Source of the DNA: Candidatus Omnitrophota bacterium
Lineage (GTDB): Bacteria; Omnitrophota; Gorgyraeia; Gygaellales; Profunditerraquicolaceae
DNA length: 64,000 bases
Assembly (NCBI GenBank): GCA_043809145.1
Contig: JAZDED010000034.1
Span: forward strand, 6,423-70,422
Direction: 5' to 3'
In this document: positions 1 through 64,000 of the stretch, one piece after another
Numbering within the stretch: position 1 is the stretch's first letter
Layout: each line of letters opens with the position of its first letter
Notes under the pieces: model-generated
What the model saw: only the letters and a program-made list of their open reading frames with translations
Told to the model about the DNA's origin: nothing
Database searches by the model: none
Made by a program: the position numbers and the translations under genes

Positions 1-725
1 ACCGGGTTAACTTCTTTCTTATCTTTTTCATCGCTGCTGGCAAAATAAACTTCCATAATATCGCTGAAAATAACCGCATCCCTGGTATCAACCCTGACAT
101 TCTTGTTAAAAACCGCCGATTTCTTCAGGTAATCCATCTCCATTGGCCCGTCGCAGACAATGGTTATTTTATCAGAGCCTGAACCGGAAGGTTTTTTGGA
201 TTCAACCAGCGGATTTATATCAACCTTCACATTTTTAGTCAGGTTAAGCTGGTTAAGGTTAGGTTTTCCGCTTGCCCCCTGGCCTACGGCAACCAGATTA
301 TCTTTAGTAATATTAACCTTATCCAGAGTACTCATGGTCTGATTGGTCTTATCCCAATCAAGTGAGTCCGTAGTCATCTTTCCGCCCGATGAGATGGTAA
401 CTACGACGTTATTTTCAACGTGCAGAGTGCCTCCGGTCTTATTAAAATTTCCGGTATCAGCGGTAAGTTTGACCGTATCGTTTTCGCTGTAAAAATTACT
501 GGTTACATTGCTAAGCTTAATCAGTCCGTCAGAGATATCTGCGGATGTGCCGGCTACATCCCAACTCTTTTTTCCCTTATCTCCAAAACCAGAAAGGGAG
601 AAATCTATAATCTCCTGCCTTTCGGATTCGTTTTTGGCTGGGGGTTTATTTTGAGCAAAACAATTCTGTATTATAAAAGCCCAAACGCCTAAACTTAAGA
701 AAAATAACTTCAACTTAATTATCAT
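1..725 (-). CDS. LptA/OstA-like (LptC/LptA family) periplasmic LPS-transport protein, 5' partial at window edge. Not in the ORF track because it runs off the window.
   Basis: Hand translation of the minus strand from the ATG at 725-723 is open to position 1 (about 241 codons). It begins MIIKLKLFFLSLGVWAFIIQNCFAQ, a signal peptide, then a beta-rich OstA-like repeat region (DFSLSGFGDKGKKSWDVAGTSADISDG...GGTLHVENNVVV...). It sits immediately downstream of kdsC, the classic kdsD-kdsC-lptC-lptA arrangement. It overlaps the kdsC stop by 11 nt in another frame. Confidence 0.5.
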   Translation of the reverse strand, partial: MIIKLKLFFLSLGVWAFIIQNCFAQNKPPAKNESERQEIIDFSLSGFGDKGKKSWDVAGTSADISDGLIKLSNVTSNFYSENDTVKLTADTGNFNKTGGTLHVENNVVVTISSGGKMTTDSLDWDKTNQTMSTLDKVNITKDNLVAVGQGASGKPNLNQLNLTKNVKVDINPLVESKKPSGSGSDKITIVCDGPMEMDYLKKSAVFNKNVRVDTRDAVIFSDIMEVYFASSDEKDKKEVNP

Positions 726-1242
726 AAAACCCTACTAATTCCTTCCATTTGCCCTGGGTCTTTAAAATTAATTCTGCGACTTCGCGCACCGCACCCCGGC
801 CACCCTCCCTTAGGCTTATATAAGAAGAGACCCTCTTTACCTCCGGACAGGCATTAAATACCGCAACCGAGAAACCCACCTTCTTCATTAGGCCTATATC
901 TACCAGGTCGTCGCCTACAAAACAAACCTCTTCGCTGGTCAATTTGTATTTCTTAAGTATTTTGTCTAATACCGCGGTTTTGGGAGAAATATTTTCAAAT
1001 ACCTCATCCACCTGCATATCCCTGGCCCGGGGGCGTATTGCTGCCGAGGCCTTAGCGCTTATAAGAATGGTAGATATGCCCGCCTTCTTAAGTAGATGTA
1101 CGCCCATGCCGTCGTGAACATCAAAGAATTTCAGATCCCTTCCGCGGGAATCGTAGACAATCCTTCCGTCGGTTAAAACCCCGTCCACATCCAGCAATAA
1201 TAACTTGATTTTTTTTGCCTTAGCTAGAATTTCTTCTTCCAT
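715..1242 (-). CDS. kdsC: 3-deoxy-D-manno-octulosonate 8-phosphate phosphatase (HAD family). Start chosen at MEEEIL; the TAATG overlap with the kdsD stop suggests translational coupling.
   Basis: HAD motif LLLLDVDGVLTDG and C-terminal GDDLVD. Size and position follow kdsD. Confidence 0.8.
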   Translation of the reverse strand: MEEEILAKAKKIKLLLLDVDGVLTDGRIVYDSRGRDLKFFDVHDGMGVHLLKKAGISTILISAKASAAIRPRARDMQVDEVFENISPKTAVLDKILKKYKLTSEEVCFVGDDLVDIGLMKKVGFSVAVFNACPEVKRVSSYISLREGGRGAVREVAELILKTQGKWKELVGFYDN

Positions 1243-2216
1243 TAAACCAAACCTGCCTTCAATAAATCCTGTATATCCAAAAGTCCGATAGGACAATACT
1301 CTTTGTCCACTACCGGAATCTCATCGATCTTCTTCTCCTGCAATATATGCATGGCTTCCGCTGCCAACCTATCCTGCTTAATAACTTTAGGGTTTTTGGT
1401 CATTACATCCTTAATTTTTCTTTGCGTAAGATTATCGTCAGCCTCCAGATGCCGCCTTAAGTCTCCATCCGTAAATATTCCAATTAATCTTCCTTTTTTA
1501 TCCACTACGCTTACTGAACCTGCGCGGCTCTGCGTAATCTTTAAAAGGGCTTTAGAGACAGTTACATCCATATCTACTACCGGGCTTTGTTTACCCTTAC
1601 GCATCAGGTCTTCTACTTTGAGTAAAAGCCTCTTGCCCAATGCTCCCCCGGGATGGAAAAAAGCAAAATCTTTCTCTTTAAACCCCTTTAATTCCAAAAG
1701 GCACGTAGCCAAAGCATCGGTCAGCGCAAGGGTAGCGGTAGTGGAAGCCATAGGCGCCAGGCCCAATGGACAAGCTTCTTTTCTTACCGATACATCCAGG
1801 ACTATATCGCTGTGGCTAGCAAGAATAGACCTTCTATTTCCGGTAAGGGCAATAATCTTAGTCCCGATCTTCTTTAATAGGGGCAGGAGCTGCTTTAACT
1901 CTTCAGACTGTCCGCTATTGGAAATAATCACCACTGTATCCTCTTCCATTACCCTGCCTAGATCTCCGTGAATAGCTTCGGAGGAATGTAAAAACAAACT
2001 TGGCGTTCCGGTAGAAGCAAGGGTAGCGGAAAATTTCTGAGCGATAATACCGGTCTTACCCATACCGCTTACTACCACTCTCCCCCGGGTCTTAAACAAT
2101 ATATCAACTGCCGAAAGAAAATCTTTATTTATTCTGGGCTTGAGCTCCCTGATTGCCTCGGCTTCAATCTCAAGCACTTCTTTAGCTTTTTTTAAAACAT
2201 TGATTTTCATTATCAC
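1242..2216 (-). CDS. kdsD: Arabinose-5-phosphate isomerase (SIS plus tandem CBS domains), KpsF/GutQ family.
   Basis: SIS-domain motifs (VVVSGMGKTG, VVIISNSGQSEE) plus a C-terminal CBS pair. KDO operon context. Confidence 0.85.
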   Translation of the reverse strand: MIMKINVLKKAKEVLEIEAEAIRELKPRINKDFLSAVDILFKTRGRVVVSGMGKTGIIAQKFSATLASTGTPSLFLHSSEAIHGDLGRVMEEDTVVIISNSGQSEELKQLLPLLKKIGTKIIALTGNRRSILASHSDIVLDVSVRKEACPLGLAPMASTTATLALTDALATCLLELKGFKEKDFAFFHPGGALGKRLLLKVEDLMRKGKQSPVVDMDVTVSKALLKITQSRAGSVSVVDKKGRLIGIFTDGDLRRHLEADDNLTQRKIKDVMTKNPKVIKQDRLAAEAMHILQEKKIDEIPVVDKEYCPIGLLDIQDLLKAGLV

Positions 2217-2222
2217 TTATCC

Positions 2223-3041
2223 CTATAATAACGCCTGACTTATCTTCTTTACTTCTTTTAATAATTTCTCTAGTTCACTAAGATTAATCATATTCGGCCC
2301 GTCGCAAAGAGCCTTATCCGGCATAAGGTGCACCTCCAGGAATAACCCTTCACAGCCAAAAGCTGCTGCCGCGCGGGAAAGCGGCAAAACAAACTGCCTC
2401 TCTCCTCCCGAACTTGCGCCTTTGCCGCCGGGAAGCTGAACGCTGTGAGTAGCATCGTAAATTACCGGATAACCGCATGCGCGCATAATATCCAAGGCGC
2501 GAAAATCAGTAACCAGATTATTATACCCAAAACTATAGCCTCTCTCGGTAATAATAATATTTTTATTACCCGTGGCTTCTATTTTTTTAATAATTGGCTG
2601 AATATCCCACGGCGCTAAAAACTGGCCCTTTTTTATATTAATGGCCTTGCCGGTTCTGGCTGCAGACAGGATAAGGTCAGTCTGACGGCACAATAAGGCG
2701 GGAATCTGGAGCACATCCAGAACCTTAGCGGCTTTGGATACTTCTTTTTGACAGTGCACATCGCTAAGAACAGGAATTTTTAATTTTTGCTTAACTTTAG
2801 CCAAAACCTCTAGTCCGCGTTCCAAACCCGGCCCGCGAAATGAACCAGCAGAAAGACGATTGGCCTTATCATAGCTGGATTTAAAAATAAAAGGTACGCC
2901 TACTTTTTCGGTAACTCCATTGATCCTTTTGGCAGTTTCAAGACAGCCGGATTCCGATTCAATCACACATGGCCCGGCAATGAGTACCAACGGATGCCCG
3001 CCGCCGATTTTTATTTTTCCTATCTTTACTTCTTTTATCAT
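2223..3041 (-). CDS. kdsA: 3-deoxy-8-phosphooctulonate synthase (KDO8P synthase).
   Basis: DAHP/KDO8P synthase family, about 272 aa (GPCVIES, conserved KGQF motif). Lies between kdsB and kdsD. Confidence 0.85.
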   Translation of the reverse strand: MIKEVKIGKIKIGGGHPLVLIAGPCVIESESGCLETAKRINGVTEKVGVPFIFKSSYDKANRLSAGSFRGPGLERGLEVLAKVKQKLKIPVLSDVHCQKEVSKAAKVLDVLQIPALLCRQTDLILSAARTGKAINIKKGQFLAPWDIQPIIKKIEATGNKNIIITERGYSFGYNNLVTDFRALDIMRACGYPVIYDATHSVQLPGGKGASSGGERQFVLPLSRAAAAFGCEGLFLEVHLMPDKALCDGPNMINLSELEKLLKEVKKISQALL

Positions 3042-3075
3042 TACCCCTTACCCCTTATCAGTTAACACTTAACTC

Positions 3076-3813
3076 TTAACACTTATCCCTCAAATACTCC
3101 TCGACCTTAGCTAAATCCTCAGGAGTATCTACTCCAATAGTATCGTATCTAGTTTCAATGACCTTAATCTTGTACCCCTCTTCCAAAACCCTCAACTGTT
3201 CCAGTTTTTCAATTCTTTCCAGGTTAGAAACAGCCAGATTTTTATAAACAAAGATAAAATCCTTAGTATAACCGTACAAGCCGATATGTTTATAATAAAC
3301 AGGGCTGGCTATATCGGAGTTTTCTGCCCGCATTGGAATAGGGGCGCGTGAAAAATACATTGCAAACCCGTCCTTATCGACCACTACCTTGACCACATGC
3401 GGATCATTAATATCATTAATATTCTCAATCCTTCTCATTAACGTGGCCATATTCAAAGCCTTGTCTTCCAGTAGCGCTCCAGCAACATTGTCAATCATGG
3501 TAGGATGAATCAATGGCTCATCTCCCTGGATATTAATAACCACTTTAACATCCAGAGGATTAATCACTTCAGCAATACGGTCTGTGCCCGAAACATGCGC
3601 CTTGGCAGTCATCACCACCTTAGCCCCGAATTCCCTGGCTACAGACGCCACCTTTTCATCATCACAGGCTATAATCAACTCATCCAGAAGCTTGGCCTTT
3701 TTAGAGCGCTCCCAGACATGCTGGATCATAGGCTTACCTAGTAGATGAACCAATACCTTACCGGCGAAACGAGTCGACGAATATCTTGCCGGTATAACTC
3801 CTACGACTTCCAT
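3076..3813 (-). CDS. kdsB: 3-deoxy-manno-octulosonate cytidylyltransferase (CMP-KDO synthetase).
   Basis: N-terminal VIPARYSSTRFAGK motif, 245 aa. KDO context. Confidence 0.85.
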   Translation of the reverse strand: MEVVGVIPARYSSTRFAGKVLVHLLGKPMIQHVWERSKKAKLLDELIIACDDEKVASVAREFGAKVVMTAKAHVSGTDRIAEVINPLDVKVVINIQGDEPLIHPTMIDNVAGALLEDKALNMATLMRRIENINDINDPHVVKVVVDKDGFAMYFSRAPIPMRAENSDIASPVYYKHIGLYGYTKDFIFVYKNLAVSNLERIEKLEQLRVLEEGYKIKVIETRYDTIGVDTPEDLAKVEEYLRDKC

Positions 3814-3823
3814 ATAATTCTCC

Positions 3824-4837
3824 TTAGGGTAATCTGCTGATTAATTCCTTACGATTGGTTACGGCAGTGCCTAATTTTCCTACCACTATCCCTGCGGCAA
3901 AGTTAGCAATATGAGCCGCCTCTTCTTTGCTTGAGCCCGCGCTCAGGCCCAGGGTGAAATTGGCAATTACCGTATCGCCGGCTCCGGAAACATCAAAAAC
4001 TTCCTGAGCCACCGTAGGTATATATGCAGGCAGTTTATCCTTTTGATAAAGTTTCATCCCGCTTTCGCCTAAAGTCACCAGCATGGAATCCAAACCCAGA
4101 TATTTAAGGATATGCCCTGCGGCAAGGTCAATATCCCTTGAAGAATTCAAGCGGTAATCGTCAAGTTTAAAGGTGTTGGTATTATCCTTGATCTTCAGAT
4201 TCTTTATAGCATTCTCCAGCTCTTTACGGTTAGGGGTGATCCCGGTAACTTGACGATAATACTGAAAATGCTCCTCTTTAGGATCCACGGTAATAATCTT
4301 CTTATGTTTTTTTGCCTGGGCAATTACCTCCTCCAAAAGATGCATATTAATAACTCCCTTGCCGTAATCTTCGATAATCACCGCGTCAAACTTACTTATA
4401 TTATTTCTGATAAATTTGATAATCCGGTTGTTCAGAGAATCCGGCAAAGGCTCAAGATGCTCCCAATCTACCCTGACCACCTGCTGGTGCCCGGCAAGGA
4501 TACGTGTTTTGACCGTTGTGCATCTATGAGGCTCGCTGAATACCGCAGAAGTGGATATCTTTCTCTTCTTAAACTCCGCCAAAAGAGAATTGGAATTCTT
4601 ATCTTTACCGACTACTCCCAATAAACAAACATCGGCATCCATGGAACGAATATTATAAGCAACATTAGCTGCCCCTCCGGGCATATAGGTGCGCCTGTTA
4701 GCCCAAACTACCGGGACCGGAGCTTCGGGAGAAATTCTGTCAACATTGCCCCAGATAAATTCATCAAGGATCAAATCCCCGATTACCATCACCTTAGCTC
4801 TATTGAACTTATTAACTATTTGTTTTAGATTGCGCAT
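3824..4837 (-). CDS. hldE: D-beta-D-heptose 7-phosphate kinase (HldE/RfaE domain I), pfkB carbohydrate-kinase family.
   Basis: Hallmark RfaE-domain-I N-terminus VMVIGDLILDEFIWGNVDRISPEAPVPVV and C-terminal pfkB motif GAGDT. Confidence 0.75.
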   Translation of the reverse strand: MRNLKQIVNKFNRAKVMVIGDLILDEFIWGNVDRISPEAPVPVVWANRRTYMPGGAANVAYNIRSMDADVCLLGVVGKDKNSNSLLAEFKKRKISTSAVFSEPHRCTTVKTRILAGHQQVVRVDWEHLEPLPDSLNNRIIKFIRNNISKFDAVIIEDYGKGVINMHLLEEVIAQAKKHKKIITVDPKEEHFQYYRQVTGITPNRKELENAIKNLKIKDNTNTFKLDDYRLNSSRDIDLAAGHILKYLGLDSMLVTLGESGMKLYQKDKLPAYIPTVAQEVFDVSGAGDTVIANFTLGLSAGSSKEEAAHIANFAAGIVVGKLGTAVTNRKELISRLP

Positions 4838-4950
4838 AATTTTCTTAATCGCCAGTTGATTTTTGGGTATTTACTACGAGTCTTTCTCAAACCAACACGA
4901 CCCTATAAATTTATCACAAATAAGCTTTGAAATCAACTATTTTCGGGAGA

Positions 4951-6741
4951 TTATCTCTTTAAATCCTGATTACAGTATAACCTATTATATAAGCCCTCTT
5001 TGGCAAGCAATTCGGAGTGATTCCCCTCTTCGACGATTCTACCCTGGTCAATAACAATGATATGAGAGGCATTCCTTACGGTGGAAAGTCGGTGGGCAAT
5101 TACAAATACGGTCCTACCTTTAATCAGCCTGTTTAAAGCCTCTTGCACTATACGTTCTGCCTCAGTATCAAGCGCCGATGTAGCCTCATCAAGAATAAGT
5201 ATGGGCGGATTTTTAAGAATAGCCCGCGCAATTGCAATACGCTGGCGCTCTCCACCGGAAAGCTTCATTCCCCTATCTCCGATTAAAGTATCGTAACCAG
5301 AGGAAAGACGGCTTATAAAATCATGGGCATGGGCCTGCATGGCAGCCTGAACAATCTCCTCCTTTAAAGCCTCAGGTTTACCATAAGAAATATTCGCCCG
5401 TATAGTGTCATTAAAAAGAATAGTCTCCTGAGTTACCAAACCGATCTGCTGGCGCAGTGACTTAATAGTATAATTTTTAATATCTATTCCATCAATCAGT
5501 ATCGCCCCTTTTTGCGGATCATAAAAACGCGGCACCAGATCCACCAGGGTAGTCTTCCCCGAACCGCTAGGGCCCACAATAGCCAGAGCCTCACCCTTCT
5601 TTACATTCAAGCTTGCGCCTTTAAGGACCGGCACATCGGCATAACTAAACCAGACATCCTGAAAAAGTATTTCGTTCTTGAATTCCGTAAAAATGGAAGC
5701 ATTCTTTCTTTCAGCCACAGAAGCAACAGTATCAAAAATTTCATAGATACGGGTACTGGCGGCAGCTGCCTGTTGAATAAGGGAATTCACCTGGCTCAAT
5801 TTTTTAAAAGGGCGCACAAGAGAAAGCATCGAGCCTAAAAATAGCCCGAATACGCCAAAAGAAATTTTGCCGGCAATAACCTCTTTTCCTCCCCAGACAA
5901 AAACAAAGATACCAGCAATAGCCCCCAGGAATTCCGTAGCCGGAGATAACAATAGCGAGCGTTTAATACTCTTCATGGAAATCCGGTAATAATCATGATT
6001 GGCCTGATTAAACTTGGCAACCTCATGGCCCTCCATATTAAAAGCCTTGATAATCTTGGCTCCCAAAATACCTTCATAAAGGAAAGAGTTGATATCCGCC
6101 ATCTTTTCCTGGCTCCTGCGGGAAAGCTTGCGCAGCATTCTGCCCACCTTTATTATCGGAAGGCTGATTAATGGCAGTAATACTAAAGCAGTCAAAGCCA
6201 TCTTCCAATGAATGAAAAAGATCAAAAAAGTAAAAACAACTACCTGAAGGAATTGATAAATGACATCAGTGGTAGCATAAGCCACGGCAGTTTCTACCAG
6301 TTTTACGTCATTGGTAATACGCGAGATTAATTCCCCTCCCCGGCTATGCACAAAAAAGTCCAGCGAGAGCCCCTGGAATTTGGCATAAAGTTTGTTTCTT
6401 ATGTCTCTTACAACCAGCTGGCCTATGTTCGACATAAAATAACTCTGGAAGAAAGTAAAAACCCCCTTGAGAAGAAAAAGTACAACTACGGCAAAAGAAA
6501 TATAATAAAGCAGGCTCAGCTGATTACTATTATTCAAATAGTCCACGAAATTACTTAAAAATTCCGGCAGCTTTGCAGGAATGATTATTTTTTTATTGGT
6601 AAGAATTTTATCTGCAACCGGTACAATCATGCCTATTGAAATACCGTCAAAAAGAGCAGAAAACCCCATAAATACCCCGGCTAAACCCAGAATATTAATA
6701 TACGGCTTGACGAATTTCAACAACCTTAAGTAATCGCGCAT
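4951..6741 (-). CDS. msbA: ABC transporter permease/ATPase fusion, lipid A exporter MsbA-like.
   Basis: Six-TM N-terminal half; Walker A GPSGSGKTT, signature LSGGERQR, Walker B ILILDEAT. Heads the LPS minus-strand operon. Confidence 0.75.
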   Translation of the reverse strand: MRDYLRLLKFVKPYINILGLAGVFMGFSALFDGISIGMIVPVADKILTNKKIIIPAKLPEFLSNFVDYLNNSNQLSLLYYISFAVVVLFLLKGVFTFFQSYFMSNIGQLVVRDIRNKLYAKFQGLSLDFFVHSRGGELISRITNDVKLVETAVAYATTDVIYQFLQVVVFTFLIFFIHWKMALTALVLLPLISLPIIKVGRMLRKLSRRSQEKMADINSFLYEGILGAKIIKAFNMEGHEVAKFNQANHDYYRISMKSIKRSLLLSPATEFLGAIAGIFVFVWGGKEVIAGKISFGVFGLFLGSMLSLVRPFKKLSQVNSLIQQAAAASTRIYEIFDTVASVAERKNASIFTEFKNEILFQDVWFSYADVPVLKGASLNVKKGEALAIVGPSGSGKTTLVDLVPRFYDPQKGAILIDGIDIKNYTIKSLRQQIGLVTQETILFNDTIRANISYGKPEALKEEIVQAAMQAHAHDFISRLSSGYDTLIGDRGMKLSGGERQRIAIARAILKNPPILILDEATSALDTEAERIVQEALNRLIKGRTVFVIAHRLSTVRNASHIIVIDQGRIVEEGNHSELLAKEGLYNRLYCNQDLKR

Positions 6742-6964
6742 AAATTTTACTCTCTTTTTTTATGTCGGAAAATTTATCCTTAAAGCGTGCGCATAAAAAT
6801 TTTAGTCGCTTTATTTATGAAATTTTAAAGCCTTTACGCAAGGGATAACTGGCTATTAGTTCATATCTTAACATAACGCCTGCTTTTTGTCGAGCAATTT
6901 AGAGATTACTAAGATTAAAAGATTTTAGTTGCAAGTAGATACAGTATTTGTTAATATCACTACT

Positions 6965-7891
6965 ATGAATAAATTAAGGATAGGAGTGGTGGGAACCGGA
7001 CATTTAGGCAGCCTGCATGCCAAAATATACAAAGAAATCCCGGAGTGTGAATTAGCTGCAATCTGCGATATCAATAAACCTCTCTTGGAAAAAATATCAT
7101 CTTCTCTCGGCGTAAGCGCGTATACCGATTACCGAAAGATTTTCGACAAAATCGACGCGGTAAGTATTTGCGTACCCACTAAAAACCACGCCTTGGTTGC
7201 CGCGGAGTTCCTTAAAAATAAAATCCCCTGCCTGGTGGAAAAACCCTTCACTACCAATCTTAAAGAAGCAGATCAATTGATCAAGCTTGCCAAAAAGAAT
7301 AAACTCATCCTTCAGGTAGGCCACATCGAAAGGTTTAATTCCGCTTTTGGCGCCACCAAGAAACTTATCAAAGAGCCGCGTTTTATCGAATGCCACCGTT
7401 TAAGCCCATTTCCTAACCGTTCGCTGGATATAGGAGCGGTATTGGATATCATGATCCATGACATAGATATAATCCTGGGGTTAATCCCTTCCAAGATAAA
7501 AAAAATCGAAGCCGTGGGAGTAAATGTCCTTACTGCCTTCGAAGATATCGCCAATGCCCGGATCACATTTGCGAATGGCTGCGTAGTCAACCTTACCGCC
7601 AGCCGGGTCTCGGATGAAGTAATGCGAAAAATACGCATTTTCCAGAAAGAGGCCTATATCTCTTTAGACTATAAAGATGCCCGGGCAACTGTTTACAGTA
7701 AAAAGGGGCAGGTAATTTCAAAAGAAGACCTTCCTATCGAAAAAGAACAACCGCTGCAAAAAGAATTACGCTCTTTTGTGGAATGCGTTCAGAAAAACAT
7801 TCCTCCTTTAGTAACCGGAGATATTGCCCGTCAGGCCTTAAAGGTAGCCCTCATTATCCAAAAGGATATATGGAAGAAAAAAAGATCCTGA
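6965..7891 (+). CDS. Gfo/Idh/MocA family NAD(P)-dependent oxidoreductase. The ORF-track TTG start at 6929 was moved to the ATG at 6965.
   Basis: Rossmann N-terminus MNKLRIGVVGTGHLG and the EKP motif (CLVEKP). It overlaps lpxB by about 22 nt. Confidence 0.75.
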   Translation: MNKLRIGVVGTGHLGSLHAKIYKEIPECELAAICDINKPLLEKISSSLGVSAYTDYRKIFDKIDAVSICVPTKNHALVAAEFLKNKIPCLVEKPFTTNLKEADQLIKLAKKNKLILQVGHIERFNSAFGATKKLIKEPRFIECHRLSPFPNRSLDIGAVLDIMIHDIDIILGLIPSKIKKIEAVGVNVLTAFEDIANARITFANGCVVNLTASRVSDEVMRKIRIFQKEAYISLDYKDARATVYSKKGQVISKEDLPIEKEQPLQKELRSFVECVQKNIPPLVTGDIARQALKVALIIQKDIWKKKRS

Positions 7892-9006
7892 TTATTTGCG
7901 GAGAAGCCTCGGGCGACCTGCATGCCGCAAACCTGGCAAAAGCCATAAAAAAAATAAATCCTTCGGTTAAAATTTCCGCGGTGGGCGGAAAACAGCTTCA
8001 GGCAGCCAAGGCCGATATTATTTACGACATAAAGGAACTCTCGGTAATCGGGCTGCTTGATGTATTAAAAAAACTTCCTCGCTTCATCTCTTTAAAAAAC
8101 TTCCTGATCAAAAAAATTATTAAGGAAAAATACGACCTGCTCATTATGGTCGACTTCTCCGGATTCAACCTGAGATTGGCCAAAACCTTAAATAAAAGAA
8201 CTCGCCTGGTCTACTACATCAGCCCCCAGGTCTGGGCCTCGCGTGAGGGTAGGATTAATATTATTAAAAAATACATAGATAAAATGGTTGTATTATTTGA
8301 ATTTGAAGAAAGGTTTTACCGGGAGCATGGGATAAAAGCAAGCTTTATCGGCCACCCCCTTTTAGACATTGTCAAATCAACACTTTCAAGAAACGAATTC
8401 TTAAAGGGGCTGGGATTAACGCAGGACAAGATTACCATAGCGCTGTTACCCGGTTCAAGAAATCAGGAAATAAAAAATATTTTCCCTATTATGCTCAAAT
8501 CAGCGGCAATCATCAAACAAAATATGGAAAATGTGCAATTTTTACTTGTCAAATCCCCTCAACTAGATTATGATGTATACAATAGTTGCCTGCAAGATTT
8601 TTTGCATCTAAATATTAAAATTAGCGAAGCCGGAACTTACGATTGCATTAATGCGGCAGATTTCTGTTTAGTATGCTCTGGAACGGCAACGCTAGAAACA
8701 ACTATCTTGCAGAAACCATTTGTGGTAATATATAAGTTAGGGCTTTTGAATTATCTGTTGTATCGTCCGCAGATTAAAGTACCCTTTATTGGAATAACTA
8801 ACATAATATCGGGAAAAAAGATTGTACCGGAATTTATCCAATTTAAGGCAAAGCCAAGAAGTATTGCTGAGCTTACCTTAAAGCTATTGCGTGACACGAA
8901 AGAGCTTGAACGCATGAAAGAGGATCTTACCGAAGCTAAAGAAAAATTAGGCAAGCCCGGGGCATGCGACCGGGCGGCGGAAATAATCAACGAATACTTA
9001 AAATGA
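7870..9006 (+). CDS. lpxB: Lipid-A-disaccharide synthase.
   Basis: MEEKKILIICGEASGDLHAANLAKAIK is a typical LpxB N-terminus (GEASGD). About 378 aa with a Shine-Dalgarno AAAGGA before the ATG at 7870. Confidence 0.8.
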   Translation: MEEKKILIICGEASGDLHAANLAKAIKKINPSVKISAVGGKQLQAAKADIIYDIKELSVIGLLDVLKKLPRFISLKNFLIKKIIKEKYDLLIMVDFSGFNLRLAKTLNKRTRLVYYISPQVWASREGRINIIKKYIDKMVVLFEFEERFYREHGIKASFIGHPLLDIVKSTLSRNEFLKGLGLTQDKITIALLPGSRNQEIKNIFPIMLKSAAIIKQNMENVQFLLVKSPQLDYDVYNSCLQDFLHLNIKISEAGTYDCINAADFCLVCSGTATLETTILQKPFVVIYKLGLLNYLLYRPQIKVPFIGITNIISGKKIVPEFIQFKAKPRSIAELTLKLLRDTKELERMKEDLTEAKEKLGKPGACDRAAEIINEYLK

Positions 9007-10223
9007 AGATAACTCCGACTCAAACCGTAAGCGAACTCATCGACGCTCTGTCTTTTGCTATCGATTCCGATGGTGTTAAGAATTACTACCATAGCTGGCG
9101 GGTGGCGGTTATCGCAACCGAGATATCCAGGGTTCTCGTTAAGTCCCAACAGCAAAAGATAATCCTTTGCGCCGGATTACTCCATGACGTTGGAGGAGTA
9201 GAATTATCACACCATATCCTGAATTATCTTAAACGTAGAGACAAAAACAGCATTAACCTGCTTTTATCGCATTCCATAATCGGTTCTCAATTAATCTCTA
9301 ACATCCATAGGCTTAATGAAGTAGCTAACCTGGTCCTCTATCACCACGAATGGGTTAATGGCACCGGATACCCCAGCTCAAAAATCGAGAAATACTTACC
9401 CCTGGGCTCGCAGATCCTGCGTATTGCAGACTCTATTGATATACATCTGCGTATCCGCAATTATGTCAAACTAGGACAGCTTAAAAAATGCATGCTTTCT
9501 AACATTAATAAGGAATATTCCGAGAAGGTATTTAATGCAGCCTTTAAGGCGCTGGGGAAAAGCAGTTTTTTTCCAAAAGTACGCAAGCTTGAAAATATAC
9601 CGGGTTTACTCAAGGATACAAAGAATAGGGTGGGTTCCATTGAAATTCCGCATAAGATTGACGCAATCGGCAGGGCATTGGAGGTTGTCGCCCAAATTAT
9701 CGATATGAAACATCCTTATAGCTCCGGGCATTCACTGCGTGTATCGCGTTATGCCCTGGCCTGTTCGCTGGTGCTAAAATTCACTCATGACCAAACAACA
9801 CTGATCCGATGGGCAGGATTAATTCATGACATAGGCAAGATCAGCGTCTCGCGCAGGATTCTGGATAAACCCACTCAGCTTACCCCCCGGGAATTTAAGG
9901 AAATCCGCAAACACGCCAGCTTCACCGCCAACATCATGGAGATGATCCCTTCTTTAAAAGATATCGCGCTTATGGCCAGCAGTCATCACGAATTTTTTGA
10001 CGGTTCAGGATACCCCCTAGGATTAAGAGGAGAACAGATCCCCTTAGGCTCGAGGATCCTGGCGCTCTGTGATGCCTTTGACGCCATGACCTCCAACCGG
10101 CCTTACCGTAACCCCTTAACACCTAAAGCTGCTTGCGCCGAAATCGACCGATACTCGGGCTCTCAGTTCGACCCAGAAATATCTAAATACATCATTCCTT
10201 TATTCAGGCACTTCTGCATATAA
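9003..10223 (+). CDS. Tandem HD-GYP domain protein (putative c-di-GMP phosphodiesterase), no sensor domain.
   Basis: Two complete HD-GYP modules: H..R../LLHDVG/HHEWVNGTGYP and H..R../LIHDIGK/HHEFFDGSGYP. The ATGA overlap with the lpxB stop indicates coupling. Confidence 0.75.
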   Translation: MKITPTQTVSELIDALSFAIDSDGVKNYYHSWRVAVIATEISRVLVKSQQQKIILCAGLLHDVGGVELSHHILNYLKRRDKNSINLLLSHSIIGSQLISNIHRLNEVANLVLYHHEWVNGTGYPSSKIEKYLPLGSQILRIADSIDIHLRIRNYVKLGQLKKCMLSNINKEYSEKVFNAAFKALGKSSFFPKVRKLENIPGLLKDTKNRVGSIEIPHKIDAIGRALEVVAQIIDMKHPYSSGHSLRVSRYALACSLVLKFTHDQTTLIRWAGLIHDIGKISVSRRILDKPTQLTPREFKEIRKHASFTANIMEMIPSLKDIALMASSHHEFFDGSGYPLGLRGEQIPLGSRILALCDAFDAMTSNRPYRNPLTPKAACAEIDRYSGSQFDPEISKYIIPLFRHFCI

Positions 10224-10226
10224 ACG

Positions 10227-10547
10227 CTAATCGAGTATTTTTTTAATCTTTAAAACAACTTTCAAAGCTTCTACTTCTTTGTATAACGCAGTATAATCAG
10301 ATTTTAGTTTCTCGATTTCAGAATACATCTGGGATGTTTGCCGCGAAACATATTCACTGATATTCTCTAGAATTATTAACCCCTCCTTCTTCACCACCTT
10401 CATCCCCTTTGGCACTACTATATTGGTTTGCCCGACCGTAATGTTTTCCATTCCTTCGGGAAGCGCATTTTTAGACTCCTGTGCCAGGGTTTGAAAAACG
10501 AACAGCATAAATGAAATTATTACCAAAGCAAATAGTTTTATCTTCAT
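10227..10547 (-). CDS. Small secreted protein of unknown function.
   Basis: N-terminal signal peptide MKIKLFALVIISFMLFVFQTLAQE, then a C-terminal coiled-coil segment. Confidence 0.35.
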   Translation of the reverse strand: MKIKLFALVIISFMLFVFQTLAQESKNALPEGMENITVGQTNIVVPKGMKVVKKEGLIILENISEYVSRQTSQMYSEIEKLKSDYTALYKEVEALKVVLKIKKILD

Positions 10548-10606
10548 AGCAATCCCCCTTTATTTCAAAATTATTAAATCGTTTTACGGTAATAACGCTC
10601 ATCTAA

Positions 10607-11722
10607 TCACAACGACTTTGCCATATTAATACGTTCGTCAACAGGCGGGTGGTCATAAAAGAAAAACTTTATCCAAGGATGTGGATTACGGTCAGCCAGA
10701 TTCTGTCCGGCCAGCTTATTCATCCCGGAGATAAATTCATCCCTAAACCCAGTACTTTGAATAGCTAATAGGTCTGCCTCCCGTTCAAAAACGCGGCTTA
10801 TAAAGTTTCCCAGGGGCTGCATAAAGACGCCGAAAAGGGTAAAATATATAAAAAGAAGCGGTATTCCTGAAATATCCTGCAGGGAAGCCAGATTATAAAA
10901 ACTAAAAAACCAAAATGATGTGCGGTAAATTAAATAAAAACAGACAATAGCCGTGCAAGAATTTATAACTATCAACTTTAATAAATGCCCCCGTAGATAA
11001 TGAGCAAATTCATGAGCCACGATAACCTCAACCTCGTAGTCAGAAAATTTTTCTTTCAGGGTGTCCGCCAATAAAACTTTTTGGCTGCTGCCCAAGCCGA
11101 CAAACGCAGCATTGGCTTTGTATGTTTTTTTGCTGAAGTCTATTTCAAAAACATCTACTATTTTTACACCCATCTTTGCGGCAAGTTTGACAATCCTTTC
11201 TCTCAAAACCCCATGTTCAAGCTTAGAACATTTGAAAAATAAAGGAATAATCACCTGCGGAGCTATCCTGGCCATCAATAAATTAAGCAGTATCCAGAAA
11301 AATGAAACAATCAGCCACCAGTAAACAGGAGTCAAGCGCAGGAAATAATAAAATACTTCCAGAGAAATACCCGCTACTAAATACATGATAAAGAGGGACT
11401 TGAGCTGATCTTTTAGCCAGGCAGAAAGCTTCTGCCCGGATAAGCCAAACCTGCGTTCGCGGATAAAAGAATGATAAAGAAAAAGCGGAAAACCAACGAG
11501 ATAATAAATAATGGTTAACCAGAAAAGATATATTAAAAGAGACAGGCTGTTATGGAAAGTAATGGAAGTTGAGAACTTCGCTAGTCTAGCCGAAAAACCC
11601 AGGCCTTGGAACAAAAGTAAAAAAACCAACAAATAAACTAATTCGGCTAAACTTAGAATATACCCCTGAATGGAGTAATCCTTGGATCTGCGGGCGATAT
11701 CCTTTTGAGGAATATCGGGCAT
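10607..11722 (-). CDS. M48 family zinc metalloprotease (Ste24/HtpX-like), polytopic membrane protein.
   Basis: HEFAHY zinc motif (VAHEFAHYLRGH) and a hydrophobic N-terminal half. Confidence 0.75.
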   Translation of the reverse strand: MPDIPQKDIARRSKDYSIQGYILSLAELVYLLVFLLLFQGLGFSARLAKFSTSITFHNSLSLLIYLFWLTIIYYLVGFPLFLYHSFIRERRFGLSGQKLSAWLKDQLKSLFIMYLVAGISLEVFYYFLRLTPVYWWLIVSFFWILLNLLMARIAPQVIIPLFFKCSKLEHGVLRERIVKLAAKMGVKIVDVFEIDFSKKTYKANAAFVGLGSSQKVLLADTLKEKFSDYEVEVIVAHEFAHYLRGHLLKLIVINSCTAIVCFYLIYRTSFWFFSFYNLASLQDISGIPLLFIYFTLFGVFMQPLGNFISRVFEREADLLAIQSTGFRDEFISGMNKLAGQNLADRNPHPWIKFFFYDHPPVDERINMAKSL

Positions 11723-11727
11723 AAAAT

Positions 11728-11958
11728 TTATGCGGGCAATACGTTAATAAATGTCCTGGGCCGGCCTCTGGTTGTCTTCTTGCGGATAAAAGCCACCTTG
11801 CCGTCACAGACTGCATATAAAGTAGCTCTTCCAGTCACGTTTCTTCCGGCCTTAAAGAATTCCAGGCCGCGGGCTAAAATCTGGCCCTTCCTGACTAACT
11901 GACCGCCGGTAATTTTAAGCGCAGTATCTTTCTTTGGTGTAGATTTTCCACCTGCCAT
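11728..11958 (-). CDS. rpmA: 50S ribosomal protein L27.
   Basis: 76 aa. The GGQ...RQRG-type core is conserved with L27 (TGGQLVRKG...FKAGRNVTG...DGKVAF). Confidence 0.8.
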   Translation of the reverse strand: MAGGKSTPKKDTALKITGGQLVRKGQILARGLEFFKAGRNVTGRATLYAVCDGKVAFIRKKTTRGRPRTFINVLPA

Positions 11959-11997
11959 ATTACTACCCTCCTAAATTTGCCTAGTTTTCTTGTATCC

Positions 11998-12042
11998 AAA
12001 TTTACTCCGATAGCGATAATTCAATACTTGACTATCGGAGTT
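11998..12042. repeat. About 45-nt palindromic element (ACTCCGATAGC...GCTATCGGAGT), copy 1 of 3.
   Basis: Read directly: a perfect 10-bp inverted repeat. It shares its flanks (AATTTACTCCGA.AGC ... ATACT.G.CTATCGGAGTT) with the copies at 30640-30682 and 30710-30753. Confidence 0.7.
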
Positions 12043-12086
12043 GGTTGTAAAAAAATATTTTAGTCAATGATATTAACACACATCCT

Positions 12087-13481
12087 TTAATTAAGCAAGA
12101 GTTCTTCCTCTTTGGAAGGAATGTAAACATTAAATCCTTCCTGGATCAAAGTATCATAAAGGGCCTGAATCTGCACTATATCTCCATGTACCAGAAAAGT
12201 TCGCCTGCGTGGATTAACCTTCTTAACAAAATCCACAAGCTCGTCCTTATCGGCATGCCCGGAGAACGCGTTGATAATGACTACCTCGGCGTTTAACTGA
12301 TACTCCACTCCAAATATGCGCACAAAAGGTACCCTATTAACTATCTTCTTACCTAAAGTATTCTCAGCCATATAACCAACCACCAAAATCGTATTGCGCG
12401 AATCCGAGATATTATTCTGCAAGTGATGCACTATTCTGCCGGATTCACACATGCCGCATCCGGCAATAATAATCATCGGGCGCTTGTCGTGATTTAGGGC
12501 TTTGGATTCTTTCTGGTCCCGTATATAGGTTAAATTCAACAGCTCAAATGGACTTTGGCCATTCTTAATCTCTTGCTGTATCCGAGGATTAAAATAAGAA
12601 AGATTATATTTAAAAACATCCGTGATATTCGTAGCCAGCGGACTATCCAGATAAACCGGGACAAAAGGAATAGCCTTCTCCCGGAACAATTCGCTCAAAA
12701 AATAAAGAACCTCCTGGGTTCTCTCTAAAGTAAACGCCGGAATAAGCACCTTACCGTTACGATTAACCGTGCGGATAATCGCATCTTTTAATTTAGCCTT
12801 ACCCTCATCTACCGGAATATGGAATCTCCCTCCGTAAGTACTCTCTATTACAAGATAGTCCAGGCCTTCGGGAATAACCGGATTGTTCAATAAAGCAAGG
12901 TCCTTTCTTCCCAAATCCACTGCAAATCCGATACGCAGGTTCTCTTCGCCTTCCCTAATATCCATAACCACCACTGCTGAACCCAGGATATGTCCGGCGT
13001 CCATAAGCGTTACAAAAACATTGTTGGCCACGCAAAACTTCTCCCCATAGGTAAGAGAATAAAATCTTTTCCCAGCCAACCCAGCCTCCTTGCGGGTATA
13101 AAGCGGTTTTCTGGGAGGGAACCCAAGCCTGCGATTTATCTTATTCACGTATTTTACATCTTCTTCATGTATTTTCCCGGAATCCTCCAGCATAAGCTTG
13201 GCTAAGTCTTTTGTCGCTGAAGTAGTATAGATTTTACAACGCATACCGCCCTTGAGTAATACCGGTATATTCCCGCAGTGATCAATATGGGCATGGGAAA
13301 GAATCATGGCGTTAAGTTTTCTGGGGTTAAAATTAAGCGCGGTATTTTGCCGATAGAATTCATCGCGCCGGCCCTGAAAAAGCCCAGCGTCAAATAATAC
13401 ATTCGACTTATCGGTAGAAACAAGGTGGCTGGTACCGGTAACTGTCTTTACTCCTCCTAAAAATTTTATTCTCACAACCAT
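12087..13481 (-). CDS. MBL-fold metallo-hydrolase of the beta-CASP / RNA-metabolising family.
   Basis: HAHIDHCG motif (metallo-beta-lactamase motif 2) and beta-CASP-like central region. 464 aa. Confidence 0.7.
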   Translation of the reverse strand: MVVRIKFLGGVKTVTGTSHLVSTDKSNVLFDAGLFQGRRDEFYRQNTALNFNPRKLNAMILSHAHIDHCGNIPVLLKGGMRCKIYTTSATKDLAKLMLEDSGKIHEEDVKYVNKINRRLGFPPRKPLYTRKEAGLAGKRFYSLTYGEKFCVANNVFVTLMDAGHILGSAVVVMDIREGEENLRIGFAVDLGRKDLALLNNPVIPEGLDYLVIESTYGGRFHIPVDEGKAKLKDAIIRTVNRNGKVLIPAFTLERTQEVLYFLSELFREKAIPFVPVYLDSPLATNITDVFKYNLSYFNPRIQQEIKNGQSPFELLNLTYIRDQKESKALNHDKRPMIIIAGCGMCESGRIVHHLQNNISDSRNTILVVGYMAENTLGKKIVNRVPFVRIFGVEYQLNAEVVIINAFSGHADKDELVDFVKKVNPRRRTFLVHGDIVQIQALYDTLIQEGFNVYIPSKEEELLLN

Positions 13482-13485
13482 AGTA

Positions 13486-14163
13486 TTATTCCTTAAACCC
13501 GAACTTCAACACTACAGGTATTATTAACAGAATATACAAGAAACTCCACAAAAATATTGACGGATGGCGGATAAAATATTCAGACAATAATCTATAATTA
13601 AATACCCCTTCCCCCACTCCATAGAGCACAATCTGCACCCACAAAATCCTTAAAGGAGAACCCGAGATAACTGCAAACAAATATTTACGAAAATGTATCC
13701 CCGTTAATCCTGCAGCAAGGTCTAAAAATCTAAAAGGCACCAAAGGCGCTGCGCGCAACAATAATAACCAAAAGAAATTTGATTTTGCTATTCTTTCATC
13801 CAATCCCTTGAATCTACCCTTAGCCTTTTGCTCAACGAAGCCCCTTCCTAAATAGCGGGCAAAATAAAAGAGGACACAGGCATTTATTATCTCTGCAATA
13901 AATATATAAAAACTGCTCCACCAAGGGCCAAAGATAAAAACCCCGGCTATCTTCATCAAGTCTTTAGCCAGCCAGAGAAAGAATGAAGTAAAACAATAGA
14001 AGAGGACAAAAAAGAAACCCTGGAAAAATAATGGTATCTCGGAGAAAAAATACATCAGGCCCCCGGTGCTTAGATGCAAATATGTACCCAAGCGCCATAC
14101 CAACAACAAAAATAATAAAAAAATAATAAATTTAATTAACCTCTTGTTCTGCGGGTAGGCCAT
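13486..14163 (-). CDS. DedA/TVP38-like integral membrane protein.
   Basis: 225 aa, several TM helices. LLRAAPLVPF/RFLDLAAGLTG resembles SNARE-associated/DedA family motifs. Confidence 0.45.
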   Translation of the reverse strand: MAYPQNKRLIKFIIFLLFLLLVWRLGTYLHLSTGGLMYFFSEIPLFFQGFFFVLFYCFTSFFLWLAKDLMKIAGVFIFGPWWSSFYIFIAEIINACVLFYFARYLGRGFVEQKAKGRFKGLDERIAKSNFFWLLLLRAAPLVPFRFLDLAAGLTGIHFRKYLFAVISGSPLRILWVQIVLYGVGEGVFNYRLLSEYFIRHPSIFLWSFLYILLIIPVVLKFGFKE

Positions 14164-15687
14164 TTAAGTTACAAAGAGGTTGCGGGAAGAAAATTTTCCG
14201 TCAGTAGTTAAATTCACTCCCAAACGCTTCAAGCCCACCTCATCTCCTGGAGTTGGAATATGAGTCATATGCACCTCGCAGCCCCTTAACTCCACAAGCT
14301 TATTCATCGCCAATTCTGCCGTATGGTTAGTGGCTGCGCTTATCGAAAGGGCAATAAGCGTCTCCTCTAAATCCAGGCTTTCGGAATCCGCGCTTAAGAT
14401 ACCCTCTTTGAGTTTTGCTATCTGATTGATGATATGGGGAGATAAAAGCAGTATCTCGTCTGGAATCTTAGCTAAAATTTTAATCGCATTCAGGACTAAA
14501 CTCGAGGCAGCGTGCATAAGCATGGAATTCTTTCCGGTTACAATCCGGCCGTCGTTTAACTGTATTGCCGCGCCGCAGCAAATGCCCTCATTCCCCTTGC
14601 CTTCTGCTTCTGCCTCTTCAGCTGTTTTACGAGCTACTTCTACTACAACCCGGTCAATTAGCTTAATGCCCAACTCTTCCATTAAAAGAACTATCTTGTC
14701 TACCGTCACTTTCTTTTCTATGCCTAAGGCATATTCGGTATTATAGCGAAAGTACCTGCGAATAATCTCCTGGCGCGCTGCCTCCTGGACTGCCAAGTCG
14801 TCCACAATCCCGAATCCCGCACGATTCACGCCCATATCCGTAGGAGAATTATAAACCGGCAGATTTATTTTTTTCTGGAATATCTTATTAAGGATTAATT
14901 TTAATATCGGAAAACTCTCCACATCCCGATTGTAATTTATAGCCATCTCTTTGTACTTTTCAAGATGAAACGGGTCAACTAGGTTAAAATCCAGTATATC
15001 AGCAGTGGCAGCTTCATAAGCTATATTTACCGGATGTCTAAGAGGGAGATTCCAAATAGGGAAGGTTTCAAACTTAGCATACCCGGCATTTATGCCCTTC
15101 TCATGTTCCTGGTATAATTGCGATAGACACGTTGCCAATTTGCCGCTGTTTGGTCCAGGGCCGGTTATAACCACAATCGAATGCTTAGTCTCAATATAAT
15201 CATTTTTACCGAAACCCTGGGGGCTGACTACATAATCTACATTTGTAGGATAACCTTCTATAGGATAGTGCAGATAAACCTTAACACCCCTGCGTTCCAG
15301 TTTATTTTTAAATACCTCTGCAGTGTGCTGTTTATTAAACCGCGTAATCACTACTGACGAAATATCCAGACTCCATTTTCTCAAATCATCTATAAGCTTG
15401 AAAGTCGCGGCATCATAGGTTATCCCGAAATCTCCGCGCACCCTCCCCCTCTCAATGTCTGCGGCATAAATGCAGAGCACTATATCTAGTTTGTCTTTTA
15501 ATTGCTGAAGAAGCCTGATTTTAACATTAGGGTTATAACCCGGCAATACACGCGCGGCATGATAATCAAAACATAGCTTTCCTCCGAATTCCAGGTAGAG
15601 CTTGTTGTCAAACTTCCCTACCCGATCCAGTATGTAGGTCGTCTGCTCCTGAAGATACTTATTATTATCAAAACCGCTTCTTTTCAT
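14164..15687 (-). CDS. UPF0371/DUF1846 family protein.
   Basis: About 507 aa; N-terminal GFDNNKYLQEQ matches the UPF0371 family consensus as I recall it. Confidence 0.5.
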   Translation of the reverse strand: MKRSGFDNNKYLQEQTTYILDRVGKFDNKLYLEFGGKLCFDYHAARVLPGYNPNVKIRLLQQLKDKLDIVLCIYAADIERGRVRGDFGITYDAATFKLIDDLRKWSLDISSVVITRFNKQHTAEVFKNKLERRGVKVYLHYPIEGYPTNVDYVVSPQGFGKNDYIETKHSIVVITGPGPNSGKLATCLSQLYQEHEKGINAGYAKFETFPIWNLPLRHPVNIAYEAATADILDFNLVDPFHLEKYKEMAINYNRDVESFPILKLILNKIFQKKINLPVYNSPTDMGVNRAGFGIVDDLAVQEAARQEIIRRYFRYNTEYALGIEKKVTVDKIVLLMEELGIKLIDRVVVEVARKTAEEAEAEGKGNEGICCGAAIQLNDGRIVTGKNSMLMHAASSLVLNAIKILAKIPDEILLLSPHIINQIAKLKEGILSADSESLDLEETLIALSISAATNHTAELAMNKLVELRGCEVHMTHIPTPGDEVGLKRLGVNLTTDGKFSSRNLFVT

Positions 15688-15749
15688 AGTTATATTCTAC
15701 AATAAAATATGTATTTTTGAAATATTTTTATTGCCTTCTAAACCGGGGA

Positions 15750-16160
15750 TTATATTTGGTGGGCCAACCAGCGCGTCTTATCGTTATGCTGCAGCTGTTT
15801 GGCTGACAATAATTTGGGGCTAAAAAACGACATGCTGGCCGTCATAGAGAATCCAATCATAACTAAAGATCCTCTTTTGCGCCTTAAATTCATCAAAAAC
15901 TTCTGTTCCGGCTCCCCAACAACTACCTGCCGCGCGTACTTAAGCGCCTCTTCAAGCAAATGGCTGGCATGCACTCCTTGGATAATGACTTTCTCTTTGG
16001 GAAACTTAGCGGCTATATTATATCCTCATTGTAAATTTCAACCTCATGCCCCTGATTACGCAGTATAGTCCCCAAATACAAAGGGCCCAAAAGGGGCATC
16101 TGTAATCTACTATAAATATTGGCCACCGAAGACGTGGGCTCAATCAGAACTACCTTCATG
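15750..16160 (-). pseudogene. Degraded B12-binding-domain (radical-SAM N-terminal type) gene remnant with a frameshift, an internal deletion and truncation.
   Basis: Minus frame A gives MKVVLIEPTSSVANIYSRLQMPLLGPLYLGTILRNQGHEVEIYNEDII* (16160 to 16013). Frame B gives ...IAAKFPKEKVIIQGVHASHLLEEALKYARQVVVGEPEQKFLMNL... (16025 to 15750). Together they resemble a cobalamin-binding domain but lack the downstream radical-SAM core. The frames switch in a TATATTATAT run. Confidence 0.45.
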
Positions 16161-16168
16161 TCTTGAAA

Positions 16169-16375
16169 TTAATTAGAAATCAGGCGGATATTTACTGCCC
16201 GCGGGCCTTTGGGGGATGTTTCAACTTCAAACTCTACTTCCTGGCCTTCTTTCAAACCATCAAAACCTGTCTCCAGCAGACTGGACTGGTGGAAAAACAA
16301 TTCTCTGCCGTCACTGTCGCTGATAAAACCAAAACCTCTGTCTCTGACTACCTTCTTTATCTTTCCTTTATGCAT
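16169..16375 (-). CDS. cspA: Cold-shock protein (CspA family).
   Basis: KGKIKKVVRDRGFGFISDSDGRELFFHQSSL..., RNP motifs, 68 aa. Confidence 0.9.
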   Translation of the reverse strand: MHKGKIKKVVRDRGFGFISDSDGRELFFHQSSLLETGFDGLKEGQEVEFEVETSPKGPRAVNIRLISN

Positions 16376-16519
16376 GAGCTTAATCTCCTTGTTAGATTAT
16401 TAAATCCGGCCATTCAATAAACCGGACTTTGGTGAAATAAAACTGCTTGCGTTATATAATCTTGTAGTGCTATTCTTTAGCATCTGCCTCCTTTGTTTGA
16501 GATTTTGCCAAATAAAGGT

Positions 16520-16562
16520 AAAAACAAAAAAACCGGAAGGCTAGTTATCGTCTGCCTTCCGG
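16520..16562 (-). terminator. Intrinsic terminator downstream of the carA/carB-N operon.
   Basis: Stem CCGGAAGGC/GCCTTCCGG followed on the minus strand by TTTTTTTGTTTTT. Confidence 0.6.
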
Positions 16563-16643
16563 CCCTAAGATTTCTAATCCTTTATTTACTGCCTGATAAT
16601 AGTTATAGCTTATTTAACCGGGTTGTCAAGTTATATATTCAAA

Positions 16644-18305
16644 CTATGCGTCGTAAGTAGAATAAAAATAGGGGGTATATGCCTGAAATTCCGCAGCGCA
16701 GGTATCTACAAGTTTGAAATCGGGCTTAAGGTTAAAAGATTTGCGTATGGCGTAAATCTCTTCTTCGTCTTTTCGGGTAAGTTTGGCTAATTGCCGGTCA
16801 CTGAAGCCAAATTCTTTAGACTTACGCATCAACTGAACAGAAAATTCACCACGGCAATCGGCGATTTCTTTTTCTAAATCCACAATCTCTTTTAGGTTAT
16901 GCAAAAAGAAGCGGTCTATTTTAGTTAAAGAATATATTTCTTCTACGCCTATCCCGGCCCTCAAGGCATCACCAAGATAGAATATACGTTCGGCATTGGC
17001 AAAGCTTAACTTCTCATATATATACTCCAGGGTATTCCCGTCTGATTTAGATTCCAGAATATCCTTAAAGAGTATACTTTCCAAACCGTATTTTTTAGTC
17101 TCCAGGGAACGCAACCCCTTTTGCAAAGCTTCTTTAAAAGTCCTGCCGATAGCCATTGCCTCGCCAACAGACTTCATGGAAACGGTAAGTGTCGCATCTG
17201 CCTGGGGAAATTTCTCAAAGGTAAAGCGGGGTATTTTTACCACGCAATAATCAATCGCCGGTTCAAAGCAAGCCGGAGTCACCTTGGTTATATCATTTGC
17301 TATCTCATCCAGAGTGTAACCTACGGCTAACTTGGTGGCGATCTTGGCAATAGGAAAGCCGGTCGCTTTAGACGCCAAAGCAGAGCTGCGGGAAACCCGG
17401 GGATTCATTTCAATGATTACCATCCGCCCGGTCTCCGGATTAACGGCAAATTGTATATTCGAACCGCCTGTTTCTACGCCGATCTCCCGGATACAGGCAA
17501 TTGCCGCATCGCGCATCTTCTGGTATTCCCTATCGGTCAAAGTCTGGATAGGAGCAACTGTTATGCTATCTCCGGTATGAACACCCATAGGATCAACATT
17601 TTCAATTGAACATATAATCACTACATTATCCTTTAAATCCCGCATCACCTCCAGCTCAAATTCCTTCCAACCCGCTACCGATTCCTCAATCAATACCTCG
17701 CTGATCATGCTGGATTCCAAGCCGCGCTTAGCCAGGAGTTTAAACTCTTGGATATTATAAGATATACTACCTCCGGTACCGCCTAAAGTAAAACTCGGCC
17801 GTATGATCAGAGGAAAACCTATCCTTTCGGCAACCGCCAGGGCCTTTTTTAAGTTATGAGCCTTATCGCTTTTAGGCAGGTCTAATCCGATTTTCTGCAT
17901 GGATTTCTTAAATAGAATCCTGTCTTCGCCTTTCTTAATAGCTTTAATATTCGCGCCGATAGTCTCGACTTTATATTTTCTTAAGATGCCGGCCTTATCC
18001 AAACCTACTGCCGTATTTAGAGCTGTCTGCCCTCCCAAAGTCGGCAATAAAGCGTCCGGCCTTTCTTTGGCGATAATTTTACCTATCAAATCAACGGTAA
18101 TAGGCTCAATATATGTCCTATCCGCAAGTTGCGGGTCAGTCATAATAGTAGCGGGATTGGAGTTAACCAAAACCACCTTATAACCTTCCTGTTTCAGAAC
18201 CTTGCAGGCCTGAGTTCCGGAATAATCAAATTCACAGGCCTGGCCAATAACAATCGGCCCTGAACCAATGATTAAGATTTTTTTGATATCAGTACGTTTA
18301 GGCAT
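16644..18305 (-). CDS. carB: Carbamoyl-phosphate synthase large subunit, N-terminal half only (split carB).
   Basis: [35 protein letters not shown] and the first ATP-grasp plus oligomerisation region. It stops after ...FYSTYDA (553 aa); the second ATP-grasp/MGS half is absent from the window. Confidence 0.8.
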
Positions 18306-18343
18306 GTTTTTAGTTTTTTAGCTATCAGTTATCAGTTGCTTAT

Positions 18344-19435
18344 TCAACTTTTTCCTTTTCTAATTAACTTAATAAACTCATCAAATAAATACTCCGCGTC
18401 ATGAGGCCCGGGAGAAGCTTCAGGATGAAATTGAACTGAAAAAACCGGAAATTTCTTATGCCGTATGCCTTCCGCAGTAAAATCATTTAAATTAACGTGA
18501 GTTAACTCAATGCTCTTTTTATCCAAAGATTCCATCTCTAGGCAAAAACCGTGGTTTTGAGAGGTAACACAGACTTTGCCGCTGCGCAGGTCTTTGACCG
18601 GATGGTTTGCTCCATGATGCCCGAACTTTAGTTTATAAGTCTTACCTCCCAAGGCTAAACCCAGTATCTGATGCCCCAAACAAATACCAAACAAAGGTAG
18701 CTTACCGATTAATTCCCTGCAGGTCGCAACTGCATAATGCACTGCAGCCGGATCGCCGGGACCATTAGAAAAAAGCACTCCGTTCGGCTTTAACTTTAAA
18801 ATTGCGTTTGCTCCAGTTTCAGCCGGCACAACTATCGCCTGGCACTCCCGTTTCAATAATTCTCTTAAGATATTATGTTTCACCCCAAAATCAATTACTA
18901 CAACCTTATATTTATGCCTGGCCGTTGACCAAATATAACTCTTATCAATCGTAACTTCCTTGACTAAATCTACTCCCTCCAGGCCTCTTGAAGACCTGGC
19001 TTTTTCTACTAAACTCAACTCATCGTTATCTGTTGTCGATAAGATTCCTTTCATTGCCCCGGCAGAGCGTATATGCAGAGTCAGCGCGCGGGTATCTATG
19101 CCTTCAATTCCAGGAATATTATTTTCTTTAAGATAATCTCCCAGAGGCTGCTCTGACCTCCAATTACTGGCAATCTTGCTGTATTCCTTAACCACAAAAC
19201 CTTCCAGGAATATTCTACGTGATTCCACGTCCTCTTTATTTATCCCATAATTACCGATCAATGGATAGGTCATGGCCACAATCTGCCCCTTATAGGAAGG
19301 ATCAGTAAGAATCTCCTGATAACCAGCCATACTGGTATTAAAAACAACCTCTCCTAAACGCTCTGTGCTGGCGCCAAAAGATTTACCTTTAAAAATTTTT
19401 CCGTCTTCTAAAGCTAATATTGCTTGCATGTGCAT
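18344..19435 (-). CDS. carA: Carbamoyl-phosphate synthase small subunit (glutamine amidotransferase).
   Basis: Class I GATase catalytic motif LGICLGHQ and a CarA N-domain. Confidence 0.9.
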   Translation of the reverse strand: MHMQAILALEDGKIFKGKSFGASTERLGEVVFNTSMAGYQEILTDPSYKGQIVAMTYPLIGNYGINKEDVESRRIFLEGFVVKEYSKIASNWRSEQPLGDYLKENNIPGIEGIDTRALTLHIRSAGAMKGILSTTDNDELSLVEKARSSRGLEGVDLVKEVTIDKSYIWSTARHKYKVVVIDFGVKHNILRELLKRECQAIVVPAETGANAILKLKPNGVLFSNGPGDPAAVHYAVATCRELIGKLPLFGICLGHQILGLALGGKTYKLKFGHHGANHPVKDLRSGKVCVTSQNHGFCLEMESLDKKSIELTHVNLNDFTAEGIRHKKFPVFSVQFHPEASPGPHDAEYLFDEFIKLIRKGKS

Positions 19436-19700
19436 TCCGGTTTCCCGCCTGCGGCGGGATTAATTCGCGGACGCTCCGACTTTACGTCGGAGCTACGACT
19501 TACTCCACAAGGAGTAGGCCTTCCTATCCATTAAGGAAGGGCCTTATGTTCACTATGTTCCATAAGTTATCCGATTCTGACTTATACCTTAGGCAAGAAA
19601 ACAAAAAATTTGCGTCTAAGGTATTAATTCGCGGACGCCCTTCGGGCTATAACTTATGTTCACTATGAGCAAAACTGATTGTCCATAAGTTATCCGCTCA
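19436..19700 (-). promoter_or_regulatory. Repeat-rich, hairpin-dense leader region upstream of carA; candidate structured RNA or attenuator.
   Basis: Duplicated sub-elements ATTAATTCGCGGACGC (19459, 19624), each followed by a tetraloop hairpin (CTCCGAC-TTTA-GTCGGAG; GCCC-TTCG-GGGC). CTTATGTTCACTATG (19543, 19654) and CCATAAGTTATCCG (19559, 19683) form two hairpins sharing the loop TTCACTATG. Confidence 0.4.
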
Positions 19701-19702
19701 TT

Positions 19703-19743
19703 AAAAAAGGCGTTTTAGGCCGCGTATTCGGCTCTAAAACGCC
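19703..19743 (-). terminator. Intrinsic terminator for gdhA.
   Basis: GGCGTTTTAG...CTAAAACGCC stem, followed on the minus strand by TTTTTT. Confidence 0.7.
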
Positions 19744-19825
19744 TTTGTTATCAAGATAGCTCTGCCCTTGAACTATTTCAGTTAGTATAGCATATCCGGT
19801 TTAGATGTCAAATGTTTTTGCCTTT

Positions 19826-21196
<1,371 letters not shown>

Positions 21197-21210
21197 TTAG
21201 GCAATCATGG

Positions 21211-21253
21211 TTAAAAATAAAAAAGACGTCCTTATAAAGTTTTCGGACGTCTT
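21211..21253 (-). promoter_or_regulatory. Terminator-like hairpin inside the gdhA 5' leader (possible attenuator).
   Basis: AAGACGTCC...GGACGTCTT stem plus a T-run on the minus strand, about 45 nt upstream of the gdhA ATG and downstream of a TTGACA-17-TAATAT promoter. Confidence 0.4.
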
Positions 21254-21345
21254 TGTCTCTTAAAAACTTATGCATCTTTGCAAAGCTGCTCTTTGGACTA
21301 TCTTTTATTCAAGTTAGTCAACCCGTACCCCGGCTGAACTGCTCT

Positions 21346-21374
21346 ATATTAAAATAGCCTGGCCTACTTGTCAA
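21346..21374 (-). promoter_or_regulatory. Sigma70-like promoter for gdhA (TTGACA-17-TAATAT).
   Basis: Read on the minus strand. Confidence 0.4.
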
Positions 21375-21375
21375 G

Positions 21376-21417
21376 CTAAAATTAAAATTAACCCTGCCTC
21401 TGGCGTCTAGGGTTAAT
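21376..21417 (-). terminator. Intrinsic terminator after the nfnB-like gene.
   Basis: 8-bp stem TTAACCCT/AGGGTTAA immediately after the stop, then TTTTAATTTTA on the minus strand. Confidence 0.5.
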
Positions 21418-21418
21418 T

Positions 21419-22840
21419 TTATGCCGCGCTATGCGCGGTAAAATCGTTCCTACCCAAATACTCTACAATAGCCTGGGCAGACTTTCTTCCCGCGCCCATG
21501 GCTGTAATAACTGTGGCTGAACCAGTAACTATATCTCCGCCGGCAAAAACACCCGGAATGGAAGTCTTGCCCCATTCATCTGCCTCTATCTCACCTTTCT
21601 TCTTAACTTTCAGGCCTGGCGTAGTCCGGGAAATAATCGGATTAGGAGTATTACCGATAGCTACTACTGCCTGGTCAATGTCCATCAGGAATTCAGAACC
21701 CTTTATCGGCACCGGGCTTCTTCTGCCTGATGCATCCGGCTCAGCTAATTCCATCTTTAAGCACTCGACCTGACAAACAAATCCATCCTTGGCGCCGATG
21801 TATCTAATGGGATTGGTAAGTAGATGAAATTCTATACCCTCTTCCCGAGCCCTCTGAATCTCTTCTCCCCGTGCCGGCATCTCCTTCTCCGAACGCCGGT
21901 AAATAAGATAGACTTGCTCCGCGCCCAAACGCTTGGCAGTCCGAGCTGAATCCATGGCTACATTGCCTCCGCCAACTACCGCGACATTCTTGCCTTTTTT
22001 CACAGGAGTATCTACTTCCGGAAATTTATAAGCTTTCATAAGGTTAACCCGGGTCAAAAATTCATTGGCCGAATATATCCCGTTTAAGTTCTCTCCGGCA
22101 ATACCCATAAAATTTGGCAGGCCGGCTCCTGCGCCAATAAATATAGCCTGGTATCCTTCTTTAAACAACTCTTCTATTGTCAGGGCCCTGCCGATTAGGG
22201 CATTGGTACAGAAATTTACTCCCAGGTCTTTTAAATGGTCGATTTCACTGGCGACAATAGCTTTAGGCAGCCGAAACTCAGGTATACCATAGACCAATAC
22301 GCCTCCCAAGCGATGATAACCTTCAAATACCGTAACCGCATAATGCTTCTTCGTCAATTCCGCAGCGCAGGTCAGGCCTGCCGGGCCAGAACCAACAACA
22401 GCAATCCTTATGTTATTAGACTTTTCTTGAACAGGTACATTTCTCTTTAGTTTTTTTCTGTTATCCAAATCCCAATCCGCCAGAAACCTTTCTAATCTAC
22501 CGATGGATATAGGCTCTCCCATCTTTTTTACCACACAACAAACCTGGCACTGCTCTTCCTGAGGGCATACCCTTCCTGTCATGGCCGGAAGAGAATCGGA
22601 TTCATGTATAATGTCTATGGCCTTTTGAAAATCCCTTTCTTTAAGCGCCTTGATAAAAGCCGGTATATCAATTCTTACCGGGCAGCCTTCCACGCAGGGT
22701 TTTTTCGCGCACTGAAGGCAACGAGAAGCCTCCTGAATTGCCTCTTCGGCATTATAACCTAAAGGAACCTCGTTAAAATTCCTTATCCTAATTTCAGCTG
22801 GCTGCTGCCTCATAGGCACAGTAATTTTTTGTATTCCCAT
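21419..22840 (-). CDS. nfnB: GltD-family NADPH oxidoreductase, NfnB/SudA-like large subunit (glutamate-synthase-beta-like).
   Basis: N-terminal Cys cluster (CLQCAKKPCVEGCP), FAD/NAD Rossmann motifs VVGSGPAGL and VVGGGNVA; 473 aa. Paired with a PyrK-like subunit. Confidence 0.75.
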   Translation of the reverse strand: MGIQKITVPMRQQPAEIRIRNFNEVPLGYNAEEAIQEASRCLQCAKKPCVEGCPVRIDIPAFIKALKERDFQKAIDIIHESDSLPAMTGRVCPQEEQCQVCCVVKKMGEPISIGRLERFLADWDLDNRKKLKRNVPVQEKSNNIRIAVVGSGPAGLTCAAELTKKHYAVTVFEGYHRLGGVLVYGIPEFRLPKAIVASEIDHLKDLGVNFCTNALIGRALTIEELFKEGYQAIFIGAGAGLPNFMGIAGENLNGIYSANEFLTRVNLMKAYKFPEVDTPVKKGKNVAVVGGGNVAMDSARTAKRLGAEQVYLIYRRSEKEMPARGEEIQRAREEGIEFHLLTNPIRYIGAKDGFVCQVECLKMELAEPDASGRRSPVPIKGSEFLMDIDQAVVAIGNTPNPIISRTTPGLKVKKKGEIEADEWGKTSIPGVFAGGDIVTGSATVITAMGAGRKSAQAIVEYLGRNDFTAHSAA

Positions 22841-22844
22841 TTTT

Positions 22845-23654
22845 TTATTCCTTACAAGAACATTCCTCTTTTTTGTAGGTATCTAATCTCTGCATCAAAA
22901 CTGCAAAATCCACCTGGTGCGAGTCAAAATCCGGCCCATCCATACAAGTAAACCTGGTCTTTTCTCCCACGCTTACTCTGCAGGCACCGCACATACCCAT
23001 TCCGCAGACCATCAGGGAATTCAAGCTGACAATGGTCGGAATATTATTAGCGCGGGTCATCTCGCTGACTGCCTTCATCATTACTGCCGGGCCAATTGCA
23101 TAGACCCTGTCTATCTTTTGGCCATTATTAATCAATGAATTCAGGACATCAGTAACAAATCCTTTCTCGCCGTATGTGCCGTCATTAGTAGCCACTAAGA
23201 GTTCATCGGATACCGCGCGCATTTTATCCTCCCAAAAAACATATTCCTTGCTGCGATAACCGATAATCGAAGTTACTTTATTCCTCTTTTCTTTTAAACT
23301 TCTTGCCAATGGATAAACAGGAGCAATGCCTATCCCGCCGCCGATAACTACCACATTCCCAAAGTCCTCAATCTCCGTAGGGTTACCCTGCGGCCCCAAT
23401 AAATCCAATAGATGATCTCCTTTCTTCATCTTGGAAAATAAACAAGTCGTCTTGCCTAAGGCCTGAAAAACCAAAGCAATAGTCCCTTTTTGGCGGTCAT
23501 AGTCAGCGATTGTTAAAGGAATACGCTCTCCTTCTTCGCGCACCCTGACTACTACAAATTGTCCGGCCAGGGCCTTTTTGGCAATCAAAGGAGCATCTAA
23601 TAAACAATAGTGTATCTGCGGAGCTAATTCTGATTTTTCTAATATTTTAAACAT
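22845..23654 (-). CDS. nfnA: PyrK-like FAD/[2Fe-2S] electron-transfer subunit, NfnA/SudB-like.
   Basis: FNR-like fold and C-terminal CGMGMCGACRV 2Fe-2S motif; 269 aa. Lies 4 nt upstream of the nfnB-like gene. Confidence 0.75.
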   Translation of the reverse strand: MFKILEKSELAPQIHYCLLDAPLIAKKALAGQFVVVRVREEGERIPLTIADYDRQKGTIALVFQALGKTTCLFSKMKKGDHLLDLLGPQGNPTEIEDFGNVVVIGGGIGIAPVYPLARSLKEKRNKVTSIIGYRSKEYVFWEDKMRAVSDELLVATNDGTYGEKGFVTDVLNSLINNGQKIDRVYAIGPAVMMKAVSEMTRANNIPTIVSLNSLMVCGMGMCGACRVSVGEKTRFTCMDGPDFDSHQVDFAVLMQRLDTYKKEECSCKE

Positions 23655-23731
23655 AATCTATTTACCCTACACTCGACGTTTATAAGTACCCGTCGCTAAG
23701 TGGTATTGCGTCGGTTTCGTGTCCGTACACG

Positions 23732-23763
23732 AAAAAAAAACGTCCCTTATTAAGTTTCCGGAC
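23732..23763 (-). terminator. Putative intrinsic terminator after the GT2 gene.
   Basis: Short stem CGTCC...GGACG, then T9 on the minus strand. Confidence 0.4.
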
Positions 23764-23827
23764 GCCTTCGTCAATTGAAACCTTCATTTTTTGCTTACTC
23801 CAATTTCCTTATTATATTAATATAGGA

Positions 23828-24577
23828 TTATTTTTTGTCAAGATTATTTTGCCTAATATTTAGGCGACAGAAAAAAGGCTTCTTTATTGTATAGAAAAAG
23901 AGGCTAATAAAATGCCGCAGGTATTGAATGAATATTTTTAGCGAAAGCTTGCTTTTGCCTCTTACGCGATCTATAAAGATATAGGGTATTTCGATAAACT
24001 TTCGGTAGCGCGCCTTGGCAAAGATCTCCAGCCCGATTTTGAAACCATAAGGAAAAATTTCTATGCCCTCCAAGGCGCTCTTCTTAACACAAAAAAAACC
24101 AGAGGTATTATCCCTGACCCTGGTCAGCAAACTACCCGCTAAACAACCCGCAATGGAGGTAATCCGGCGAGAAAATGGTAATCTTTCTATACCGCCGCCT
24201 TTTATATAACGGCTGGCAACTACCAAATCATATCCGGCTTGGAGAGCAAAAATAAATTCCGCAATAAGTTCAGGCGAATGGCTGGCATCGGCATCCATTA
24301 TTATCAGATACTCGCCGTTTGATATGGCTATACCGTCAATTATGGAAAGTGATAACCCCCTCTCCTTTGCGCTGCGGACTATAACCTTTCCTTTATCAAC
24401 CAATACCGATTGAGCCGCTGAAGCTGTTCCGTCCCGGGATGAATCGTCTATAACCAATATCTCATAGGAAACATTCAGGCTGTCCAGGACTTTAATGCTG
24501 CGCTGTAAAATTTCCTTTATGTTATCAACTTCATTATAGGTCGGAATAAGAAGAGAGATGAATTTAGTCTGCAACAT
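23828..24577 (-). CDS. Family-2 glycosyltransferase (polyprenyl-phosphate sugar transferase, Dpm1/ArnC-like).
   Basis: LIPTYNE...DD(S) GT-A motifs; 249 aa. Confidence 0.7.
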   Translation of the reverse strand: MLQTKFISLLIPTYNEVDNIKEILQRSIKVLDSLNVSYEILVIDDSSRDGTASAAQSVLVDKGKVIVRSAKERGLSLSIIDGIAISNGEYLIIMDADASHSPELIAEFIFALQAGYDLVVASRYIKGGGIERLPFSRRITSIAGCLAGSLLTRVRDNTSGFFCVKKSALEGIEIFPYGFKIGLEIFAKARYRKFIEIPYIFIDRVRGKSKLSLKIFIQYLRHFISLFFYTIKKPFFCRLNIRQNNLDKK

Positions 24578-24588
24578 GCTTTAAATAA

Positions 24589-25272
24589 TTATTTGGAAAT
24601 TACCGGGGCTTTCTCGGTAGGTTGGTTCTTTCGTTCTTCTAATTGTTGCCTTAATTCCTGTATCTGCATGCTCTCTTGTTTTTGCAGCTCTCTGAATTCT
24701 ACCAACTTCTTCTCAAATTCTAAAAACCTTTGCGCGTCATCCTGTTGCTTTAAACTCAAAGATTCCTGGGCTTGGGTGAGCGACTCTTCCAGATTCTTGC
24801 GGTAATCCTGAATTTTATTTTTATTTTCCACGATCCTGGCCTCCAGGATAGAAATCTTTTCTAAAAGCTGCTTCTGCAGGAAACCGGTTTCGGCTAAAAC
24901 TTGAATATATTCCTGTAACATCTTTTCATATTCCGAATCTTTCAAAGCCAGGTTATCAAGGCTCAAGGATAAAAACTGCTCAACCCGGTTCAAATTTTGC
25001 GTATCCTGCCTGCGGTAATCATCCAGCTCATCAGAGAAGTAGTCCGAAAGCTCGCGTAACTGTTCCTGCTGGAATATGAAGTTCTTGGTTTTTTCGCTGG
25101 ACTCGATTTCTCGACTAATGGAGAAACGAGTATTCCAAAGCTTCTCTACCTGTTCCATAACGCTCTCCTCGGTGTCTTTACGCAAGACATCATAATGCTT
25201 ATTCTGGTAGGTAATTAGCCCTATCCCCAGAAGTAAAAACAAAAATAAGCTTAATAACCATGGATTCTTCAT
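24589..25272 (-). CDS. Membrane-anchored coiled-coil protein, unknown function.
   Basis: N-terminal TM (WLLSLFLFLLLGIGLITY), then a Q/E/L-rich coiled coil. Confidence 0.35.
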   Translation of the reverse strand: MKNPWLLSLFLFLLLGIGLITYQNKHYDVLRKDTEESVMEQVEKLWNTRFSISREIESSEKTKNFIFQQEQLRELSDYFSDELDDYRRQDTQNLNRVEQFLSLSLDNLALKDSEYEKMLQEYIQVLAETGFLQKQLLEKISILEARIVENKNKIQDYRKNLEESLTQAQESLSLKQQDDAQRFLEFEKKLVEFRELQKQESMQIQELRQQLEERKNQPTEKAPVISK

Positions 25273-25354
25273 ATTGATATATTTTACTCCAAGAAAAAAG
25301 ATTGAGCAATAAGTTTAAGGTTTTCAAAAAAGAAGAACCGATCTTTAAAGCGGG

Positions 25355-25927
25355 TTATTCAAAAAGGGAGAGGAGGCTGAACTTTCCATCCAGTTTAAGC
25401 TGAAAACCCGAAAGATCCGGATAATTCATGGTTAGTTGCGCCGGTTCGGTTACAAAAAATATTGGAGGAGTGCCGTCTTTTTTCTCGGTTATCTCGCAGT
25501 GCGGAACATCTTTTAGCATAGTGAATATCGAAGTATAAGGATCATTATATTTTAATCGCACCGCTACAAAATCTTCCGAGCCCAACTGTTTATTCCGCGC
25601 CTTTTCTTCCAATTCCCTGTGTTTATGCTGGCTTATGATTATATACAACGGGGCAAAACAAGAGCGCGTGGAATCCATAATTATGAATTCTTCATTATCC
25701 GGATGCGAATTCAGGCTAATCTGGGTAGAGTCATGGCTTAAACCCACGCAGATAAGCTTATGAGCGCCATACTCAGGACTAGATGAATAAATCAAATCCA
25801 CCATGCCTTGAGTCTTATGATTTTCCAGGATTTTTTTGGTGGGCTTAAGCCTTTGAATCAGACCCTTGGCCTCCAATTGCGCAAATAACTCTTCGCTGGC
25901 ATTAACCGGTTTTAATTTTATTTCCAT
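25355..25927 (-). CDS. Hypothetical protein.
   Basis: 190-aa ORF with no family recognised. Confidence 0.3.
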   Translation of the reverse strand: MEIKLKPVNASEELFAQLEAKGLIQRLKPTKKILENHKTQGMVDLIYSSSPEYGAHKLICVGLSHDSTQISLNSHPDNEEFIIMDSTRSCFAPLYIIISQHKHRELEEKARNKQLGSEDFVAVRLKYNDPYTSIFTMLKDVPHCEITEKKDGTPPIFFVTEPAQLTMNYPDLSGFQLKLDGKFSLLSLFE

Positions 25928-26009
25928 ATATTCCTTTTTAAGGGACTGTTCTTAAATCAAAGCGGAGCAGTCCCCGATTGAGTTGAGAACCGTCACTTAT
26001 TTTAACGAA

Positions 26010-26507
26010 TTATTTTATTTTAGCAAGAGATTTTATTGCAGAGACTACCCTCTGAACAGCATCTTCTACCTGCGGACTAACCTCCTCCCCAAACTTGAGG
26101 TCCTTGGGTTGAATGCCCAGAATAATTATTTTACACTTCAAAGAACTAACAAGATAATCCGCCATTACTTTAGGCGGTAGAGAATGCGTGGAAAAAGTGA
26201 TCCCGCCGGTATTGTCAGGATCCACCAATATAATACTCCCGGGTTTCTTATGGGCCTCCACCGAATCCACAATTACCAGGTGTGTAGGTTTAAATTTTTT
26301 TATTTGCCCGGTCAGATTTTCCGGGGCAGTCTCTCCAAAAAAAATCTTGAATACCGGCTCTGTGTCAAGTTCCTCTAGCTTTGTTAGTTTTTCAACTACC
26401 AGCATACCGGCAGCATCATCCCTGCGCAGCCGCGACCCCACTCCTAGTATACCGATGCGCTTGGAGCCTTCTAATTTATTTTCCAGATCCTGAATGAGTG
26501 TTTTCAT
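26010..26507 (-). CDS. Hydrogenase maturation endopeptidase (HyaD/HybD/FrhD family).
   Basis: ILGVGSRLRRDDAAGMLVVEKL is the typical N-terminus of the family, with a C-terminal ...IILGIQP motif. 165 aa. No hydrogenase structural genes are adjacent. Confidence 0.7.
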   Translation of the reverse strand: MKTLIQDLENKLEGSKRIGILGVGSRLRRDDAAGMLVVEKLTKLEELDTEPVFKIFFGETAPENLTGQIKKFKPTHLVIVDSVEAHKKPGSIILVDPDNTGGITFSTHSLPPKVMADYLVSSLKCKIIILGIQPKDLKFGEEVSPQVEDAVQRVVSAIKSLAKIK

Positions 26508-26528
26508 CAAAAGTTACCTTTAATTTAC

Positions 26529-26654
26529 CTAAATCAATCTCGGCAATAAATCTCTTTTCTCCCGCCGATTTAATAACAATAGCATGGGAGGGACATCGCG
26601 CATGCACAAGCTGCAACCAATACACTTATAGGATGACAAAACCTCTTTAAGCAT
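26529..26654 (-). pseudogene. 41-aa mini-ORF with a degenerate 4Fe-4S ferredoxin motif; probable relic of an Fe-S (hydrogenase-associated) gene.
   Basis: MLKEVLSSYKCIGCSLCMRDVPPMLLLL... The sequence CxxCxxCxxxVP has lost the fourth Cys, and the ORF decays into a stop. It lies 18 nt upstream of the maturation protease. Confidence 0.35.
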
Positions 26655-26803
26655 TTTTCCAGGCCTCTTTGTATGTTCCTTACGGATACATCACCACGAC
26701 TCGTCTTTGCCCGGTAGCTCGCCCCCGCCAAATAAAAAAGTTTAGCTGCAGGATATCTTTCTATAATTATCTTAATTTAATTATAAACTATGCGGGACTA
26801 CTG

Positions 26804-27526
26804 TTAAGTTCTGCTTTTAATATCCCTGGTCAAAATGATCGCCTCGGCAATCTCGCGCATAGACTTACGCGTGTCCATACTCTTTTTTTGAAGCAGTCGG
26901 TAGGCTTCAGAAGGAAGTATCTTGGCCTCCTGGGAAAGTATATCTTTAGCCCGCTCCACCAGTTTGCGGGTTAAAAGGGCTTCTTCAGCGCTGCGCGCGC
27001 GCAAGTCAAGCTCTGCATTTTCAATAGCTACTGCTGCCTGGTTGGCTACTACGCTTAACAAACCTAGTTCCGTATCGGTAAATTTATGTTTCTTAGAGGT
27101 GTAACAGTTGAGTACCCCGATTACCCTTCCCTTTACCGCCAGAGGGACACTGGCTAAAGAAACCAGCCCTTCTTTTTTAGCGATATCCCGGTTTAAATAA
27201 CGCTCATCTTCTCGAATATCCAAAATGCATTGGGGCTTATTTTCCTTAGCCACTATACCGGCTATTCCATTCCCCAATTTTATATTGGGTTTCTTGTTAT
27301 AGGCCTCGGATATAGACTGTGTAGCCTTAACTACCAGTTCTTTCTTTTCCGGATCCAAAAGCATCAAAGAACAGACCTTGGAATTCATTACCTCCGCGGT
27401 AATCTTAACTACCAGCTTTAGTAATTCATCCAGGTATAAGCCTGAAGTAATCAGGCTGGCTACCTTGGATATCCCCTCTATCTGTTTTAAATAAACTTCA
27501 TAACCCTGTTTCTTTACCTTGGGCAT
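26804..27526 (-). CDS. GAF-ANTAR RNA-binding antiterminator-type regulator.
   Basis: N-terminal GAF domain plus C-terminal ANTAR helix region (AKDILSQEA...MREIAEAI). Last gene of the asnC-aat-glnA operon. Confidence 0.75.
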   Translation of the reverse strand: MPKVKKQGYEVYLKQIEGISKVASLITSGLYLDELLKLVVKITAEVMNSKVCSLMLLDPEKKELVVKATQSISEAYNKKPNIKLGNGIAGIVAKENKPQCILDIREDERYLNRDIAKKEGLVSLASVPLAVKGRVIGVLNCYTSKKHKFTDTELGLLSVVANQAAVAIENAELDLRARSAEEALLTRKLVERAKDILSQEAKILPSEAYRLLQKKSMDTRKSMREIAEAIILTRDIKSRT

Positions 27527-27557
27527 TCTTTAAACTCTTCGCTTTTAACTTCTCGCC

Positions 27558-28916
27558 TTATAATATCGGCAGATACTTTTTTATCTCGTATTGGGTAACC
27601 TGGGCTTTGTATTCATCCCACTCCATCTTTTTATTGCGGATAAAGTACTCGAATAATTTCTCCCCCAGCGCCTCGCGCACTAATTTGCTATTTTCGGCGA
27701 TTTTTATAGCTTCTAACAGATCATCCGGCAAAGAGCTTATCCCGGCCAGCTCCCTCTCTCTTGCGGTCATATCATAAATATTATCATTTGCCGGGCCTGC
27801 CAATTTATAATTCTTTCTCATCCCTTCCAGCCCCGATGCCAGCATCACTGAAAAAGTCAGGTATGGATTGCAGGCCGGGTCTGGCGAACGATACTCAATC
27901 CTGGTTGCCTTTTCTTTGCCAGGCTTATACATAGGCACCCGGATTAATGCCGAACGATTCATCTGCGCCCAACAGATATAAACAGGTGCTTCATAACCCG
28001 GAATCAGGCGCTTGTAAGAATTCACCCACTGGCTGGTCACTGCGGTTATCTCTGAAGCATGTTTTAATAACCCCGCAATATAGGACTTGCCCACACTGGA
28101 AAGATGGTATTTATCATTCTTGTCAAAAAAAGCGTTCTTCTCTCCTTTTCCGCCGGAGGCGGATCCGCCTTTGGCGGAAAATAACGACTGATGCACGTGC
28201 ATACCTGAACCATTAATGCCAAACAAGGGCTTAGGCATAAAGGTAGCATAGACACCATTCTGACGAGCGACCTCTTTAACTACAAATCGATAAGTCATCA
28301 CATTATCCGCCATTTTTAAGGCATCATCATAACGTAAGTCAATCTCGTGCTGGCTGGAGGCAACCTCATGGTGGCTGTATTCAACAGTTATACCTAAAGA
28401 TTCCAGGGCCATAATCGTATTACTTCTTAAATCCTGGGCCACATCCAAAGGAGCTAAATCAAAATACCCTCCCTGGTCAAGCGGCTGTGGAATGTTGGAG
28501 TCTTTGAAATAAAAATACTCCAGCTCCGGGCCAACATAATAGGTATAGCCCAGTTCCTTGGCCTTAGCGATATTCCTCTTTAGAATAAACCTGGGGTCTC
28601 CTTCAAAAGGCTTGCCGCTTGGTTCATAAATATCACAGAACATCCTGGCTACGCTATAATTTTCTCCGGAACGCCAGGGAATAATTGCAAAAGTAGTTGG
28701 GTCAGGCCGGGCAATCATATCCGATTCTTCGATACGCGCAAAACCCTCAATGGAAGAACCGTCAAAACCCATCCCCTCTTCTAAAGCGCCCTCTAATTCA
28801 TTGATGGTAATAGCAAAGCCTTTGATAAAACCCAGAACATCGGTAAACCATAAACGGACAAATTTTACCTTGTGCTCTTTGGCTAACTTTAAAATCTCCT
28901 GTTTGGTCCTAGGCAT
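27558..28916 (-). CDS. glnA: Glutamine synthetase type I (short, GSI-alpha-like).
   Basis: 452 aa; GS beta-grasp and catalytic motifs (e.g. GSGMHVHQS). Confidence 0.9.
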   Translation of the reverse strand: MPRTKQEILKLAKEHKVKFVRLWFTDVLGFIKGFAITINELEGALEEGMGFDGSSIEGFARIEESDMIARPDPTTFAIIPWRSGENYSVARMFCDIYEPSGKPFEGDPRFILKRNIAKAKELGYTYYVGPELEYFYFKDSNIPQPLDQGGYFDLAPLDVAQDLRSNTIMALESLGITVEYSHHEVASSQHEIDLRYDDALKMADNVMTYRFVVKEVARQNGVYATFMPKPLFGINGSGMHVHQSLFSAKGGSASGGKGEKNAFFDKNDKYHLSSVGKSYIAGLLKHASEITAVTSQWVNSYKRLIPGYEAPVYICWAQMNRSALIRVPMYKPGKEKATRIEYRSPDPACNPYLTFSVMLASGLEGMRKNYKLAGPANDNIYDMTARERELAGISSLPDDLLEAIKIAENSKLVREALGEKLFEYFIRNKKMEWDEYKAQVTQYEIKKYLPIL

Positions 28917-28917
28917 T

Positions 28918-30072
28918 TTACCTCCTCTTTAGAAATATTTTTATTCTATACAAAGCCTCTTTGATATTATCCATGCTCGAAGCGTAAGATATACGCACGT
29001 AATCTGTAAACTGGTCTCCAAAAGCTGTGCCCGGAACAAGGGCAACCTTCTCTTCTTTTAAAAGCCTTTGGGCAAAATCCAAACAATTCCTGCTGTATTT
29101 TTTTATTGAAGGGAAGGCATAGAATGCTCCATTAGGTTTATGGCATTTTAAACCCAAGGCATTCAAACCATCAACCACTATTTCCCTGCGCCGCATATAT
29201 TCCCGCTTCATCTCTTCCACAGCAACCTTGCCTGAATGCAGGGCCTCGCAAGCAGCCATTTGAGACGTAATAGACACGCACATAATCGTATATTGGTGAA
29301 TCTTAGTCATAGCAGCAATAACTTCCTTTGGGCCGCAGGCATAACCCACGCGCCAGCCGGTCATAGCATAACCTTTGGAAAAACCATTTAAATAAATCGT
29401 CCTCTCCTTCATTCCGGATAGAGTCGGCAACGGCGTATGCTCAAAATCATAACTTAAATCACTGTAAATCTCATCAGTGATACATAAAAGTTTATGCCTT
29501 AATATCACATCCTTAAGAGCATTTAATTCTTTTTTAGTATAAGAGACCCCTGTCGGATTGGATGGATAATTAAGGAATACAGCCTTAGTCTTGGCATCAA
29601 TATGCTTCTTCAACATGCCGGCAGTCAACTTAAAATTATTCTTACTGGTATCAATAAATACCGGCACACCTCCTGCTAATTCCGTTAAAGGCCCGTAGGA
29701 AACATAGCTGGGACTGGGAATAATCACCTTATCAAGCGGATTAAGTATAGCCCGTAAGACCAGGTCCTTAGCTTCGCTGACTCCGACAGTAATTAAAATC
29801 TCTTCATCCGGACAATATTCCATACAGAAGGTATTCTTTAGGTAACGGCTAATGCTTAACCTTAATTTATAAAGCCCCTTATTAGAGGTATAAGAAGTAA
29901 AGCCCTGTTCCAAGCTGGATATCCCGGCTTCTCTGATCGGCCAGGGAGTGACAAAATCCGGCTCACCCACGCCCAAAGAAACAATATCCTTCATCCCCAA
30001 CACCAGGTCAAAAAAGGCGCGGATCCCTGAAGGCTTCATATTCTCAACTATTCTGGAAATCTCTCTTTTCAT
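28918..30072 (-). CDS. Class I/II PLP-dependent aminotransferase (aspartate-aminotransferase-like).
   Basis: FSKGYAMTGWRVGY, the PLP-lysine region; 384 aa. Confidence 0.8.
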   Translation of the reverse strand: MKREISRIVENMKPSGIRAFFDLVLGMKDIVSLGVGEPDFVTPWPIREAGISSLEQGFTSYTSNKGLYKLRLSISRYLKNTFCMEYCPDEEILITVGVSEAKDLVLRAILNPLDKVIIPSPSYVSYGPLTELAGGVPVFIDTSKNNFKLTAGMLKKHIDAKTKAVFLNYPSNPTGVSYTKKELNALKDVILRHKLLCITDEIYSDLSYDFEHTPLPTLSGMKERTIYLNGFSKGYAMTGWRVGYACGPKEVIAAMTKIHQYTIMCVSITSQMAACEALHSGKVAVEEMKREYMRRREIVVDGLNALGLKCHKPNGAFYAFPSIKKYSRNCLDFAQRLLKEEKVALVPGTAFGDQFTDYVRISYASSMDNIKEALYRIKIFLKRR

Positions 30073-30115
30073 CCTTAAATCCCTATATTCTATCTACTAC
30101 ATACTACCTGCTGTT

Positions 30116-30601
30116 TTAATATGATATTGCAATCCTCTTATTCTCTTCTCTATGTTTTAAGATTACTCCGTCTTCTTTGTACTTCTTAAGTAAAAAGTGC
30201 GTCACTGTACCCCGGATATTCTCTAAGCACGAGAGCTTTTCTGCTACAAAATTCGAAACAGTATGGATATTCTTACCCTCTACCACTACCAATAAATCAT
30301 AGGTCCCGGAGATAAGATAACAACTGGTAACCTCAGGAAATGAATAGATACGCTCGGCTATCTTATCAAATCCCACATCCTTTTGGGGAACAATATTTAC
30401 TTCAATCAATGCCCTAGCTTCAGAATTATTGTCCCGGATTAAATCACGATTGATTACTGCCTTATATTTGACAATCACGCCTTCCTTTTCATACTTTTGT
30501 ATTGCTTTTTTGACTGCCTCCGGCTTCTTGCGTTTCATCTTAGCTATCTCTTGAGGCGTGGTCCGCGCATCCTTCTCTAAAATCTCTAATATCTCATCCA
30601 T
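30116..30601 (-). CDS. Lrp/AsnC family transcriptional regulator.
   Basis: N-terminal HTH (LEILEKDARTTPQEIAKM) plus a RAM domain; 161 aa. Confidence 0.8.
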   Translation of the reverse strand: MDEILEILEKDARTTPQEIAKMKRKKPEAVKKAIQKYEKEGVIVKYKAVINRDLIRDNNSEARALIEVNIVPQKDVGFDKIAERIYSFPEVTSCYLISGTYDLLVVVEGKNIHTVSNFVAEKLSCLENIRGTVTHFLLKKYKEDGVILKHREENKRIAISY

Positions 30602-30639
30602 TTTCTACCCTCCTAAATTGGTCCGCCGCAAGGCGGAAC

Positions 30640-30682
30640 AATTTACTCCGAGAGCTATAGCACGATACTAGGCTATCGGAGT
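30640..30682. repeat. Palindromic element copy 2 (upstream of the asnC-family gene).
   Basis: AATTTACTCCGAGAGC...ATACTAGGCTATCGGAGTT. Confidence 0.7.
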
Positions 30683-30709
30683 TAAATTATCTTTATTTTC
30701 TTGCTCGCT

Positions 30710-30753
30710 AATTTACTCCGAGAGCTTTTAATACAATACTAGGCTATCGGAGT
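30710..30753. repeat. Palindromic element copy 3 (tandem with copy 2).
   Basis: AATTTACTCCGAGAGC...ATACTAGGCTATCGGAGTT. Confidence 0.7.
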
Positions 30754-30767
30754 TAGAACACCTACCG

Positions 30768-31514
30768 CTAAATATAACAAATCTGCGGCAATCTTCTCTT
30801 ATGCTCAGACCTCTTAACCATTGCTTTGACTTTTTTCACTTTATATAAAGGAAGAATCTGCCTTACCTTTTTCTCCAAAGCCATAAGGATATCATCTAAC
30901 TCCGGATAAGTTATCCCCATCTCACCTTCATCAGTCTGGTCCGGCCATAGCCCGGCAGTAGGAGCTTTTGACATAATCGGTTCAGGAACATTCAAGGCCC
31001 AGGCTAATTGCCTGACCTGGCTCTTTAAAAGACTTCCTATAGGCAAGATATCCACGCCTGCGTCCCCATATTTAGTAGAATAACCCACCATAATCTCGGA
31101 TTTATTTCCTGTGCCGCAAACCAGGTAATTCAGGTTATTGGCAAAATAATACAGAGTCATCATTCTTAAACGTGGTTTCAGATTAGCCTGGCTTAAGCGG
31201 TTTCCTTTCGGAAAAAGGCCCATTAAAGTATCATAGGCCTTAGATAAATCTATGGTTTTAGTCTTTATTCCGAACCTTTTGGCAGTTAATTTAGCATCGA
31301 TCATATCCTGCTTCTGGCTGTGGCATGGTAAGATTAAAGCCAAAACCTTATTCTTTCCCACTGCCTCTTTAGCCAAAGCTAGAATCACAGCAGAATCAAT
31401 GCCGCCAGAAAGGCCTAAAATAATGCCTTTGGCGCCGCTTAATCTAACCTGCTTCTTAATCCAATTTACAATCTTTTTCTTCATGTAACACCCATCAGGC
31501 AACGCTGTTGCCAT
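30768..31514 (-). CDS. nadE: NH3-dependent NAD+ synthetase.
   Basis: PP-loop GLSGGIDSAV. The true start may be the internal Met at 31484 (MKKKIVNWIKK). Confidence 0.8.
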   Translation of the reverse strand: MATALPDGCYMKKKIVNWIKKQVRLSGAKGIILGLSGGIDSAVILALAKEAVGKNKVLALILPCHSQKQDMIDAKLTAKRFGIKTKTIDLSKAYDTLMGLFPKGNRLSQANLKPRLRMMTLYYFANNLNYLVCGTGNKSEIMVGYSTKYGDAGVDILPIGSLLKSQVRQLAWALNVPEPIMSKAPTAGLWPDQTDEGEMGITYPELDDILMALEKKVRQILPLYKVKKVKAMVKRSEHKRRLPQICYI

Positions 31515-31714
31515 TTAGTGACATCCACCAAGCCGGTGTTTCTCTAACTTAAGACTCAGATGGCGAAGGTGAAGAATAGTATATACTACGATTAGTTTAT
31601 AAATTATATACCACTAAATAGATAGGGTCAAGGAGATATTGAGAGGTCCAAAGCTGCACTCAAATCCAGCCCAAGCCCCCGCTTATAACCTTTAAATCGC
31701 TCTAGAAGACAAGG

Positions 31715-31924
31715 TTAAAAACTAGAAACAAGTCCTAGTTTTAGCAAGACTTTCTTTAGAGCATCCAAATCACTTTTAATCAATTCAATATTGGCCATTT
31801 TGACGTTGGGCATTAATGTTGGATTTTGCTCGCAAAGACGATTCTCATTTTCTAATGCTTTAATGCGATAACGCAATACCTTTCTGGATAACTCTTGTGT
31901 GCTCTTTTTAGTCTTCTTTTTCAT
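31715..31924 (-). CDS. Small basic hypothetical protein (69 aa); may not be real.
   Basis: ORF only. Confidence 0.2.
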   Translation of the reverse strand: MKKKTKKSTQELSRKVLRYRIKALENENRLCEQNPTLMPNVKMANIELIKSDLDALKKVLLKLGLVSSF

Positions 31925-32207
31925 TTAAGCCTGGGCAATCTTATGTAGGACCTCGTAGATAAAGGCCTGATAATTTATCCCCATCTTGGGCGCTTCCTCC
32001 TTTCTACTTTCAATAGACGCAGAAAGGAACAGTATCTAATGGAAATATTTGGTGATTTTGGGATTTGGCGCGTCGCTCAAAACACGCCTCGCCAAGGGCA
32101 TCTATTAGATTAGGTTTGAAATTAAAATTTGTTCGGCAGGATATCAGTAGGAGAAAAAATAGAAACGTCCCCTATTTTCCTATATATAGGTCACGGTTAA
32201 TTGGAAT

Positions 32208-32236
32208 TTGACAACTATGATTTTGTAATGTATACT
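32208..32236 (+). promoter_or_regulatory. Near-consensus sigma70 promoter TTGACA-17-TATACT for cassette 1.
   Basis: Read directly. Followed by the GGAGGG Shine-Dalgarno and the ATG at 32259. About 125 nt here are roughly 90% identical to 33342-33465. Confidence 0.55.
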
Positions 32237-32258
32237 TATGTGAATAGTGGAGGGATAT

Positions 32259-32600
32259 ATGGACTGGAAAGAAAATAAGGTTATAGCTATTGGGGCAGGG
32301 GCAGTATTGGTGCTATGTATCATTATGATTGTTATTATCTTACAGCCTAAGAAAACATTGGTAATGCTTATGTCAGATTCAAACCAAGAAATTTTTACTG
32401 GGAAAGTTCCCAATGGCGCTAAGTTTCCTTTGCTTAATCCTAAAACTAAAATGATGGATTTGTATCCTGCTTCAAAGGTAAAATGCGAAAAATGCGGTTG
32501 GGAGGGATACGTGATTACTTTCAAAAAACCGGGCGAACCAGTTGACCCCAGATGTCCTAATTGTAGAGCTCAAACAATATACCTTAGATCTATTAAGTAA
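32259..32600 (+). CDS. Small membrane-anchored zinc-ribbon protein, copy 1 (N-terminal TM, C-terminal CxxC...CPxC).
   Basis: MDWKENKVIAIGAGAVLVLCIIMIVIIL... then ...KCEKCGWEGY...RCPNCRAQ. Paralog of 33437-33835. Confidence 0.6.
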   Translation: MDWKENKVIAIGAGAVLVLCIIMIVIILQPKKTLVMLMSDSNQEIFTGKVPNGAKFPLLNPKTKMMDLYPASKVKCEKCGWEGYVITFKKPGEPVDPRCPNCRAQTIYLRSIK

Positions 32601-32636
32601 TAATTATCTTATGGGGCTTTAAGTAGAGAGGGCCTT

Positions 32637-33104
32637 ATGCTAAGAGATAAAAAAGTCAATACAGGCTTTACGCTGGTTGAAATTATGGTTGTAGTAGCAA
32701 TAATTGGTATTCTTACTGCTACCATAACACCTCAGGTGAGCGGTCTTGTGGATAAAGCTCGTAAGGCCAAAGCCCAGGCAGATGTAAACTCTATTACTGT
32801 CGGAATATTGGCATATGTAGACGATAATACCGGAACGTATCCCGGAGGCAATATCCGTATTGCCCAGGATGGGCAGTGGCTTAATACATATCTGATGGCA
32901 ACTGGAGCAGCAAAAAGGTATTTGCAGAAGAGAATTGAAAATGACCCCTGGAATTTAGCTTACCGTTTTTTTAGCTGCAGCAATTATGCCACTGGCCATT
33001 CTTTTGTTATGAGCCGCGGACAGGATAAAAGCTGTGGAGGTGGTTCTCCTTACCGCTGGGGTAATGCAGCTGTGGGGGATGATGTTGTTGTCTGGATAAG
33101 ATAA
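32637..33104 (+). CDS. Type IV pilin-like / GspG-like (pseudo)pilin, copy 1.
   Basis: Class III signal peptide with prepilin cleavage/methylation motif ...NTG|FTLVEIMVVVAIIGILTA. GspG-like region AKAQADVNSITVGILAYVDDNTGTYPG. C-terminal GDDVVVW. Confidence 0.8.
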   Translation: MLRDKKVNTGFTLVEIMVVVAIIGILTATITPQVSGLVDKARKAKAQADVNSITVGILAYVDDNTGTYPGGNIRIAQDGQWLNTYLMATGAAKRYLQKRIENDPWNLAYRFFSCSNYATGHSFVMSRGQDKSCGGGSPYRWGNAAVGDDVVVWIR

Positions 33105-33144
33105 ATTTAGAAAACATTTTTTCTAGATTTTATTACATACCAAA

Positions 33145-33180
33145 AGGCTGAAGACAAAATTATTCAGCCTATTTAATTTA
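33145..33180 (+). terminator. Weak intrinsic terminator after pilin copy 1.
   Basis: AGGCTGAA...TTCAGCCT stem followed by ATTTAATTTA. Confidence 0.35.
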
Positions 33181-33385
33181 TATGGTAAAATATAATAAAG
33201 CGATATGACAAATTTCCAGAAAAATAGTTTTATTATTCTAGCCATACTGCTATTAGCGGCAATTAATTCTTATTTTTATACCAGCCGCAGCCATATCTTT
33301 AAGGAAGCTGTTATAGCCCGGGCCCCTTCAGTTGTTAAAGCAGAAACGTCCCCTCTTCCATATATAAATCCCGGTTAATCGAAAT

Positions 33386-33414
33386 TTGACAACTATGATT
33401 ATGTAATGTATACT
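33386..33414 (+). promoter_or_regulatory. Near-consensus sigma70 promoter TTGACA-17-TATACT for cassette 2.
   Basis: Identical boxes and spacing to cassette 1. Confidence 0.55.
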
Positions 33415-33436
33415 TATGTTAATAGTGGAGGGATAT

Positions 33437-33835
33437 ATGGATTGGAAAGAAAATAAGGTTATAGGTCTAATCGCAGGTGTAATCTTAATATTTTCTATTA
33501 TATTGGTCATTATTTTGTTGCAGCCGAAAAAAATAAGAATGGCGTTTATGGCTGAGGGCGCAGATGAAGTTTTCGAGATGAATGTCCCTATAGGCACTCA
33601 AGGCCCAGTTGTTAATCCGAAGACAGGGGCCAGGGTTTTATATCCGGCTACAAAATTAAAATGCCAAAAGTGCGGCTGGGAAGGGTGGTTAATTAACTGG
33701 AGGTCAAGCTCAAAACCTCTCTCGCCTAAAGAGCTGGCAAAATTGTCTGACGAAAAGAAGTCGGCTAAAATAAAGTCCGGCTTACCTACTGTTTGCCCTA
33801 GATGCGGCTCTCCGCAATTAAGCCAGATGAAATAA
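33437..33835 (+). CDS. Small membrane-anchored zinc-ribbon protein, copy 2.
   Basis: MDWKENKVIGLIAGVILIFSIILVIILL... then ...KCQKCGWEGW...VCPRCGSPQ. The first 9 codons are almost nucleotide-identical to copy 1; the remainder is about 45% identical at the amino-acid level. Confidence 0.6.
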   Translation: MDWKENKVIGLIAGVILIFSIILVIILLQPKKIRMAFMAEGADEVFEMNVPIGTQGPVVNPKTGARVLYPATKLKCQKCGWEGWLINWRSSSKPLSPKELAKLSDEKKSAKIKSGLPTVCPRCGSPQLSQMK

Positions 33836-33865
33836 ATCTATTATAACTTCTAGAAGGTGGTTATA

Positions 33866-34351
33866 ATGAAAGACAAAGGCTTTACTCTTGTGGAAGTGAT
33901 GGTTGTGGTGGCGATTATCGGTATTTTGGCTACTACGGTTTTGCCCAACGCAACTAACTTAATCAATAAAGCAAAAATAGCAAAGGCGAATTCAGAGCTG
34001 CAATCCTTAGCAGTTGCTATCCTGGCCTATTACGATGACCGCAATAGCTGGCCAGGCGATATTAGTGGCAACGGCTGGAATGATAGCTGTTATATCGGAC
34101 GGACAGTGCGCGGCGGTTGCGGCTTTGGGAATGTTTGTCTTATGTCTACTACGTATGGCGCTACCAGGTATCTAAATAGAGATATTACTCAATCTCCCTG
34201 GGGTGGCGGCTGCGGGACATACCTCTGGAGATCAAGGCCTGATGGCTGGTTTGCTTTTGTCGCTTGTCTTGGCCCAGATAAGACGCGCCAAACCTGCTTT
34301 ACTACTGTAAGGGCACCAGCCGGTGATGACCTCGTAGTTTATTTAGAATGA
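33866..34351 (+). CDS. Type IV pilin-like / GspG-like (pseudo)pilin, copy 2.
   Basis: MKDKG|FTLVEVMVVVAIIGILATT. AKANSELQSLAVAILAYYDD; C-terminal GDDLVVY; several Cys in the C-terminal half. Confidence 0.8.
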   Translation: MKDKGFTLVEVMVVVAIIGILATTVLPNATNLINKAKIAKANSELQSLAVAILAYYDDRNSWPGDISGNGWNDSCYIGRTVRGGCGFGNVCLMSTTYGATRYLNRDITQSPWGGGCGTYLWRSRPDGWFAFVACLGPDKTRQTCFTTVRAPAGDDLVVYLE

Positions 34352-34357
34352 TTTTAA

Positions 34358-34945
34358 ATGCCTTTGTATTTTTACAAAAATAAATTTTTTTATATAACCG
34401 CAGCAATCTTTCTTATTGTTAGCCTTAATTTATATCGATTATTAAGGAATGAAGGAAAAGTAAATCTCTTTCCGGGCTGGGACAAAACAATAGAAACATC
34501 TGGATTTTTCTTCAAGGCGCCTAATAATTGGCCTCTGGCCGTTATCCGGGGAAATAAAGAAAAAGGAGAAGTTGTTTTTTCTCAGCAATTTCATTTCCAA
34601 AGATACAACTGGTACCTGGTTTTTTCTTGGGATAAGCAAGATTTTAATTGGAAAGAGTTACTACCGCCTTTAAAAAAAGATCCTGGAGTCAAGAGCGAAC
34701 CCGAATATAATTTTGGAGAGATTTATCAGAAAGACATTTTATTCCAAAACAAAACCAGGGGATTTAAGAATATTGTTCTTTGGATTAAACGGTCTTGCGG
34801 TATAGTCGAGCGTAACTGGCTTTTTTTGTTCGAATCTAATAATCTGCCGGGGGAGAAATTTTTTTTTAAAGCCCTATACCTTAGCGATAAAAGTCAGGAA
34901 GAGACATTCCGTCGCATTCTAGCTTCCATAAAATTTAAACGATAA
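34358..34945 (+). CDS. Hypothetical protein with an N-terminal TM anchor.
   Basis: Lies 6 nt after the pilin-2 stop; 195 aa; no recognisable family. Confidence 0.4.
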   Translation: MPLYFYKNKFFYITAAIFLIVSLNLYRLLRNEGKVNLFPGWDKTIETSGFFFKAPNNWPLAVIRGNKEKGEVVFSQQFHFQRYNWYLVFSWDKQDFNWKELLPPLKKDPGVKSEPEYNFGEIYQKDILFQNKTRGFKNIVLWIKRSCGIVERNWLFLFESNNLPGEKFFFKALYLSDKSQEETFRRILASIKFKR

Positions 34946-34948
34946 AAT

Positions 34949-35785
34949 ATGGATATTGTAGTTGAAACCCGGGGATTAGGTAAAAATTTTACAAAAGTTA
35001 TTGCTTTGGCGGATTTAAATTTAACCTTAAAGCAAGGAGAGATCTTCGGGCTCCTGGGGCCAAATGGCTCAGGAAAAACCACTTTGATTAAGATCCTTCT
35101 GGGGGTCCTTTTTCCCACAAAAGGCAGCGTCCGGGTTCTAGGGCAGGACCCCAGGGATATCTCAATAAAATATCGGATCGGATTTTTGCCTGAGACTCCT
35201 CAATATTACCCTTTCTTAAATCCGGTTGAGGTTTTAGATTTCTTTGCCCGGCTTTTTAATATCCCCAAAAAATTAAGGAAAATAAGAATAGAAGAATTAA
35301 TTAATCTGGTCAGCTTATCGGATTATAGAAAGAGGAGATTGGGTGCTTTCTCTAAGGGGATGCTCCAGAGGATGGGCTTAGCCGTAAGCCTGATTAATGA
35401 CCCGGATTTTTTATTATTGGATGAGCCGACTGTAGGTTTAGATCCGCTAGGGGCATTCCAGGTCCGGGATTTATTATTAAAATTAAAGGCCGAAGGAAAA
35501 ACTATTTTGCTTTGCAGCCACTTGCTTTCGGAGGTTGAAAGCGCCTGCGACAAAATCGCTGTTCTTTATAAGGGAGTACTGGTAAAAGAAGGCCGGCTCT
35601 CTGAACTTTTGAAGAAAGATGATGAAATCCAGATTAATATTAAAACTAAAGAACCAGCTATCAGGGATAAAATCTTAGCCTTGATAAAAAACATTGAAGA
35701 AACCGAGGTGGATATCGGTTATCCTAATCAATCCCTGGATGAGTTATTCCGCAGTATAATTAAGGATTCAGAGAATGTTAAATAA
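34949..35785 (+). CDS. ABC transporter ATP-binding protein (ABC-2 / export type).
   Basis: Walker A GPNGSGKTT, signature FSKGMLQR, Walker B LLLDEPTVGLD. Confidence 0.85.
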   Translation: MDIVVETRGLGKNFTKVIALADLNLTLKQGEIFGLLGPNGSGKTTLIKILLGVLFPTKGSVRVLGQDPRDISIKYRIGFLPETPQYYPFLNPVEVLDFFARLFNIPKKLRKIRIEELINLVSLSDYRKRRLGAFSKGMLQRMGLAVSLINDPDFLLLDEPTVGLDPLGAFQVRDLLLKLKAEGKTILLCSHLLSEVESACDKIAVLYKGVLVKEGRLSELLKKDDEIQINIKTKEPAIRDKILALIKNIEETEVDIGYPNQSLDELFRSIIKDSENVK

Positions 35786-36545
35786 GGTTTGGGCAATAAC
35801 CATAAATACTTTTAAAGAGGCAATCCGCCGTAAGATCCTCTATGTGTTTTTATTTTCTGCCATAGGCATTATTTTCGTTGGCCGCTTCTTTAACTTTTTA
35901 TCTCCTTCAAACGAAACAAAAATCGCTATTGATATGGGCCTGGCCGGTATTCTTTTTTTTGGGGCCCTTATCGCAATATTTTCCTGCGGGGAGCTGATTC
36001 CCCGGGAGATAGAAAAGCAGACTATCATTACTCTTTTAAGCAAACCAATAAAAAGGATTGAATTTTTGGCAGGTAAATTTCTGGGCGGTTTTCTTTTGGT
36101 ATTTGTGAATTTTCTTTTAATGTCGATTGTATTCCTGGTGATAATTTATTTCAAGGAAAAAACAGTCTCAATAGACCTGGTTAAAGCGCTTTTGCTTACC
36201 TTCTGGGAGCTAATAGTTTTATCTTCGATTGCCGTATGCCTATCTATCTTAAGCTCAACAGTAGCTTTTAACGTAACCGTTACCTTTTCTATTTATATCC
36301 TTGGCCATCTTACGGATTATTTTGTTCATATCGCTAAGCAAGCAGAATATTCGGTTATTTCCGTGTTGCTTATGGTAATTTATACCATAGTCCCTAATTT
36401 TAACCACTTTAATCTCCGGGATAAAGTTGTAGAAGGTTTCTTCATCTCCAATGCCCAAGTATTTGAGGTTTTTCTGTATGGTTTGGTTTATATCGCGGTT
36501 ATGTTAGGCTTATCTTTCCTTTTCTTTCAAGATAAAGAATTCTGA
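35775..36545 (+). CDS. ABC-2 family transporter permease.
   Basis: Six predicted TM helices; overlaps the ATPase gene by 11 nt. Confidence 0.65.
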   Translation: MLNKVWAITINTFKEAIRRKILYVFLFSAIGIIFVGRFFNFLSPSNETKIAIDMGLAGILFFGALIAIFSCGELIPREIEKQTIITLLSKPIKRIEFLAGKFLGGFLLVFVNFLLMSIVFLVIIYFKEKTVSIDLVKALLLTFWELIVLSSIAVCLSILSSTVAFNVTVTFSIYILGHLTDYFVHIAKQAEYSVISVLLMVIYTIVPNFNHFNLRDKVVEGFFISNAQVFEVFLYGLVYIAVMLGLSFLFFQDKEF

Positions 36546-37246
36546 TGCCTTCAAGAATCATTCGTAAATCATTTTTGACCTTAGCCGTCGTTTTACTTTA
36601 TTTTTCCTTATTTTTTATCTCCCGGAAACTTGTTGCATATAGGGGTTTACCGGAACGTTTACTGATTAAGCCGGGAGAATTTGCGGTATTAGTTGCGTTA
36701 GGCGGATTGAAAGGGGTAGCTGCCGACCTGTTATACCTGAAAGCAGATCAGCTATGGCAGGAAAAGAAATGGAAAGAAATGATCCCCTATTACCGGGCAA
36801 TAACCGTGCTGCAGCCGTATTATATTGATTACTGGTCAATAGCCGGTTTTCACATCGCCTGGAACTTGTCTTTTGCCGCTAAAACTCCGGCAGAAAAAGA
36901 GTCCTATATAAAACAGGGGGTAGATTTTTTAAAAGAAGGGCTTAATTATAACCCTGATGCCTATAAGTTATATTTTGACCTGGCTTTTACCTATGACCAT
37001 AAACTTAAAGATTATGGCCAGGCGGTTGAATGGTATAGGAAGGCGATAAACTTTCCCCATCTGGTATATGTGGAGCGTTTAATCGCCCACTGCCTGCGTA
37101 AGAATGGGGATTTACCAGCTGCTTATCAGGAATGGCAAAAATTAAAAGACCTTTATCTTGATGATGAATACCATCAGGATATTGTTAAGCGTAATCTTAA
37201 ATCCGTAGAAGAGGAAATGATAAAGAGTGGCCAGAAGCCCGAATAA
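36545..37246 (+). CDS. Membrane-anchored TPR-like repeat protein.
   Basis: N-terminal TM, then helical repeats (YYRAITVLQPYY..., AVEWYRKAINF...). Confidence 0.45.
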   Translation: MPSRIIRKSFLTLAVVLLYFSLFFISRKLVAYRGLPERLLIKPGEFAVLVALGGLKGVAADLLYLKADQLWQEKKWKEMIPYYRAITVLQPYYIDYWSIAGFHIAWNLSFAAKTPAEKESYIKQGVDFLKEGLNYNPDAYKLYFDLAFTYDHKLKDYGQAVEWYRKAINFPHLVYVERLIAHCLRKNGDLPAAYQEWQKLKDLYLDDEYHQDIVKRNLKSVEEEMIKSGQKPE

Positions 37247-37748
37247 AAAAATATATTTAATAGTTTTATTATTATCATTAACAGTGGCTATAGTTTTCTA
37301 CCCGGGAGGTAAATTGGCTAAAAAAGTAGATTTGGGCGAGGGAATAACCGTAAGTGTCCCGGGGAATTTCCCAAAGCACACCTTAAAGCAGGAAAGTGAT
37401 TTAAGGATTACCTCATTTAATATTCAGCCTCACGAAAAATCACTGAGGTTTATTAACTTTCTTGAGTTTATCGTTTCGGCAGATAAGCTGGATTGCCTAA
37501 AAAGGCTGCCTAAAGAAGGCTATGAAATCGGTAACACCAACGAAGAAAAACTTTTAATAAATAGCCAGAGCGTTATTTTAAAAACCATAGAACTGAAAAT
37601 TACCCATCCCTGCGGCTCAAAGGAAAAAGGTTTAATTTACGCCTTGGAATATTTTTGCCAACCTAAAGACAAATATATTTATCTTCTTACCTTTACTATG
37701 ACTAAAAATGGATTTTTGGATATCGCTAAAACTCTGAAATGTTATTAG
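37227..37748 (+). CDS. Hypothetical exported/anchored protein.
   Basis: N-terminal hydrophobic segment; no family recognised. Confidence 0.35.
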   Translation: MARSPNKKIYLIVLLLSLTVAIVFYPGGKLAKKVDLGEGITVSVPGNFPKHTLKQESDLRITSFNIQPHEKSLRFINFLEFIVSADKLDCLKRLPKEGYEIGNTNEEKLLINSQSVILKTIELKITHPCGSKEKGLIYALEYFCQPKDKYIYLLTFTMTKNGFLDIAKTLKCY

Positions 37749-38314
37749 AGAAGATCAGCACTGCATTGATTTTGGGTCTATCCGCCGAGAGGATTCTACT
37801 TTGCCCTTTTATGGCGATGGGCCTTTCGCTTTCTGACCGTGGGGGAGGCTTAAAATTTATTTTAGGCAGGTTAGCGGGAATCAGCCTTTTAGGCTTGTTT
37901 ATATCCATAATTGGCGTTCCTTTTAATATCCCTCCCTATATATTAGACGGAGTCTTTGGTTTGTTTCTTTTGGGGCTGGGGGTAAACGCGTTATTAAAAT
38001 CAAAACACCAACTTAAGCAGAAGAAATTTTCTAACGCCGGATTTAGTTTGGGTTTATTCAGAGGTATGCTTAATCCCGGAAGAAAGCTTGTTTATCTTTT
38101 ACCGCTTTTATGGGGGATAAGAGTTGTTGACGGCCTGGCGGTTTCGCTGGCCTACGGTTTAAGTTCTTCGGTATATCTTCTTCTGGGATTCTTTTCTGCT
38201 GAGCTCTTAAATAGGGTTTCGGCTTATCAAAAACAGATAAAATTAGCCGGGGCAATAATATTATTATTTTTAGGGGGGTTTTATATTTTTAAGTTCTTTC
38301 AAGGAAGATTATAA
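37739..38314 (+). CDS. Polytopic membrane protein (about 6 TM), unknown family; candidate metal/cofactor transporter.
   Basis: Hydrophobic throughout, with CPFMAMG in the first TM helix. Confidence 0.4.
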   Translation: MLLEKISTALILGLSAERILLCPFMAMGLSLSDRGGGLKFILGRLAGISLLGLFISIIGVPFNIPPYILDGVFGLFLLGLGVNALLKSKHQLKQKKFSNAGFSLGLFRGMLNPGRKLVYLLPLLWGIRVVDGLAVSLAYGLSSSVYLLLGFFSAELLNRVSAYQKQIKLAGAIILLFLGGFYIFKFFQGRL

Positions 38315-38315
38315 G

Positions 38316-39155
38316 ATGAAACTGCGAATATCCAAGCATCCATGTTTTGACGAAAAGGCCCATTTGAAATTTGCCCGCATCCATCTACCGGTTGCCAAAT
38401 TTTGCAATATCGGCTGCAAATATTGCATCCGGCTGTTAAATAAAACCGAAAACCGCCCCGGCATAGCTTCCCGGATACTTTCACCAAGACAGGCCTTGAA
38501 TAAAGTAAGAAGGATTATTAAATCTTATCCTTTGACTGTAGTCGGGATCGCCGGGCCCGGGGATCCCTTGGCCAATGATGAGACCTTTCAGGTGCTTGAA
38601 TTGATCAAAAAAGAATTTCCTAAGCTTATGAAATGTTTGAGCACTAATGGGTTACTGCTTTTGGATTATACGGATTTATTAAAGAAGTTAAATCTGGCAA
38701 CTCTTACGGTTACGGTTAATGCTGTTTTGCCGAAAACCGCCACCAGGATTTATGATTTTGTCGTCTGGGGCGGTAAAAAGTATTGCGGTATCCAGGGAGC
38801 AGAGATTTTATTAGCCAGGCAGCAGGCAGGAATTAAAGAAGCAGTAAAGCAGGGCATTGCTGTTAAAATAAATACAGTGCTTATCCCTGAGGTCAATAAA
38901 AAAGAAATACCCGCGATAGCTAAAATTTATGGTTCTTTAGGCGCCAAGATGATGAATATTATTCCTCTTATCCCGATTTATAGGATGGCTTCCTGCAAGG
39001 CGCCGGATTGTAATGAATTAAAGGATATAAGAAGCAAGGCTGAGAAATATATTTCGCAATTTAGGCTCTGCAAACAGTGCCGGGCCGATGCCGTAGGGAT
39101 ACCGGGGCTGCAGAGAAAAGATTTCTCCAGCCCTTCCGAATACTTCCACTTTTGA
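38316..39155 (+). CDS. NifB-like radical-SAM protein (minimal NifB core, no NifX-like extension).
   Basis: HPCFDEKAHLKFARIHLPVAKFCNIGCKYCIR...GIAGPGDPLAND...KCLSTNG...CKQCRADAVGIPG. This aligns motif for motif with the NifB radical-SAM domain (HPC, H, Cx3Cx2C, GIAGPGDPLAN, CLSTNG, CxxCRADAxG) as I recall it. Confidence 0.7.
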   Translation: MKLRISKHPCFDEKAHLKFARIHLPVAKFCNIGCKYCIRLLNKTENRPGIASRILSPRQALNKVRRIIKSYPLTVVGIAGPGDPLANDETFQVLELIKKEFPKLMKCLSTNGLLLLDYTDLLKKLNLATLTVTVNAVLPKTATRIYDFVVWGGKKYCGIQGAEILLARQQAGIKEAVKQGIAVKINTVLIPEVNKKEIPAIAKIYGSLGAKMMNIIPLIPIYRMASCKAPDCNELKDIRSKAEKYISQFRLCKQCRADAVGIPGLQRKDFSSPSEYFHF

Positions 39156-39248
39156 GAAAGTGAAACTAGGGCAAAGCGGAGATTTTATTAGAGATATCTA
39201 AATATATATGAAGATAGCGGTAGCTTCTAGGAATTAAGGGGACGGTTC

Positions 39249-39758
39249 TTAAACCCTGCGGAAACCTATCGGCTTTTTGACAGGTAGCGGCGCAGGTTCC
39301 AGAAGTTGTTTTATGGCCTGGAAAACAATGGCAAACTGCCGGTCGTATTTTTTCTCCATCGCCTCAATTTTTCGCCTGAGGCCTGTATTGGTTAGCAACA
39401 TCCGGCGCAACTGAGTAAACGCGCGCATTATTTGAATATTGACCGCAATTGCCCGATTGCTATTTAAAACCCCAGAAAGCATAGCCACACCTTGTTCAGT
39501 AAATGCTAATGGCAAGTGAGGTGAAAATTTCAGGAATTTAAGGTGGTCGCAATTTGCGACCACCTCTTCTTTCTCTTTGGCAGTCAATTGAAACATAAAG
39601 TCTTCTGGAAATCTCTTTTTATTTCTCTTTACCTGCTCATTTAATCTTTTTGTCTGTACCCCATACAACAAAGCCAAATCACTATCTAGCATAACCTTCT
39701 TACCCCTGATAATAAAGATCTTTGTGGCGATTACTTCTATAGGAACTAATTCAGACAT
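39249..39758 (-). CDS. ORF6N-domain protein (phage/antirepressor-associated DNA-binding domain).
   Basis: IRGKKVMLDSDLALLYGVQTKRLNEQVKRNKKRFPEDFMFQLT matches the ORF6N consensus. Confidence 0.65.
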   Translation of the reverse strand: MSELVPIEVIATKIFIIRGKKVMLDSDLALLYGVQTKRLNEQVKRNKKRFPEDFMFQLTAKEKEEVVANCDHLKFLKFSPHLPLAFTEQGVAMLSGVLNSNRAIAVNIQIMRAFTQLRRMLLTNTGLRRKIEAMEKKYDRQFAIVFQAIKQLLEPAPLPVKKPIGFRRV

Positions 39759-39826
39759 ATTATTCTCCTTTCTGTACCTATTATATTAGACGCAAAAAGG
39801 AGTAAAATCTAACATAGCTTTTCCAA

Positions 39827-39866
39827 ATAAAAAAGAACGGTTCTGCCTTTACTTTCAGAACCGTCC
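39827..39866 (-). terminator. Hairpin plus T-run on the minus strand (greA terminator or motif-family hairpin).
   Basis: ACGGTTCTG...CAGAACCGT 9-bp stem preceded on the plus strand by AAAAAAG. The stem is built from the AGAACCGTCCC-type motif. Confidence 0.4.
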
Positions 39867-40001
39867 CTATATTTACTATCCTCTGGACAGGGCTCGGCAA
39901 AAACAATAAATAGAAACGTCCCCTAGCTTGCTTGACAGGACCCGCTAAATACTAAGCCTTTGGGACAGACCCCAAATACAGGGGTCAGTCCCGCAGGCTA
40001 G

Positions 40002-40475
40002 CTATTCTCTGGAGATTTTAAGGATTTTATACTTGAGGATACCGGCGGGAATCTTTATTTCTACCACTTCATTCTCTTTATGATTCAGGAGGCCTGCGCC
40101 TACCGGAGAAGAAACCGAGATCTTATTCTCTTCGTAATTTGCCTCGGCTTCAGAAACTAGGGTATATTCTAAAGCCTCATCCGTAACCATATCCTGCAGT
40201 TTTACGGTTGCTCCGATCAATACCTCATCAGAACGGATATCTTCGTAGTCAAGAATTCTGGCGCCGCTTAATTTATGCTGCAGCTCAGAGATCTTCTGCT
40301 CATTATCTGCCTGGGCCTCTCTGGCTGCGTCATACTCGGCATTTTCCGAGATATCTCCGTGCGCCCTGGCCTCGGCCACAGCTTTGGATAGCGCTTTACG
40401 CTTGGCGCCTTTAAGATGCTCAAGTTCCTCAACCAGCTTCTGATAACCTTTACGGGTAAAGAATTTATCCTGCAT
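40002..40475 (-). CDS. greA: Transcription elongation factor GreA.
   Basis: 157 aa; N-terminal coiled coil plus C-terminal FKBP-like domain (SxxSPxGxALLG). Confidence 0.85.
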   Translation of the reverse strand: MQDKFFTRKGYQKLVEELEHLKGAKRKALSKAVAEARAHGDISENAEYDAAREAQADNEQKISELQHKLSGARILDYEDIRSDEVLIGATVKLQDMVTDEALEYTLVSEAEANYEENKISVSSPVGAGLLNHKENEVVEIKIPAGILKYKILKISRE

Positions 40476-40480
40476 AGAGC

Positions 40481-41149
40481 TTATTTAGATTTTATAGCTA
40501 GGGTTTTAATAAAATCCGCAGCATCTTCAATCTTATCAGTTACTCCTTCTAAGTATTCTGCCAATTGATATGATAATAAAAGGCTGGTCGGCTCTAACTT
40601 AGCATGAATAATCGTCCCTATAAGGACCCTCTTCTGGTCATCAGCATCGTGCTCGAATTTTCCCACCTCTTCGCAATCAAACAGAGCTTTCTTCAAATCA
40701 TTCTTGCTGATAGCCTGGATCCCATCTTTTAATTTGGTGACCGAGTTGACGATAATATCAGTGGCTAACGATATATTCTTAAGCACATCATCAGGAAGTT
40801 TCTGCTCAATAAACCCTAAGAGCCTGGCTGCGCCATTGGTCCAATCGGCAATTTTGTCCAGAGTCTTGACAAAATGCATTAAATCCTCTCTATCCGGAGG
40901 CAATAATAACCCTTCAGAAAGCTCACCCACCATTTTAGAGCGCAAGGTATCTGCTACCTGCTCGCTTATCCTTACATTATCAATAGCCTTATTCTTGGCT
41001 TCTGTATCGCCTTTGATATAGGCATTGACTGCTTCAGAAAAGAAATTCACGGTTTTATAAGTCTCATCTACATGGCGCTGGGCATCCTTTAATATGGCAA
41101 GCTCTCCGGCCATGCCTAACCAACCCAAAATATTACGCATCTCTTTCAT
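40481..41149 (-). CDS. PhoU-like DUF47 protein (phosphate-transport regulator-related).
   Basis: 222 aa all-helical protein of the TIGR00153/DUF47 type, next to a PiT transporter. Confidence 0.6.
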   Translation of the reverse strand: MKEMRNILGWLGMAGELAILKDAQRHVDETYKTVNFFSEAVNAYIKGDTEAKNKAIDNVRISEQVADTLRSKMVGELSEGLLLPPDREDLMHFVKTLDKIADWTNGAARLLGFIEQKLPDDVLKNISLATDIIVNSVTKLKDGIQAISKNDLKKALFDCEEVGKFEHDADDQKRVLIGTIIHAKLEPTSLLLSYQLAEYLEGVTDKIEDAADFIKTLAIKSK

Positions 41150-41166
41150 CTAATCCTCCTTTTAGT

Positions 41167-41250
41167 CACGGATATACACAGATTACTTGAACACGGATTT
41201 GCACAGATTCAATCCGTGTATATCTTGTGTTTTATCCGTATCTATCCGTG
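41167..41250. promoter_or_regulatory. Operator-like array: 4 direct CAC(G/A)GAT half-sites mirrored by 4 ATC(C/T)GT(G/A) half-sites with 10-bp phasing.
   Basis: Read directly; centred at about 41210 between the PiT stop and the DUF47 start. Confidence 0.5.
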
Positions 41251-41271
41251 TACAATTATAATAATGCAATT

Positions 41272-42252
41272 TTATATATTGATAAATATCTTCAAGCCTT
41301 TTAAAACCAGGAAACTGACCAATCCGGAAGTAAAAGGCGTGGCTATCCAGCAAATAACAATATCTTTCATAATTTTTAAATTCAGGACCTTGATCCCGCG
41401 CACCAGGCCTACGCCAACTATAGCCCCTACAATAGAATGACTGGTGGAAACCGGAATCCCTAGAAAAGTATATATATGCACATTAATGGCGCTGGCTAAT
41501 TGCGCCGCAAATGCCATTAAGGGCAGTAAATGCGTTATTTCAGAACCGACAGTCTCAATAACTTTATAACCCCAGGTCATAATACCTATCAGAATAGCCG
41601 CTCCTCCTAAAATTACACTCACCTTAGAGGTCAAAATCCCCGCTCCCACAATTACACCTGTTGCATTAGCCACGTCATTAGCTCCCCAGGTATAAGCAAG
41701 ATAACAACCGCTGGATATAATCAAAAAAGACAAGACCATTGTAGAGTGCTTTTGGGGGACAATCCGGTAGAAAATACCCTGTAAGATCTTAAAAAATATA
41801 AACCCCATAAGAGCTGAACCTATAGGAGTAAGCAGCCAGGAGAGACATATATTCTGCAGCACCTTCCAGTTAATGGGCGCGCCTATAGCCAGGCCTGCTC
41901 CAGCCACTGCTCCCACAATAGAATGACTGGTAGAAATAGGCATCTTCCAATAGGTAGCTATGATCACCCAGGCGCAGCCGGCAAAACAAGCAACCAGGGC
42001 TATATATAAAGATACTGTTTTGTCCAATTCGTTTAAGGGCACAATGCCCTTGCCGATAGTCTTAGCTACATGCCCGCCCTGTAAAAACGCCCCTAAAAAA
42101 CCAAAAACACAGATAAGAAGAATCGCCTGCTTTAAAGTCAAGACCCGTGAACCAACAGCAGTGCCTAAGGTATTAGCCGCATCATTAGCTCCGATGGACC
42201 ACCCGACAGCTAAACCCATGAATATGGTTATAGCGATTAAGAACAAACTCAT
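41272..42252 (-). CDS. Inorganic phosphate transporter, PiT family.
   Basis: Duplicated GANDAANTLGTAVGS / GANDVANATGVIVG signature; 326 aa. Confidence 0.85.
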   Translation of the reverse strand: MSLFLIAITIFMGLAVGWSIGANDAANTLGTAVGSRVLTLKQAILLICVFGFLGAFLQGGHVAKTIGKGIVPLNELDKTVSLYIALVACFAGCAWVIIATYWKMPISTSHSIVGAVAGAGLAIGAPINWKVLQNICLSWLLTPIGSALMGFIFFKILQGIFYRIVPQKHSTMVLSFLIISSGCYLAYTWGANDVANATGVIVGAGILTSKVSVILGGAAILIGIMTWGYKVIETVGSEITHLLPLMAFAAQLASAINVHIYTFLGIPVSTSHSIVGAIVGVGLVRGIKVLNLKIMKDIVICWIATPFTSGLVSFLVLKGLKIFINI

Positions 42253-42924
42253 CTATTTACCTTTACAGATATTCACACAAACTCCGCAGATATACTGTTC
42301 AATCTGGCGTACTTTTTGAAATTCTTTCAATTTTTCAAAACACTTAAGATGATTAAAATCTTGAGGGGATTTTTTTATTGCTTGAGCAGGACATACTTTA
42401 ACACACAAGTAACATTCCTGGCAAGTATTTTCTTTCGGCTGATCTGCTTTTAAAGGCACATTGGTGAGGATGCAGGACAGCCTGAACTGGCTGCCTAACT
42501 CTGAATTGACCAACAGATTATTCCTGCCTATCCAGCCCAGGCCAGCTAAATGCCCTATATGTTTATGGGATAGATGCGCCGACTGCTTCTGCCAATCTAC
42601 GATCTGGGAAGCCGGAACAGGCAAGGCCTGATATCCTCTTTTCTGGATATAACCGGATATCTTGAAGCTTAGCTGGTCAAGAAAGGTGTTTACTGTGCGG
42701 TAATGATGGAAATAAAGCCGGGTAGGAGCATCTTTAATCTCCTCCAGGACAAGCCCGGATAAGCGCACACCTATACATACTGCCCTATCTATTTTTTTAA
42801 GCGCGGCTTTACTGATCAGGAAATTATCCTTTATTTTTGTTATATCGGCAACCCCAAATAGATCTGCGCCGTTGTCGAGGCAGTATTCTTTTAGTTCATT
42901 GTAATTAATAATAGGAGTTCCCAT
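42253..42924 (-). CDS. Fe-S protein, epoxyqueuosine-reductase (QueG)-like.
   Basis: LAGLGWIGRNNLL motif and C-terminal CxxC...CP ferredoxin-like cysteines. Shorter than canonical QueG. Confidence 0.45.
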   Translation of the reverse strand: MGTPIINYNELKEYCLDNGADLFGVADITKIKDNFLISKAALKKIDRAVCIGVRLSGLVLEEIKDAPTRLYFHHYRTVNTFLDQLSFKISGYIQKRGYQALPVPASQIVDWQKQSAHLSHKHIGHLAGLGWIGRNNLLVNSELGSQFRLSCILTNVPLKADQPKENTCQECYLCVKVCPAQAIKKSPQDFNHLKCFEKLKEFQKVRQIEQYICGVCVNICKGK

Positions 42925-42970
42925 TTTAACTATACCTCTACCCTTACCTATACCTTTACCTATGTAATTT

Positions 42971-44830
42971 TTATTTATTTATCTTTCTAAGGTATACCAT
43001 AAGTATCGAAATTGCTACCGGAGTAATTCCGGAGATACGCGAGGCCTGGCCCAGGCTTAGAGGTTTGAATTTAGTCAACTTTTCTTGGATTTCGCGGGAG
43101 AGGCTGTTAATACGATTGTAATCCAAATCTATAGGCAACTTGATTTTTTCTAAGTTCTTAAATCGAGCTACTTCAGCCAACTGCCTCTCTATGAAGCCTC
43201 TATATTTTACCTCAATTTCAACCTGGGAAGAAGCACTTTCTGATAAAACCAATTTCATCCGGCTTAATGTTTTTAAATCCTTCAAGCTTATCTGCGGCCT
43301 TTTAAGCATCTGCTCTAAGGTAACCGGACTTTTTAAGGATGTAGTTTCTAAATTCGCCAACTTCTTATTTATTTCCGAGGTGGGCTTAAGCAAGTTCTTT
43401 TTTAAAAAACTCTTGAGCCCTTCTATCTCTTTTATTTTGGCCAGCGTCTTTGCGTAATCTTTTTTAGAAACCAGGCCTATACTATGACCTATTTTTCTTA
43501 AGCGCAAATCCGCGTTATCTTCGCGTAGTAACAAGCGGTACTCCACGCGCGAAGTAAACATGCGATAAGGCTCATTTGTCCCTTTAGTGGTCAAATCATC
43601 AATAAGTACGCCGATATAACTGCTCGACCTGTCTAATATTATGGGTTCCCGATTCTTGGTTCTTAAAGCGGCATTAATTCCTGCGATTAACCCCTGGGCA
43701 GCTGCCTCTTCATAACCAGTAGTGCCGTTAATCTGTCCGGCAAAAAATAGATTTTTTACGAGCTTGCTCTCCAGGGTGGGATATAATTGAGTAGAATCTA
43801 CTACTGTGTGCTCAATGCCATACCCATATCTTATAACTTCAACTTTTTCCAATCCCTGAATAGAACGTAAGATTTTTAACTGCACATCCTCCGGAAGGCT
43901 GGTAGATAAACCATTGGGATAAATTTCGTCTGCTTTTAGCCCTTGGGGTTCAAGAAAAATCTGATGCCTCTGTCTATCCCTGAATTTTACAATCTTATCC
44001 TCTATCGAAGGGCAATACCTTACGCCAGTAGCCTTAATAATGCCGGCAAAAAGCGGAGAACGGTCCAGGTTATCCAGGATAATCTTGTGCGTCTTGGGAT
44101 TAGTATAAGTAATATAGCAGGAGACTTGTTTCCGGGTAATTTTGGGGGTAGAGAATGAAAATGGCTTAGGCGGATTATCGCCTTTTTGTTCAATGAGCCG
44201 GGAAAAATCTATTGTTTTCTTACTGATCCGCGGACAGGTGCCGGTTTTAAATCTCAAGAGATTGAATCCTAGATCTTTTAGGTTATTGCCCAGGCCAATA
44301 GCTGCAGGCTCATTAATCCTCCCGCCACTGTAGTGGCGCATCCCTACATGCACGAGCCCGTCTAAAAATGTTCCGGGTGAGATTACTACGCAACGAGCCA
44401 CAATCTCCCCTTTGTCTGCGGTAACTACCCCCTTAAGCTGGTTATCTCTAACAATAAGTTTTACTACCTGGGCTTCTTTCACTTTGAGGTTCTTTTGTTT
44501 CTTAATAACACCCTGGATATAGGTTTCATACTTATACATGTCTATCTGTGCCCGGGATGACTGTACTGCTTGGCCCTTAGAGGCATTTAGAATGCGAAAC
44601 TGTATACCGCAAAGATCACTAGCTATACCCATCTGCCCGCCTAAAGCATCAACCTCTTTTACCAACTGGCCCTTGCCTACTCCGCCGATTGCCGGATTAC
44701 AACTCATGCGGCCAATGGCCTTAACATCCAGGGTGATTAAAAGAGTTTTACAACCCATGCGCGCAACAGCTAAACTTGCTTCAATCCCCGCATGCCCCGC
44801 GCCTATTACTATAATGTCATAAATATTCAT
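42971..44830 (-). CDS. mnmG: tRNA uridine-5-carboxymethylaminomethyl modification enzyme MnmG (GidA).
   Basis: MNIYDIIVIGAGHAGIEASLAVARMG FAD motif; 619 aa. Confidence 0.9.
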   Translation of the reverse strand: MNIYDIIVIGAGHAGIEASLAVARMGCKTLLITLDVKAIGRMSCNPAIGGVGKGQLVKEVDALGGQMGIASDLCGIQFRILNASKGQAVQSSRAQIDMYKYETYIQGVIKKQKNLKVKEAQVVKLIVRDNQLKGVVTADKGEIVARCVVISPGTFLDGLVHVGMRHYSGGRINEPAAIGLGNNLKDLGFNLLRFKTGTCPRISKKTIDFSRLIEQKGDNPPKPFSFSTPKITRKQVSCYITYTNPKTHKIILDNLDRSPLFAGIIKATGVRYCPSIEDKIVKFRDRQRHQIFLEPQGLKADEIYPNGLSTSLPEDVQLKILRSIQGLEKVEVIRYGYGIEHTVVDSTQLYPTLESKLVKNLFFAGQINGTTGYEEAAAQGLIAGINAALRTKNREPIILDRSSSYIGVLIDDLTTKGTNEPYRMFTSRVEYRLLLREDNADLRLRKIGHSIGLVSKKDYAKTLAKIKEIEGLKSFLKKNLLKPTSEINKKLANLETTSLKSPVTLEQMLKRPQISLKDLKTLSRMKLVLSESASSQVEIEVKYRGFIERQLAEVARFKNLEKIKLPIDLDYNRINSLSREIQEKLTKFKPLSLGQASRISGITPVAISILMVYLRKINK

Positions 44831-44833
44831 GGC

Positions 44834-46123
44834 TTACAATTTAGAGTACTTTACTAAGAGAGGTAAGACTTGTTGTCCAGAGAGTTCTCCCAGAGAGCCA
44901 CGCTTGGCTGCCTTTTCAGAAAAACACATAGAACTATCAGGTTTAATATTACCACCGGCAACCAGTATTGGCACTGGATTAGCAGTATGCGCCTTTAAGG
45001 CGCAAGGAGTACAATGGTCAGCAGCAACGCATAAAATAAAATCATCCGGGTTAAATTTAGAGAGGAAACTGCCAAAGAAGAATTTATCAATAGTCTGAAT
45101 AATCTCTTTTTTCTTTTTAAAGTCTCCATCGTGAGAAGGCTCGTCCGGCCCCTTGATATGAATATAAAGCCCCCCATATTTATCCAAAGCATCCAGGGCT
45201 ACTTTAGCCCAAACCGGATAATCCACATCCAAATGACCCGTAGAAGAAGGAACTTCCACTATCTGCATGCCGGTCAATAACGCTATACCTCTTTCCACAG
45301 GCATCTCTACAAAACAACCAAAATTAATATTATACAATGAATCTAGCTTAGGAAAATCCGGCAGAGAGTTTCCGGCATCACGTAATAACAGTCCATTTGC
45401 TGCCAATTTTCCTTCAGAAATCCTTTTTTTATTTACCGCTGAATTATTCAGGACCAAAGACGCCTTATGGGTAAACTCATTTACAAGGCTGGCTGCTTCT
45501 TTAGCCTCAAGCGATTCTTCATGTCCGGATAAAACTTGCGCCTCTTTTAATACAGATTCGGGGTTCTCAACCGCTACGCTAAACATCCCTTTTCGTTCAT
45601 AAGCAGAATCGATATTAGTAACATGTCCGGATAACCTGGAATGCATCCCTCTCATAACTAATACTGCCCGGTGGCCGACAGTATGTTTAAAAATAAAGGT
45701 GGCGTTAGAAAGCGTGATTTTAGAATTTATCTCATTAGCCAAAGCCTTGGCTTCTTCATCATTCAAATTCCTTCCCACCCGGCGGTCCTTTATGGTTTGA
45801 CCATCATCTTCCAGTGTGGCAAAATTCGCCCTTAAAGCAAGGTTACCGCTGGAGAAATCCAGGCCTTCGGCAAAAACCTCTAAAGGCCCGCGGCCGGTAT
45901 AATATTTTTCAACATCATAACCTAAGAGACTGATAACAGCTACATCCGACTCCGGTACATGAGCCAGATCCCTGCTTACAGGATAGACAATACCGGTAAT
46001 TCCTCTTTGAGCAAAACGGTCCAGATTAGGAGTAAGAGCAGCTTCTAACGGAGTCTTACCTTTGAGTTCTTTAATCGGCAGGTCAGCCAACCCATCAAGA
46101 ATAATATAAATTATTTTTTTCAT
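44834..46123 (-). CDS. apgM: Cofactor-independent phosphoglycerate mutase, archaeal type (ApgM).
   Basis: N-terminal ILDGLADLP... metalloenzyme-superfamily motif; about 429 aa. Confidence 0.75.
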   Translation of the reverse strand: MKKIIYIILDGLADLPIKELKGKTPLEAALTPNLDRFAQRGITGIVYPVSRDLAHVPESDVAVISLLGYDVEKYYTGRGPLEVFAEGLDFSSGNLALRANFATLEDDGQTIKDRRVGRNLNDEEAKALANEINSKITLSNATFIFKHTVGHRAVLVMRGMHSRLSGHVTNIDSAYERKGMFSVAVENPESVLKEAQVLSGHEESLEAKEAASLVNEFTHKASLVLNNSAVNKKRISEGKLAANGLLLRDAGNSLPDFPKLDSLYNINFGCFVEMPVERGIALLTGMQIVEVPSSTGHLDVDYPVWAKVALDALDKYGGLYIHIKGPDEPSHDGDFKKKKEIIQTIDKFFFGSFLSKFNPDDFILCVAADHCTPCALKAHTANPVPILVAGGNIKPDSSMCFSEKAAKRGSLGELSGQQVLPLLVKYSKL

Positions 46124-46242
46124 AAAAACAGGTTAATCTTTGGTCATGATTAAAAGCCAAAAGCGAAAAACTAAAGTTTAAAACTTTTTTTGCTTAAACT
46201 CTTCGCTTTTCGCTCTCAAATTTAAACCAATATTTTAAATAC

Positions 46243-48543
46243 TTAACACTTAGAATAACCGCAAGCCTGGCACTTCTGACATCCTTCTTCATGCCTCAGT
46301 GTGCCTCCGCAATCAGGGCATACTCCTACAATATCGCCGCGGGAATGACTATCAAGGATATTATCCAGGGTTACCTCGTCGGTATTAGAGTGTTTCATGG
46401 CAAGTGAAGTGGCTTCGCTGACTACGGAATTAATCAGGCTATTCACAAGTCTTTTCTCAACTACACGGGCAATAGCATCAGCGCAGGAAAAAATCCTCTG
46501 CCCTTTCTCCCAGGATGGCGAGGGGCAGCGGATATTACGTAATTGTTCAATAATCGACTTTACTTCCAGGCCCGAACGAAAACCTAAAGAAACAAGCCTG
46601 CCTATAGCCTCCAACTGTGAAGCAGCGCATCCTCCGGCCTTGCCCATCTGGGTAAAAAGCTCAAAAGGCTTACCCTGCTCATCAACATTAATGGTCACAT
46701 AAAGATTACCGCAGCCTGTAGCCACTTTAGTAGTAGTCCCGATAATAACCTCAGGACGCGGGCGCGGAGCAACTTCCTTTATAAATGCTTCTTTTTTCTT
46801 TTCCTCTTTTGTATCTTTACGCGCTATATTAAGCACCTGCTCCTGACGGCTTCCGTCACGATAGATAGTAATACCCTTACAATTCAATTCATAAGCTAAT
46901 AAATAGGCCTTGCGCACATCTTCTAGTTTAGCCGCATGCGGAAAATTAATCGTTTTGGATACTGCGTTATGGGTATATTTTTGAAAAGCTGCCTGCATCC
47001 TTACATGCCACTCCGGTGAAATATCATGAGCAGTTACAAATACGCTCTTTATGTCCTCAGGTATGCCTTCAATATTCTTTAAAGAACCTTCCTCGGCTAT
47101 TTTCTCCATAAGTTGCCTGCTGTAGAAACCGCGCTCTTTAGCAATACTTTCAAATAAAGGATCCACCTCCACCAGCTTATCATTATCCATGACATTTCGA
47201 TAATAAACTATAGCGTATAGGGGTTCGATTCCCGAAGAGCAAGGCCCAGCGATAATACTAATGGTTCCGGTTGGAGCAATGGTAGTCAAGGTAGCATTGC
47301 GCATTTTCAGACCACCTTCCTTCTTATCATAGATACTATCTTTAAAGGAAGGAAAAACCCCTTTTTCTTTGGCTAATCTCTGGGACTCTTTATTAGCCTC
47401 CTGTAAAATAAAAGACATGATTTTTTCTGCCAGGTTTACTGCTTCTTCGCTATTATAAGCAATGTTTAACCGAATCAACAGGCTCGCCCATCCCATAACC
47501 CCCAGGCCGATTTTGCGGGTGAGCTTGGTTGCTTTTTCGATTGCCGGAATAGGATACTTATTGATATCAATAACGTTATCCAGAAAATGCACCGCCAGTC
47601 GAGTAACCTCTTTTAACTTATCCCAATCCACAGCATAACCACCAGAGCCCTGCTTAAAAATCCTGTCTAAATTTATTGACCCCAGGTCACAACTCTCATA
47701 GGGCAAAAGCGGCTGTTCTCCACAAGGATTAGTGCTCTCCACTTCCCCGAGTTTAGGAGTAGGGTTTTCTTTATTTATGTTATCAATAAAAATTACTCCC
47801 GGTTCTCCGTTTTTGTGCGCCTGTTTTACTATCAAATCAAAAACTTCTTTCGTGTTGATAAGGCTGACTACTTCATGGCTATGAGGATCAATCAACTCAT
47901 AGTCCTCTTGGTTTTGCAACTTCTCCATAAACTTATCGGTAATAGCCACGGAGATATTAAAATTATTAATCTGGTCGTTATTTTCTTTACAGGTAATAAA
48001 CTCTAATATATCCGGATGATCTACCCTTAATATGCCCATATTCGCCCCGCGGCGCGTGCCGCCCTGCTTAACGGCTTCGGTTGCCGCATCATAAACCTTC
48101 ATAAAAGAAACCGGACCCGAAGCTACGCCGCCGGTAGTTTTTACTACCGAATTCTTTGGCCTCAACCTGGAAAAAGAAAATCCGGTTCCACCGCCGGATT
48201 TATGAATCATGGCTGTGGACTTTAGGGTCTCGAATATCGAATCCATGGAATCATTAATAGGAAGGGTAAAGCAGGCGCTGAGCTGCCCCAAATCCCTGCC
48301 GGCATTCATCAGACACGGTGAATTAGGGACAAATTCCAGGTTTGTCATGACGCGGTAGAAATCTTCAGCAACCCGGTTTATCTCGTCCTTGGACTTATTG
48401 TACTTTTTATCTGCCTCTGCTATAGCTCTGGCCACCCTGCGAAACATCTCTTCAGGAGTCTCCACTACTTTTCCATTTTGGTCTTTTTTAAGATACCTTC
48501 TCTCCAAAACACGCAGGGCATTTTCTGAAAGCTTTAAAGCCAT
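46243..48543 (-). CDS. nrdJ: Adenosylcobalamin-dependent (class II) ribonucleotide reductase with a C-terminal Zn-ribbon.
   Basis: 766 aa; RNR catalytic core; C-terminal CPDCGG...CQKCQACG. Confidence 0.8.
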   Translation of the reverse strand: MALKLSENALRVLERRYLKKDQNGKVVETPEEMFRRVARAIAEADKKYNKSKDEINRVAEDFYRVMTNLEFVPNSPCLMNAGRDLGQLSACFTLPINDSMDSIFETLKSTAMIHKSGGGTGFSFSRLRPKNSVVKTTGGVASGPVSFMKVYDAATEAVKQGGTRRGANMGILRVDHPDILEFITCKENNDQINNFNISVAITDKFMEKLQNQEDYELIDPHSHEVVSLINTKEVFDLIVKQAHKNGEPGVIFIDNINKENPTPKLGEVESTNPCGEQPLLPYESCDLGSINLDRIFKQGSGGYAVDWDKLKEVTRLAVHFLDNVIDINKYPIPAIEKATKLTRKIGLGVMGWASLLIRLNIAYNSEEAVNLAEKIMSFILQEANKESQRLAKEKGVFPSFKDSIYDKKEGGLKMRNATLTTIAPTGTISIIAGPCSSGIEPLYAIVYYRNVMDNDKLVEVDPLFESIAKERGFYSRQLMEKIAEEGSLKNIEGIPEDIKSVFVTAHDISPEWHVRMQAAFQKYTHNAVSKTINFPHAAKLEDVRKAYLLAYELNCKGITIYRDGSRQEQVLNIARKDTKEEKKKEAFIKEVAPRPRPEVIIGTTTKVATGCGNLYVTINVDEQGKPFELFTQMGKAGGCAASQLEAIGRLVSLGFRSGLEVKSIIEQLRNIRCPSPSWEKGQRIFSCADAIARVVEKRLVNSLINSVVSEATSLAMKHSNTDEVTLDNILDSHSRGDIVGVCPDCGGTLRHEEGCQKCQACGYSKC

Positions 48544-48608
48544 GACTTTTCCTCCTCGGGTGCATTATATATAAAGACGGTTGCTATTGAAATCTAAAAG
48601 GCTATTCG

Positions 48609-48637
48609 AGTATAGCCCAGTTTAAATTATTTGTCAA
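48609..48637 (-). promoter_or_regulatory. Consensus sigma70 promoter (TTGACA-17-TATACT) upstream of nrdJ.
   Basis: Read on the minus strand about 60 nt upstream of the ATG. Confidence 0.45.
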
Positions 48638-48720
48638 TAAAAATACTACAGGTAGTGCTAAGACCAGCGCTTAACTACAAGGGGTTGTGCAACAAATACG
48701 TTTTAAAAACTACTCGCTGC

Positions 48721-49746
48721 TTATTTTACCGACGCGCAAGATTCCCTAACGATTAATTCTGTCTGAAGAAGCATCCTCTTTATTTTAGGTTTATCCTTGG
48801 CATCCATTAAAACCTTTAATTCCTTGACTGCCTGTTCCGCCATCCTGACCAAAGGCTGCCGGACTGTGGTCAGGGCTACCGGCCCATACAAGCCTGAAGG
48901 ATTATCGTCATAACCGATAATCGACAAATCATTAGGCACCTTAAGGCCTTTTTCGACTACGACTGTCATAACCTCCAGGGCCATGGAATCGGAAGAAACA
49001 AAAACTGCCGTAGGCCTCTTAGGAATTTTAAGTATCTTCTCAGCGGCAATACGCGCCTGGCCGCGAGAATAATCTGTTTTTAACACATAGCCTTCGTTAA
49101 AACTTATCCTATTTTTCTCTAAAGAACGCTTGTAACCCTCCAGGCGCTGCAACGCAGACTGTGTATTCAAATCCCCGGAAATATGCACTATATTCTTATG
49201 GCCCAATCCAACCAGATAATCCACGGCATTTTCCGCACCGCCTATATTATCTATGGCAATGTAGCTGACGGCAAAGTTCGTTACACAATTGTTTATTACA
49301 ATAACCGGAACTCCAGAAACCAAGGCTTCTTCTAATTGGATGCGATTACCGATAATGTCGGCGAATATGACTCCCCCAAGGCCGTTAAAATTAATCCGAT
49401 TGTTGCTATCGGTAATATTAAGTAATAAATCAAGTTTTAATACCTGACAAAGCGTCCCTATGCCGCGGATAAGCTCTAAGAGGTAAAATGAATAAAACAT
49501 TCCTTCGTAACGCGGAATTATAAGGCTAATAACATTACTTTTGCCGGTGGCCAAACGCTGCGCCAGAAGCGAAGGCTGATAATTAAGCTGCTTTATTACT
49601 TCCAGGACTTTTTGCTGGCTCTTCTCCTTAACCGAAGGAAATTTATTGATAACACGAGACACGGTGCTGATAGATACACCGGAGGCGCGGGCAACATCCT
49701 TTATGGAAAATCGAGTCGTAGAAGGGGTTTTTTTGGTTCGAACCAT
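48721..49746 (-). CDS. LacI family transcriptional regulator.
   Basis: N-terminal HTH (IKDVARASGVSISTVSRVIN) plus a periplasmic-binding-protein-like domain. Confidence 0.85.
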   Translation of the reverse strand: MVRTKKTPSTTRFSIKDVARASGVSISTVSRVINKFPSVKEKSQQKVLEVIKQLNYQPSLLAQRLATGKSNVISLIIPRYEGMFYSFYLLELIRGIGTLCQVLKLDLLLNITDSNNRINFNGLGGVIFADIIGNRIQLEEALVSGVPVIVINNCVTNFAVSYIAIDNIGGAENAVDYLVGLGHKNIVHISGDLNTQSALQRLEGYKRSLEKNRISFNEGYVLKTDYSRGQARIAAEKILKIPKRPTAVFVSSDSMALEVMTVVVEKGLKVPNDLSIIGYDDNPSGLYGPVALTTVRQPLVRMAEQAVKELKVLMDAKDKPKIKRMLLQTELIVRESCASVK

Positions 49747-49758
49747 GAAAATAAAATA

Positions 49759-50955
49759 TTATTTAATCTTATCGCCTACATCTATGGCAACGGATTCGCT
49801 TTTTATATCGCAAGCCGAAATCTCTTCCCGGGTTTTAATTACTTCCAGCACTCCAATTGATTGACCGTTACGGTAAACTTCAAAAAGTTCACCTGTCTTA
49901 ACACCTTGTTTCTCACCTAAATTAATAATCACGAAGTTGTTCTCTTTATTAACTGAAATAACCTGGGGGTCTGTATTGGGAGTTTCTGCCACTGCTTGCC
50001 TTGCCTGCGGCCGCACTACAATAGGAGGCAATTGTACTGACTGGTGCCCGGCGAAAGCCTCAGAGATGCCTTCAGAAAGATTTGTATTCTTCTCCACATC
50101 ATACCTTAATTGATCCATCTGCAGCATTTTTTCTTTGACAAAGTTCTCCATCTTGCCTAGGCCTTCTTCCAAATCTTTATTCTTGCCTTCTATTTCCACA
50201 AGCTTTGCTTCCAACGCAACTTTACGCGCCGTAATACCATTAAGCTGCCGGCGTATAGCAGAATTCTCCGCCTTAATTCCTTTTACTTCAGATTGGATGC
50301 GAAATTTGTCTTCCTTTTCCCGCACTAGTTCCTGGGTAATAGCATCGGTAATCTTCTGGTTATACTCCATCTGCCTTTTTAAATCTTCAGACTGCCGATT
50401 AATGCTCTTAATATCCAGGTCTAAACTAACCTTCTCCCTAAGCAGCTTTTCATTCTCTAGTTTTATATTTTTCAATTCACTGCGCGCGTTATCCAGCTGA
50501 AATTCCAGATTCGTCTTCTGCTTTAATATGCCTGCCCAATAGATATCATCCGTAGGGGCTGCGGAACTTCGGCTGCCAGTTTCTCTTATTAAGGGCTGCT
50601 CTTGAGTTGATCTGGCAGAAACAGAAAGCTCTTTTAATCTAGCAGTCAAAAGCTCTTTGTCCTTATTTACCGCCTCCAGCTTTCTTTGATAATCTATTTT
50701 TTCCTTGGAGAACCTGTCCATCTCCATGGTCATTCTGTCGAGGTCCCGGGTCAACGAACTCACTCTGTCTTCGAGTTGCTTGCCCCTTCTCGAGGCATCA
50801 TCCAACTTCTTATCAGATATATTCTTTTGCTCAAAAAGCTTGGCATTCTCCTCTTCCAGTAAAGTCTTGGTATTCACCAGAAAAAGGTTAAGGGCAAGGC
50901 TAACCACTAATATTACCGCCAAACCTATAACCACGAATTTCATTTTATCCGGCAT
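49759..50955 (-). CDS. Membrane-anchored long coiled-coil protein with a small C-terminal beta domain.
   Basis: N-terminal TM, about 280 aa of heptad-rich sequence, then a C-terminal NFVIINLG...GVLEVI domain. Confidence 0.35.
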   Translation of the reverse strand: MPDKMKFVVIGLAVILVVSLALNLFLVNTKTLLEEENAKLFEQKNISDKKLDDASRRGKQLEDRVSSLTRDLDRMTMEMDRFSKEKIDYQRKLEAVNKDKELLTARLKELSVSARSTQEQPLIRETGSRSSAAPTDDIYWAGILKQKTNLEFQLDNARSELKNIKLENEKLLREKVSLDLDIKSINRQSEDLKRQMEYNQKITDAITQELVREKEDKFRIQSEVKGIKAENSAIRRQLNGITARKVALEAKLVEIEGKNKDLEEGLGKMENFVKEKMLQMDQLRYDVEKNTNLSEGISEAFAGHQSVQLPPIVVRPQARQAVAETPNTDPQVISVNKENNFVIINLGEKQGVKTGELFEVYRNGQSIGVLEVIKTREEISACDIKSESVAIDVGDKIK

Positions 50956-50965
50956 ACATCCTCCC

Positions 50966-52204
50966 CTAATCTAATTTTGCAAAAATCCTTTGCATTACCA
51001 GACTTCCCGCTCCCAAAGCAACAGCGTTTTCTCTAAGTCGTGAATACATAATCTTCAAATCTTCTGTACATTCCCGGAATGCCCAGTCTTTAACCGTAGA
51101 GATCACGCGGTTTAAGAAATCATCCCCGGCATCTTCCAGTCCTCCTCCGATAACCACCATCTCCGGGTTCAAAAGATTAACCAATGAAGCAATTTTAATC
51201 CCCAATCTTTTAGCTGCCCGGTCAAGGCAGGAAGTTACTATGTTGTGCCCCATGCGGTTAGCAATGAATACGCTCTTTAGATCTACATTATCTATATTCG
51301 CAGAGGTAATCTTGAAAAATGTTGCGGCTTCATCTTTACTTTTCGATAATTCCAATTTAATATCTTCAATAATGCCTAAATCCATCTCCCATCGTTTCAA
51401 CAAACAATCATTACCGATATCGCATTTAAACAGGTCTTGCTCTTTGTAATTATAAACCGCAACCTCTCCCGCGTAACCTTGCGCGCCGCGGTAAAGCTTA
51501 CCGTCCATGATAATACCGCAACCGACCCCTGAAAACATATAAAGCAAATTTTTTACCTGATTATCCTGGCCCAGCCAGTATTCTCCGAAGCAGGCGCTGG
51601 TAGCGTCATTTTCAATCAGGGTTGTCAGATTAAATTCCCTTTCAATCAACTCGCGAAAAGAAAGTTCAACCGAGGCATAGGTATAGTAGTGATCCATCTT
51701 CTGAGGCCAATGCACTGAACCATCCCTCTTATTAACTAACCCGGCTACACCCAGGCCTATACCTTTGATGTTGGCGGTATAATCTTTAGAGCGCCTTAAA
51801 ACCTCGCGAATAATCTCCAGGAGGCATTCGGCAATCTCATTAACCGAAGCCTTGGGCCTGGCAATCTGAGTCTTAGTGATGATATTGCCTTTTAAATCAA
51901 TGAGCAATCCGACCATATTCATGAGGTTTAACCCCACCCCTATGGCATACCCGCCTTCGGGGTTTAAGTCAACCAACGTGGGCCTTCTTCCGCCCTCTGA
52001 ACGGTCTAATTCTCTTTCAAAAACAATATTTTTCTTGATAAACTCGTCAATATAGCTGGATACAGTTACGACATTTATCCCGATTTCTTTGGAGATATCC
52101 GGACGGCTTAACGGCCCGAATTTCTTTAATACCTCCAGGATATCAATGTTACGTCTTTCTTTTTCAGTAAAGTTATCTTTGTGGAATTCTCTGGACAGGG
52201 TCAT
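50966..52204 (-). CDS. ROK family protein (NagC/XylR-type regulator/kinase).
   Basis: N-terminal HTH plus ROK sugar-kinase fold with the CxCGxxGC(LE) motif region; 412 aa. Confidence 0.75.
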   Translation of the reverse strand: MTLSREFHKDNFTEKERRNIDILEVLKKFGPLSRPDISKEIGINVVTVSSYIDEFIKKNIVFERELDRSEGGRRPTLVDLNPEGGYAIGVGLNLMNMVGLLIDLKGNIITKTQIARPKASVNEIAECLLEIIREVLRRSKDYTANIKGIGLGVAGLVNKRDGSVHWPQKMDHYYTYASVELSFRELIEREFNLTTLIENDATSACFGEYWLGQDNQVKNLLYMFSGVGCGIIMDGKLYRGAQGYAGEVAVYNYKEQDLFKCDIGNDCLLKRWEMDLGIIEDIKLELSKSKDEAATFFKITSANIDNVDLKSVFIANRMGHNIVTSCLDRAAKRLGIKIASLVNLLNPEMVVIGGGLEDAGDDFLNRVISTVKDWAFRECTEDLKIMYSRLRENAVALGAGSLVMQRIFAKLD

Positions 52205-52466
52205 TCTTGGATTGGAATGATATAGCTTAATAGAAATAAAATTTATAATCTATAAATAATTTACTTATTTATACTACCAATAATGTTGCAAGTCAAGTAT
52301 TTTTAAATATTCGCAAAGATTTTTCTAAACGAAAACCGTTCCTATTGCCGCCTCAAAACCTCTGCTTGCATAAAATAACCTCAGCAAACATTATAATCTT
52401 CTTGCGATTGACTATTAAATAAAAATTGGTATAATTATACAGGTTTCACAACAGGTTAACTTAAGC

Positions 52467-52538
52467 GCCGATGTGGCTCAATGGTAGAGCAAGGCTTTCG
52501 TAAAGCCTGGGTTGGTGGTTCGATTCCACTCATCGGCT
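52467..52538 (+). tRNA. tRNA-Thr (anticodon CGT).
   Basis: Cloverleaf folded by hand: acceptor GCCGATG/CATCGGC, D-stem GCTC/GAGC, anticodon stem AGGCT/AGCCT with loop TTCGTAA, T-loop TTCGATT. Confidence 0.8.
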
Positions 52539-52547
52539 AAATTAAAA

Positions 52548-53804
52548 ATGTCAAATTTTCGAATAATACTTAAAAACAGGGATTTTCTGCTCTTATGGAG
52601 CGGGCAGATCATTTCGCAAATTGGCGACCGGCTTAACCAGATGGCTTTGATTGCCTTTGTTTACCTGCGCGCTCCCGGGTCATCCATTGAAATAGCTAAA
52701 ATCCTCTCTTTTACCATTATGCCGGTATTCATCATCGGCCCTATCGCCGGCGCCTATGTGGACCGCTGGAATAGACGCCAGACAATGTTTACCTGCGATT
52801 TCCTGCGCGCTATACTGATCCTGTTTATACCTCTATTTCTATTCCACGCTAAAAGCCTAACCTGGGTTATATACCTGATTATATTTATAGTCTTTTCCAT
52901 CAGCCGTTTTTTTGTCCCGGCAAAACTGGCCATCATACCTGACCTGGTAAAAAAAGAAGAACTCCTCATGGCAAATTCCCTTATCAACACCACCGGCATG
53001 ATTGCTGCCATACTGGGATTCGGCATAAGCGGGATAATTGTAGAAAAGATCGGCGCTCAAGGAGGATTTTACCTGGATACCTTTAGCTTCCTGGTCTCAG
53101 GAACGCTAATATTTATGATCGCTAAAAGAACGGGCCTCTCCCTTAATCTTAAAAAAGTAGGTAAGGAATTCGTGGGCTCTATACGTAAATCTCTGTTCCA
53201 GGAAATTAAAGAGGGTATCCTCTATTTTATTAAAAACAAAGAGATCCGGCTTACCACGGGCATCATCTTCGTGCTCTGGTCAGCCCTGGGAGCGGTTTAC
53301 GTGGTAGCAATTGTCTTTATACAAGAATCCCTGCACTCAGCTACCAAAGATTTGGGCCTCTTAGCCATGTTCCTGGGCTTAGGGCTACTCTGCGGCTCTT
53401 TATTTTATGGCCGCTTCGGACAGCGTTTATCACAGTATAAAATAATATTTGTATCTTTAATATTAAGCGGTTTAATGCTCATTGTTTTTGCCCTGGGGAT
53501 CGAGCGCTACCCATCCCTATCGCTGGCGGCAACATTGTCTTTTGCCCTGGGTTTATTCATTGCTCCGATTATGATTGCCTCCAACACGATCATCCATAAT
53601 GTAAGCCATAACCATATGATGGGCAAGATCTTCAGCTCCCTGGAAATCGTAATGCATCTGGGATTCGTAATCTTTATGTTTGTAACCAGCTTCTGGGCAG
53701 AGAAGGTTAATCCTACTATTATCCTGGTTACAGCCGGCTTCATCGTAACTAACCTCGGCGTTATCAACCTTATTACCGACCGCAGAAAGAAATGGTCAAT
53801 TTAA
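52548..53804 (+). CDS. MFS transporter. Start moved to the ATG at 52548, downstream of the tRNA.
   Basis: 12 predicted TM helices; MFS-like motif around GDRLNQ. Confidence 0.7.
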   Translation: MSNFRIILKNRDFLLLWSGQIISQIGDRLNQMALIAFVYLRAPGSSIEIAKILSFTIMPVFIIGPIAGAYVDRWNRRQTMFTCDFLRAILILFIPLFLFHAKSLTWVIYLIIFIVFSISRFFVPAKLAIIPDLVKKEELLMANSLINTTGMIAAILGFGISGIIVEKIGAQGGFYLDTFSFLVSGTLIFMIAKRTGLSLNLKKVGKEFVGSIRKSLFQEIKEGILYFIKNKEIRLTTGIIFVLWSALGAVYVVAIVFIQESLHSATKDLGLLAMFLGLGLLCGSLFYGRFGQRLSQYKIIFVSLILSGLMLIVFALGIERYPSLSLAATLSFALGLFIAPIMIASNTIIHNVSHNHMMGKIFSSLEIVMHLGFVIFMFVTSFWAEKVNPTIILVTAGFIVTNLGVINLITDRRKKWSI

Positions 53805-55063
53805 AAGAAAATAAACACCGCACCGAACACAAGCAAATTGAATCAATCCCAGCGCCTAAAAGAGCTTATATATCATTGAATCAACAGCTTAAAAAAAGCT
53901 TTTCACCGCTGGTAAAAGCAGGTGACCAGGTACTTAAGGGGCAGAAGATTGCCAGTATTAAAGAAGGCATATATTCGGCTATTCACTCTCCCATATCGGG
54001 AAAGATCTTTTCTATCCAGGATTCCCCGCATCAGGTATTGGGAAAAGGCAAAGCTATTATTATCGATAATGATTTTCAGGAAAAAAGTGTTGCTACATAC
54101 CTACGCACACAGAAAGAAATCGATAGCCTGGACGCGCAAGAGTTACGCGCAATAATACGCGAAACAGGAATAGTCGGATTAGGCGGAGCAGGTTTTCCCA
54201 GTTATATAAAACTCACCCCCCCAAGACCAATACATACATTGATTATTAACGGCGCGGAATGCGAGCCCTACCTGACCTGCGATTACCGCATTATGTTAGA
54301 AAAGACCGAAGAAATAATCCTGGGCATAGGGCTAATTGCCAGGTGTTTAGGCGCAAAGGATATATATATAGGTATAGAAGATAATAAACCCAAAGCTATA
54401 GAAAAATTCAGGTCCAAGGGGCAAGGATTAAAAGTTAAAGTCTTAAAAAGCTTTTACCCGCAGGGAGGAGAAAAACAGATTATAAAGAATATAACCAATA
54501 ACGAAGTAGAGCGAGGGAAACTTCCTTTTGACTCTGGAGTAGTCGTACAAAACGTTGGGACAGCGCTATCCATTTACGAAGCAGTCTATCTTAATAAACC
54601 GCTTTTTGAGAGGGTAATGACCGTAACCGGGAGTTGCCTGGTTAACCCTAAAAATCTTAAAGTCTGTATCGGTACCCCTATTAAAGAACTGATTGATTTC
54701 TGCGGTCCACTTAAAGAAAATCCGGCAAAGATAGTCATTGGCGGCCCGATGATGGGCATCGCCCAAAACAATGTTATGACCCCGGTTATAAAATCCACTA
54801 CCGGAGTTATCCTCTTCAATAAAAAAGAGGCTCAAACCACGGATGAAGAACCTTGCATCCGCTGCGCAGCCTGCGTAAGGGAATGCCCGGTAGGGCTAAT
54901 GCCCTGCATGATAAATTTAGCTTCAATAAAACAGTTATGGCCGCAAGCTAAAGATTTCGGCGCTCTGGACTGTATTGAATGCGGATTATGCAGTTATGTC
55001 TGCCCGGCTAACCGCAGATTAGTTCAATCAATAAAAATGGCAAAACTAGAGGCAATTGTATGA
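53792..55063 (+). CDS. rnfC: Rnf complex subunit C.
   Basis: NADH-binding-like domain and two 4Fe-4S motifs (CIRCAACVRECP; CIECGLCSYVCP). Confidence 0.85.
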   Translation: MVNLKENKHRTEHKQIESIPAPKRAYISLNQQLKKSFSPLVKAGDQVLKGQKIASIKEGIYSAIHSPISGKIFSIQDSPHQVLGKGKAIIIDNDFQEKSVATYLRTQKEIDSLDAQELRAIIRETGIVGLGGAGFPSYIKLTPPRPIHTLIINGAECEPYLTCDYRIMLEKTEEIILGIGLIARCLGAKDIYIGIEDNKPKAIEKFRSKGQGLKVKVLKSFYPQGGEKQIIKNITNNEVERGKLPFDSGVVVQNVGTALSIYEAVYLNKPLFERVMTVTGSCLVNPKNLKVCIGTPIKELIDFCGPLKENPAKIVIGGPMMGIAQNNVMTPVIKSTTGVILFNKKEAQTTDEEPCIRCAACVRECPVGLMPCMINLASIKQLWPQAKDFGALDCIECGLCSYVCPANRRLVQSIKMAKLEAIV

Positions 55064-55581
55064 AAGACTTGTTTAAATATGGACTCGTATTAGGGGTTAT
55101 ATGCGCGATAGCTACCGGCCTTCTGGCGGGAATGAACGCGCTTACTCAACCCAGAATTATTGCCCAGGCTGCCGAAGAACTAAATAATAGCCTAAAAGAA
55201 ATCCTGCCTGAAGCGGCTAGTTTTGAAGCAGTAACCCGTGAAGAAAAAATTATTTATTACAAGGCCTACGATTCACGAAAGAATATTATTGGCGCAGCTT
55301 TTAAGGCAAGCGCTAAAGGATACTCCAGTACCATTGAAACACTTGTAGGCATGTTAAAAAACGGCCAGATAACCGCGATTAAAGTAATAGACCAGAATGA
55401 AACCCCGGGTTTGGGAAGCCAAATAACAGATAAAGGCTTCTGCGGTCAATTCAGCAATAAAGGTATCTCTGGCCTATCAGATATTCATGCAATAACCGGA
55501 GCAACCATATCTTCCCGGGCGGTAATAGATTCAGTAAAGCAGAAATCACAGGAAATCGGGGAATTAATAAAAAATGAATAA
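55060..55581 (+). CDS. rnfG: Rnf complex subunit G (FMN-binding).
   Basis: Single N-terminal TM, ETPGLG and the covalent-FMN motif TGATISSRAV. Confidence 0.8.
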   Translation: MKDLFKYGLVLGVICAIATGLLAGMNALTQPRIIAQAAEELNNSLKEILPEAASFEAVTREEKIIYYKAYDSRKNIIGAAFKASAKGYSSTIETLVGMLKNGQITAIKVIDQNETPGLGSQITDKGFCGQFSNKGISGLSDIHAITGATISSRAVIDSVKQKSQEIGELIKNE

Positions 55582-56518
55582 GCCGTTAATAGTAAATAGC
55601 TGGCCGCATCTACACACCAAAGAATCCGTAAAACGTATTATGTGGTTGGTAACATTAAGCCTGGTACCAACCGGTTTTATGGGTGTGCGCATCTTCGGCT
55701 GGAATTCGTTATGGGTAATAGCCATTAGCGTATCCGCGGCATTAGCTACTGAGTTAATCTTTCAGCTTCTTACCAGAAGAAAAATAACCCTTGGAGATGG
55801 AAGCGCATTCCTGACCGGACTCTTATTAGCCTACAACCTGCCTCCGGAAATACCCTTCTGGATTCCCCTTGTAGGTTCATTCTTTGCTATTGCTATAGGA
55901 AAACAGGTCTTTGGCGGATTAGGGCAAAATATTTTTAATCCGGCCCTGGTCGGCAGGGCATTTTTGGTTGCTTCCTGGCCAAAATATATGACTAATTTTA
56001 CCCGGCCTTTTAATTATGACGCCGTAACTCAAGCCACTCCCCTGGCCCTGCTTAAAGAAGGAAGCCTAGAGCCTCACTTGTCATATTTGGACCTCTTTCT
56101 CGGCTATCGGGGCGGATGTATAGGAGAAGTTTGTATCTGGGCGCTTTTACTGGGAGCAGCATTTCTGCTTATTAAAGGCTACATCAGCTGGCACACACCT
56201 TTTACTTATATAGGCAGTGTGGCTGTATTCACTTATGCCTTCGGCGGAAAAACCGGATTATTTACCGGCGATTGGATATTCCATCTTTTAACCGGGGGAT
56301 TAATCCTAGGAGCTTTCTTTATGGCTACTGATTATGTAACCAGCCCTCTTACGGCAAAGGGACAGATTATATTCGGTATAGGTTGCGGAATACTAACCTC
56401 CGTAATCCGTATTTGGGGCGGATATCCTGAAGGAGTATCATATTCTATACTTATGATGAATGCTGCCGCTCCTTTTATTGATCGTTATACAAAGAACAGA
56501 ATATACGGATCAAAATAG
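55574..56518 (+). CDS. rnfD: Rnf complex subunit D.
   Basis: NqrB/RnfD polytopic protein; C-terminal LMMNAAAPFIDRYT. Confidence 0.8.
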   Translation: MNKPLIVNSWPHLHTKESVKRIMWLVTLSLVPTGFMGVRIFGWNSLWVIAISVSAALATELIFQLLTRRKITLGDGSAFLTGLLLAYNLPPEIPFWIPLVGSFFAIAIGKQVFGGLGQNIFNPALVGRAFLVASWPKYMTNFTRPFNYDAVTQATPLALLKEGSLEPHLSYLDLFLGYRGGCIGEVCIWALLLGAAFLLIKGYISWHTPFTYIGSVAVFTYAFGGKTGLFTGDWIFHLLTGGLILGAFFMATDYVTSPLTAKGQIIFGIGCGILTSVIRIWGGYPEGVSYSILMMNAAAPFIDRYTKNRIYGSK

Positions 56519-56548
56519 CTATTGGTTTAAAAGCCTGAATAATTAAAT

Positions 56549-57142
56549 ATGAAAAACTTAATAAAAGAGTTCGCAAAAGGGATTATTAAGGAAAACCCCA
56601 CTTTCGTATTAGCGCTGGGGCTTTGCCCAACCCTGGCTGTATCCGTATCGTTAATAAACGGTATCGGTATGGGCATAGCTGCCACTTTTGTACTGCTAGG
56701 TTCCAATATTATTATTGCCTTATTAAAAAATTTTATTCCGGCTAAAGTACGGATACCCTGTTTTATCGTAGTCATTGCCACTTTCGTAACCATAGTTGAA
56801 ATGCTCATGAAAGCCTATAGCCCGGCTTTAAACCGCGCGCTGGGAATCTATGTCCCGCTTATCGTAGTTAATTGCATGGTTCTGGGCAGAGCAGAGGCCT
56901 TTGCTTCCAAGAATTCAATGGTTAAGTCTTTCTTTGACGGTTTAGGTATGGGTATTGGCTTTACTCTGGCCCTGGCCCTTATTTCTGCCGTACGGGAAGT
57001 ACTTGGCGCAGGAAAAATTATGGGATATACATTAATTAAAGGGTTTAATCCGGCATTAATATTCAGCCTTCCCGCAGGAGCACTTTTGGTTATCGGCTTA
57101 CTACTGGGTTTTTTTAACATCTTTAAAGAAAGAAGAAAATGA
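56549..57142 (+). CDS. rnfE: Rnf complex subunit E.
   Basis: NPTFVLALGLCPTLAV N-terminus typical of RnfE/NqrD. Confidence 0.8.
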   Translation: MKNLIKEFAKGIIKENPTFVLALGLCPTLAVSVSLINGIGMGIAATFVLLGSNIIIALLKNFIPAKVRIPCFIVVIATFVTIVEMLMKAYSPALNRALGIYVPLIVVNCMVLGRAEAFASKNSMVKSFFDGLGMGIGFTLALALISAVREVLGAGKIMGYTLIKGFNPALIFSLPAGALLVIGLLLGFFNIFKERRK

Positions 57143-57747
57143 ACTTCTCTTATTTCTTAAGCATTTTTATTCAATCAGTTTTTGTCTATAATGTCGTCCT
57201 CTCGCGCTTTCTGGGGTTATGCCCATTCATTGCCATCTCCAAGGAAACCAAGCCTGCTTTTGCTATGAGCCTGGCTGTTACCTTTGTAATTACCACCTCC
57301 AGTATTATTACCTGGTTTATCTACCGCTTCCTGCTTATTCCTTTTAACCTGACCTATCTACGCACCATCTCTTTTATCTTGGTAATCGCCACATTTGTGC
57401 AACTGGTAGAAATGGTAATTAAAAAAATAAGCCCGCCGATGTACCGCCTGTTCGGAATCTATCTGCCTCTAATCACGGTTAACTGCGCTGTTTTAGGCAT
57501 AGCGGTGCTTAATAGCGATATGTTTTTTGCCAATAATAAAGCAGTTGCCGGAAGTTTCGCTTTTTCTGTTTTTCAAGGGATATGCGCGGGAATTGGTTAT
57601 ACCCTGGCAATGCTGCTTATGTCGGGAATAAGGGAAAGGCTGGAATATTGCAACGTGCCAAAAGCAGTCAGAAATTTACCTCTGGCTTTTATCATTGCTT
57701 CTATTATCAGTTTGAGCTTCACCGGATTTAACGGTTTCAAATTTTAG
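57139..57747 (+). CDS. rnfA: Rnf complex subunit A.
   Basis: NVVLSRFLGLCPFIAISK N-terminus typical of RnfA/NqrE. Confidence 0.8.
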   Translation: MNFSYFLSIFIQSVFVYNVVLSRFLGLCPFIAISKETKPAFAMSLAVTFVITTSSIITWFIYRFLLIPFNLTYLRTISFILVIATFVQLVEMVIKKISPPMYRLFGIYLPLITVNCAVLGIAVLNSDMFFANNKAVAGSFAFSVFQGICAGIGYTLAMLLMSGIRERLEYCNVPKAVRNLPLAFIIASIISLSFTGFNGFKF

Positions 57748-57796
57748 CCAGGTAAAATTTTAGTTCACCCTAAGAACCGCCCTTAAGATATACAAT

Positions 57797-58588
57797 ATGG
57801 AAATATTATTACCTACAATAATGCTGAGCTTGCTCGGGTTAATCTTCGGCCTTGGCCTGGCTTTAGCCTCAAAAAAGTTAGCGGTTAAAGTCGACCCTAA
57901 ACTGGATAAAATCCACAACCTTCTTCCGGGTACTAACTGCGGGGCCTGCGGAGAAGCGGGATGTTTCGGTTTCGCTGAGGCAGTCTTTACCGGAAAGTCA
58001 AAAATAGACGCCTGCCGCAGCTCTAGCGATGAAACTAAAGAAAGAATTGCCGAAGTCCTGGGAAGAAAATTAATCAAGGATATAAAAAAAATAGCAGTAC
58101 TACATTGTAACGGCGGCAACAGAGTAAAAAATAAATTTGTTTATGACGGCATAGCAGAATGCCGGGCAGTAAATTTAACCCTGGGCGGGCAAAAGGAATG
58201 CTTTTTCGGCTGCCTGGGTTTTGACACCTGCGCCAGAATCTGCCCATTTAATGCTATCAGCATGGGTAAAGACGGCCTGCCTCTGGTTGACAAAGAGAGG
58301 TGCCGTGCCTGTAATAAATGTGTTAAGGCCTGTCCAAAGAAATTATTCAGCCTCATCCCGCAAGCAGCTCTTGTCTATGTAGCCTGCCTCTCCCATGACT
58401 CAGGAAAAGATACCCAGACAGCCTGCCCGGTCGGATGTATTGCCTGCGGACTATGCCAAAAAGCTTGCAAATTCGACGCCATACATATCATTGATAATCT
58501 GGCAATAATAGATTATAATAAATGTACGTCCTGCAAGGCATGCGTATCAGTATGCCCAAGAAAATGCATATTAGTTCGTAGTTCATAG
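57797..58588 (+). CDS. rnfB: Rnf complex subunit B (polyferredoxin).
   Basis: N-terminal TM plus CGACGEAGC and multiple CxxCxxCxxxCP motifs. Confidence 0.8.
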   Translation: MEILLPTIMLSLLGLIFGLGLALASKKLAVKVDPKLDKIHNLLPGTNCGACGEAGCFGFAEAVFTGKSKIDACRSSSDETKERIAEVLGRKLIKDIKKIAVLHCNGGNRVKNKFVYDGIAECRAVNLTLGGQKECFFGCLGFDTCARICPFNAISMGKDGLPLVDKERCRACNKCVKACPKKLFSLIPQAALVYVACLSHDSGKDTQTACPVGCIACGLCQKACKFDAIHIIDNLAIIDYNKCTSCKACVSVCPRKCILVRSS

Positions 58589-58606
58589 TTCATAGTTCTT
58601 AGTTCG
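58572..58606. repeat. Heptanucleotide tandem repeat (TAGTTCN) x5 spanning the rnfB stop codon.
   Basis: tagttcg tagttca tagttca tagttct tagttcg, read directly. Confidence 0.7.
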
Positions 58607-58626
58607 TAGACAATCAGGAGTTTTAA

Positions 58627-59229
58627 ATGGAAAATATAGCCGTATTTGCTTCCGGAAAAGGCACAAATTTTACAGCCATAGCCAAGGCAGTCAAAAGCGG
58701 TTTAGTCAAAGCCAATCTATCCTTATTAGTCTGCGACCAACCAAAAGCCCTGGTGCTTAAAAGAGCCAAGAAAGAGGGAATCAAAAGTATAGTTATTCAA
58801 CGCGGCGGGTTTAAAAAAAGGCCTGATTTTGAAAATAAAATAGTAGCTGCCTTAAAAAAGGAAAAAATAGGCCTTATTGTTTTAGCCGGATTTATGCGCA
58901 TCTTAAGCCCGGCCTTTATAAAACTCTACCGGGGAAAAATCCTAAATATCCACCCATCCCTGCTCCCTTCTTTTAAAGGCAGTAATGCCATCAAAGATGC
59001 CTTTAATTACGGCGCAAAACTAACCGGAGTAACCGTACATTTTATTGATGAATTAGTAGACCATGGACCGATAATCCTGCAAAAAGAAGTCTTGATTAAA
59101 AATAATGACACCCTGCCAATGCTAGAAAAAAGAATCCATAACCTAGAGCACAAACTATATCCTCAGGCTATCAGGTTATTTCTAAAGGGGGGTTTAAAGA
59201 TTAAATCCAGAAGGGTTTTAATTAACTAA
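58627..59229 (+). CDS. purN: Phosphoribosylglycinamide formyltransferase.
   Basis: Formyl-transferase fold; N-terminus IAVFASGKGTNF; 200 aa. Confidence 0.8.
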   Translation: MENIAVFASGKGTNFTAIAKAVKSGLVKANLSLLVCDQPKALVLKRAKKEGIKSIVIQRGGFKKRPDFENKIVAALKKEKIGLIVLAGFMRILSPAFIKLYRGKILNIHPSLLPSFKGSNAIKDAFNYGAKLTGVTVHFIDELVDHGPIILQKEVLIKNNDTLPMLEKRIHNLEHKLYPQAIRLFLKGGLKIKSRRVLIN

Positions 59230-60113
59230 TTGACAGGCTCCGCCCAAATTGCCTCACGGTTCAGGGTAACCTTACTATTATTCAAAAGATTATTCAATTC
59301 TACGGCGCTAAAATCCCTTACCCCATAAATCTTAATCGTATTAATGATAATCTTGATTATTTCTTTATCGATATCGGCGTCATAGGAAACCTCGGGCTTC
59401 TGAAATTTAAGCCCGATGCGATGCCGTATTTGGCTGGCGACAAACTCCTCCAGGGTTATATCCCGATATTCAAGGCTACTGCCTCGTTTATCCCCGATTA
59501 TATTAGGCGCGAGCTCCATATCCTGAATAGTGCGATGGCTGTATTCTCCCCAGGATATATACTCATAACTTACCTTCTTCAAATCCAGGTAATAAAATAC
59601 TTCCTTAAGCATAATTCCATTTTTAATATCGGCAATGACTAAACAGAATAATTCCGGGCTCATCTCCTGGCCCTTTTCCATGCTGAAGATTACCCTGCGC
59701 AAAACCTTCCAAACGCTGCCGATTTTCTCCTTAGCATCTTTTTTATACTCAACCTCCTGGACCTTTTCTTGTTCGGGAATAGCCTTAATAGCATAATCAA
59801 ACTTGAATAAACCGGACTTATAACTCTCCTCATTTTTGCTAATCTCAAATTTCTCTGTATATTTCTGGGGTTTTTCCGGCTTGGTAAAAATATCCTCAAG
59901 CGGCAGATATATCCATAAGGTTCTTCCCACCAACCTCGAGCTAACCTCAAGCTTATATTCCTTTCTACAAATATCTTCAACCGCTTCGGGAATACTCTCT
60001 TTTAAATAGGTAGGCTGGGTGGATAAGGTACAACCAGAAGATAATGTAAATAAGAAAAAAATGCTAAGGGCGAGACTTACCGAATGACTTAAAGACAGCT
60101 TCAATTTCATCAT
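59226..60113 (-). CDS. Lipoprotein of unknown function.
   Basis: Signal peptide plus lipobox LSSGC; 295 aa. Its start overlaps the ftsH 3' end by about 50 nt. Confidence 0.45.
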   Translation of the reverse strand: MMKLKLSLSHSVSLALSIFFLFTLSSGCTLSTQPTYLKESIPEAVEDICRKEYKLEVSSRLVGRTLWIYLPLEDIFTKPEKPQKYTEKFEISKNEESYKSGLFKFDYAIKAIPEQEKVQEVEYKKDAKEKIGSVWKVLRRVIFSMEKGQEMSPELFCLVIADIKNGIMLKEVFYYLDLKKVSYEYISWGEYSHRTIQDMELAPNIIGDKRGSSLEYRDITLEEFVASQIRHRIGLKFQKPEVSYDADIDKEIIKIIINTIKIYGVRDFSAVELNNLLNNSKVTLNREAIWAEPVN

Positions 60114-61740
60114 AATTAAGCTCTTCTTTGGCTACCAGTTCCCGGGCCAGGCGCTCCAAAAGGTCATCTTCTTTCTTTAAGAGTTCGCTTACTTCCTTCA
60201 AACATCCCCGCAGGATCTCCTGGACATCTTCATCAAGTATCTTCTTGGTCTCTTCAGAAATATAAGATGTGGATCCGGCAAAACTGTTTCTATCTAAAAT
60301 ATGAAAATCGCCGATCAAACCTGACTTGCCCATTCCTATGCGCCAGACCATATTATGAGCTGTTGATAGCGCTTGGGCAAAATCCCCTCCTACTCCGGCA
60401 GTAGTAAACCCAAGCTTTAATTTTTCGGCAGCAAATGAACCCAAAGCAATTTTAATATCATTAAGCAGTTCATACTGATCCTCAATAAACTTTTCATTGA
60501 TCTCCGGAACCCAGGTTACTCCTCCGGTATGGCCGCGGGGGGTAATGGTTATCTTAAACACATCCTTGGTGGGAACCAATAGATACGTAACTATAGCGTG
60601 GCCGGCCTCATGATAAGCAGTCTGCAGCTTCTCCTTCTGGCTCATTTTTACCCGGCGCTTAATACCCAAGGCAATCCTTTCGCGCGCCTCGTCAATCTCC
60701 TTCATGCTGATTAAAGAACATTTGTTTCTGATAGCAATTAAAGCAGCCTCGCGCACAACATTTGCAACATCTGCGGGGCTGCTACCTACGCTGATCCTGG
60801 CTAGGCGGTCTATCTTAACACTATTGGAATCGTATTTAACATCATTTAAATAATATTTGAACAGTTTTTCACGGTCTTCAAGGTTAGGTTTATCAACATA
60901 AATTTTGCGATCAAATCTTCCCGGGCGTAAAAGCGCCGGATCTAATATTTTCTCCGGGGCATTGGTTGCTCCGATAATTACAATATTTGAATCCTTTTCT
61001 TTTAATCCATCCATCTCTACCAAAAGCTGATTTAAAGTAGTATTTCGCTCCGAAGTCCCTCCAGAGCCTCCATCAAGCACCCTCTGCGCGCCAACAGCAT
61101 CTATTTCATCAATAAATATAAGGCAGCCCCCGTGCAATTCCGCAAGCATATTTGCCCTTTTAAAAAGACTGCGTATCCTTCCCGCCCCTACCCCCACAAA
61201 CATTTCCACAAACTCCGAGCCCGACATTGAGATGAAGGGTAACCTGGATTCAGTGGCAATGGCTTTAGCCAGATAAGTCTTGCCGCAACCCGGGGGCCCG
61301 AGCATCAATAAACCCCGCAGGATCTTTCCTCCGATCTGCTGTAGCTGCGCCCTGTCTTTTATAAGATTAACTACCTCGTACGCCTCCTGCTTAGCCTCTT
61401 CCATGCCAATAACATCTTTCCAGGTTATTCCTAACTCTTCTCCGGCAATGCTCTTCTTGGCTGTCTGGGAAAAAGACTGCGCCCCGCGTTTAAAAAACAT
61501 CCAGTAGTACATATAGGAAAAAACGATTGCCTGGATAACACCCATAACCCCCCAGGAAAACATCTGGAGAGGAAGAGAGGCAAGCTGTGTCTGACGCAGG
61601 TATGACTCTGCTTCATTCCAAGCCTTTACGCCTTTGATCAAAACAATAACCAAAGAAATAATTAAAGTTATTATACCGGTAATTACCAGAATTCTGATCC
61701 AGTATAATTTAAAGTAAAAACGTATTTTTCTCCAATCCAT
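60064..61740 (-). CDS. ftsH: ATP-dependent zinc metalloprotease FtsH (AAA+). Start chosen at MDWRKIRF with Shine-Dalgarno AAGGA.
   Basis: Two N-terminal TM helices, Walker A GPPGCGKT, Walker B IIFIDEIDA, zinc motif HEAGHAIV. Confidence 0.85.
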   Translation of the reverse strand: MDWRKIRFYFKLYWIRILVITGIITLIISLVIVLIKGVKAWNEAESYLRQTQLASLPLQMFSWGVMGVIQAIVFSYMYYWMFFKRGAQSFSQTAKKSIAGEELGITWKDVIGMEEAKQEAYEVVNLIKDRAQLQQIGGKILRGLLMLGPPGCGKTYLAKAIATESRLPFISMSGSEFVEMFVGVGAGRIRSLFKRANMLAELHGGCLIFIDEIDAVGAQRVLDGGSGGTSERNTTLNQLLVEMDGLKEKDSNIVIIGATNAPEKILDPALLRPGRFDRKIYVDKPNLEDREKLFKYYLNDVKYDSNSVKIDRLARISVGSSPADVANVVREAALIAIRNKCSLISMKEIDEARERIALGIKRRVKMSQKEKLQTAYHEAGHAIVTYLLVPTKDVFKITITPRGHTGGVTWVPEINEKFIEDQYELLNDIKIALGSFAAEKLKLGFTTAGVGGDFAQALSTAHNMVWRIGMGKSGLIGDFHILDRNSFAGSTSYISEETKKILDEDVQEILRGCLKEVSELLKKEDDLLERLARELVAKEELNYDEIEAVFKSFGKSRP

Positions 61741-61991
61741 ATCGTTATCCTTTTTCTTAACTAAACTACTAAACCTCGCAGAAACCCTTAAAAAATAGGT
61801 TAGGCATTGGCAGTGCCCAGTCACAAGGGTAAATTAAAAATATCACAACTAATACCTTAAGTCAAACCTTTTCTTGGCAGGGAAAGTTCTGCTTTGACTT
61901 AAGACCATTCCTAATTCTCTTGACTTGAGCTAATTTAATTGTATAATATTGAAATCTAACTTGAATGGATTTTGTATAAGGAGAAGTGGAT

Positions 61992-63251
61992 ATGGCAAAA
62001 ATTACCAAGGCCTTAGCAAGGCAGATTCTGGATTCACGTGGAAATCCCACAATAGAAGTAGATATCTTATTGGATAATGGTATATTAGGCAGGGCAGCCG
62101 TACCCTCAGGCGCCTCTACCGGAGATAATGAAGCCCTAGAACTGCGCGATGGAGATAAAAACAAGTACCTCGGCAAAGGCGTACTTAAGGCTGTAAGTAA
62201 TGTCAACGGCCCCATTGCCGCTAAGATCCTGGGTCAGGAACCGAATTTCCAGGCCATAGATAAGGTTCTATTTGCGCTGGATGGCACAGAGAATAAATCC
62301 AAGTTAGGAGCTAATGCCATATTAGGAGTCTCTTTAGCCGTAGCCAAAGCTGGTGCATTAGCGGCAAATAAGCCTCTTTATAAATTTATCGGAGGCGTTC
62401 AAGCAAACATCCTGCCTGTCCCTTTAATGAATATTCTAAACGGCGGTATGCACGCAGATAATAATCTGGATATCCAAGAATTTATGATTATACCTGTAGG
62501 CGCGGACAGGTTTTCCGAAGCGCTGAGAATGGCCACAGAGGTCTTTCATAACCTGAAATCACTACTTAAATCCAAAAAACTGTCTACATCAGTTGGGGAT
62601 GAGGGCGGATTCGCTCCAAGCCTCAATTCCAACGAAGAAGCATTGGCCTTGATTATACAAGCTATTGAGAAATCCGGATACAAGCCCGGCAAAGAAATTA
62701 GCCTGGCGCTTGACTGCGCAGCCAGTTCCTTCTTCAAAAATGGAATCTATAATTTTGAAGGCGCGCCAAAGAAGGCTAGCGACTTAATAGCTACTTACGC
62801 CAACTGGTCAAAAAAGTACCCGTTAATTTCCATTGAAGACGGGTTAGCTGAACATGATGCTAGCGGATGGCAGAAATTAACCCGCGAGTTGGGCGCTAAT
62901 TTGCAGCTGGTCGGCGATGACATCTTTGTCACTAACCCCAAAATATTTAAAGATGGGATTGCCAAGGGAATTGCCAATGCTATTCTTATAAAGGTAAACC
63001 AGATCGGCTCCCTCTCAGAAACCTTAGAGACAATAGAAATCGCCCATCAAAATAAGTATAAGGCGATAATTTCACACCGCTCCGGAGAAACCGAAGATAC
63101 AACTATTGCGCATCTTGCTGTAGCCTCGGGATGCGGACAGATCAAGACCGGATCTTTATCGCGAACTGACCGGATCTGTAAATATAATGAGCTTCTAAGA
63201 ATTGAAGAAGAATTGGCCGACAAGGCTGTATACGCAGGAAAACTATTTTAA
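61992..63251 (+). CDS. eno: Enolase.
   Basis: [25 protein letters not shown] and the enolase signature region; about 420 aa. Confidence 0.9.
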
Positions 63252-63253
63252 CA

Positions 63254-63526
63254 ATGATCTTTAATAAAACTGTCCCCTTTTTAGGGGCAGGATTAGTAAT
63301 ACTAATAATATTTTTACCGGGTTATACAAAAATACAGGAATTAAGGGACAGAAACCTTGACCTTCAACAAAAGAATAAAGTCCTAAAGAAAGAAAACCAA
63401 TTCCTGGAAGCGGAATTAATTAGAATCACAACAGATTCGGTTTACCAGGAAAGAATCCTAAGGGACAAACTAGGAGTAGTCAGAAAAGACGAAGTTCCCG
63501 TAAAAATCGTCCCTCAAAAAGAGTAG
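63254..63526 (+). CDS. ftsB: Septum formation initiator FtsB/DivIC-like.
   Basis: 90 aa; TM then coiled coil. The eno-ftsB arrangement is classic. Confidence 0.6.
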   Translation: MIFNKTVPFLGAGLVILIIFLPGYTKIQELRDRNLDLQQKNKVLKKENQFLEAELIRITTDSVYQERILRDKLGVVRKDEVPVKIVPQKE

Positions 63527-63540
63527 GATAAATAGAGATT

Positions 63541-63614
63541 CGCGGGGTGGAGCAGTCTGGTAGCTCGTCAGGCTCATAACCTGAAGGCCATGAGTTCAAA
63601 TCTCATCCCCGCAA
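63541..63614 (+). tRNA. Initiator tRNA-fMet (anticodon CAT).
   Basis: Near-identical to E. coli tRNA-fMet: the initiator-type C1 x A72 mismatch, anticodon loop CTCATAA, T-loop TTCAAAT. Confidence 0.85.
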
Positions 63615-63621
63615 TTAAAAT

Positions 63622-63650
63622 AAAACCCCCTTAAGGGGGGTTTTATTTTA
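63622..63650 (+). terminator. Intrinsic terminator after tRNA-fMet.
   Basis: AAAACCCCC-TTAA-GGGGGTTTT followed by ATTTTAT. Confidence 0.7.
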
Positions 63651-63791
63651 TCTCGAGTTTATCTTAAAAAATATCGTGTGTTTTTTTTAAGATGTATAAA
63701 CGAGGGACAGGATACGATATTTTAATATTATTGTAAAAAACCGCCATTTACGACGGTTTTTTTATTTTATCACAAGGCGTTATGCTTTAAT

Positions 63792-63989
63792 TTAATCCTT
63801 TAAATATTCGACATCGATAGATTCTACCTTTCTACCTTTAGACCCAAGCTTAATTTTAGTATTCTCTATCCATAAAAATATTTCCGACTGCCCCAAGGCC
63901 TCAAATAATTTACCGGTAGAATTATAATCCAGAATAAAAAGCAACCCCCCCCTAAAGCGGATATCCTTAACTTTAAGCTCCATATTCAT
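63792..63989 (-). CDS. Small hypothetical ORF (65 aa) at the window edge.
   Basis: ORF only. Confidence 0.15.
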   Translation of the reverse strand: MNMELKVKDIRFRGGLLFILDYNSTGKLFEALGQSEIFLWIENTKIKLGSKGRKVESIDVEYLKD

Positions 63990-64000
63990 GGAAAAAAGAA

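What the first reader, a model, noticed from the sequence alone, without database searches (positions are those of the whole stretch)
32150..34351. Tandem duplicated cassette [promoter - TM zinc-ribbon protein - GspG-like pseudopilin] whose promoter and 5' end are far better conserved than its coding sequence
The two cassettes share about 125 nt at roughly 90% identity (32161-32285 vs 33342-33465). That stretch covers the AGAAACGTCCCCT motif, a TTGACA-17-TATACT promoter, the GGAGGG ribosome-binding site and the first 8-9 codons (MDWKENKVI). Beyond it, the zinc-ribbon proteins are only about 45% identical and the pilins have diverged substantially. Such a sharp identity boundary suggests either strong selection on a shared regulatory/leader element or recurrent 5' gene conversion, in the manner of pilin-cassette variation. 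I do not recognise the pairing of a small TM-anchored C4 zinc-ribbon protein with each pseudopilin as a described pilus or T2SS component. The opposite-strand shadow ORFs (32180..32524 and 33328..33597) share peptide because of this duplication and are not genes.
Basis: seen in the sequence. Interest (0 to 1): 0.8.

Follow-up and report, generated by a model that had tools for sequence, protein, structure and literature searches.

The report
Paired zinc-ribbon/pilin cassettes with homogenised 5' ends
An uncultured Omnitrophota bacterium carries two old, diverged copies of a gene pair (a small membrane zinc-ribbon protein plus a type IV pilin) whose promoter and first nine codons were recently made almost identical by recombination. 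The zinc-ribbon protein belongs to an undescribed family that sits directly upstream of a pilin gene in every relative examined.

Summary
The two cassettes (32161-33104 and 33342-34351) share a block of 79/83 identical bases (32205-32287 vs 33383-33465). It covers a TTGACA-17-TATACT promoter, the ribosome-binding site and codons 1-9. Identity drops to 54% in the next 100 nt, and dS between the two zinc-ribbon genes (ZnR) is about 2.

The cassettes are ancient paralogues. Each has its own orthologue in other Omnitrophota metagenome contigs, where cassettes abut without a promoter between them inside a type IV pilus cluster.

The 5' block is therefore young. Gene conversion or segmental copying explains it best; selection alone does not (37/40 weakly constrained positions identical). 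Relatives show the same within-genome homogenisation of ZnR 5' ends, and ZnR2 looks chimeric.

The ZnR family is tiny (18 clusters among 1.84 billion representative proteins) and has no Pfam, NCBIfam or literature description. Its orthologues are under purifying selection. A ZnR gene lies directly upstream of a pilin gene in 14 other independent loci. Its fold is a transmembrane helix plus a generic zinc-ribbon beta domain.

Its role as a pilin-specific accessory protein is inferred, not shown. A 13-nt motif that heads both cassettes recurs at other intergenic sites and near the synteny breakpoints, and remains unexplained.

The parts
32161..32173 (+). 13-nt motif AGAAACGTCCCCT, copy 1; left edge of the similarity between the cassettes
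   Evidence: Exact copies at 32161, 33342 and 39912, and a 1-mismatch copy at 39237(-). Related copies at 39858, 23737 and 25941-25996. Function unknown.
32208..32236 (+). Sigma-70-like promoter P1 (TTGACA-17-TATACT)
   Evidence: 11/12 consensus match; identical hexamers and a 16/17 identical spacer in P2. A TATACT -10-like element also lies upstream of the first ZnR gene in L008 and L020. Not tested experimentally.
32249..32254 (+). Ribosome-binding site GGAGGG for ZnR1
   Evidence: Sequence; identical in cassette 2.
32259..32600 (+). ZnR1: 113-aa protein with N-terminal MDWKENK, one TM helix and a C-terminal CxxC...CPxC zinc-ribbon domain (b-type)
   Evidence: Called as a gene in NCBI. No Pfam or NCBIfam family above threshold. 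AF2 pLDDT 90.5, helix 7-28 plus a beta domain. Family of 18 clusters. Closest orthologues are the L004/L006 a/b-type ZnR proteins.
32637..33104 (+). Pilin1: 155-aa type IV pilin-like protein, leader MLRDKKVNTG|FTLVE (b-type)
   Evidence: Pfam N_methyl 31.0 bits (cut-off 21.2) and T2SSG 31.9 bits (cut-off 21). Globular part 58% identical to the L004 b-type pilin and 36% to pilin2.
33100..33170 (+). Two hairpins after pilin1; the second (33145-33170) is followed by a U-rich tract, so it is terminator-like
   Evidence: RNA fold -21.6 kcal/mol, z = -5.3, 0/200 shuffles as stable. The simple terminator scan did not list it.
33205..33378 (+). 57-aa ORF, possibly a decayed remnant of the 5' end of the conserved 190-aa gene that follows pilins in this family
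   Evidence: Aligns colinearly (residues 1-45 to 1-45, 31% identity) with the L005 191-aa protein. Scores 12.3 bits against an HMM of the family's N-termini, with 0/2000 shuffles reaching that, but one unrelated window ORF scores 13.2. Suggestive only.
33342..33354 (+). 13-nt motif AGAAACGTCCCCT, copy 2
33386..33414 (+). Sigma-70-like promoter P2, a near-identical copy of P1
33437..33835 (+). ZnR2: 132-aa paralogue. Its C-terminal third carries the c-type 21-aa linker; its middle resembles a/b-type proteins (chimera-like)
   Evidence: Residues 61-88 match a/b types at 17-18/28 and c types at 12-13/28. Residues 89-132 carry the c-type insertion. The soluble part is only 38-40% identical to c-type ZnR proteins, although pilin2 is 66-70% identical to c-type pilins.
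33866..34351 (+). Pilin2: 161-aa type IV pilin-like protein, leader MKDKG|FTLVE (c-type)
   Evidence: Pfam N_methyl 36.1 bits (cut-off 21.2). 64-70% identical to pilins of L004, L020 and L021. AF2 model poor (pLDDT 42).
34358..34945 (+). 195-aa TM protein, a conserved downstream neighbour; starts 6 nt after pilin2, so probably co-transcribed from P2
   Evidence: Orthologues follow the last pilin in L004, L005, L006, L008, L020 and L021. No Pfam family.

Best explanation
The region holds two ancient paralogous copies (b-type and c-type) of a two-gene module. Each copy encodes a small bitopic zinc-ribbon membrane protein (ZnR) followed by its cognate type IV pilin.

In related Omnitrophota the modules lie back to back, without promoters between them. 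They sit directly after the pilus assembly ATPase, inside a cluster that also encodes a secretin, a T2SSF platform protein and PilM. In this genome the modules have been detached from that cluster.

A non-reciprocal recombination event (gene conversion or segmental copying) then gave both modules the same 5' block. The core of the block is about 83 nt, and the wider homologous stretch is about 125 nt. It carries the sigma-70-type promoter, the ribosome-binding site and the first nine codons.

The consequences are as follows. Cassette 1 is its own transcription unit, ending in a hairpin. Cassette 2 reads through into the downstream 195-aa/ABC-transporter genes. Both start from near-identical promoters with identical ribosome-binding sites, so the two divergent pilins are probably co-expressed.

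Homogenisation of ZnR 5' ends recurs in the family. The N-terminal tail and TM helix are kept alike within a genome, while the soluble domain diverges together with its pilin.

Inferred function: ZnR is a pilin-dedicated membrane accessory (chaperone or adaptor). Its common N-terminal/TM part would meet a shared partner, either the pilus machine or the conserved pilin alpha1-N helix. Its variable zinc-ribbon domain would be specific for the cognate pilin.

Shown here: the anatomy, the age difference between the 5' block and the rest, the orthology, the conserved pairing, and purifying selection. Inferred: the conversion mechanism and its direction, promoter activity, zinc binding, membrane topology, and the accessory function (about 0.35 on its own).
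For: - Sharp boundary: 79/83 identical, then 54/100. Best 80-column window 77/80, against a permutation maximum of 63.
- Weakly constrained positions are 37/40 identical, P about 2e-7.
- dS between ZnR1 and ZnR2 is about 2.0. Identical codons at identical residues: 6/7 in the first nine codons, against 14/40 and 22/56 elsewhere.
- The cassettes are old. Pilin1 is 58% identical to the L004 b-type pilin and pilin2 is 70% identical to the L004 c-type pilin, but the two are only 36% identical to each other. L004 and L006 carry a-b-c and a-c arrays with 12-34 nt between genes.
- Concerted 5' evolution in relatives. L004 Zb and Zc share 55/60 of their first 60 nt and 88% aa identity in the N segment, against 33% in the C segment. 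The orthologues L004 Zc and L008 Z share 32/60 nt, 39% in the N segment and 59% in the C segment.
- ZnR2 looks chimeric.
- A ZnR gene lies directly upstream of a pilin in all loci examined.
- ZnR and pilin divergences correlate (Mantel r = 0.77, 0/5000 permutations).
- Orthologue dN/dS is 0.14-0.30.
- The full cluster context is visible in L020 and L006.
- The AF2 model is confident (pLDDT 90.5).
- Cys-to-His and Cys-to-Asp replacements at ligand positions fit metal binding.
- The 5' leader has no RNA structure and there is no Rfam match.
Against: - No expression data exist; the promoter is a consensus match only.
- No closer relative or population data were available to catch a conversion event directly. 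The public assemblies are more than 99.9% identical.
- The 13-nt motif is 13/13 identical while the 30 nt after it are only about 75% identical. This points to selection on at least part of the block.
- The origin of the 332-nt spacer between the cassettes is unresolved. The a-b-c colinearity across genomes argues for a tight ancestral array, whereas the possible remnant ORF argues for a duplication unit that included the downstream gene.
- The correlation between ZnR and pilin divergence could reflect linkage alone.
- ZnR topology is ambiguous (41 K/R in the N flanks against 60 in the C flanks across 20 members).
Confidence: 0.55

Rival explanations
1. Purifying selection alone. The block is a dense regulatory and leader element (promoter, operator, translation-initiation region, conserved N-terminal peptide), and both ancient copies have kept it unchanged.
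For: The N-terminal motif M-x-W-K/R-x-N-K is conserved across the whole family. The 13-nt motif is exact in both copies and recurs elsewhere in the window. A TATACT -10-like element lies upstream of the first ZnR gene in L008 and L020.
Against: 37/40 weakly constrained positions are identical (P about 2e-7, or 6e-4 even at a 70% background). The most constrained coding segments reach only 56/80. Upstream regions of relatives are otherwise unalignable. The leader has no structure and no Rfam match. Across lineages the ZnR 5' ends differ (32/60) while they are alike within genomes.
Confidence: 0.12
2. Recent tandem duplication of the whole cassette, followed by very fast diversifying selection on the ZnR and pilin coding sequence that left only the promoter and 5' end unchanged.
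For: The unit spacing of 1178-1181 nt, with the same motif at the start of both units and a motif-like ATAGAAACATC at 34486, fits a microhomology-bounded tandem unit. The 57-aa ORF may be a copy of the 5' end of the downstream gene. L005 shows that recent ZnR duplicates can evolve at dN/dS of about 0.95.
Against: Each cassette has its own orthologues in other lineages that are much closer than the in-genome paralogue (58-70% against 36%). Synonymous sites are saturated (dS about 2). The putative remnant has no nucleotide similarity to the 195-aa gene.
Confidence: 0.05
3. Capture of an alternative pilin allele. Cassette 1 (with its promoter and a piece of the downstream gene) was integrated from another strain or lineage next to the resident cassette. 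The shared 5' block is then the conserved flank used for recombination, not a later conversion.
For: Lineages carry b only (L005), c only (L008, L020, L021) or several types (L004, L006). The possible remnant ORF resembles the L005 (b-only lineage) 191-aa protein more than it resembles the window's own 195-aa protein. The locus has been rearranged relative to relatives.
Against: A donor close enough to share a 95% identical promoter should also share a recognisable 5' end of the downstream gene, yet the remnant has no nucleotide similarity. The a-b-c order is colinear across genomes, which suggests vertical inheritance with losses. The gradient of identity (95% core, about 75-80% flanks) fits nested conversion tracts better.
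Confidence: 0.15
4. The 5' block, or at least its motif-bearing edge, belongs to a short mobile or recombinogenic repeat (REP-like element or recombinase site, possibly with an outward promoter) that was inserted upstream of both ZnR genes.
For: AGAAMCGTCCCCT-type motifs occur only in intergenic DNA: 23737, 25941-25996, 32161, 33342, 39237(-), 39858 and 39912. There were 11 matches against 4.0 +/- 1.8 expected. Copies lie within about 100 nt of both synteny breakpoints of the conserved block and flank the ORF6N gene in inverted orientation.
Against: Only the 13-nt motif is shared with the other copies; the promoter part has exactly two copies in 64 kb. No transposase, recombinase or target-site duplication was seen. 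The similarity continues 27 nt into the coding sequence. No matches in the loci of relatives or in genome contigs.
Confidence: 0.1

Closest known systems
Pseudomonas aeruginosa pilA allele groups with cognate accessory genes (tfpO/pilO, tfpW, tfpX, tfpY, tfpZ); recalled from my own knowledge, not tested here
   Same: A major pilin gene next to the assembly ATPase gene is paired with a small accessory gene. The accessory gene co-varies with the pilin type and differs between lineages.
   Different: Here the accessory gene is upstream of the pilin, encodes a TM plus zinc-ribbon protein with no similarity to the Tfp proteins, can occur in 1-3 tandem modules in one genome, and has its 5' end homogenised between modules.
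Neisseria pilE/pilS gene-conversion system (pilin antigenic variation); recalled from my own knowledge
   Same: Non-reciprocal recombination between pilin-locus cassettes produces mosaic genes.
   Different: In Neisseria, variable 3' segments move from silent, promoter-less pilS copies into one expressed pilE. Here the conserved promoter and 5' end are what is shared, both cassettes are complete and carry promoters, and the converted gene is the accessory ZnR gene rather than the pilin.
GspG major pseudopilin / type IVa major pilins
   Same: Class III signal sequence (G|FTLVE), a hydrophobic alpha1-N helix, and Pfam N_methyl and T2SSG matches. Position directly after a T2SSE/PilB-type ATPase in relatives.
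   Different: Scores are below the GspG equivalog cut-off (65.4 and 51.2 against 88.85). The cluster carries PilM and T2SSF but no recognised GspC/L/M. No known T2SS or T4P has a ZnR partner.
Generic zinc ribbons (rubredoxin-like knuckles: MCM N-terminal domain, RPB12/RpoP, eS27)
   Different: Those proteins are soluble nucleic-acid- or protein-binding modules. ZnR is membrane-anchored by an N-terminal TM helix, has a second, often degenerate ribbon, and carries a conserved W-K/R-x-N-K tail.

Membership tests
Type IV pilin / pseudopilin (class III signal peptide proteins) | Short basic leader ending in Gly, then F/M at +1 and Glu at +5, followed by about 20 hydrophobic residues | tested here: met
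   MLRDKKVNTG|FTLVEIMVVVAIIGIL and MKDKG|FTLVEVMVVVAIIGIL. Pfam N_methyl 31.0 and 36.1 bits against a cut-off of 21.2. TIGR02532 28.0 and 34.4 bits against 16.3.
Type IV pilin / pseudopilin (class III signal peptide proteins) | Long alpha1 helix packed on a C-terminal beta sheet (pilin fold) | tested here: inconclusive
   The AF2 model of pilin2 shows helix 8-59, but its mean pLDDT is 42 and the globular part is not modelled.
GspG (T2SS major pseudopilin, TIGR01710 equivalog) | Score above the curated equivalog cut-off | tested here: not met
   65.4 and 51.2 bits against a cut-off of 88.85. Pfam T2SSG passes for pilin1 (31.9 against 21) but not for pilin2 (12.6).
Type IV filament gene cluster | Neighbouring assembly ATPase, platform protein and secretin | tested here: not met
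   None are present in the 64-kb window. In the relatives L006 and L020 the orthologous cassettes lie between T2SSE and T2SSF/PilM, with a secretin upstream. Membership in such a system is therefore inferred by orthology.
Zinc-ribbon domain | Two CxxC-type knuckles on beta hairpins forming a tetrahedral metal site | tested here: inconclusive
Neisseria-type pilin antigenic-variation system | One expressed pilin locus plus silent promoter-less partial cassettes that donate variable 3' segments | tested here: not met
   Both cassettes are full-length with promoter and RBS. The shared tract is the 5' end and promoter of the ZnR gene, not the variable pilin regions. There are no further pilin fragments in the window.
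Sigma-70-type promoter | -35 and -10 hexamers with 17 +/- 1 spacing upstream of the gene; a transcription start | tested here: inconclusive
   11/12 consensus match in both copies. The start site cannot be tested with these tools.
Cis-regulatory RNA (riboswitch or leader) | Conserved structure in the 5' UTR | tested here: not met
   No Rfam match at E <= 1. Folding z-scores are 0.07 and -0.68. The predicted UTR is only about 15 nt.

The most novel reading that the evidence does not exclude
ZnR proteins are a previously undescribed, Omnitrophota-restricted class of pilin-specific accessory factors built as modular adaptors. Recurrent gene conversion keeps the N-terminal tail and TM helix uniform within each genome so that they fit the shared pilus machine. 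The zinc-ribbon domain co-diversifies with, and is specific for, the pilin encoded next to it. This arrangement would let one machine handle interchangeable pilin modules, each equipped with the same promoter.
Probability: 0.3. Interest if true: 0.65.

Novelty: new variant of a known kind. Interest (0 to 1): 0.5.

Why it matters
Type IV pili are thought to be central to the attachment and predatory or parasitic lifestyles proposed for ultra-small Omnitrophota (PMC10066038). However, pilin handling has only been studied in cultured model bacteria.

A conserved, obligatorily paired membrane zinc-ribbon partner for a subclass of pilins would be a new component of type IV filament biology. It gives a concrete target for interaction and assembly experiments.

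The mosaic pattern (5' ends grouping by genome, 3' ends grouping by orthologue) is a clean natural example of partial concerted evolution. It can be used to infer which part of the protein meets a shared partner and which part meets a specific one.

The practical reach is limited. The family is small, confined to uncultured organisms, and its function is inferred from gene context only.

Tried and rejected
- Rfam scan of 31000-35500 at E <= 1: no match.
- Folding of the 5' leaders: no structure beyond shuffles. The riboswitch or leader-RNA idea was dropped.
- Pfam, NCBIfam and PADLOC scans of the ZnR proteins: nothing above threshold.
- Profile search of solved-structure sequences: only generic C2H2 or zinc-ribbon pattern hits.
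- The search for homologous proteins with ZnR1 alone found only ZnR1 itself. With the family profile it found only unnamed hypothetical proteins.
- The genome-contig scans by protein pattern and by promoter DNA found nothing.
- The AF2 model of pilin2 was too poor to use.
- Literature searches for a zinc-ribbon pilin accessory protein or for Omnitrophota pilin cassettes found no description.
- Comparison of the three public assemblies for informative polymorphisms: they are more than 99.9% identical and have no differences in the 5' blocks.
- Nucleotide search for the origin of the 332-nt inter-cassette spacer: apart from the promoter copy, nothing was found.
- A defence-system reading of the cassette was rejected.
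Full report
SOURCE AND ANATOMY

The window matches contig JBDRJE010000072.1 of a Candidatus Omnitrophota MAG (GCA_043815385.1). A second MAG and a Logan assembly carry the same locus at more than 99.9% identity.

On the + strand the region reads as follows:
- motif AGAAACGTCCCCT (32161)
- TTGACA-17-TATACT promoter (32208-32236)
- GGAGGG ribosome-binding site
- ZnR1 (32259-32600, 113 aa)
- pilin1 (32637-33104, 155 aa)
- two hairpins (33100-33170; z = -5.3)
- a 57-aa ORF (33205-33378)
- the motif again (33342)
- the same promoter (33386-33414) and RBS
- ZnR2 (33437-33835, 132 aa)
- pilin2 (33866-34351, 161 aa)
- 6 nt later, a 195-aa membrane protein, followed by ABC-transporter genes.

Both pilins have a canonical class III signal sequence (G|FTLVE) and pass Pfam N_methyl. 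Pilin1 also passes T2SSG. Neither reaches the GspG equivalog cut-off.

CHECK OF THE OBSERVATION

The shared stretch is about 90% identical over about 125 nt. Within it lies a core of 79/83 identical bases (32205-32287). Identity then falls to 54/100.

The best 80-column window of the cassette alignment has 77 matches. No window in 10,000 column permutations exceeded 63. The next-best real window, the KCxKCGWEG region, has 56.

The ZnR proteins are 46% identical and the pilins 42%. The opposite-strand ORFs are shadows of the ZnR genes and are not annotated as genes.

THE CASSETTES ARE OLD; THE 5' BLOCK IS YOUNG

dS between ZnR1 and ZnR2 is about 2.0. Where the two proteins share a residue, only 14/40 (ZnR) and 22/56 (pilin) codons are identical outside the block, against 6/7 in the first nine codons.

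Metagenome contigs of related Omnitrophota contain orthologues of each cassette. L004 has three modules (a, b, c), L006 has a and c, L005 has b only, and L008, L020 and L021 have c only.

The globular part of pilin1 is 58% identical to the L004 b pilin. Pilin2 is 66-70% identical to c pilins. The two window pilins are only 36% identical to each other. The modules therefore diverged before these lineages split.

In L004 and L006 the modules abut, with 12-34 nt between genes and no promoter. The 332-nt spacer with a second promoter is specific to this lineage.

Within the block, positions that should be weakly constrained are 37/40 identical. These are the promoter spacer, the -10-to-RBS stretch, the RBS-ATG spacer and synonymous third positions. 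The probability is about 2e-7 at a 55% background. The leader has no RNA structure and no Rfam match. Selection alone is therefore an unlikely explanation, and a recent non-reciprocal copy is the best one.

THE SAME PROCESS IN RELATIVES

In L004, the anciently diverged Zb and Zc genes share 55 of their first 60 nt, and identity then drops to about 55%. The orthologues L004 Zc and L008 Z share only 32/60.

At protein level the N segment (residues 1-32) groups by genome, while the rest groups by orthologue:
- L004 Zb vs Zc: 88% in the N segment, 33% in the rest.

Window ZnR2 looks chimeric. Residues 61-88 match a/b-type proteins (17-18/28, against 12-13/28 for c types). The C-terminal third carries the c-type 21-aa linker. 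Its soluble part is only 38-40% identical to c-type ZnR proteins, although its pilin is a well-conserved c type. This fits an older, longer 5' conversion tract.

Identity around the core also forms tiers: 95% in the core, about 75-80% in the flanks, and about 55% in the remainder.

WHAT THE ZnR PROTEIN IS

An exhaustive profile search of 1.84 billion representative proteins found 18 clusters at E <= 0.001. None has a name or a Pfam domain.

The family shares these features:
- an N-terminal M-x-W-K/R-x-N-K tail
- one TM helix
- a PKK-like motif
- one or two zinc-ribbon knuckle pairs.

The first ribbon is degenerate in many members, including both window proteins. Some members replace ligand cysteines with His or Asp, as expected for a metal site.

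Orthologue dN/dS is 0.14-0.30, so these are real genes. Topology is ambiguous by the positive-inside rule.

CONSERVED PAIRING AND CONTEXT

In the 14 other independent loci examined (20 cassettes including the window's two), a ZnR gene, or two in tandem (L005, L013, L018/L019), lies directly upstream of a G|FTLxE pilin. These loci include members only 25-30% identical to ZnR1. There were no exceptions where the downstream DNA could be read.

Other pilins in the same clusters (four in L006) have no ZnR partner.

L020 shows the whole cluster in this order: secretin, a 201-aa protein, T2SSE ATPase, ZnR, pilin, a 191-aa protein, ABC ATPase, ABC-2 permease, TPR protein, two further proteins, radical SAM, two further proteins, a pilin, a 135-aa protein, T2SSF, PilM.

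The window contains only the middle part (32259-39155). No pilus machinery lies elsewhere in its 64 kb, so the locus has been detached from its ATPase operon. This explains the need for its own promoter.

ZnR and pilin divergences correlate (Mantel r = 0.77). This is compatible with co-evolution but also with simple linkage.

INTERPRETATION

I read the locus as two ancient ZnR-pilin modules whose 5' control region and first codons were recently homogenised by gene conversion. This would place both divergent pilins under near-identical promoters with identical ribosome-binding sites. Cassette 1 would terminate at the hairpins, and cassette 2 would read on into the downstream genes.

I infer that ZnR is a pilin-dedicated membrane accessory protein. 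The part kept uniform within a genome (tail and TM helix) would contact something shared. The part that diverges with the pilin would confer specificity. This is an inference from gene order, co-divergence and architecture. Nothing here tests it directly.

UNRESOLVED POINTS

(i) The origin of the 332-nt spacer. The 57-aa ORF aligns colinearly with the N-terminus of the L005 191-aa protein. It scores 12.3 bits against the family's N-terminal HMM, with 0/2000 shuffles reaching that score, but one unrelated ORF scores 13.2. A motif-like ATAGAAACATC sits at the corresponding place in the 195-aa gene (34486). Together these suggest an old tandem unit that was bounded by microhomology and included the 5' end of the downstream gene. 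That conflicts with the tight a-b-c arrays of relatives.

(ii) The 13-nt motif. It is exact at 32161, 33342 and 39912, and has one mismatch at 39237(-). Relatives of the motif lie at 39858, 23737 and 25941-25996. All copies are intergenic. They lie near both synteny breakpoints of the conserved block and flank an ORF6N gene in inverted orientation. The motif could be an operator, a REP-like element or a recombination site. I could not decide between these.

LITERATURE

The Omnitrophota surveys report widespread type IVa pilus genes but do not mention a zinc-ribbon partner or pilin cassettes (PMC10066038; bioRxiv 10.64898/2026.06.07.730766). Text searches for a zinc-ribbon pilin accessory protein found nothing. 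The comparisons with the P. aeruginosa tfp accessory genes and with Neisseria pilE/pilS rest on my own knowledge.

VERDICT

It is a new variant of known themes (a pilin with a cognate accessory gene, and partial concerted evolution of paralogues). It involves an undescribed protein family. Interest is moderate.

Noticed in passing
window 23737, 25941-25996, 32161, 33342, 39237(-), 39858, 39912: A short intergenic motif AGAAMCGTCCC(C)T recurs: 11 matches to GAAMCGTCCC with <=1 mismatch, against 4.0 +/- 1.8 expected. The clear copies (<=2 mismatches to the 13-mer) are all intergenic. Copies lie within about 100 nt of both ends of the block that is syntenic with relatives (32161 and 39237, in inverted orientation), and three copies surround the ORF6N gene. 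It could be an operator, a REP-like repeat or a recombination site.
   Followed up: partly
window 39249-39758 (-): A 169-aa ORF6N-domain protein (Pfam 1.8e-31) strongly matches the PADLOC candidate defence family PDC-S05 (4.8e-61). It sits where relatives continue with pilus genes after the radical-SAM gene, so it looks like an insertion at the synteny break.
   Followed up: partly
window 34358-39155; L020 5003-9789; L006 8842-13580: A conserved block is embedded inside the type IV pilus cluster of relatives, between the pilins and T2SSF/PilM. It comprises a 190-aa TM protein, an ABC ATPase, an ABC-2 permease, a TPR protein, two small membrane proteins and a radical-SAM enzyme. An ABC pair also follows the ZnR-pilin pair in the distant locus L012. 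A functional link to the pilus is unknown.
   Followed up: partly
L005 2676-5533: In this relative a transposase-like HTH protein (436 aa) and a 135-aa ORF are inserted between the PilB-type ATPase and the ZnR genes. Two tandem ZnR copies there differ at dN/dS of about 0.95, which indicates relaxed or diversifying selection after a recent duplication.
   Followed up: partly
L013 926-2297; L018 1377-2506 with L019: Tandem ZnR-ZnR-pilin arrangements occur in two further distant lineages. The upstream copy in L018 (164 aa) has four CxxC pairs and lacks the W-K-x-N-K tail.
   Followed up: no
window 22922, 29764, 29773, 38966: The window differs from the NCBI record JBDRJE010000072.1 at four single bases, three of which are shared with the second MAG. 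None lies in the cassettes.
   Followed up: no
window 39961-39991: A strong 12-bp-stem hairpin (GGGACAGACCCC...GGGGTCAGTCCC) lies just downstream of the greA gene end, between greA and the ORF6N gene. It is possibly a terminator without a U tract.
   Followed up: no

Follow-up and report, generated by a model that had tools for sequence, protein, structure and literature searches.

NifB homologues outside classical nitrogenase have been described, namely MarB, NfaB, IsrB and the NifB of the methyl-coenzyme M reductase activation cluster (PMC13474568, PMC12176620), and these are encoded beside H/D/K or Mmp clients. Closest to the enzyme studied here are the stand-alone archaeal NifB proteins of Methanothermobacter and Methanothrix (structures 7bi7, 7jma and 6y1x), which belong to the same length class and, like it, lack a NifX domain. 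Cys52 has been called "strictly conserved" in NifB, and its replacement strongly lowers NifB-co synthesis (PMC8179604). The occurrence of an ABC transporter in a pilus cluster also has a precedent, since the PilGHI genes of Myxococcus xanthus lie within its type IV pilus cluster (PMC6060248).

The locus examined here lies in a 64,000-nucleotide stretch (the window) of a contig from an uncultured bacterium of the phylum Omnitrophota (Table 1). An initial annotation had described eight tightly packed plus-strand genes, running from a pseudopilin to a NifB-like radical SAM gene, as one operon-linked system. All eight appeared in the ORF list at the coordinates it gave, and the close packing held, with junctions that are, in order, gaps of 6 and 3 nt, overlaps of 11, 1, 20 and 10 nt, and a gap of 1 nt (38314/38316). 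As the annotation had also claimed, no terminator was apparent between the genes, where a plus-strand consensus scan found only stems of 5-6 bp, none of them convincing, while the hairpin following the upstream cassette 1 is real (z = -4.9). Promoter-like consensus matches were at chance level (27 observed, 22.6 +/- 4.8 expected), and folding of the region 3' of the NifB-like gene gave no terminator-like structure. The transcription unit probably starts one gene earlier than had been proposed, at the zinc-ribbon gene 33416-33835; this gene sits behind an 11/12 promoter-like site (33386-33414) that is duplicated at 32208. The spacing of the genes suggests that the block is co-transcribed.

Table 1. 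Positions of the features of the locus within the window.
Feature	Position	Strand	Basis or remark
Cassette 1 promoter-like site, TTGACA-17-TATACT	32208..32236	+	11/12 consensus match; inside 174-nt direct repeat common to cassette 2
Zinc-ribbon membrane protein copy 1, 117 aa	32247..32600	+	ORF; two CxxC pairs, N-terminal hydrophobic helix
GspG-like pseudopilin copy 1, 155 aa	32637..33104	+	N_methyl 31 bits, T2SSG 31.9 bits, both above cut-off
Terminator-like hairpin, then U-rich tract, after cassette 1	33145..33170	+	Fold of 33100-33190: -20.9 kcal/mol, z = -4.9
Cassette 2 promoter-like site, probable start of long transcription unit	33386..33414	+	11/12; hexamers and spacer length as at 32208; within repeat 33360-33533
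Zinc-ribbon membrane protein copy 2, 139 aa, likely first gene of unit	33416..33835	+	ORF
Pseudopilin copy 2, 161 aa from ATG 33866	33866..34351	+	N_methyl 35.7 bits; ORF opens at GTG 33857
u195, 195 aa, membrane-anchored or exported, distant u173 paralogue, PsbP/DcrB fold	34358..34945	+	hhalign
ABC transporter ATPase, DrrA/GldA-like	34949..35785	+	ABC_tran 105 bits; drrA subfamily 215 and GldA 189 bits, both below cut-offs
ABC-2 type permease, ABC2_membrane_2	35775..36545	+	PF12679 53.8 bits, cut-off 27.2
Membrane-anchored TPR protein, 233 aa	36545..37246	+	Weak TPR matches
u173, 173 aa, exported or anchored, PsbP/DcrB fold	37227..37748	+	Invariant Cys129 (P-C-G), Cys144 and Cys172 (penultimate residue)
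m191, 191 aa, about six helices, divergent DsbD_2 family member	37739..38314	+	Cys22-Pro23-Phe24 in broken first helix
NifB-like radical SAM enzyme, 279 aa, without NifX domain and gating Cys (Thr44)	38316..39155	+	TIGR01290

When gene neighbourhoods were compared, the full nine-gene order was found in three other Omnitrophota lineages (loci L001-L003, L022 and L023), so that the whole block is kept in four lineages including that of the window, an arrangement far beyond chance. The NifB-like proteins of the three other lineages are 67-71% identical to that of the window. There, the block lies in a complete type IV pilus-like operon. In L001, L022 and L023 it is followed by minor pilins, PilC and PilM, to which L001 and L022 add PilO. 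On its 5' side, L002 and L022 carry a PilB/GspE-type ATPase, and L022 has a secretin as well. An ABC ATPase and permease inside a pilus cluster recall PilGHI, with which only the context was compared; the transporter of the block differs in its two companions, the TPR protein and one of PsbP/DcrB fold, and in the window's genome also in being split from the pilus machinery genes. The best explanation is that genes 33416-39155 make up a composite operon, conserved in one Omnitrophota clade and built of three units. The first would be the cassette of zinc-ribbon membrane protein and pseudopilin, the second a pilus-operon ABC exporter made up of u195, the ABC-2 ATPase and permease and the membrane-anchored TPR protein, and the third a portable trio of exported u173, m191 and a cytoplasmic NifB-type radical SAM enzyme.

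The family assignments made for these genes were borne out (N_methyl, ABC_tran, ABC2_membrane_2, weak TPR, Radical_SAM at 63 bits, and the nifB model). Orthologues of zinc-ribbon copy 2 lie immediately 5' of the pilin in L001, L022 and L023, and an orthologue of copy 1 precedes a pilin in L001. The globular part of pilin 2 is rich in Cys, and its L001 and L022 orthologues (66-67% identical) keep six Cys. In L001, the TPR protein has both a 67% identical orthologue and a 27% identical paralogue, and the pilus operon holds a second, paralogous pilin-ABC-ABC-2-TPR set without NifB. Conversely, the trio is present without pilin, ABC-2 or this TPR gene in many Omnitrophota. The proposed system therefore stands as a tight, co-directional, conserved unit, but not as one indivisible set of eight genes.

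In evolutionary terms, the stable core is the trio of u173, m191 and the NifB-like enzyme. The trio, or the pair of m191 and NifB-like genes, stands alone in L004-L011, L013 and L016. Of 16 distinct m191 loci, 15 have a NifB-like gene directly beside m191, and the 16th has a NifX-like gene there; in L012, m191 and a NifX-like gene overlap stop to start. Eighteen pairs of NifB-like and m191 homologues have longest contigs of equal size, as do 16 of the 28 u173 homologues with an m191 homologue. Secretin or pilus genes adjoin the trio repeatedly, in two Omnitrophota clades, and no pilus genes were seen near it in L004 and L006. Omnitrophota genomes are rich in pilin genes, and part of the pilus association may therefore be incidental.

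The NifB-like enzyme scored 282.6 bits against the nifB model TIGR01290 (E 5e-84), below that model's cut-off of 343.65, and aligned without gaps to the archaeal NifB structures at E about 1e-80 (3.6e-80 for 7bi7 and 7jma, about 50% identity). The radical SAM motif, the K1 (Cys, His, Cys) and K2 (Cys pair) ligands and Glu53 are kept, the census being C18, H31, C38/42/45, E53, C115, C260 and C263; thus all NifB cluster ligands are retained except the gating Cys52, which is Thr. These features bear on the suggestion that the enzyme acts as a radical SAM maturase on the pilin or on a small cluster-encoded peptide. Pilins adjoin the gene and pilin 2 is Cys-rich, but the gapless alignment and the retained K1 and K2 ligands speak against this role, as does the absence in Pfam and NCBIfam searches of an added SPASM-type domain, the only SPASM-family matches being to the radical SAM core at E 1e-6 or weaker. 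Moreover, the trio occurs without pilins and with NifX-like proteins, and in L023 the block is retained behind a Cys-poor pilin. We regard a maturase as very improbable, and this part of the initial annotation was set aside.

A second possibility is ordinary NifB duty, in which the enzyme would supply NifB-co or L-cluster to a nitrogenase or nitrogenase-like enzyme encoded elsewhere, u173 and m191 would be accessory (for example, in metal or sulfur supply), and the pilin, ABC-2 and TPR genes would be functionally unrelated. In its favour, the enzyme resembles functional archaeal NifB and keeps nearly all of the ligands, and the trio exists without pilus or ABC genes. Nitrogenase-like clusters are accompanied by NifB homologues of unknown role (PMC13474568), nitrogenase genes have been reported in one Omnitrophota MAG (PMC9391474), and two Oxidored_nitro genes lie 6 kb away in L018 and L019. 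However, among the 39 closest cluster representatives for which a residue aligns at position 52, none has the Cys, and Val, Thr or Ile takes its place across the clade. Since replacement of Cys52 strongly lowers NifB-co synthesis (PMC8179604), the product may not be NifB-co-like, which also counts against the relay proposed below. Nor did NifH-type or NifD/K-type (Oxidored_nitro) Pfam families turn up among genes called up to 10 kb to either side in L001-L007, which represent five Omnitrophota lineages, or among the window ORFs scanned (about 36 of the 59 of at least 150 aa), L008-L013 being covered only by comparison with proteins of the window or by scanning in part. The presence of the full block in pilus operons of three separate lineages is hard to attribute to chance packing. 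Ordinary duty is thus unlikely, though worth weighing. An archaeal relative with 57% identity is encoded in an Mmp/McrC cluster, whereas here no nif, nitrogenase-like or Mmp/McrC genes were seen nearby, and the enzyme has the membrane protein m191 and the exported Cys protein u173 as neighbours, with no client in sight. This setting hints at NifB chemistry outside nitrogen fixation and methanogenesis.

The two partners are themselves distinctive. The u173 fold is of the PsbP/DcrB/LpqN type, but u173 shows only 5-12% identity to DcrB, LpqN and the PsbP-fold accessory proteins of the envelope; none of the solved proteins matched it in sequence, and its three invariant Cys are a feature of the u173 family and not of those proteins. 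By hhalign, u195 is related to the u173 family (probability 98%, E 1.6e-13); it keeps only the "CG" hairpin Cys and has rare relatives, with 6 representatives in 1.84 billion proteins. Members of the m191 family match DsbD_2, and the m191 model aligns to CcdA over 156 residues. The "CPFM" motif noticed earlier belongs to a near-invariant Cys-Pro-Phe (Cys-Pro in at least 90%) that provides the single conserved intramembrane Cys; the pseudo-symmetric position carries Asn-Pro, and a loop, R-G-x-L-N-P-G-R-K, is also conserved. The proteins that m191 resembles, CcdA and RnfA/NqrE, belong to membrane electron-transfer systems.

CcdA uses two Cys. The trio shares the layout of CcdA/DsbD and ResA/CcmG relays, namely an exported Cys protein, a small polytopic protein with a Cys-Pro broken helix and a cytoplasmic partner; it differs in the one conserved Cys of m191, in having no thioredoxin-fold partner and in its NifB-type cytoplasmic component. 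The MerP-MerT-MerA mercury relay offers an analogous three-part layout, from which the trio would differ in lacking an HMA-fold partner. We tentatively propose, as a possibility still short of probable, that the trio forms a Cys-based relay through the membrane for the benefit of a NifB-type Fe-S cluster enzyme, and that a pilus operon of one clade has taken it up. Transfer across the inner membrane would run from the periplasmic Cys of u173 to Cys22 of m191 and on to the cytoplasm, where the NifB-like enzyme would receive a thiophilic metal or a sulfur species or be coupled with the periplasm in another way; the enzyme would fuse Fe-S clusters into a NifB-co-like product for some client. The type IV pilus-like operon of this clade would have recruited both the relay and the ABC-2 exporter, whose periplasmic partners are paralogues of each other.

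One speculative reading in the initial annotation was instead a metallocluster or cofactor assembly-and-export module of the envelope. Here, the NifB-like enzyme would make a complex Fe-S(-C) cluster or give reducing power, passed outward through m191, joined in this clade by the ABC-2 exporter, to u173/u195 and on to a pilus- or secretin-associated structure. An exported u173 with three invariant Cys, the likeness of m191 to electron-transfer proteins, the presence in the unit of an ABC-2 exporter whose periplasmic partner is paralogous to u173 and the recurrent secretin or pilus neighbours are all consistent with outward flow. Against it, m191 has one conserved Cys with Asn-Pro at the pseudo-symmetric position, passage of an eight-iron cluster through a six-helix protein is unlikely, distant relatives occur in uptake contexts, and no precedent was found in the literature searched, so that export seems improbable. 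An envelope-associated metallocluster or cofactor module, whichever its direction and cargo, is compatible with the evidence. The literature searched, among it a 2026 review on NifB and nitrogenase-like systems, described no system of this combination, as had been stated, and no NifB-like/u173/m191 partnership; the trio of NifB-like radical SAM enzyme, Cys membrane protein and exported Cys protein, though conserved, is undescribed there.

For the relay, import is the favoured direction, since TonB-dependent receptors, TonB and a YtkA-domain protein are encoded around the distant relatives. Canonical NifB and NifX-like proteins occur with u173 and m191 in Desulfuromonadaceae, Fibrobacterota MAGs and further metagenome contigs, and the contexts in Desulfuromonadaceae and other contigs also hold TonB-dependent receptors. 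The L017 locus comprises NifB, an FGE-sulfatase, u173, m191, a NifX-like protein, TonB and a TonB-dependent receptor, and L018 and L019 carry a receptor, NifB (333.7 bits, nifB model), an FGE-sulfatase, u173, m191, YtkA and a further receptor.

The initial annotation had described eight plus-strand genes running from the second pseudopilin (pilin 2) to a NifB-like gene, and all eight open reading frames are present with the coordinates and junctions it listed, separated by gaps of 6, 3, and 1 nt and by overlaps of 11 (ABC ATPase and ABC-2 permease genes), 1, 20, and 10 nt. Domain searches bore out most of its family assignments: a prepilin cleavage/methylation motif (G-F-T-L-x-E) with a hydrophobic helix (PF07963, 35.7 bits in pilin 2 and 31 bits in pilin 1 of the upstream cassette; TIGR02532, 34.4 and 28 bits), an adjacent ABC_tran ATPase and ABC-2 permease (PF00005, 105 bits; PF12679, 53.8 bits), weak TPR repeats after the membrane anchor of the TM-TPR protein, and a radical SAM enzyme. 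A simple scan of the plus strand gave no convincing terminator inside the block, and folding upheld the hairpin 3' of the upstream pilin cassette (z = -4.9), both as had been claimed. The eight-gene run stands as an apparent operon, but the transcription unit probably opens one gene earlier, at the zinc-ribbon gene rather than at pilin 2. This membrane protein gene is preceded by an 11/12 promoter-like site, and inside the block a simple scan found only a chance-level number of promoter-like matches.

The promoter-like site sits within a 174-nt direct repeat (80% identity) also present in the first cassette; the repeat holds promoter-like sites with equal hexamers and equal spacer length, and the 5' ends of both zinc-ribbon genes. 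The duplication of the zinc-ribbon/pilin cassette is old, because both cassettes have orthologues in L001, a related locus. Between the cassettes lies a possible small open reading frame, and a small hairpin between the zinc-ribbon and pilin 2 genes pairs with the Shine-Dalgarno region and start codon of pilin 2, and might throttle pilin translation. Rfam searches of window positions 31000-40000 detected neither a riboswitch nor any other RNA, and those of six related loci gave only tRNAs. In PADLOC, the block drew matches of a generic kind only (ABC and radical SAM), so it is not a known defence system; PDC-S05, a candidate defence family of PADLOC, is matched (203 bits) by an ORF6N-domain gene that converges on the NifB-like gene. 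The window is from an uncultured Candidatus Omnitrophota bacterium; its NifB-like protein and m191, the DsbD_2-like membrane protein encoded before it, are 100% identical to NCBI MAG proteins of a 102-kb contig.

Coordinates of features in the window and in related loci (L handles)
Feature	Sequence	Position	Strand	Remark
First copy of 174-nt repeat	window	32182-32355		
Hairpin after cassette 1	window	33145-33170		
Possible small ORF	window	about 33206-33378	+	about 57 aa, hydrophobic centre; read by eye
Second copy of 174-nt repeat	window	33360-33533		
Promoter-like site	window	33386-33414		
Zinc-ribbon gene	window	33416-33835	+	
Small hairpin	window	33839-33868	+	-8.7 kcal/mol, z = -2.9
u195	window	34358-34945	+	195-aa exported/anchored protein
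u173	window	37227-37748	+	173-aa exported/anchored Cys protein
u173 N-terminal stretch with membrane anchor	window	37227-37314	+	cut off in public annotation
m191	window	37739-38314	+	191 aa, about six helices
ORF6N-domain gene	window	39249-39758	-	
Complete Rnf-type operon	window	53792-58588	+	RnfC, FMN_bind (RnfG), RnfD, two Rnf-Nqr membrane subunits (RnfE, RnfA), RnfB-like ferredoxin domains
Region of the giant ORF	L005	10896-20870		ORF of 4426 aa, Kelch and DUF2341 matches
Helarchaeota NifB-like locus	L014	1391-6954		
Archaeal NifB locus	L015	1763-8785		DUF2102, DUF2112, BcrAD_BadFG, DUF2113, McrC, DUF2099
Cys-rich membrane protein, copy 1	L017	2460-3098		
Cys-rich membrane protein, copy 2	L017	8306-8896		
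PF00148 genes	L018	14323-16618	-	two genes
PF00148 gene	L019	15558-16211	-	contig ends within it

The NifB-like enzyme aligns without gaps to solved NifB structures (E about 1e-80) and, as in archaeal NifB, the NifX-like C-terminal domain is absent. Its score of 282.6 bits lies below the curated NCBIfam cut-off for TIGR01290 (343.65), the match covering model positions 8-282 of 441, which is the radical SAM core only. With ligand assignments taken from published work (PMC6053413; PMC8179604), we found the CxxxCxxC motif (C30, C34, and C37, equivalent to C38/42/45 of Methanothermobacter NifB; kept in 119 of 120 relatives), the K1-cluster ligands (C10, H23, and C107, for Cys18, His31, and Cys115 in Methanothermobacter numbering), Glu53 of the flexible loop (E45; Glu in 115 of 120), and the K2-cluster ligands Cys260 and Cys263 in C-x-x-C-R-A-D-A (C252 and C255; 120 of 120); conservation of the retained ligands ranges overall from 115 to 120 of the 120 relatives. 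These NifB-specific features contradict an earlier reading of the enzyme as a radical-SAM maturase of a pilus or secretion system. Pfam and NCBIfam show no added peptide-maturase domain in it either, and a role in maturing a peptide or pilin, which we rejected on both grounds, is highly improbable.

One NifB residue is absent. Cys52 of the flexible loop (Cys63 in Methanosarcina numbering) is described as strictly conserved in NifB, and its substitution greatly reduces synthesis of NifB-co, the [8Fe-9S-C] cluster, while SAM cleavage persists (PMC8179604); the NifB-like enzyme has Thr44 at this position. The position is occupied by Val, Thr, Ile, Ala, Ser, or Asn in all 39 of the closest cluster representatives with an aligned residue, and is non-Cys in 50 of 120 hits overall, and most archaeal relatives retain the gating Cys. 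Because Cys52 is missing from every one of these closest representatives, we place the enzyme in a distinct NifB subfamily; the locus defines a coherent group without a supposedly invariant Cys, and the group offers a natural test of the role of that residue. A scan of genome contigs with the single NifB-like protein returned no relatives. One close archaeal relative, 57% identical to the NifB-like protein, is placed in an Mmp/McrC cluster, which accords with the known role of NifB outside nitrogenase: NifB is essential in methanogens, and the complex that activates methyl-coenzyme M reductase has L-cluster-like cofactors (PMC12176620). At the archaeal locus L015, a NifB with the gating Cys lies inside a methanogenesis-marker/McrC cluster, in agreement with the published tie of NifB to methyl-coenzyme M reductase activation. 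The NifB-like gene of a Helarchaeota locus, also without the gating Cys, lies directly 3' of genes for the small and large subunits of a [NiFe]-hydrogenase and an HdrA/FlpD-like fusion.

In keeping with the proposed linkage of these genes, the whole gene order (zinc-ribbon, pilin, u195, ABC ATPase, ABC-2 permease, TM-TPR, u173, m191, NifB-like) and its tight spacing are kept in three other lineages (loci L001-L003, L022, and L023), whose NifB-like proteins are 70%, 71%, and 67% identical to that of the window. There, the block forms part of a complete type IV pilus-like operon, with minor pilins, PilC/GspF, and PilM 3' of it in L001, L022, and L023 (PilO also in L001 and L022), and a PilB/GspE-type ATPase 5' of it in L002 and L022, together with a secretin in L022. 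The L001 operon holds a second, paralogous set of pilin, ABC (39%), ABC-2 (25%), and TPR (27%) genes without NifB. Among the about 36 of 59 window ORFs of at least 150 aa that were scanned, there was no pilus machinery (PilB/GspE, PilC/GspF, PilM/N/O, or secretin). A metal-binding pilin was rejected, the block in L023 being kept behind a Cys-poor pilin. The PilGHI genes of Myxococcus are a precedent for an ABC transporter encoded inside a type IV pilus cluster (PMC6060248), the likeness to the block being one of gene context alone. When metagenomes were searched with the TPR alignment, only the organism of L002 came up again, so the ABC-2/TPR unit is poorly sampled outside the clade that carries the whole block.

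The block is composite and modular. More distant Omnitrophota, with NifB-like proteins 55-63% identical, keep together only u173, m191, and the NifB-like gene (the trio), or the m191-NifB-like pair, with stop and start codons that overlap or abut and with unrelated flanks (L004-L011, L013); the pair is also found on a 5.4-kb contig that was binned as Altiarchaeota. Across 16 distinct m191 loci, the neighbour is NifB-like in 15 and NifX-like in the remaining one, and a u173-family gene is present at 13. The longest contigs were of equal size for 18 pairs of NifB-like and m191 homologues, as were those of 16 of 28 u173 homologues and an m191 homologue. A repeat scan with the m191 alignment gave six loci only. 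In a second Omnitrophota clade, which includes Ca. Undivivens (L005, L008, L011, L013), the trio lies co-directionally downstream of a secretin; the upstream genes of L005 and L011 also include an AAA_22 ATPase and TPR genes, joined in L011 by a T2SS-C-like gene. A giant ORF directly follows the trio in L005, L008, L009, L011, and L013, and secretion or pilus genes typically flank the giant genes of Omnitrophota, according to a recent preprint. Since no such neighbours occur in L004 and L006, the link between the trio and pili or secretion is recurrent, not universal. An IS200-like Y1_Tnp gene is annotated upstream of the trio in L005 and L011.

Profiles of u173 and m191 found no sequence relative for either among solved structures; in fold, u173 matches solved members of the PsbP/Mog1/DcrB/LpqN group. 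Public annotation gives u173 as 144 aa, without its membrane anchor; a start at the GTG at 37227 is supported by hydrophobic extensions that are conserved in L022 and L023, and by the signal sequences found throughout the family. The u195 protein is distantly paralogous to u173 (hhalign probability 98%, E 1.6e-13) and is found only in a very small clade, a search of 1.84 billion proteins having yielded 6 representative relatives. Because of this paralogy, the ABC-2 transporter and m191 are each preceded by a related exported protein, which is one link joining the two halves of the block. The m191 of the window scores 15.2 bits against DsbD_2 (PF13386; gathering cut-off 24.9). Within its family of 93 proteins, 73 reach E <= 0.01 against this model (best 3.6e-10), and the homologue in L012 scores 31 bits. 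Whereas CcdA/DsbD proteins carry a conserved Cys in each of their two pseudo-repeats (helices 1 and 4), m191 conserves Cys22 alone, the equivalent in its second repeat being Asn112-Pro113; we rejected a CcdA-type two-Cys electron transporter for this reason, and a TauE sulfite exporter because only 4 of 93 members match TauE.

More distant m191 and u173 pairs (m191 38-44% identical) occur outside Omnitrophota. In L017, from a Desulfuromonadaceae MAG, they accompany a canonical, Cys-containing NifB and a separate NifX-like protein, with an FGE-sulfatase-domain protein, Cys-rich membrane proteins, TonB, and TonB-dependent receptors nearby. Two metagenome contigs (L018, L019) carry the order receptor, NifB, FGE-sulfatase, u173, m191, YtkA-domain protein, receptor, and nitrogenase-like D/K-type genes (PF00148) lie 6 kb away; this cluster might serve to supply metal to a nitrogenase-like enzyme. 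In L012, from a Fibrobacterota MAG, m191 alone overlaps a NifX-like gene. Found in all these loci, the partnership of m191/u173 with the NifB/NifX family is robust across phyla, and its setting outside Omnitrophota looks like uptake. The two copies of the Cys-rich membrane protein in L017, with runs such as CSGNCDxDGC and CCC, lie on either side of the cluster.

Starting from the established anatomy, conservation, and modular structure of the block, the NifB ligand pattern, the folds, and the NifB/NifX association, we propose that the trio would form a cysteine-based inner-membrane relay for a NifB-type cluster-fusing enzyme, a layout that we take to be analogous to MerP-MerT-MerA and ResA-CcdA. 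By analogy, its cargo would most likely be an imported thiophilic metal or sulfur species. Traffic in the opposite direction, with a cluster or reducing power exported to the envelope, seems unlikely to us. In one clade, the relay and an ABC-2 exporter with its own paralogous periplasmic partner would have been recruited into a pilus operon.

To our knowledge, Omnitrophota are not methanogens, and nitrogen fixation is rarely reported among them. No NifH-type or Oxidored_nitro family was reported for the called genes within +/-10 kb in L001-L007, and no nitrogenase-like gene was found among the scanned window ORFs (about 36 of 59, at least 150 aa). Nitrogenase genes have been reported in one Omnitrophota MAG (PMC9391474), which would suit the reading that the enzyme does the usual work of NifB for a nitrogenase-like enzyme from another part of the genome, a reading that we consider rather doubtful. 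More speculatively, and with quite low confidence, Omnitrophota might use a NifB-derived complex Fe-S cluster, possibly carbide-containing, in an envelope- or pilus-associated process, built by a NifB paralogue lacking Cys52 via dedicated m191 and exported u173. NifB was once assigned to nitrogenase only, and later to nitrogenase-like reductases and the methyl-coenzyme M reductase activation complex (PMC12176620; PMC13474568); such a cluster, if real, would be a further use of its chemistry.

The claim that no comparable system had been described held up: our literature search, which took in a review of nitrogenase-like systems from July 2026, found neither a NifB homologue paired with an exported Cys protein and a DsbD_2-like membrane protein nor a pilus operon that contains NifB genes. 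According to a 2026 review (PMC13474568), what many NifB homologues do, and how their cofactors travel within the cell, is still open. Judged from sequence, what appears to be new here is the conserved envelope partners for NifB-family cluster biosynthesis, and the diagnostic loss of the gating Cys. The uncharacterised m191 and u173 families, found elsewhere also with canonical NifB or NifX-like proteins beside TonB-dependent uptake genes, are candidates for metal or sulfur supply to NifB-type enzymes and for membrane cofactor trafficking, and the nesting in type IV pilus-like operons of host-dependent nanobacteria may indicate envelope redox or metal biology. The neighbouring ORFs scanned in the window encode housekeeping functions and a complete Rnf complex, and an MFS transporter gene lies just 5' of the Rnf-type operon.

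Follow-up and report, generated by a model that had tools for sequence, protein, structure and literature searches.

A stand-alone minimal NifB-like radical-SAM protein is encoded in the 64 kb stretch of Omnitrophota DNA analysed here (the window), directly downstream of the genes for a one-Cys membrane protein and an exported Cys protein, and the linkage of its clade to these membrane and periplasmic partners is the distinctive feature of that clade. NifB is the builder of the carbon-centred iron-sulfur core for nitrogenase. Judged from sequence, the chance is about even that the gene encodes a catalytically competent NifB of the archaeal type, which would be used for a purpose other than nitrogenase and would belong to a three-gene module with two Cys proteins of the envelope. 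To our knowledge, NifB was regarded as confined to nitrogenase until 2023; the L-cluster that it makes has since been detected in the MCR activation complex of methanogens and in methylthio-alkane reductase. The preliminary description of this DNA had considered a NifB used for something other than nitrogenase to be notable in itself; precedents now exist in methanogens, in the MCR activation complex and in MarB, and NifB outside nitrogenase is no longer new, but the bacterial clade and its three-gene partner module appear to be undescribed.

The open reading frame runs intact from ATG to stop and encodes a protein without a NifX domain, and the end-to-end alignment with NifB that had been proposed for it was borne out. 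The NCBIfam NifB model TIGR01290 (length 441) matched the query at model positions 8-282 with an E-value of 5e-84 and a score of 282.6 bits. Query residues 7-269 were aligned gap-free to the minimal NifB structures of M. thermautotrophicus 7bi7, 7jma and 7jmb (E ~3e-80), with residues 15-277 of 7jma and 7bi7 covered at E 3.4e-80, and the NifB structure of Methanothrix thermoacetophila, 6y1x, was also matched (E 1e-77). Full-length identity of the query to the solved archaeal NifBs 7bi7, 7jma and 6y1x is ~53%. The only Pfam match of the protein was to Radical_SAM (PF04055, E 4.4e-17). The score against TIGR01290 lies below the equivalog cut-off of 343.65 bits, and it was considered and rejected as an argument against membership, because minimal NifBs lack the bacterial NifX domain that the model covers and score below the cut-off for that reason; the proven minimal NifB of M. 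thermautotrophicus reached 304.4 bits, and the NifBs of ANME and Methanoperedens reached 280-299 bits.

All six NifB fingerprint motifs as defined by Arragain et al. 2017 (HPC, Cx3Cx2C, ExRP, AGPG, TxTxN and Cx2CRxDAxG) were found in the query, as H8-P-C10, C30..C37, E45-N-R-P48, A79-G-P-G82, T131-V-T-V-N135 and C252-KQ-C-R-A-D-A-V-G261, respectively, and the second of these is the CX3CX2C motif of the radical-SAM core, C30-x3-C34-x2-C37. The motifs named in the preliminary description (HPC, CNIGCKYC, GIAGPGD, KCLSTNG and CKQCRADAVG) are likewise present. When the query clade was compared with 134 canonical NifB sequences, every residue conserved at >=90% in the canonical set had been kept, and K35 and T74 were the only clade-specific positions. 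On this sequence evidence the NifB assignment is sound, with one ligand detail corrected as follows.

Cluster ligands were mapped in MthNifB numbering, with the assignments taken from PMC8179604 (Jenner et al. 2021) and PMC10114646 (a review from the Nicolet group). The bridging Cys C18 corresponds to query C10, the semi-conserved His H24 to H16, the K1 ligands H31 and C115 to H23 and C107, the RS-cluster ligands C38, C42 and C45 to C30, C34 and C37, the plug-loop Glu E53 to E45, and the K2 ligands C260 and C263 to C252 and C255, respectively, and all of these are conserved. The plug-loop Cys C52 (Mt C62, Ma C63) is replaced by Thr44. The earlier statement that all putative cofactor ligands are conserved thus holds for the RS-cluster and K-cluster ligands, H24 and E53, and fails at the plug-loop Cys. 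In the 120 closest database homologues no substitution was found at any mapped position other than C52, H24 and E53 included; in a wider set of 199 sequences C18, H31, C115, C260 and C263 are invariant, and H24 is His in 164 sequences and Cys, Asn or Gln in the others.

The plug Cys may stand at +6 or +7, and this register difference of one residue misleads column-based counts, so the Cys was scored without an alignment. Canonical NifB loops read '..DC[AV]NES-RPG' or '..[ND]KCE.-RPG' by this test, whereas the loop of the query and its ~45 closest homologues reads '..LNK[VT]EN-RPG' without any Cys. No Cys was found in the query between the last RS-cluster Cys (C37) and R47-P-G, and the plug-loop position across the query clade is occupied by Val, Thr, Ile or Ala. 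In the first assignments the plug-loop Cys was a K1 ligand; the Methanothrix structure later showed it capping the SAM-binding iron of the RS cluster (PMC8179604). An archaeal NifB mutated at this Cys and the loop Glu still cleaved SAM but no longer synthesised NifB-co (PMC8179604, citing Fajardo 2020), and its activity shifted from methyl transfer towards formation of 5'-dA (PMC8179604). Since the plug-loop Cys is absent, the chemistry or gating of the query may differ from that of canonical NifB. The loss was also considered as a sign of a non-nitrogenase function and was rejected as such, for a second group of NifBs without the plug Cys (from Bacteroidales, Lachnospiraceae, Planctomycetaceae and Bacillota) sits in NifH/NifDK-type clusters, in the gene order NifB-like, NifX-like, NifH, NifX-like and two NifD/K-like genes.

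In the window the NifB-like gene closes an array of tightly packed genes that run in one direction (Table 1), in which neighbouring genes overlap or are separated by gaps of <=21 nt, and the gene after it is convergent. The TAA stop of the membrane partner gene ends 1 nt ahead of the ATG of the NifB-like gene, with AGGAAG 9 nt upstream. Neither the NifH family (PF00142) nor the NifD/K/E/N family (PF00148) was detected among the proteins of the window and of the next 9 kb (73 kb altogether), in agreement with the earlier statement that nifH, D, K, E and N are missing from the 64 kb, and nitrogenase genes are absent within at least 34 kb of the NifB-like gene. No methanogenesis-related Pfam family was found among the window genes, where MCR, McrC and Mmp7 were neither expected nor seen. 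The Rfam scan of the window returned two tRNAs only and no riboswitch, and a promoter and terminator scan gave counts no different from those of shuffled sequence.

Table 1. Genes of the array that ends with the NifB-like gene, together with two nitrogen-assimilation genes of the window.
Feature	Position in window	Strand	Remarks
gdhA	19826-21163	opposite to NifB-like gene	separate transcription unit
glnA	27558-28916	opposite to NifB-like gene	separate transcription unit
Three pseudopilin-like genes	32637-34351	+	head of array; prepilin N_methyl / T2SSG / PilW_C matches
Paralogue of exported Cys protein, 195 aa	34358-34945	+	'SCG' replacing PCG
ABC ATPase	34949-35785	+	overlaps permease; synteny at subclade level
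ABC-2 type permease	35775-36545	+	PF12679; synteny at subclade level
TPR-containing membrane protein, 233 aa	36545-37246	+	overlaps both neighbours; conserved only in the subclade of the query
Exported or membrane-anchored Cys protein, 173 aa (p173)	37227-37748	+	GenBank: 144 aa version from 37314
DsbD_2/CcdA-like membrane partner, 191 aa, ~6 TM	37739-38314	+	
NifB-like radical SAM enzyme, 279 aa, minimal	38316-39155	+	ATG-to-stop ORF, without NifX domain

Both glnA and gdhA had been placed within 10 kb of the NifB-like gene; glnA lies 9.4 kb away and gdhA 17 kb away. A functional link to them was rejected on account of the opposite strand, the separate operons and the distance of 9-17 kb, and they are unrelated housekeeping genes. 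The neighbours had further been described as membrane and transport proteins; they are not incidental, as the two genes directly upstream form a conserved module with the NifB-like gene.

Conservation of this module was determined on contigs encoding NifB-like homologues, which were sampled initially at 53-73% identity. Among 16 non-redundant related loci the NifB-like gene and the partner were both present in 16/16, with the partner directly upstream and the reading frames often overlapping, and the exported 173 aa Cys protein was present in 13/16, directly upstream of the partner. No nif or NFL gene was found within 8-10 kb in any of these 16 loci, and, together with the six fingerprints and the 73 kb searched around the query, this supports the earlier reading of a stand-alone minimal NifB-like protein outside a nif context. 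The wider neighbourhoods vary and hold pseudopilin/T2SS genes, a secretin/TPR/giant-protein locus, CRISPR-Cas or housekeeping genes, and next to the module no candidate for the acceptor was conserved in the related loci. An HMM of the partner matched the ORF just upstream of the NifB-like gene in all 11 loci sampled first (E 1e-44 to 1e-85), and had no match at E<=1 in 80 other NifB loci of GTDB genomes, which represent methanogens, ANME, Geobacter, Nitrospirota and Clostridia and are relatives at <=53% identity among the matches listed. No Omnitrophota genome was among the matches listed when genome contigs were searched with a profile of the clade alignment. The reciprocal test was done on metagenome contigs retrieved with the partner alone: a Cys-less NifB-like gene was located downstream of the partner in 15 loci with a partner identity of >=45% and enough downstream sequence.

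Distant versions of the pair of partner and Cys protein were also found without an adjacent NifB-like gene, and the pair would therefore have a function of its own. These versions are placed between an FGE-sulfatase-domain protein on one side and TonB, TonB-dependent receptors, YtkA-like proteins or c-type cytochromes on the other. A stand-alone NifB-like gene whose plug loop is canonical was found at a distance of 1-3 kb in four of these loci. The gene content of the distant loci suggests handling of metal, sulfur or redox equivalents in the envelope.

Partners linked to NifB-like genes are ~180-200 aa in length and share an invariant Cys22-Pro23 and the motifs 'GF.LG.FRG.LNPGRK' and 'SSS.YL'. 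The sole invariant Cys is C22, and the symmetry-related position reads N112-P-G-R-K116. The predicted model (pLDDT 75) contains ~six transmembrane helices in a 3+3 arrangement, with TM1 broken at Cys-Pro and TM4 at NPGRK. When the model was compared with the PDB by Foldseek, no match was obtained at E <= 0.001, and the weak ones were to RnfE/NqrD-type subunits and CcdA (5vkv), at a TM-score of ~0.45 and a best E-value of 0.078. In Pfam the window partner scored 19.9 bits against TauE, below the cut-off of 32.6, and close homologues have faint or weak precomputed DsbD_2 matches only; a distant member of the family (L114) scored 28.8 against PF13386 (DsbD_2), for which the gathering score is 24.9. 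The rarity of the family is evident from the 105 clusters that matched at E<=1e-3 in a set of 1.84 billion representatives. Like the partner, the CcdA/DsbD_2 (PF13386) thiol-disulfide electron transporters are ~190-220 aa long with ~six transmembrane helices and a Cys-Pro in the first broken helix. They carry two active-site Cys residues, one in each 3+3 half, whereas the NifB-linked partner carries one; in addition, the structural similarity to CcdA is below significance and the partner family is very rare. In 52/79 representatives of the wider family a second Cys is present as '[ST]PC' at the NPGRK position, and because most of the wider relatives keep it, the partner is, as far as its sequence tells, a derived relative, with one Cys, of DsbD/CcdA-like proteins that have two. 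As the second active-site Cys has been replaced, a single partner subunit cannot run a two-Cys disulfide relay.

The 173 aa protein has an N-terminal hydrophobic anchor, an invariant PCG motif, a 'YFC' and a C-terminal 'KC', and was modelled as a Mog1/PsbP-like fold (pLDDT 67, from a 3-sequence alignment); the homologue search for it returned 2 matches only. Fusions of long partner-family proteins to an exported Cys protein were looked for, and none was found.

The phylogeny against canonical NifBs that had been proposed earlier was constructed by neighbour-joining. In 48 of 60 bootstraps, a count in which up to four peripheral sequences were tolerated among them, the 24 core NifB-like sequences were separate from all canonical NifBs; the support is moderate and the edges of the clade are fuzzy. 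The named members are mostly Omnitrophota, with one Victivallales MAG and one MAG labelled Altiarchaeota. The nearest canonical relatives of the clade are archaeal, and the nif-linked bacterial NifBs and the Cys-less group of the Nif clusters form tree groups separate from it.

The query resembles the archaeal stand-alone NifBs (7bi7/7jma, 6y1x and those of nitrogenase-free methanogens) in being a single radical-SAM domain of ~280-300 aa without NifX, in having identical RS-cluster and K-cluster ligands and fingerprints, and in being encoded away from nif genes. Its C-terminal tail 'EYFHF' belongs to the clade form 'EYFH[FGA]', which is common to archaeal stand-alone NifBs of the 'NKCE' type. 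It differs from them in its bacterial host, in the replacement of the plug Cys by Thr/Val and in the preceding DsbD_2-like membrane protein, a partner that was not found in the archaeal NifB loci examined among the matches listed. The bacterial maturases NifB, MarB and NflB share family and motifs with the query, and the loci of Bacteroidales, Lachnospiraceae and Planctomycetaceae share its lack of the plug Cys; these Cys-less maturase genes have NifX-like, NifH and two NifD/K-like genes as neighbours, whereas those of the query clade never do and stand instead with the genes of the membrane and periplasmic proteins.

All methanogens have NifB and need it, also those that lack nitrogenase (bioRxiv 10.1101/2023.10.20.563283), and three L-cluster-like [8Fe-9S-C] clusters, bound by McrC and Mmp7, are part of the MCR activation complex (PMC12176620). 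According to recent reviews, bacterial NifB is known only from the maturation of nitrogenase and NFL enzymes, with the roles and target proteins of NifB homologues largely unresolved; MarB is a NifB homologue that matures methylthio-alkane reductase, and other homologues accompany NFL clusters (PMC13474568, PMC12552129). A NifB homologue coupled to a membrane and periplasmic module was not found in the literature.

Based on the complete conservation of the catalytic core, L-cluster-like chemistry is inferred for the query. The enzyme would carry a [4Fe-4S] radical-SAM cluster along with the clusters K1 and K2, and would use SAM to fuse the latter two into a carbide-containing, L-cluster-like [8Fe-9S-C] species. 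This product is predicted to serve something other than nitrogenase. In the module, the NifB-like enzyme would be the cytoplasmic member, next to the one-Cys DsbD_2-like protein of the membrane and the exported Cys protein with its modelled Mog1/PsbP-like fold; as suggested by the conserved adjacency and the overlaps, its genes are presumably co-transcribed and probably translationally coupled. The enzyme would probably also be linked to the envelope pair in a physical or metabolic way. More speculatively, the pair most likely serves to move a thiophilic species (sulfur, sulfite, metal or reducing equivalents) between envelope and cytoplasm on behalf of the enzyme, or, alternatively, it may tether the NifB-like enzyme at the membrane beside its acceptor. 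The module appears to be set in pilus/secretion and giant-adhesin loci, which are typical of host-associated Omnitrophota.

The absent plug Cys leaves room for a different radical-SAM chemistry on the NifB scaffold, which we regard as rather unlikely. The 5'-deoxyadenosyl radical would then be favoured, or the reaction would stop at a K-cluster-like [8Fe-8S] or S-methylated cluster, and the enzyme might act on the Cys-bearing partners or their metal, or give sulfur or methyl groups to them. The behaviour of the archaeal plug-loop mutant described above is consistent with such a change, as are the uniform loss of the plug Cys across the query clade, the invariant single Cys residues of the partners and the occurrence of the distant pair in loci of TonB receptors, FGE-sulfatase-domain proteins, YtkA-like proteins and cytochromes c; IsrB is, moreover, a NifB homologue whose role is still unclear (PMC13474568). 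However, all K-cluster ligands and canonical invariant residues have been kept, which is hard to explain without cluster binding and fusion, the loop Glu is retained as E45, and Cys-less NifBs linked to Nif genes exist.

The last of these observations also bears on an improbable explanation, namely that the protein is an ordinary NifB, or a maturase of the MarB/NflB type, for a nitrogenase or nitrogenase-like enzyme encoded elsewhere, with the membrane module as a mere neighbour. Because Cys-less NifBs of Bacteroidales, Lachnospiraceae, Planctomycetaceae and Bacillota occur in NifB/NifX/NifH/NifDK-like clusters, a NifB that has lost the plug Cys could still serve acceptors of the Nif type. The view of the genome covers 73 kb of one MAG, the nifB of archaea frequently lies apart from nif genes (PMC13474568), and nitrogenase genes have been reported for one Omnitrophota MAG (PMC9391474). 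A mere neighbour, though, would hardly accord with partner linkage in 16/16 loci, with frames that often overlap and no NFL gene within 8-10 kb, and the query clade is separate from the nif-linked bacterial NifBs in the neighbour-joining tree. In bacteria, the genes of NifB homologues are reported to lie together with nif or NFL clusters (PMC13474568), and the phylum-wide study of Omnitrophota makes no mention of nitrogenase, nitrogen fixation, NifB or radical SAM enzymes (PMC10066038), which also speaks against an ordinary maturase.

Horizontal acquisition from archaea, for instance from methanogens that serve Omnitrophota as hosts or prey, could have left a decaying or functionless remnant. 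The archaeal type of the sequence (minimal architecture, EYFH tail, archaeal nearest canonical relatives) might suggest this, as might the fact that at least one Omnitrophota bacterium reportedly preys on Methanothrix, but it is highly improbable given the intact reading frames in dozens of lineages (53-100% identity, with all catalytic residues among the ~60 invariant columns), the gene order kept with the partners across divergent contexts, and a G+C content equal to that of the surrounding DNA.

If the reading of a NifB with a non-nitrogenase purpose is extended from the query to its clade, Omnitrophota and a few relatives (one MAG of Victivallales and one labelled 'Altiarchaeota') would possess an archaeal-type NifB whose acceptor is neither a nitrogenase-family enzyme nor the MCR activation complex, and whose carbide-centred product is synthesised or delivered in a way coupled to the envelope by the one-Cys membrane protein and the exported PsbP-like Cys protein; this wider proposal is tentative, and we hold it to be possible but on the doubtful side. 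If true, it would constitute a third, bacterial branch of L-cluster biology, possibly derived from archaeal hosts and tied to the loci by which these nanobacteria interact with hosts (pili, secretin and giant adhesins). The clade and its set of partners provide a concrete and experimentally tractable system, in which a new acceptor of the L-cluster could be revealed, or a new supply route for cluster components, such as the ninth sulfur, whose source in vivo is unexplained. Its natural plug-loop variants, with Cys replaced by Thr or Val, would be useful for understanding how NifB gates SAM binding, and the clade has a bearing on the history of NifB transfer from archaea to bacteria, in a phylum that includes a reported predator of methanogens.

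The cysteine of the NifB plug loop (C52 of the Mth protein, Thr44 in the window protein) was also found to be missing elsewhere. In several bacterial groups, namely Bacteroidales, Lachnospiraceae (including Eubacterium ruminantium and Butyrivibrio), Planctomycetaceae and Bacillota, NifB homologs lacking it are housed in NifB/NifX/NifH/NifDK-like clusters (loci L035, L037, L039, L041, L058, L060, L064, L077-L080, L085 and L088). The cluster of L037 is adjoined by a PALP (cysteine-synthase-type) gene, an arrangement reminiscent of nitrogenase-like systems for sulfur acquisition such as the methylthio-alkane reductase system (Mar). The same cysteine is missing from some archaeal stand-alone NifBs of Helarchaeota / Promethearchaeota (proteins P0076, P0105 and P0114) and Hecatellaceae (P0045 and P0050), and at the single archaeal locus checked (L090) the DsbD_2-like membrane partner was not adjacent to the Cys-less NifB gene.

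Distant homologs of the pair formed by the exported Cys protein and the DsbD_2-like protein were observed in L113-L115 and L120 and in L108, L109, L116, L118, L124 and L125, in the company of FGE-sulfatase-domain, YtkA-like and He_PIG-cytochrome c proteins and of TonB or TonB-dependent receptors. A stand-alone NifB-like gene whose plug loop is canonical ('DRKYCCVNES') is present at four of the distant-pair loci as well, and the NifB-like ORF of L120 comprises 683 aa when called from the first start codon. Within the partner family, the central loops of P0154, P0155, P0156 and P0223 hold inserts (for example, 'HAGCDIECDNECHSRCGNC') whose richness in Cys, His and Gly-Arg suggests metal binding. 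In the two-Cys partner relatives P0241, P0248, P0251 and P0252, a secreted domain of ~200-270 aa with the motif 'ICY.G..D.LY.EL..RGY' is fused to the N-terminus; the exported Cys protein is unrelated to this domain.

In a second subclade (L006, L089, L105, L107, L110 and L126), a giant ORF of >2,300 to >4,400 aa, with matches to Kelch, DUF2341 and Laminin_G_3, lies directly 3' of the three-gene module, and 5' of it lie a conserved Y1_Tnp-like gene and genes for MerR, an AAA ATPase, a secretin and TPR proteins. Giant ORFs are regarded as a host-adhesion trait of Omnitrophota (PMC10066038).

Coordinates of neighbouring and compared features
Feature	Sequence	Position	Strand	Remark
DUF1846 protein, 506 aa	window	14164-15687	-	E 1.5e-159
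GAF-ANTAR regulator and glnA	window	26804-28916	-	
ORF6N-domain protein	window	39249-39758	-	PF10543, E 1.8e-31; convergent with the NifB-like gene
Rnf-type complex operon	window	53792-58588		complete (RnfC, G, D, E, A, B-like)
Second-subclade locus	L006	10896-20870		
Second-subclade locus	L089	11303-20873		

The ORF6N-domain protein is likewise present in the second MAG with an identical locus (L002). On the strand of the GAF-ANTAR regulator and glnA, gltD-like, gdhA and carAB genes lie upstream, and the glnA/gdhA region is an ordinary nitrogen-assimilation neighbourhood without relation to the NifB-like operon. The DUF1846 gene is adjoined by one for a VTT-domain membrane protein. The complete Rnf-type operon indicates a low-potential ferredoxin metabolism in the organism.
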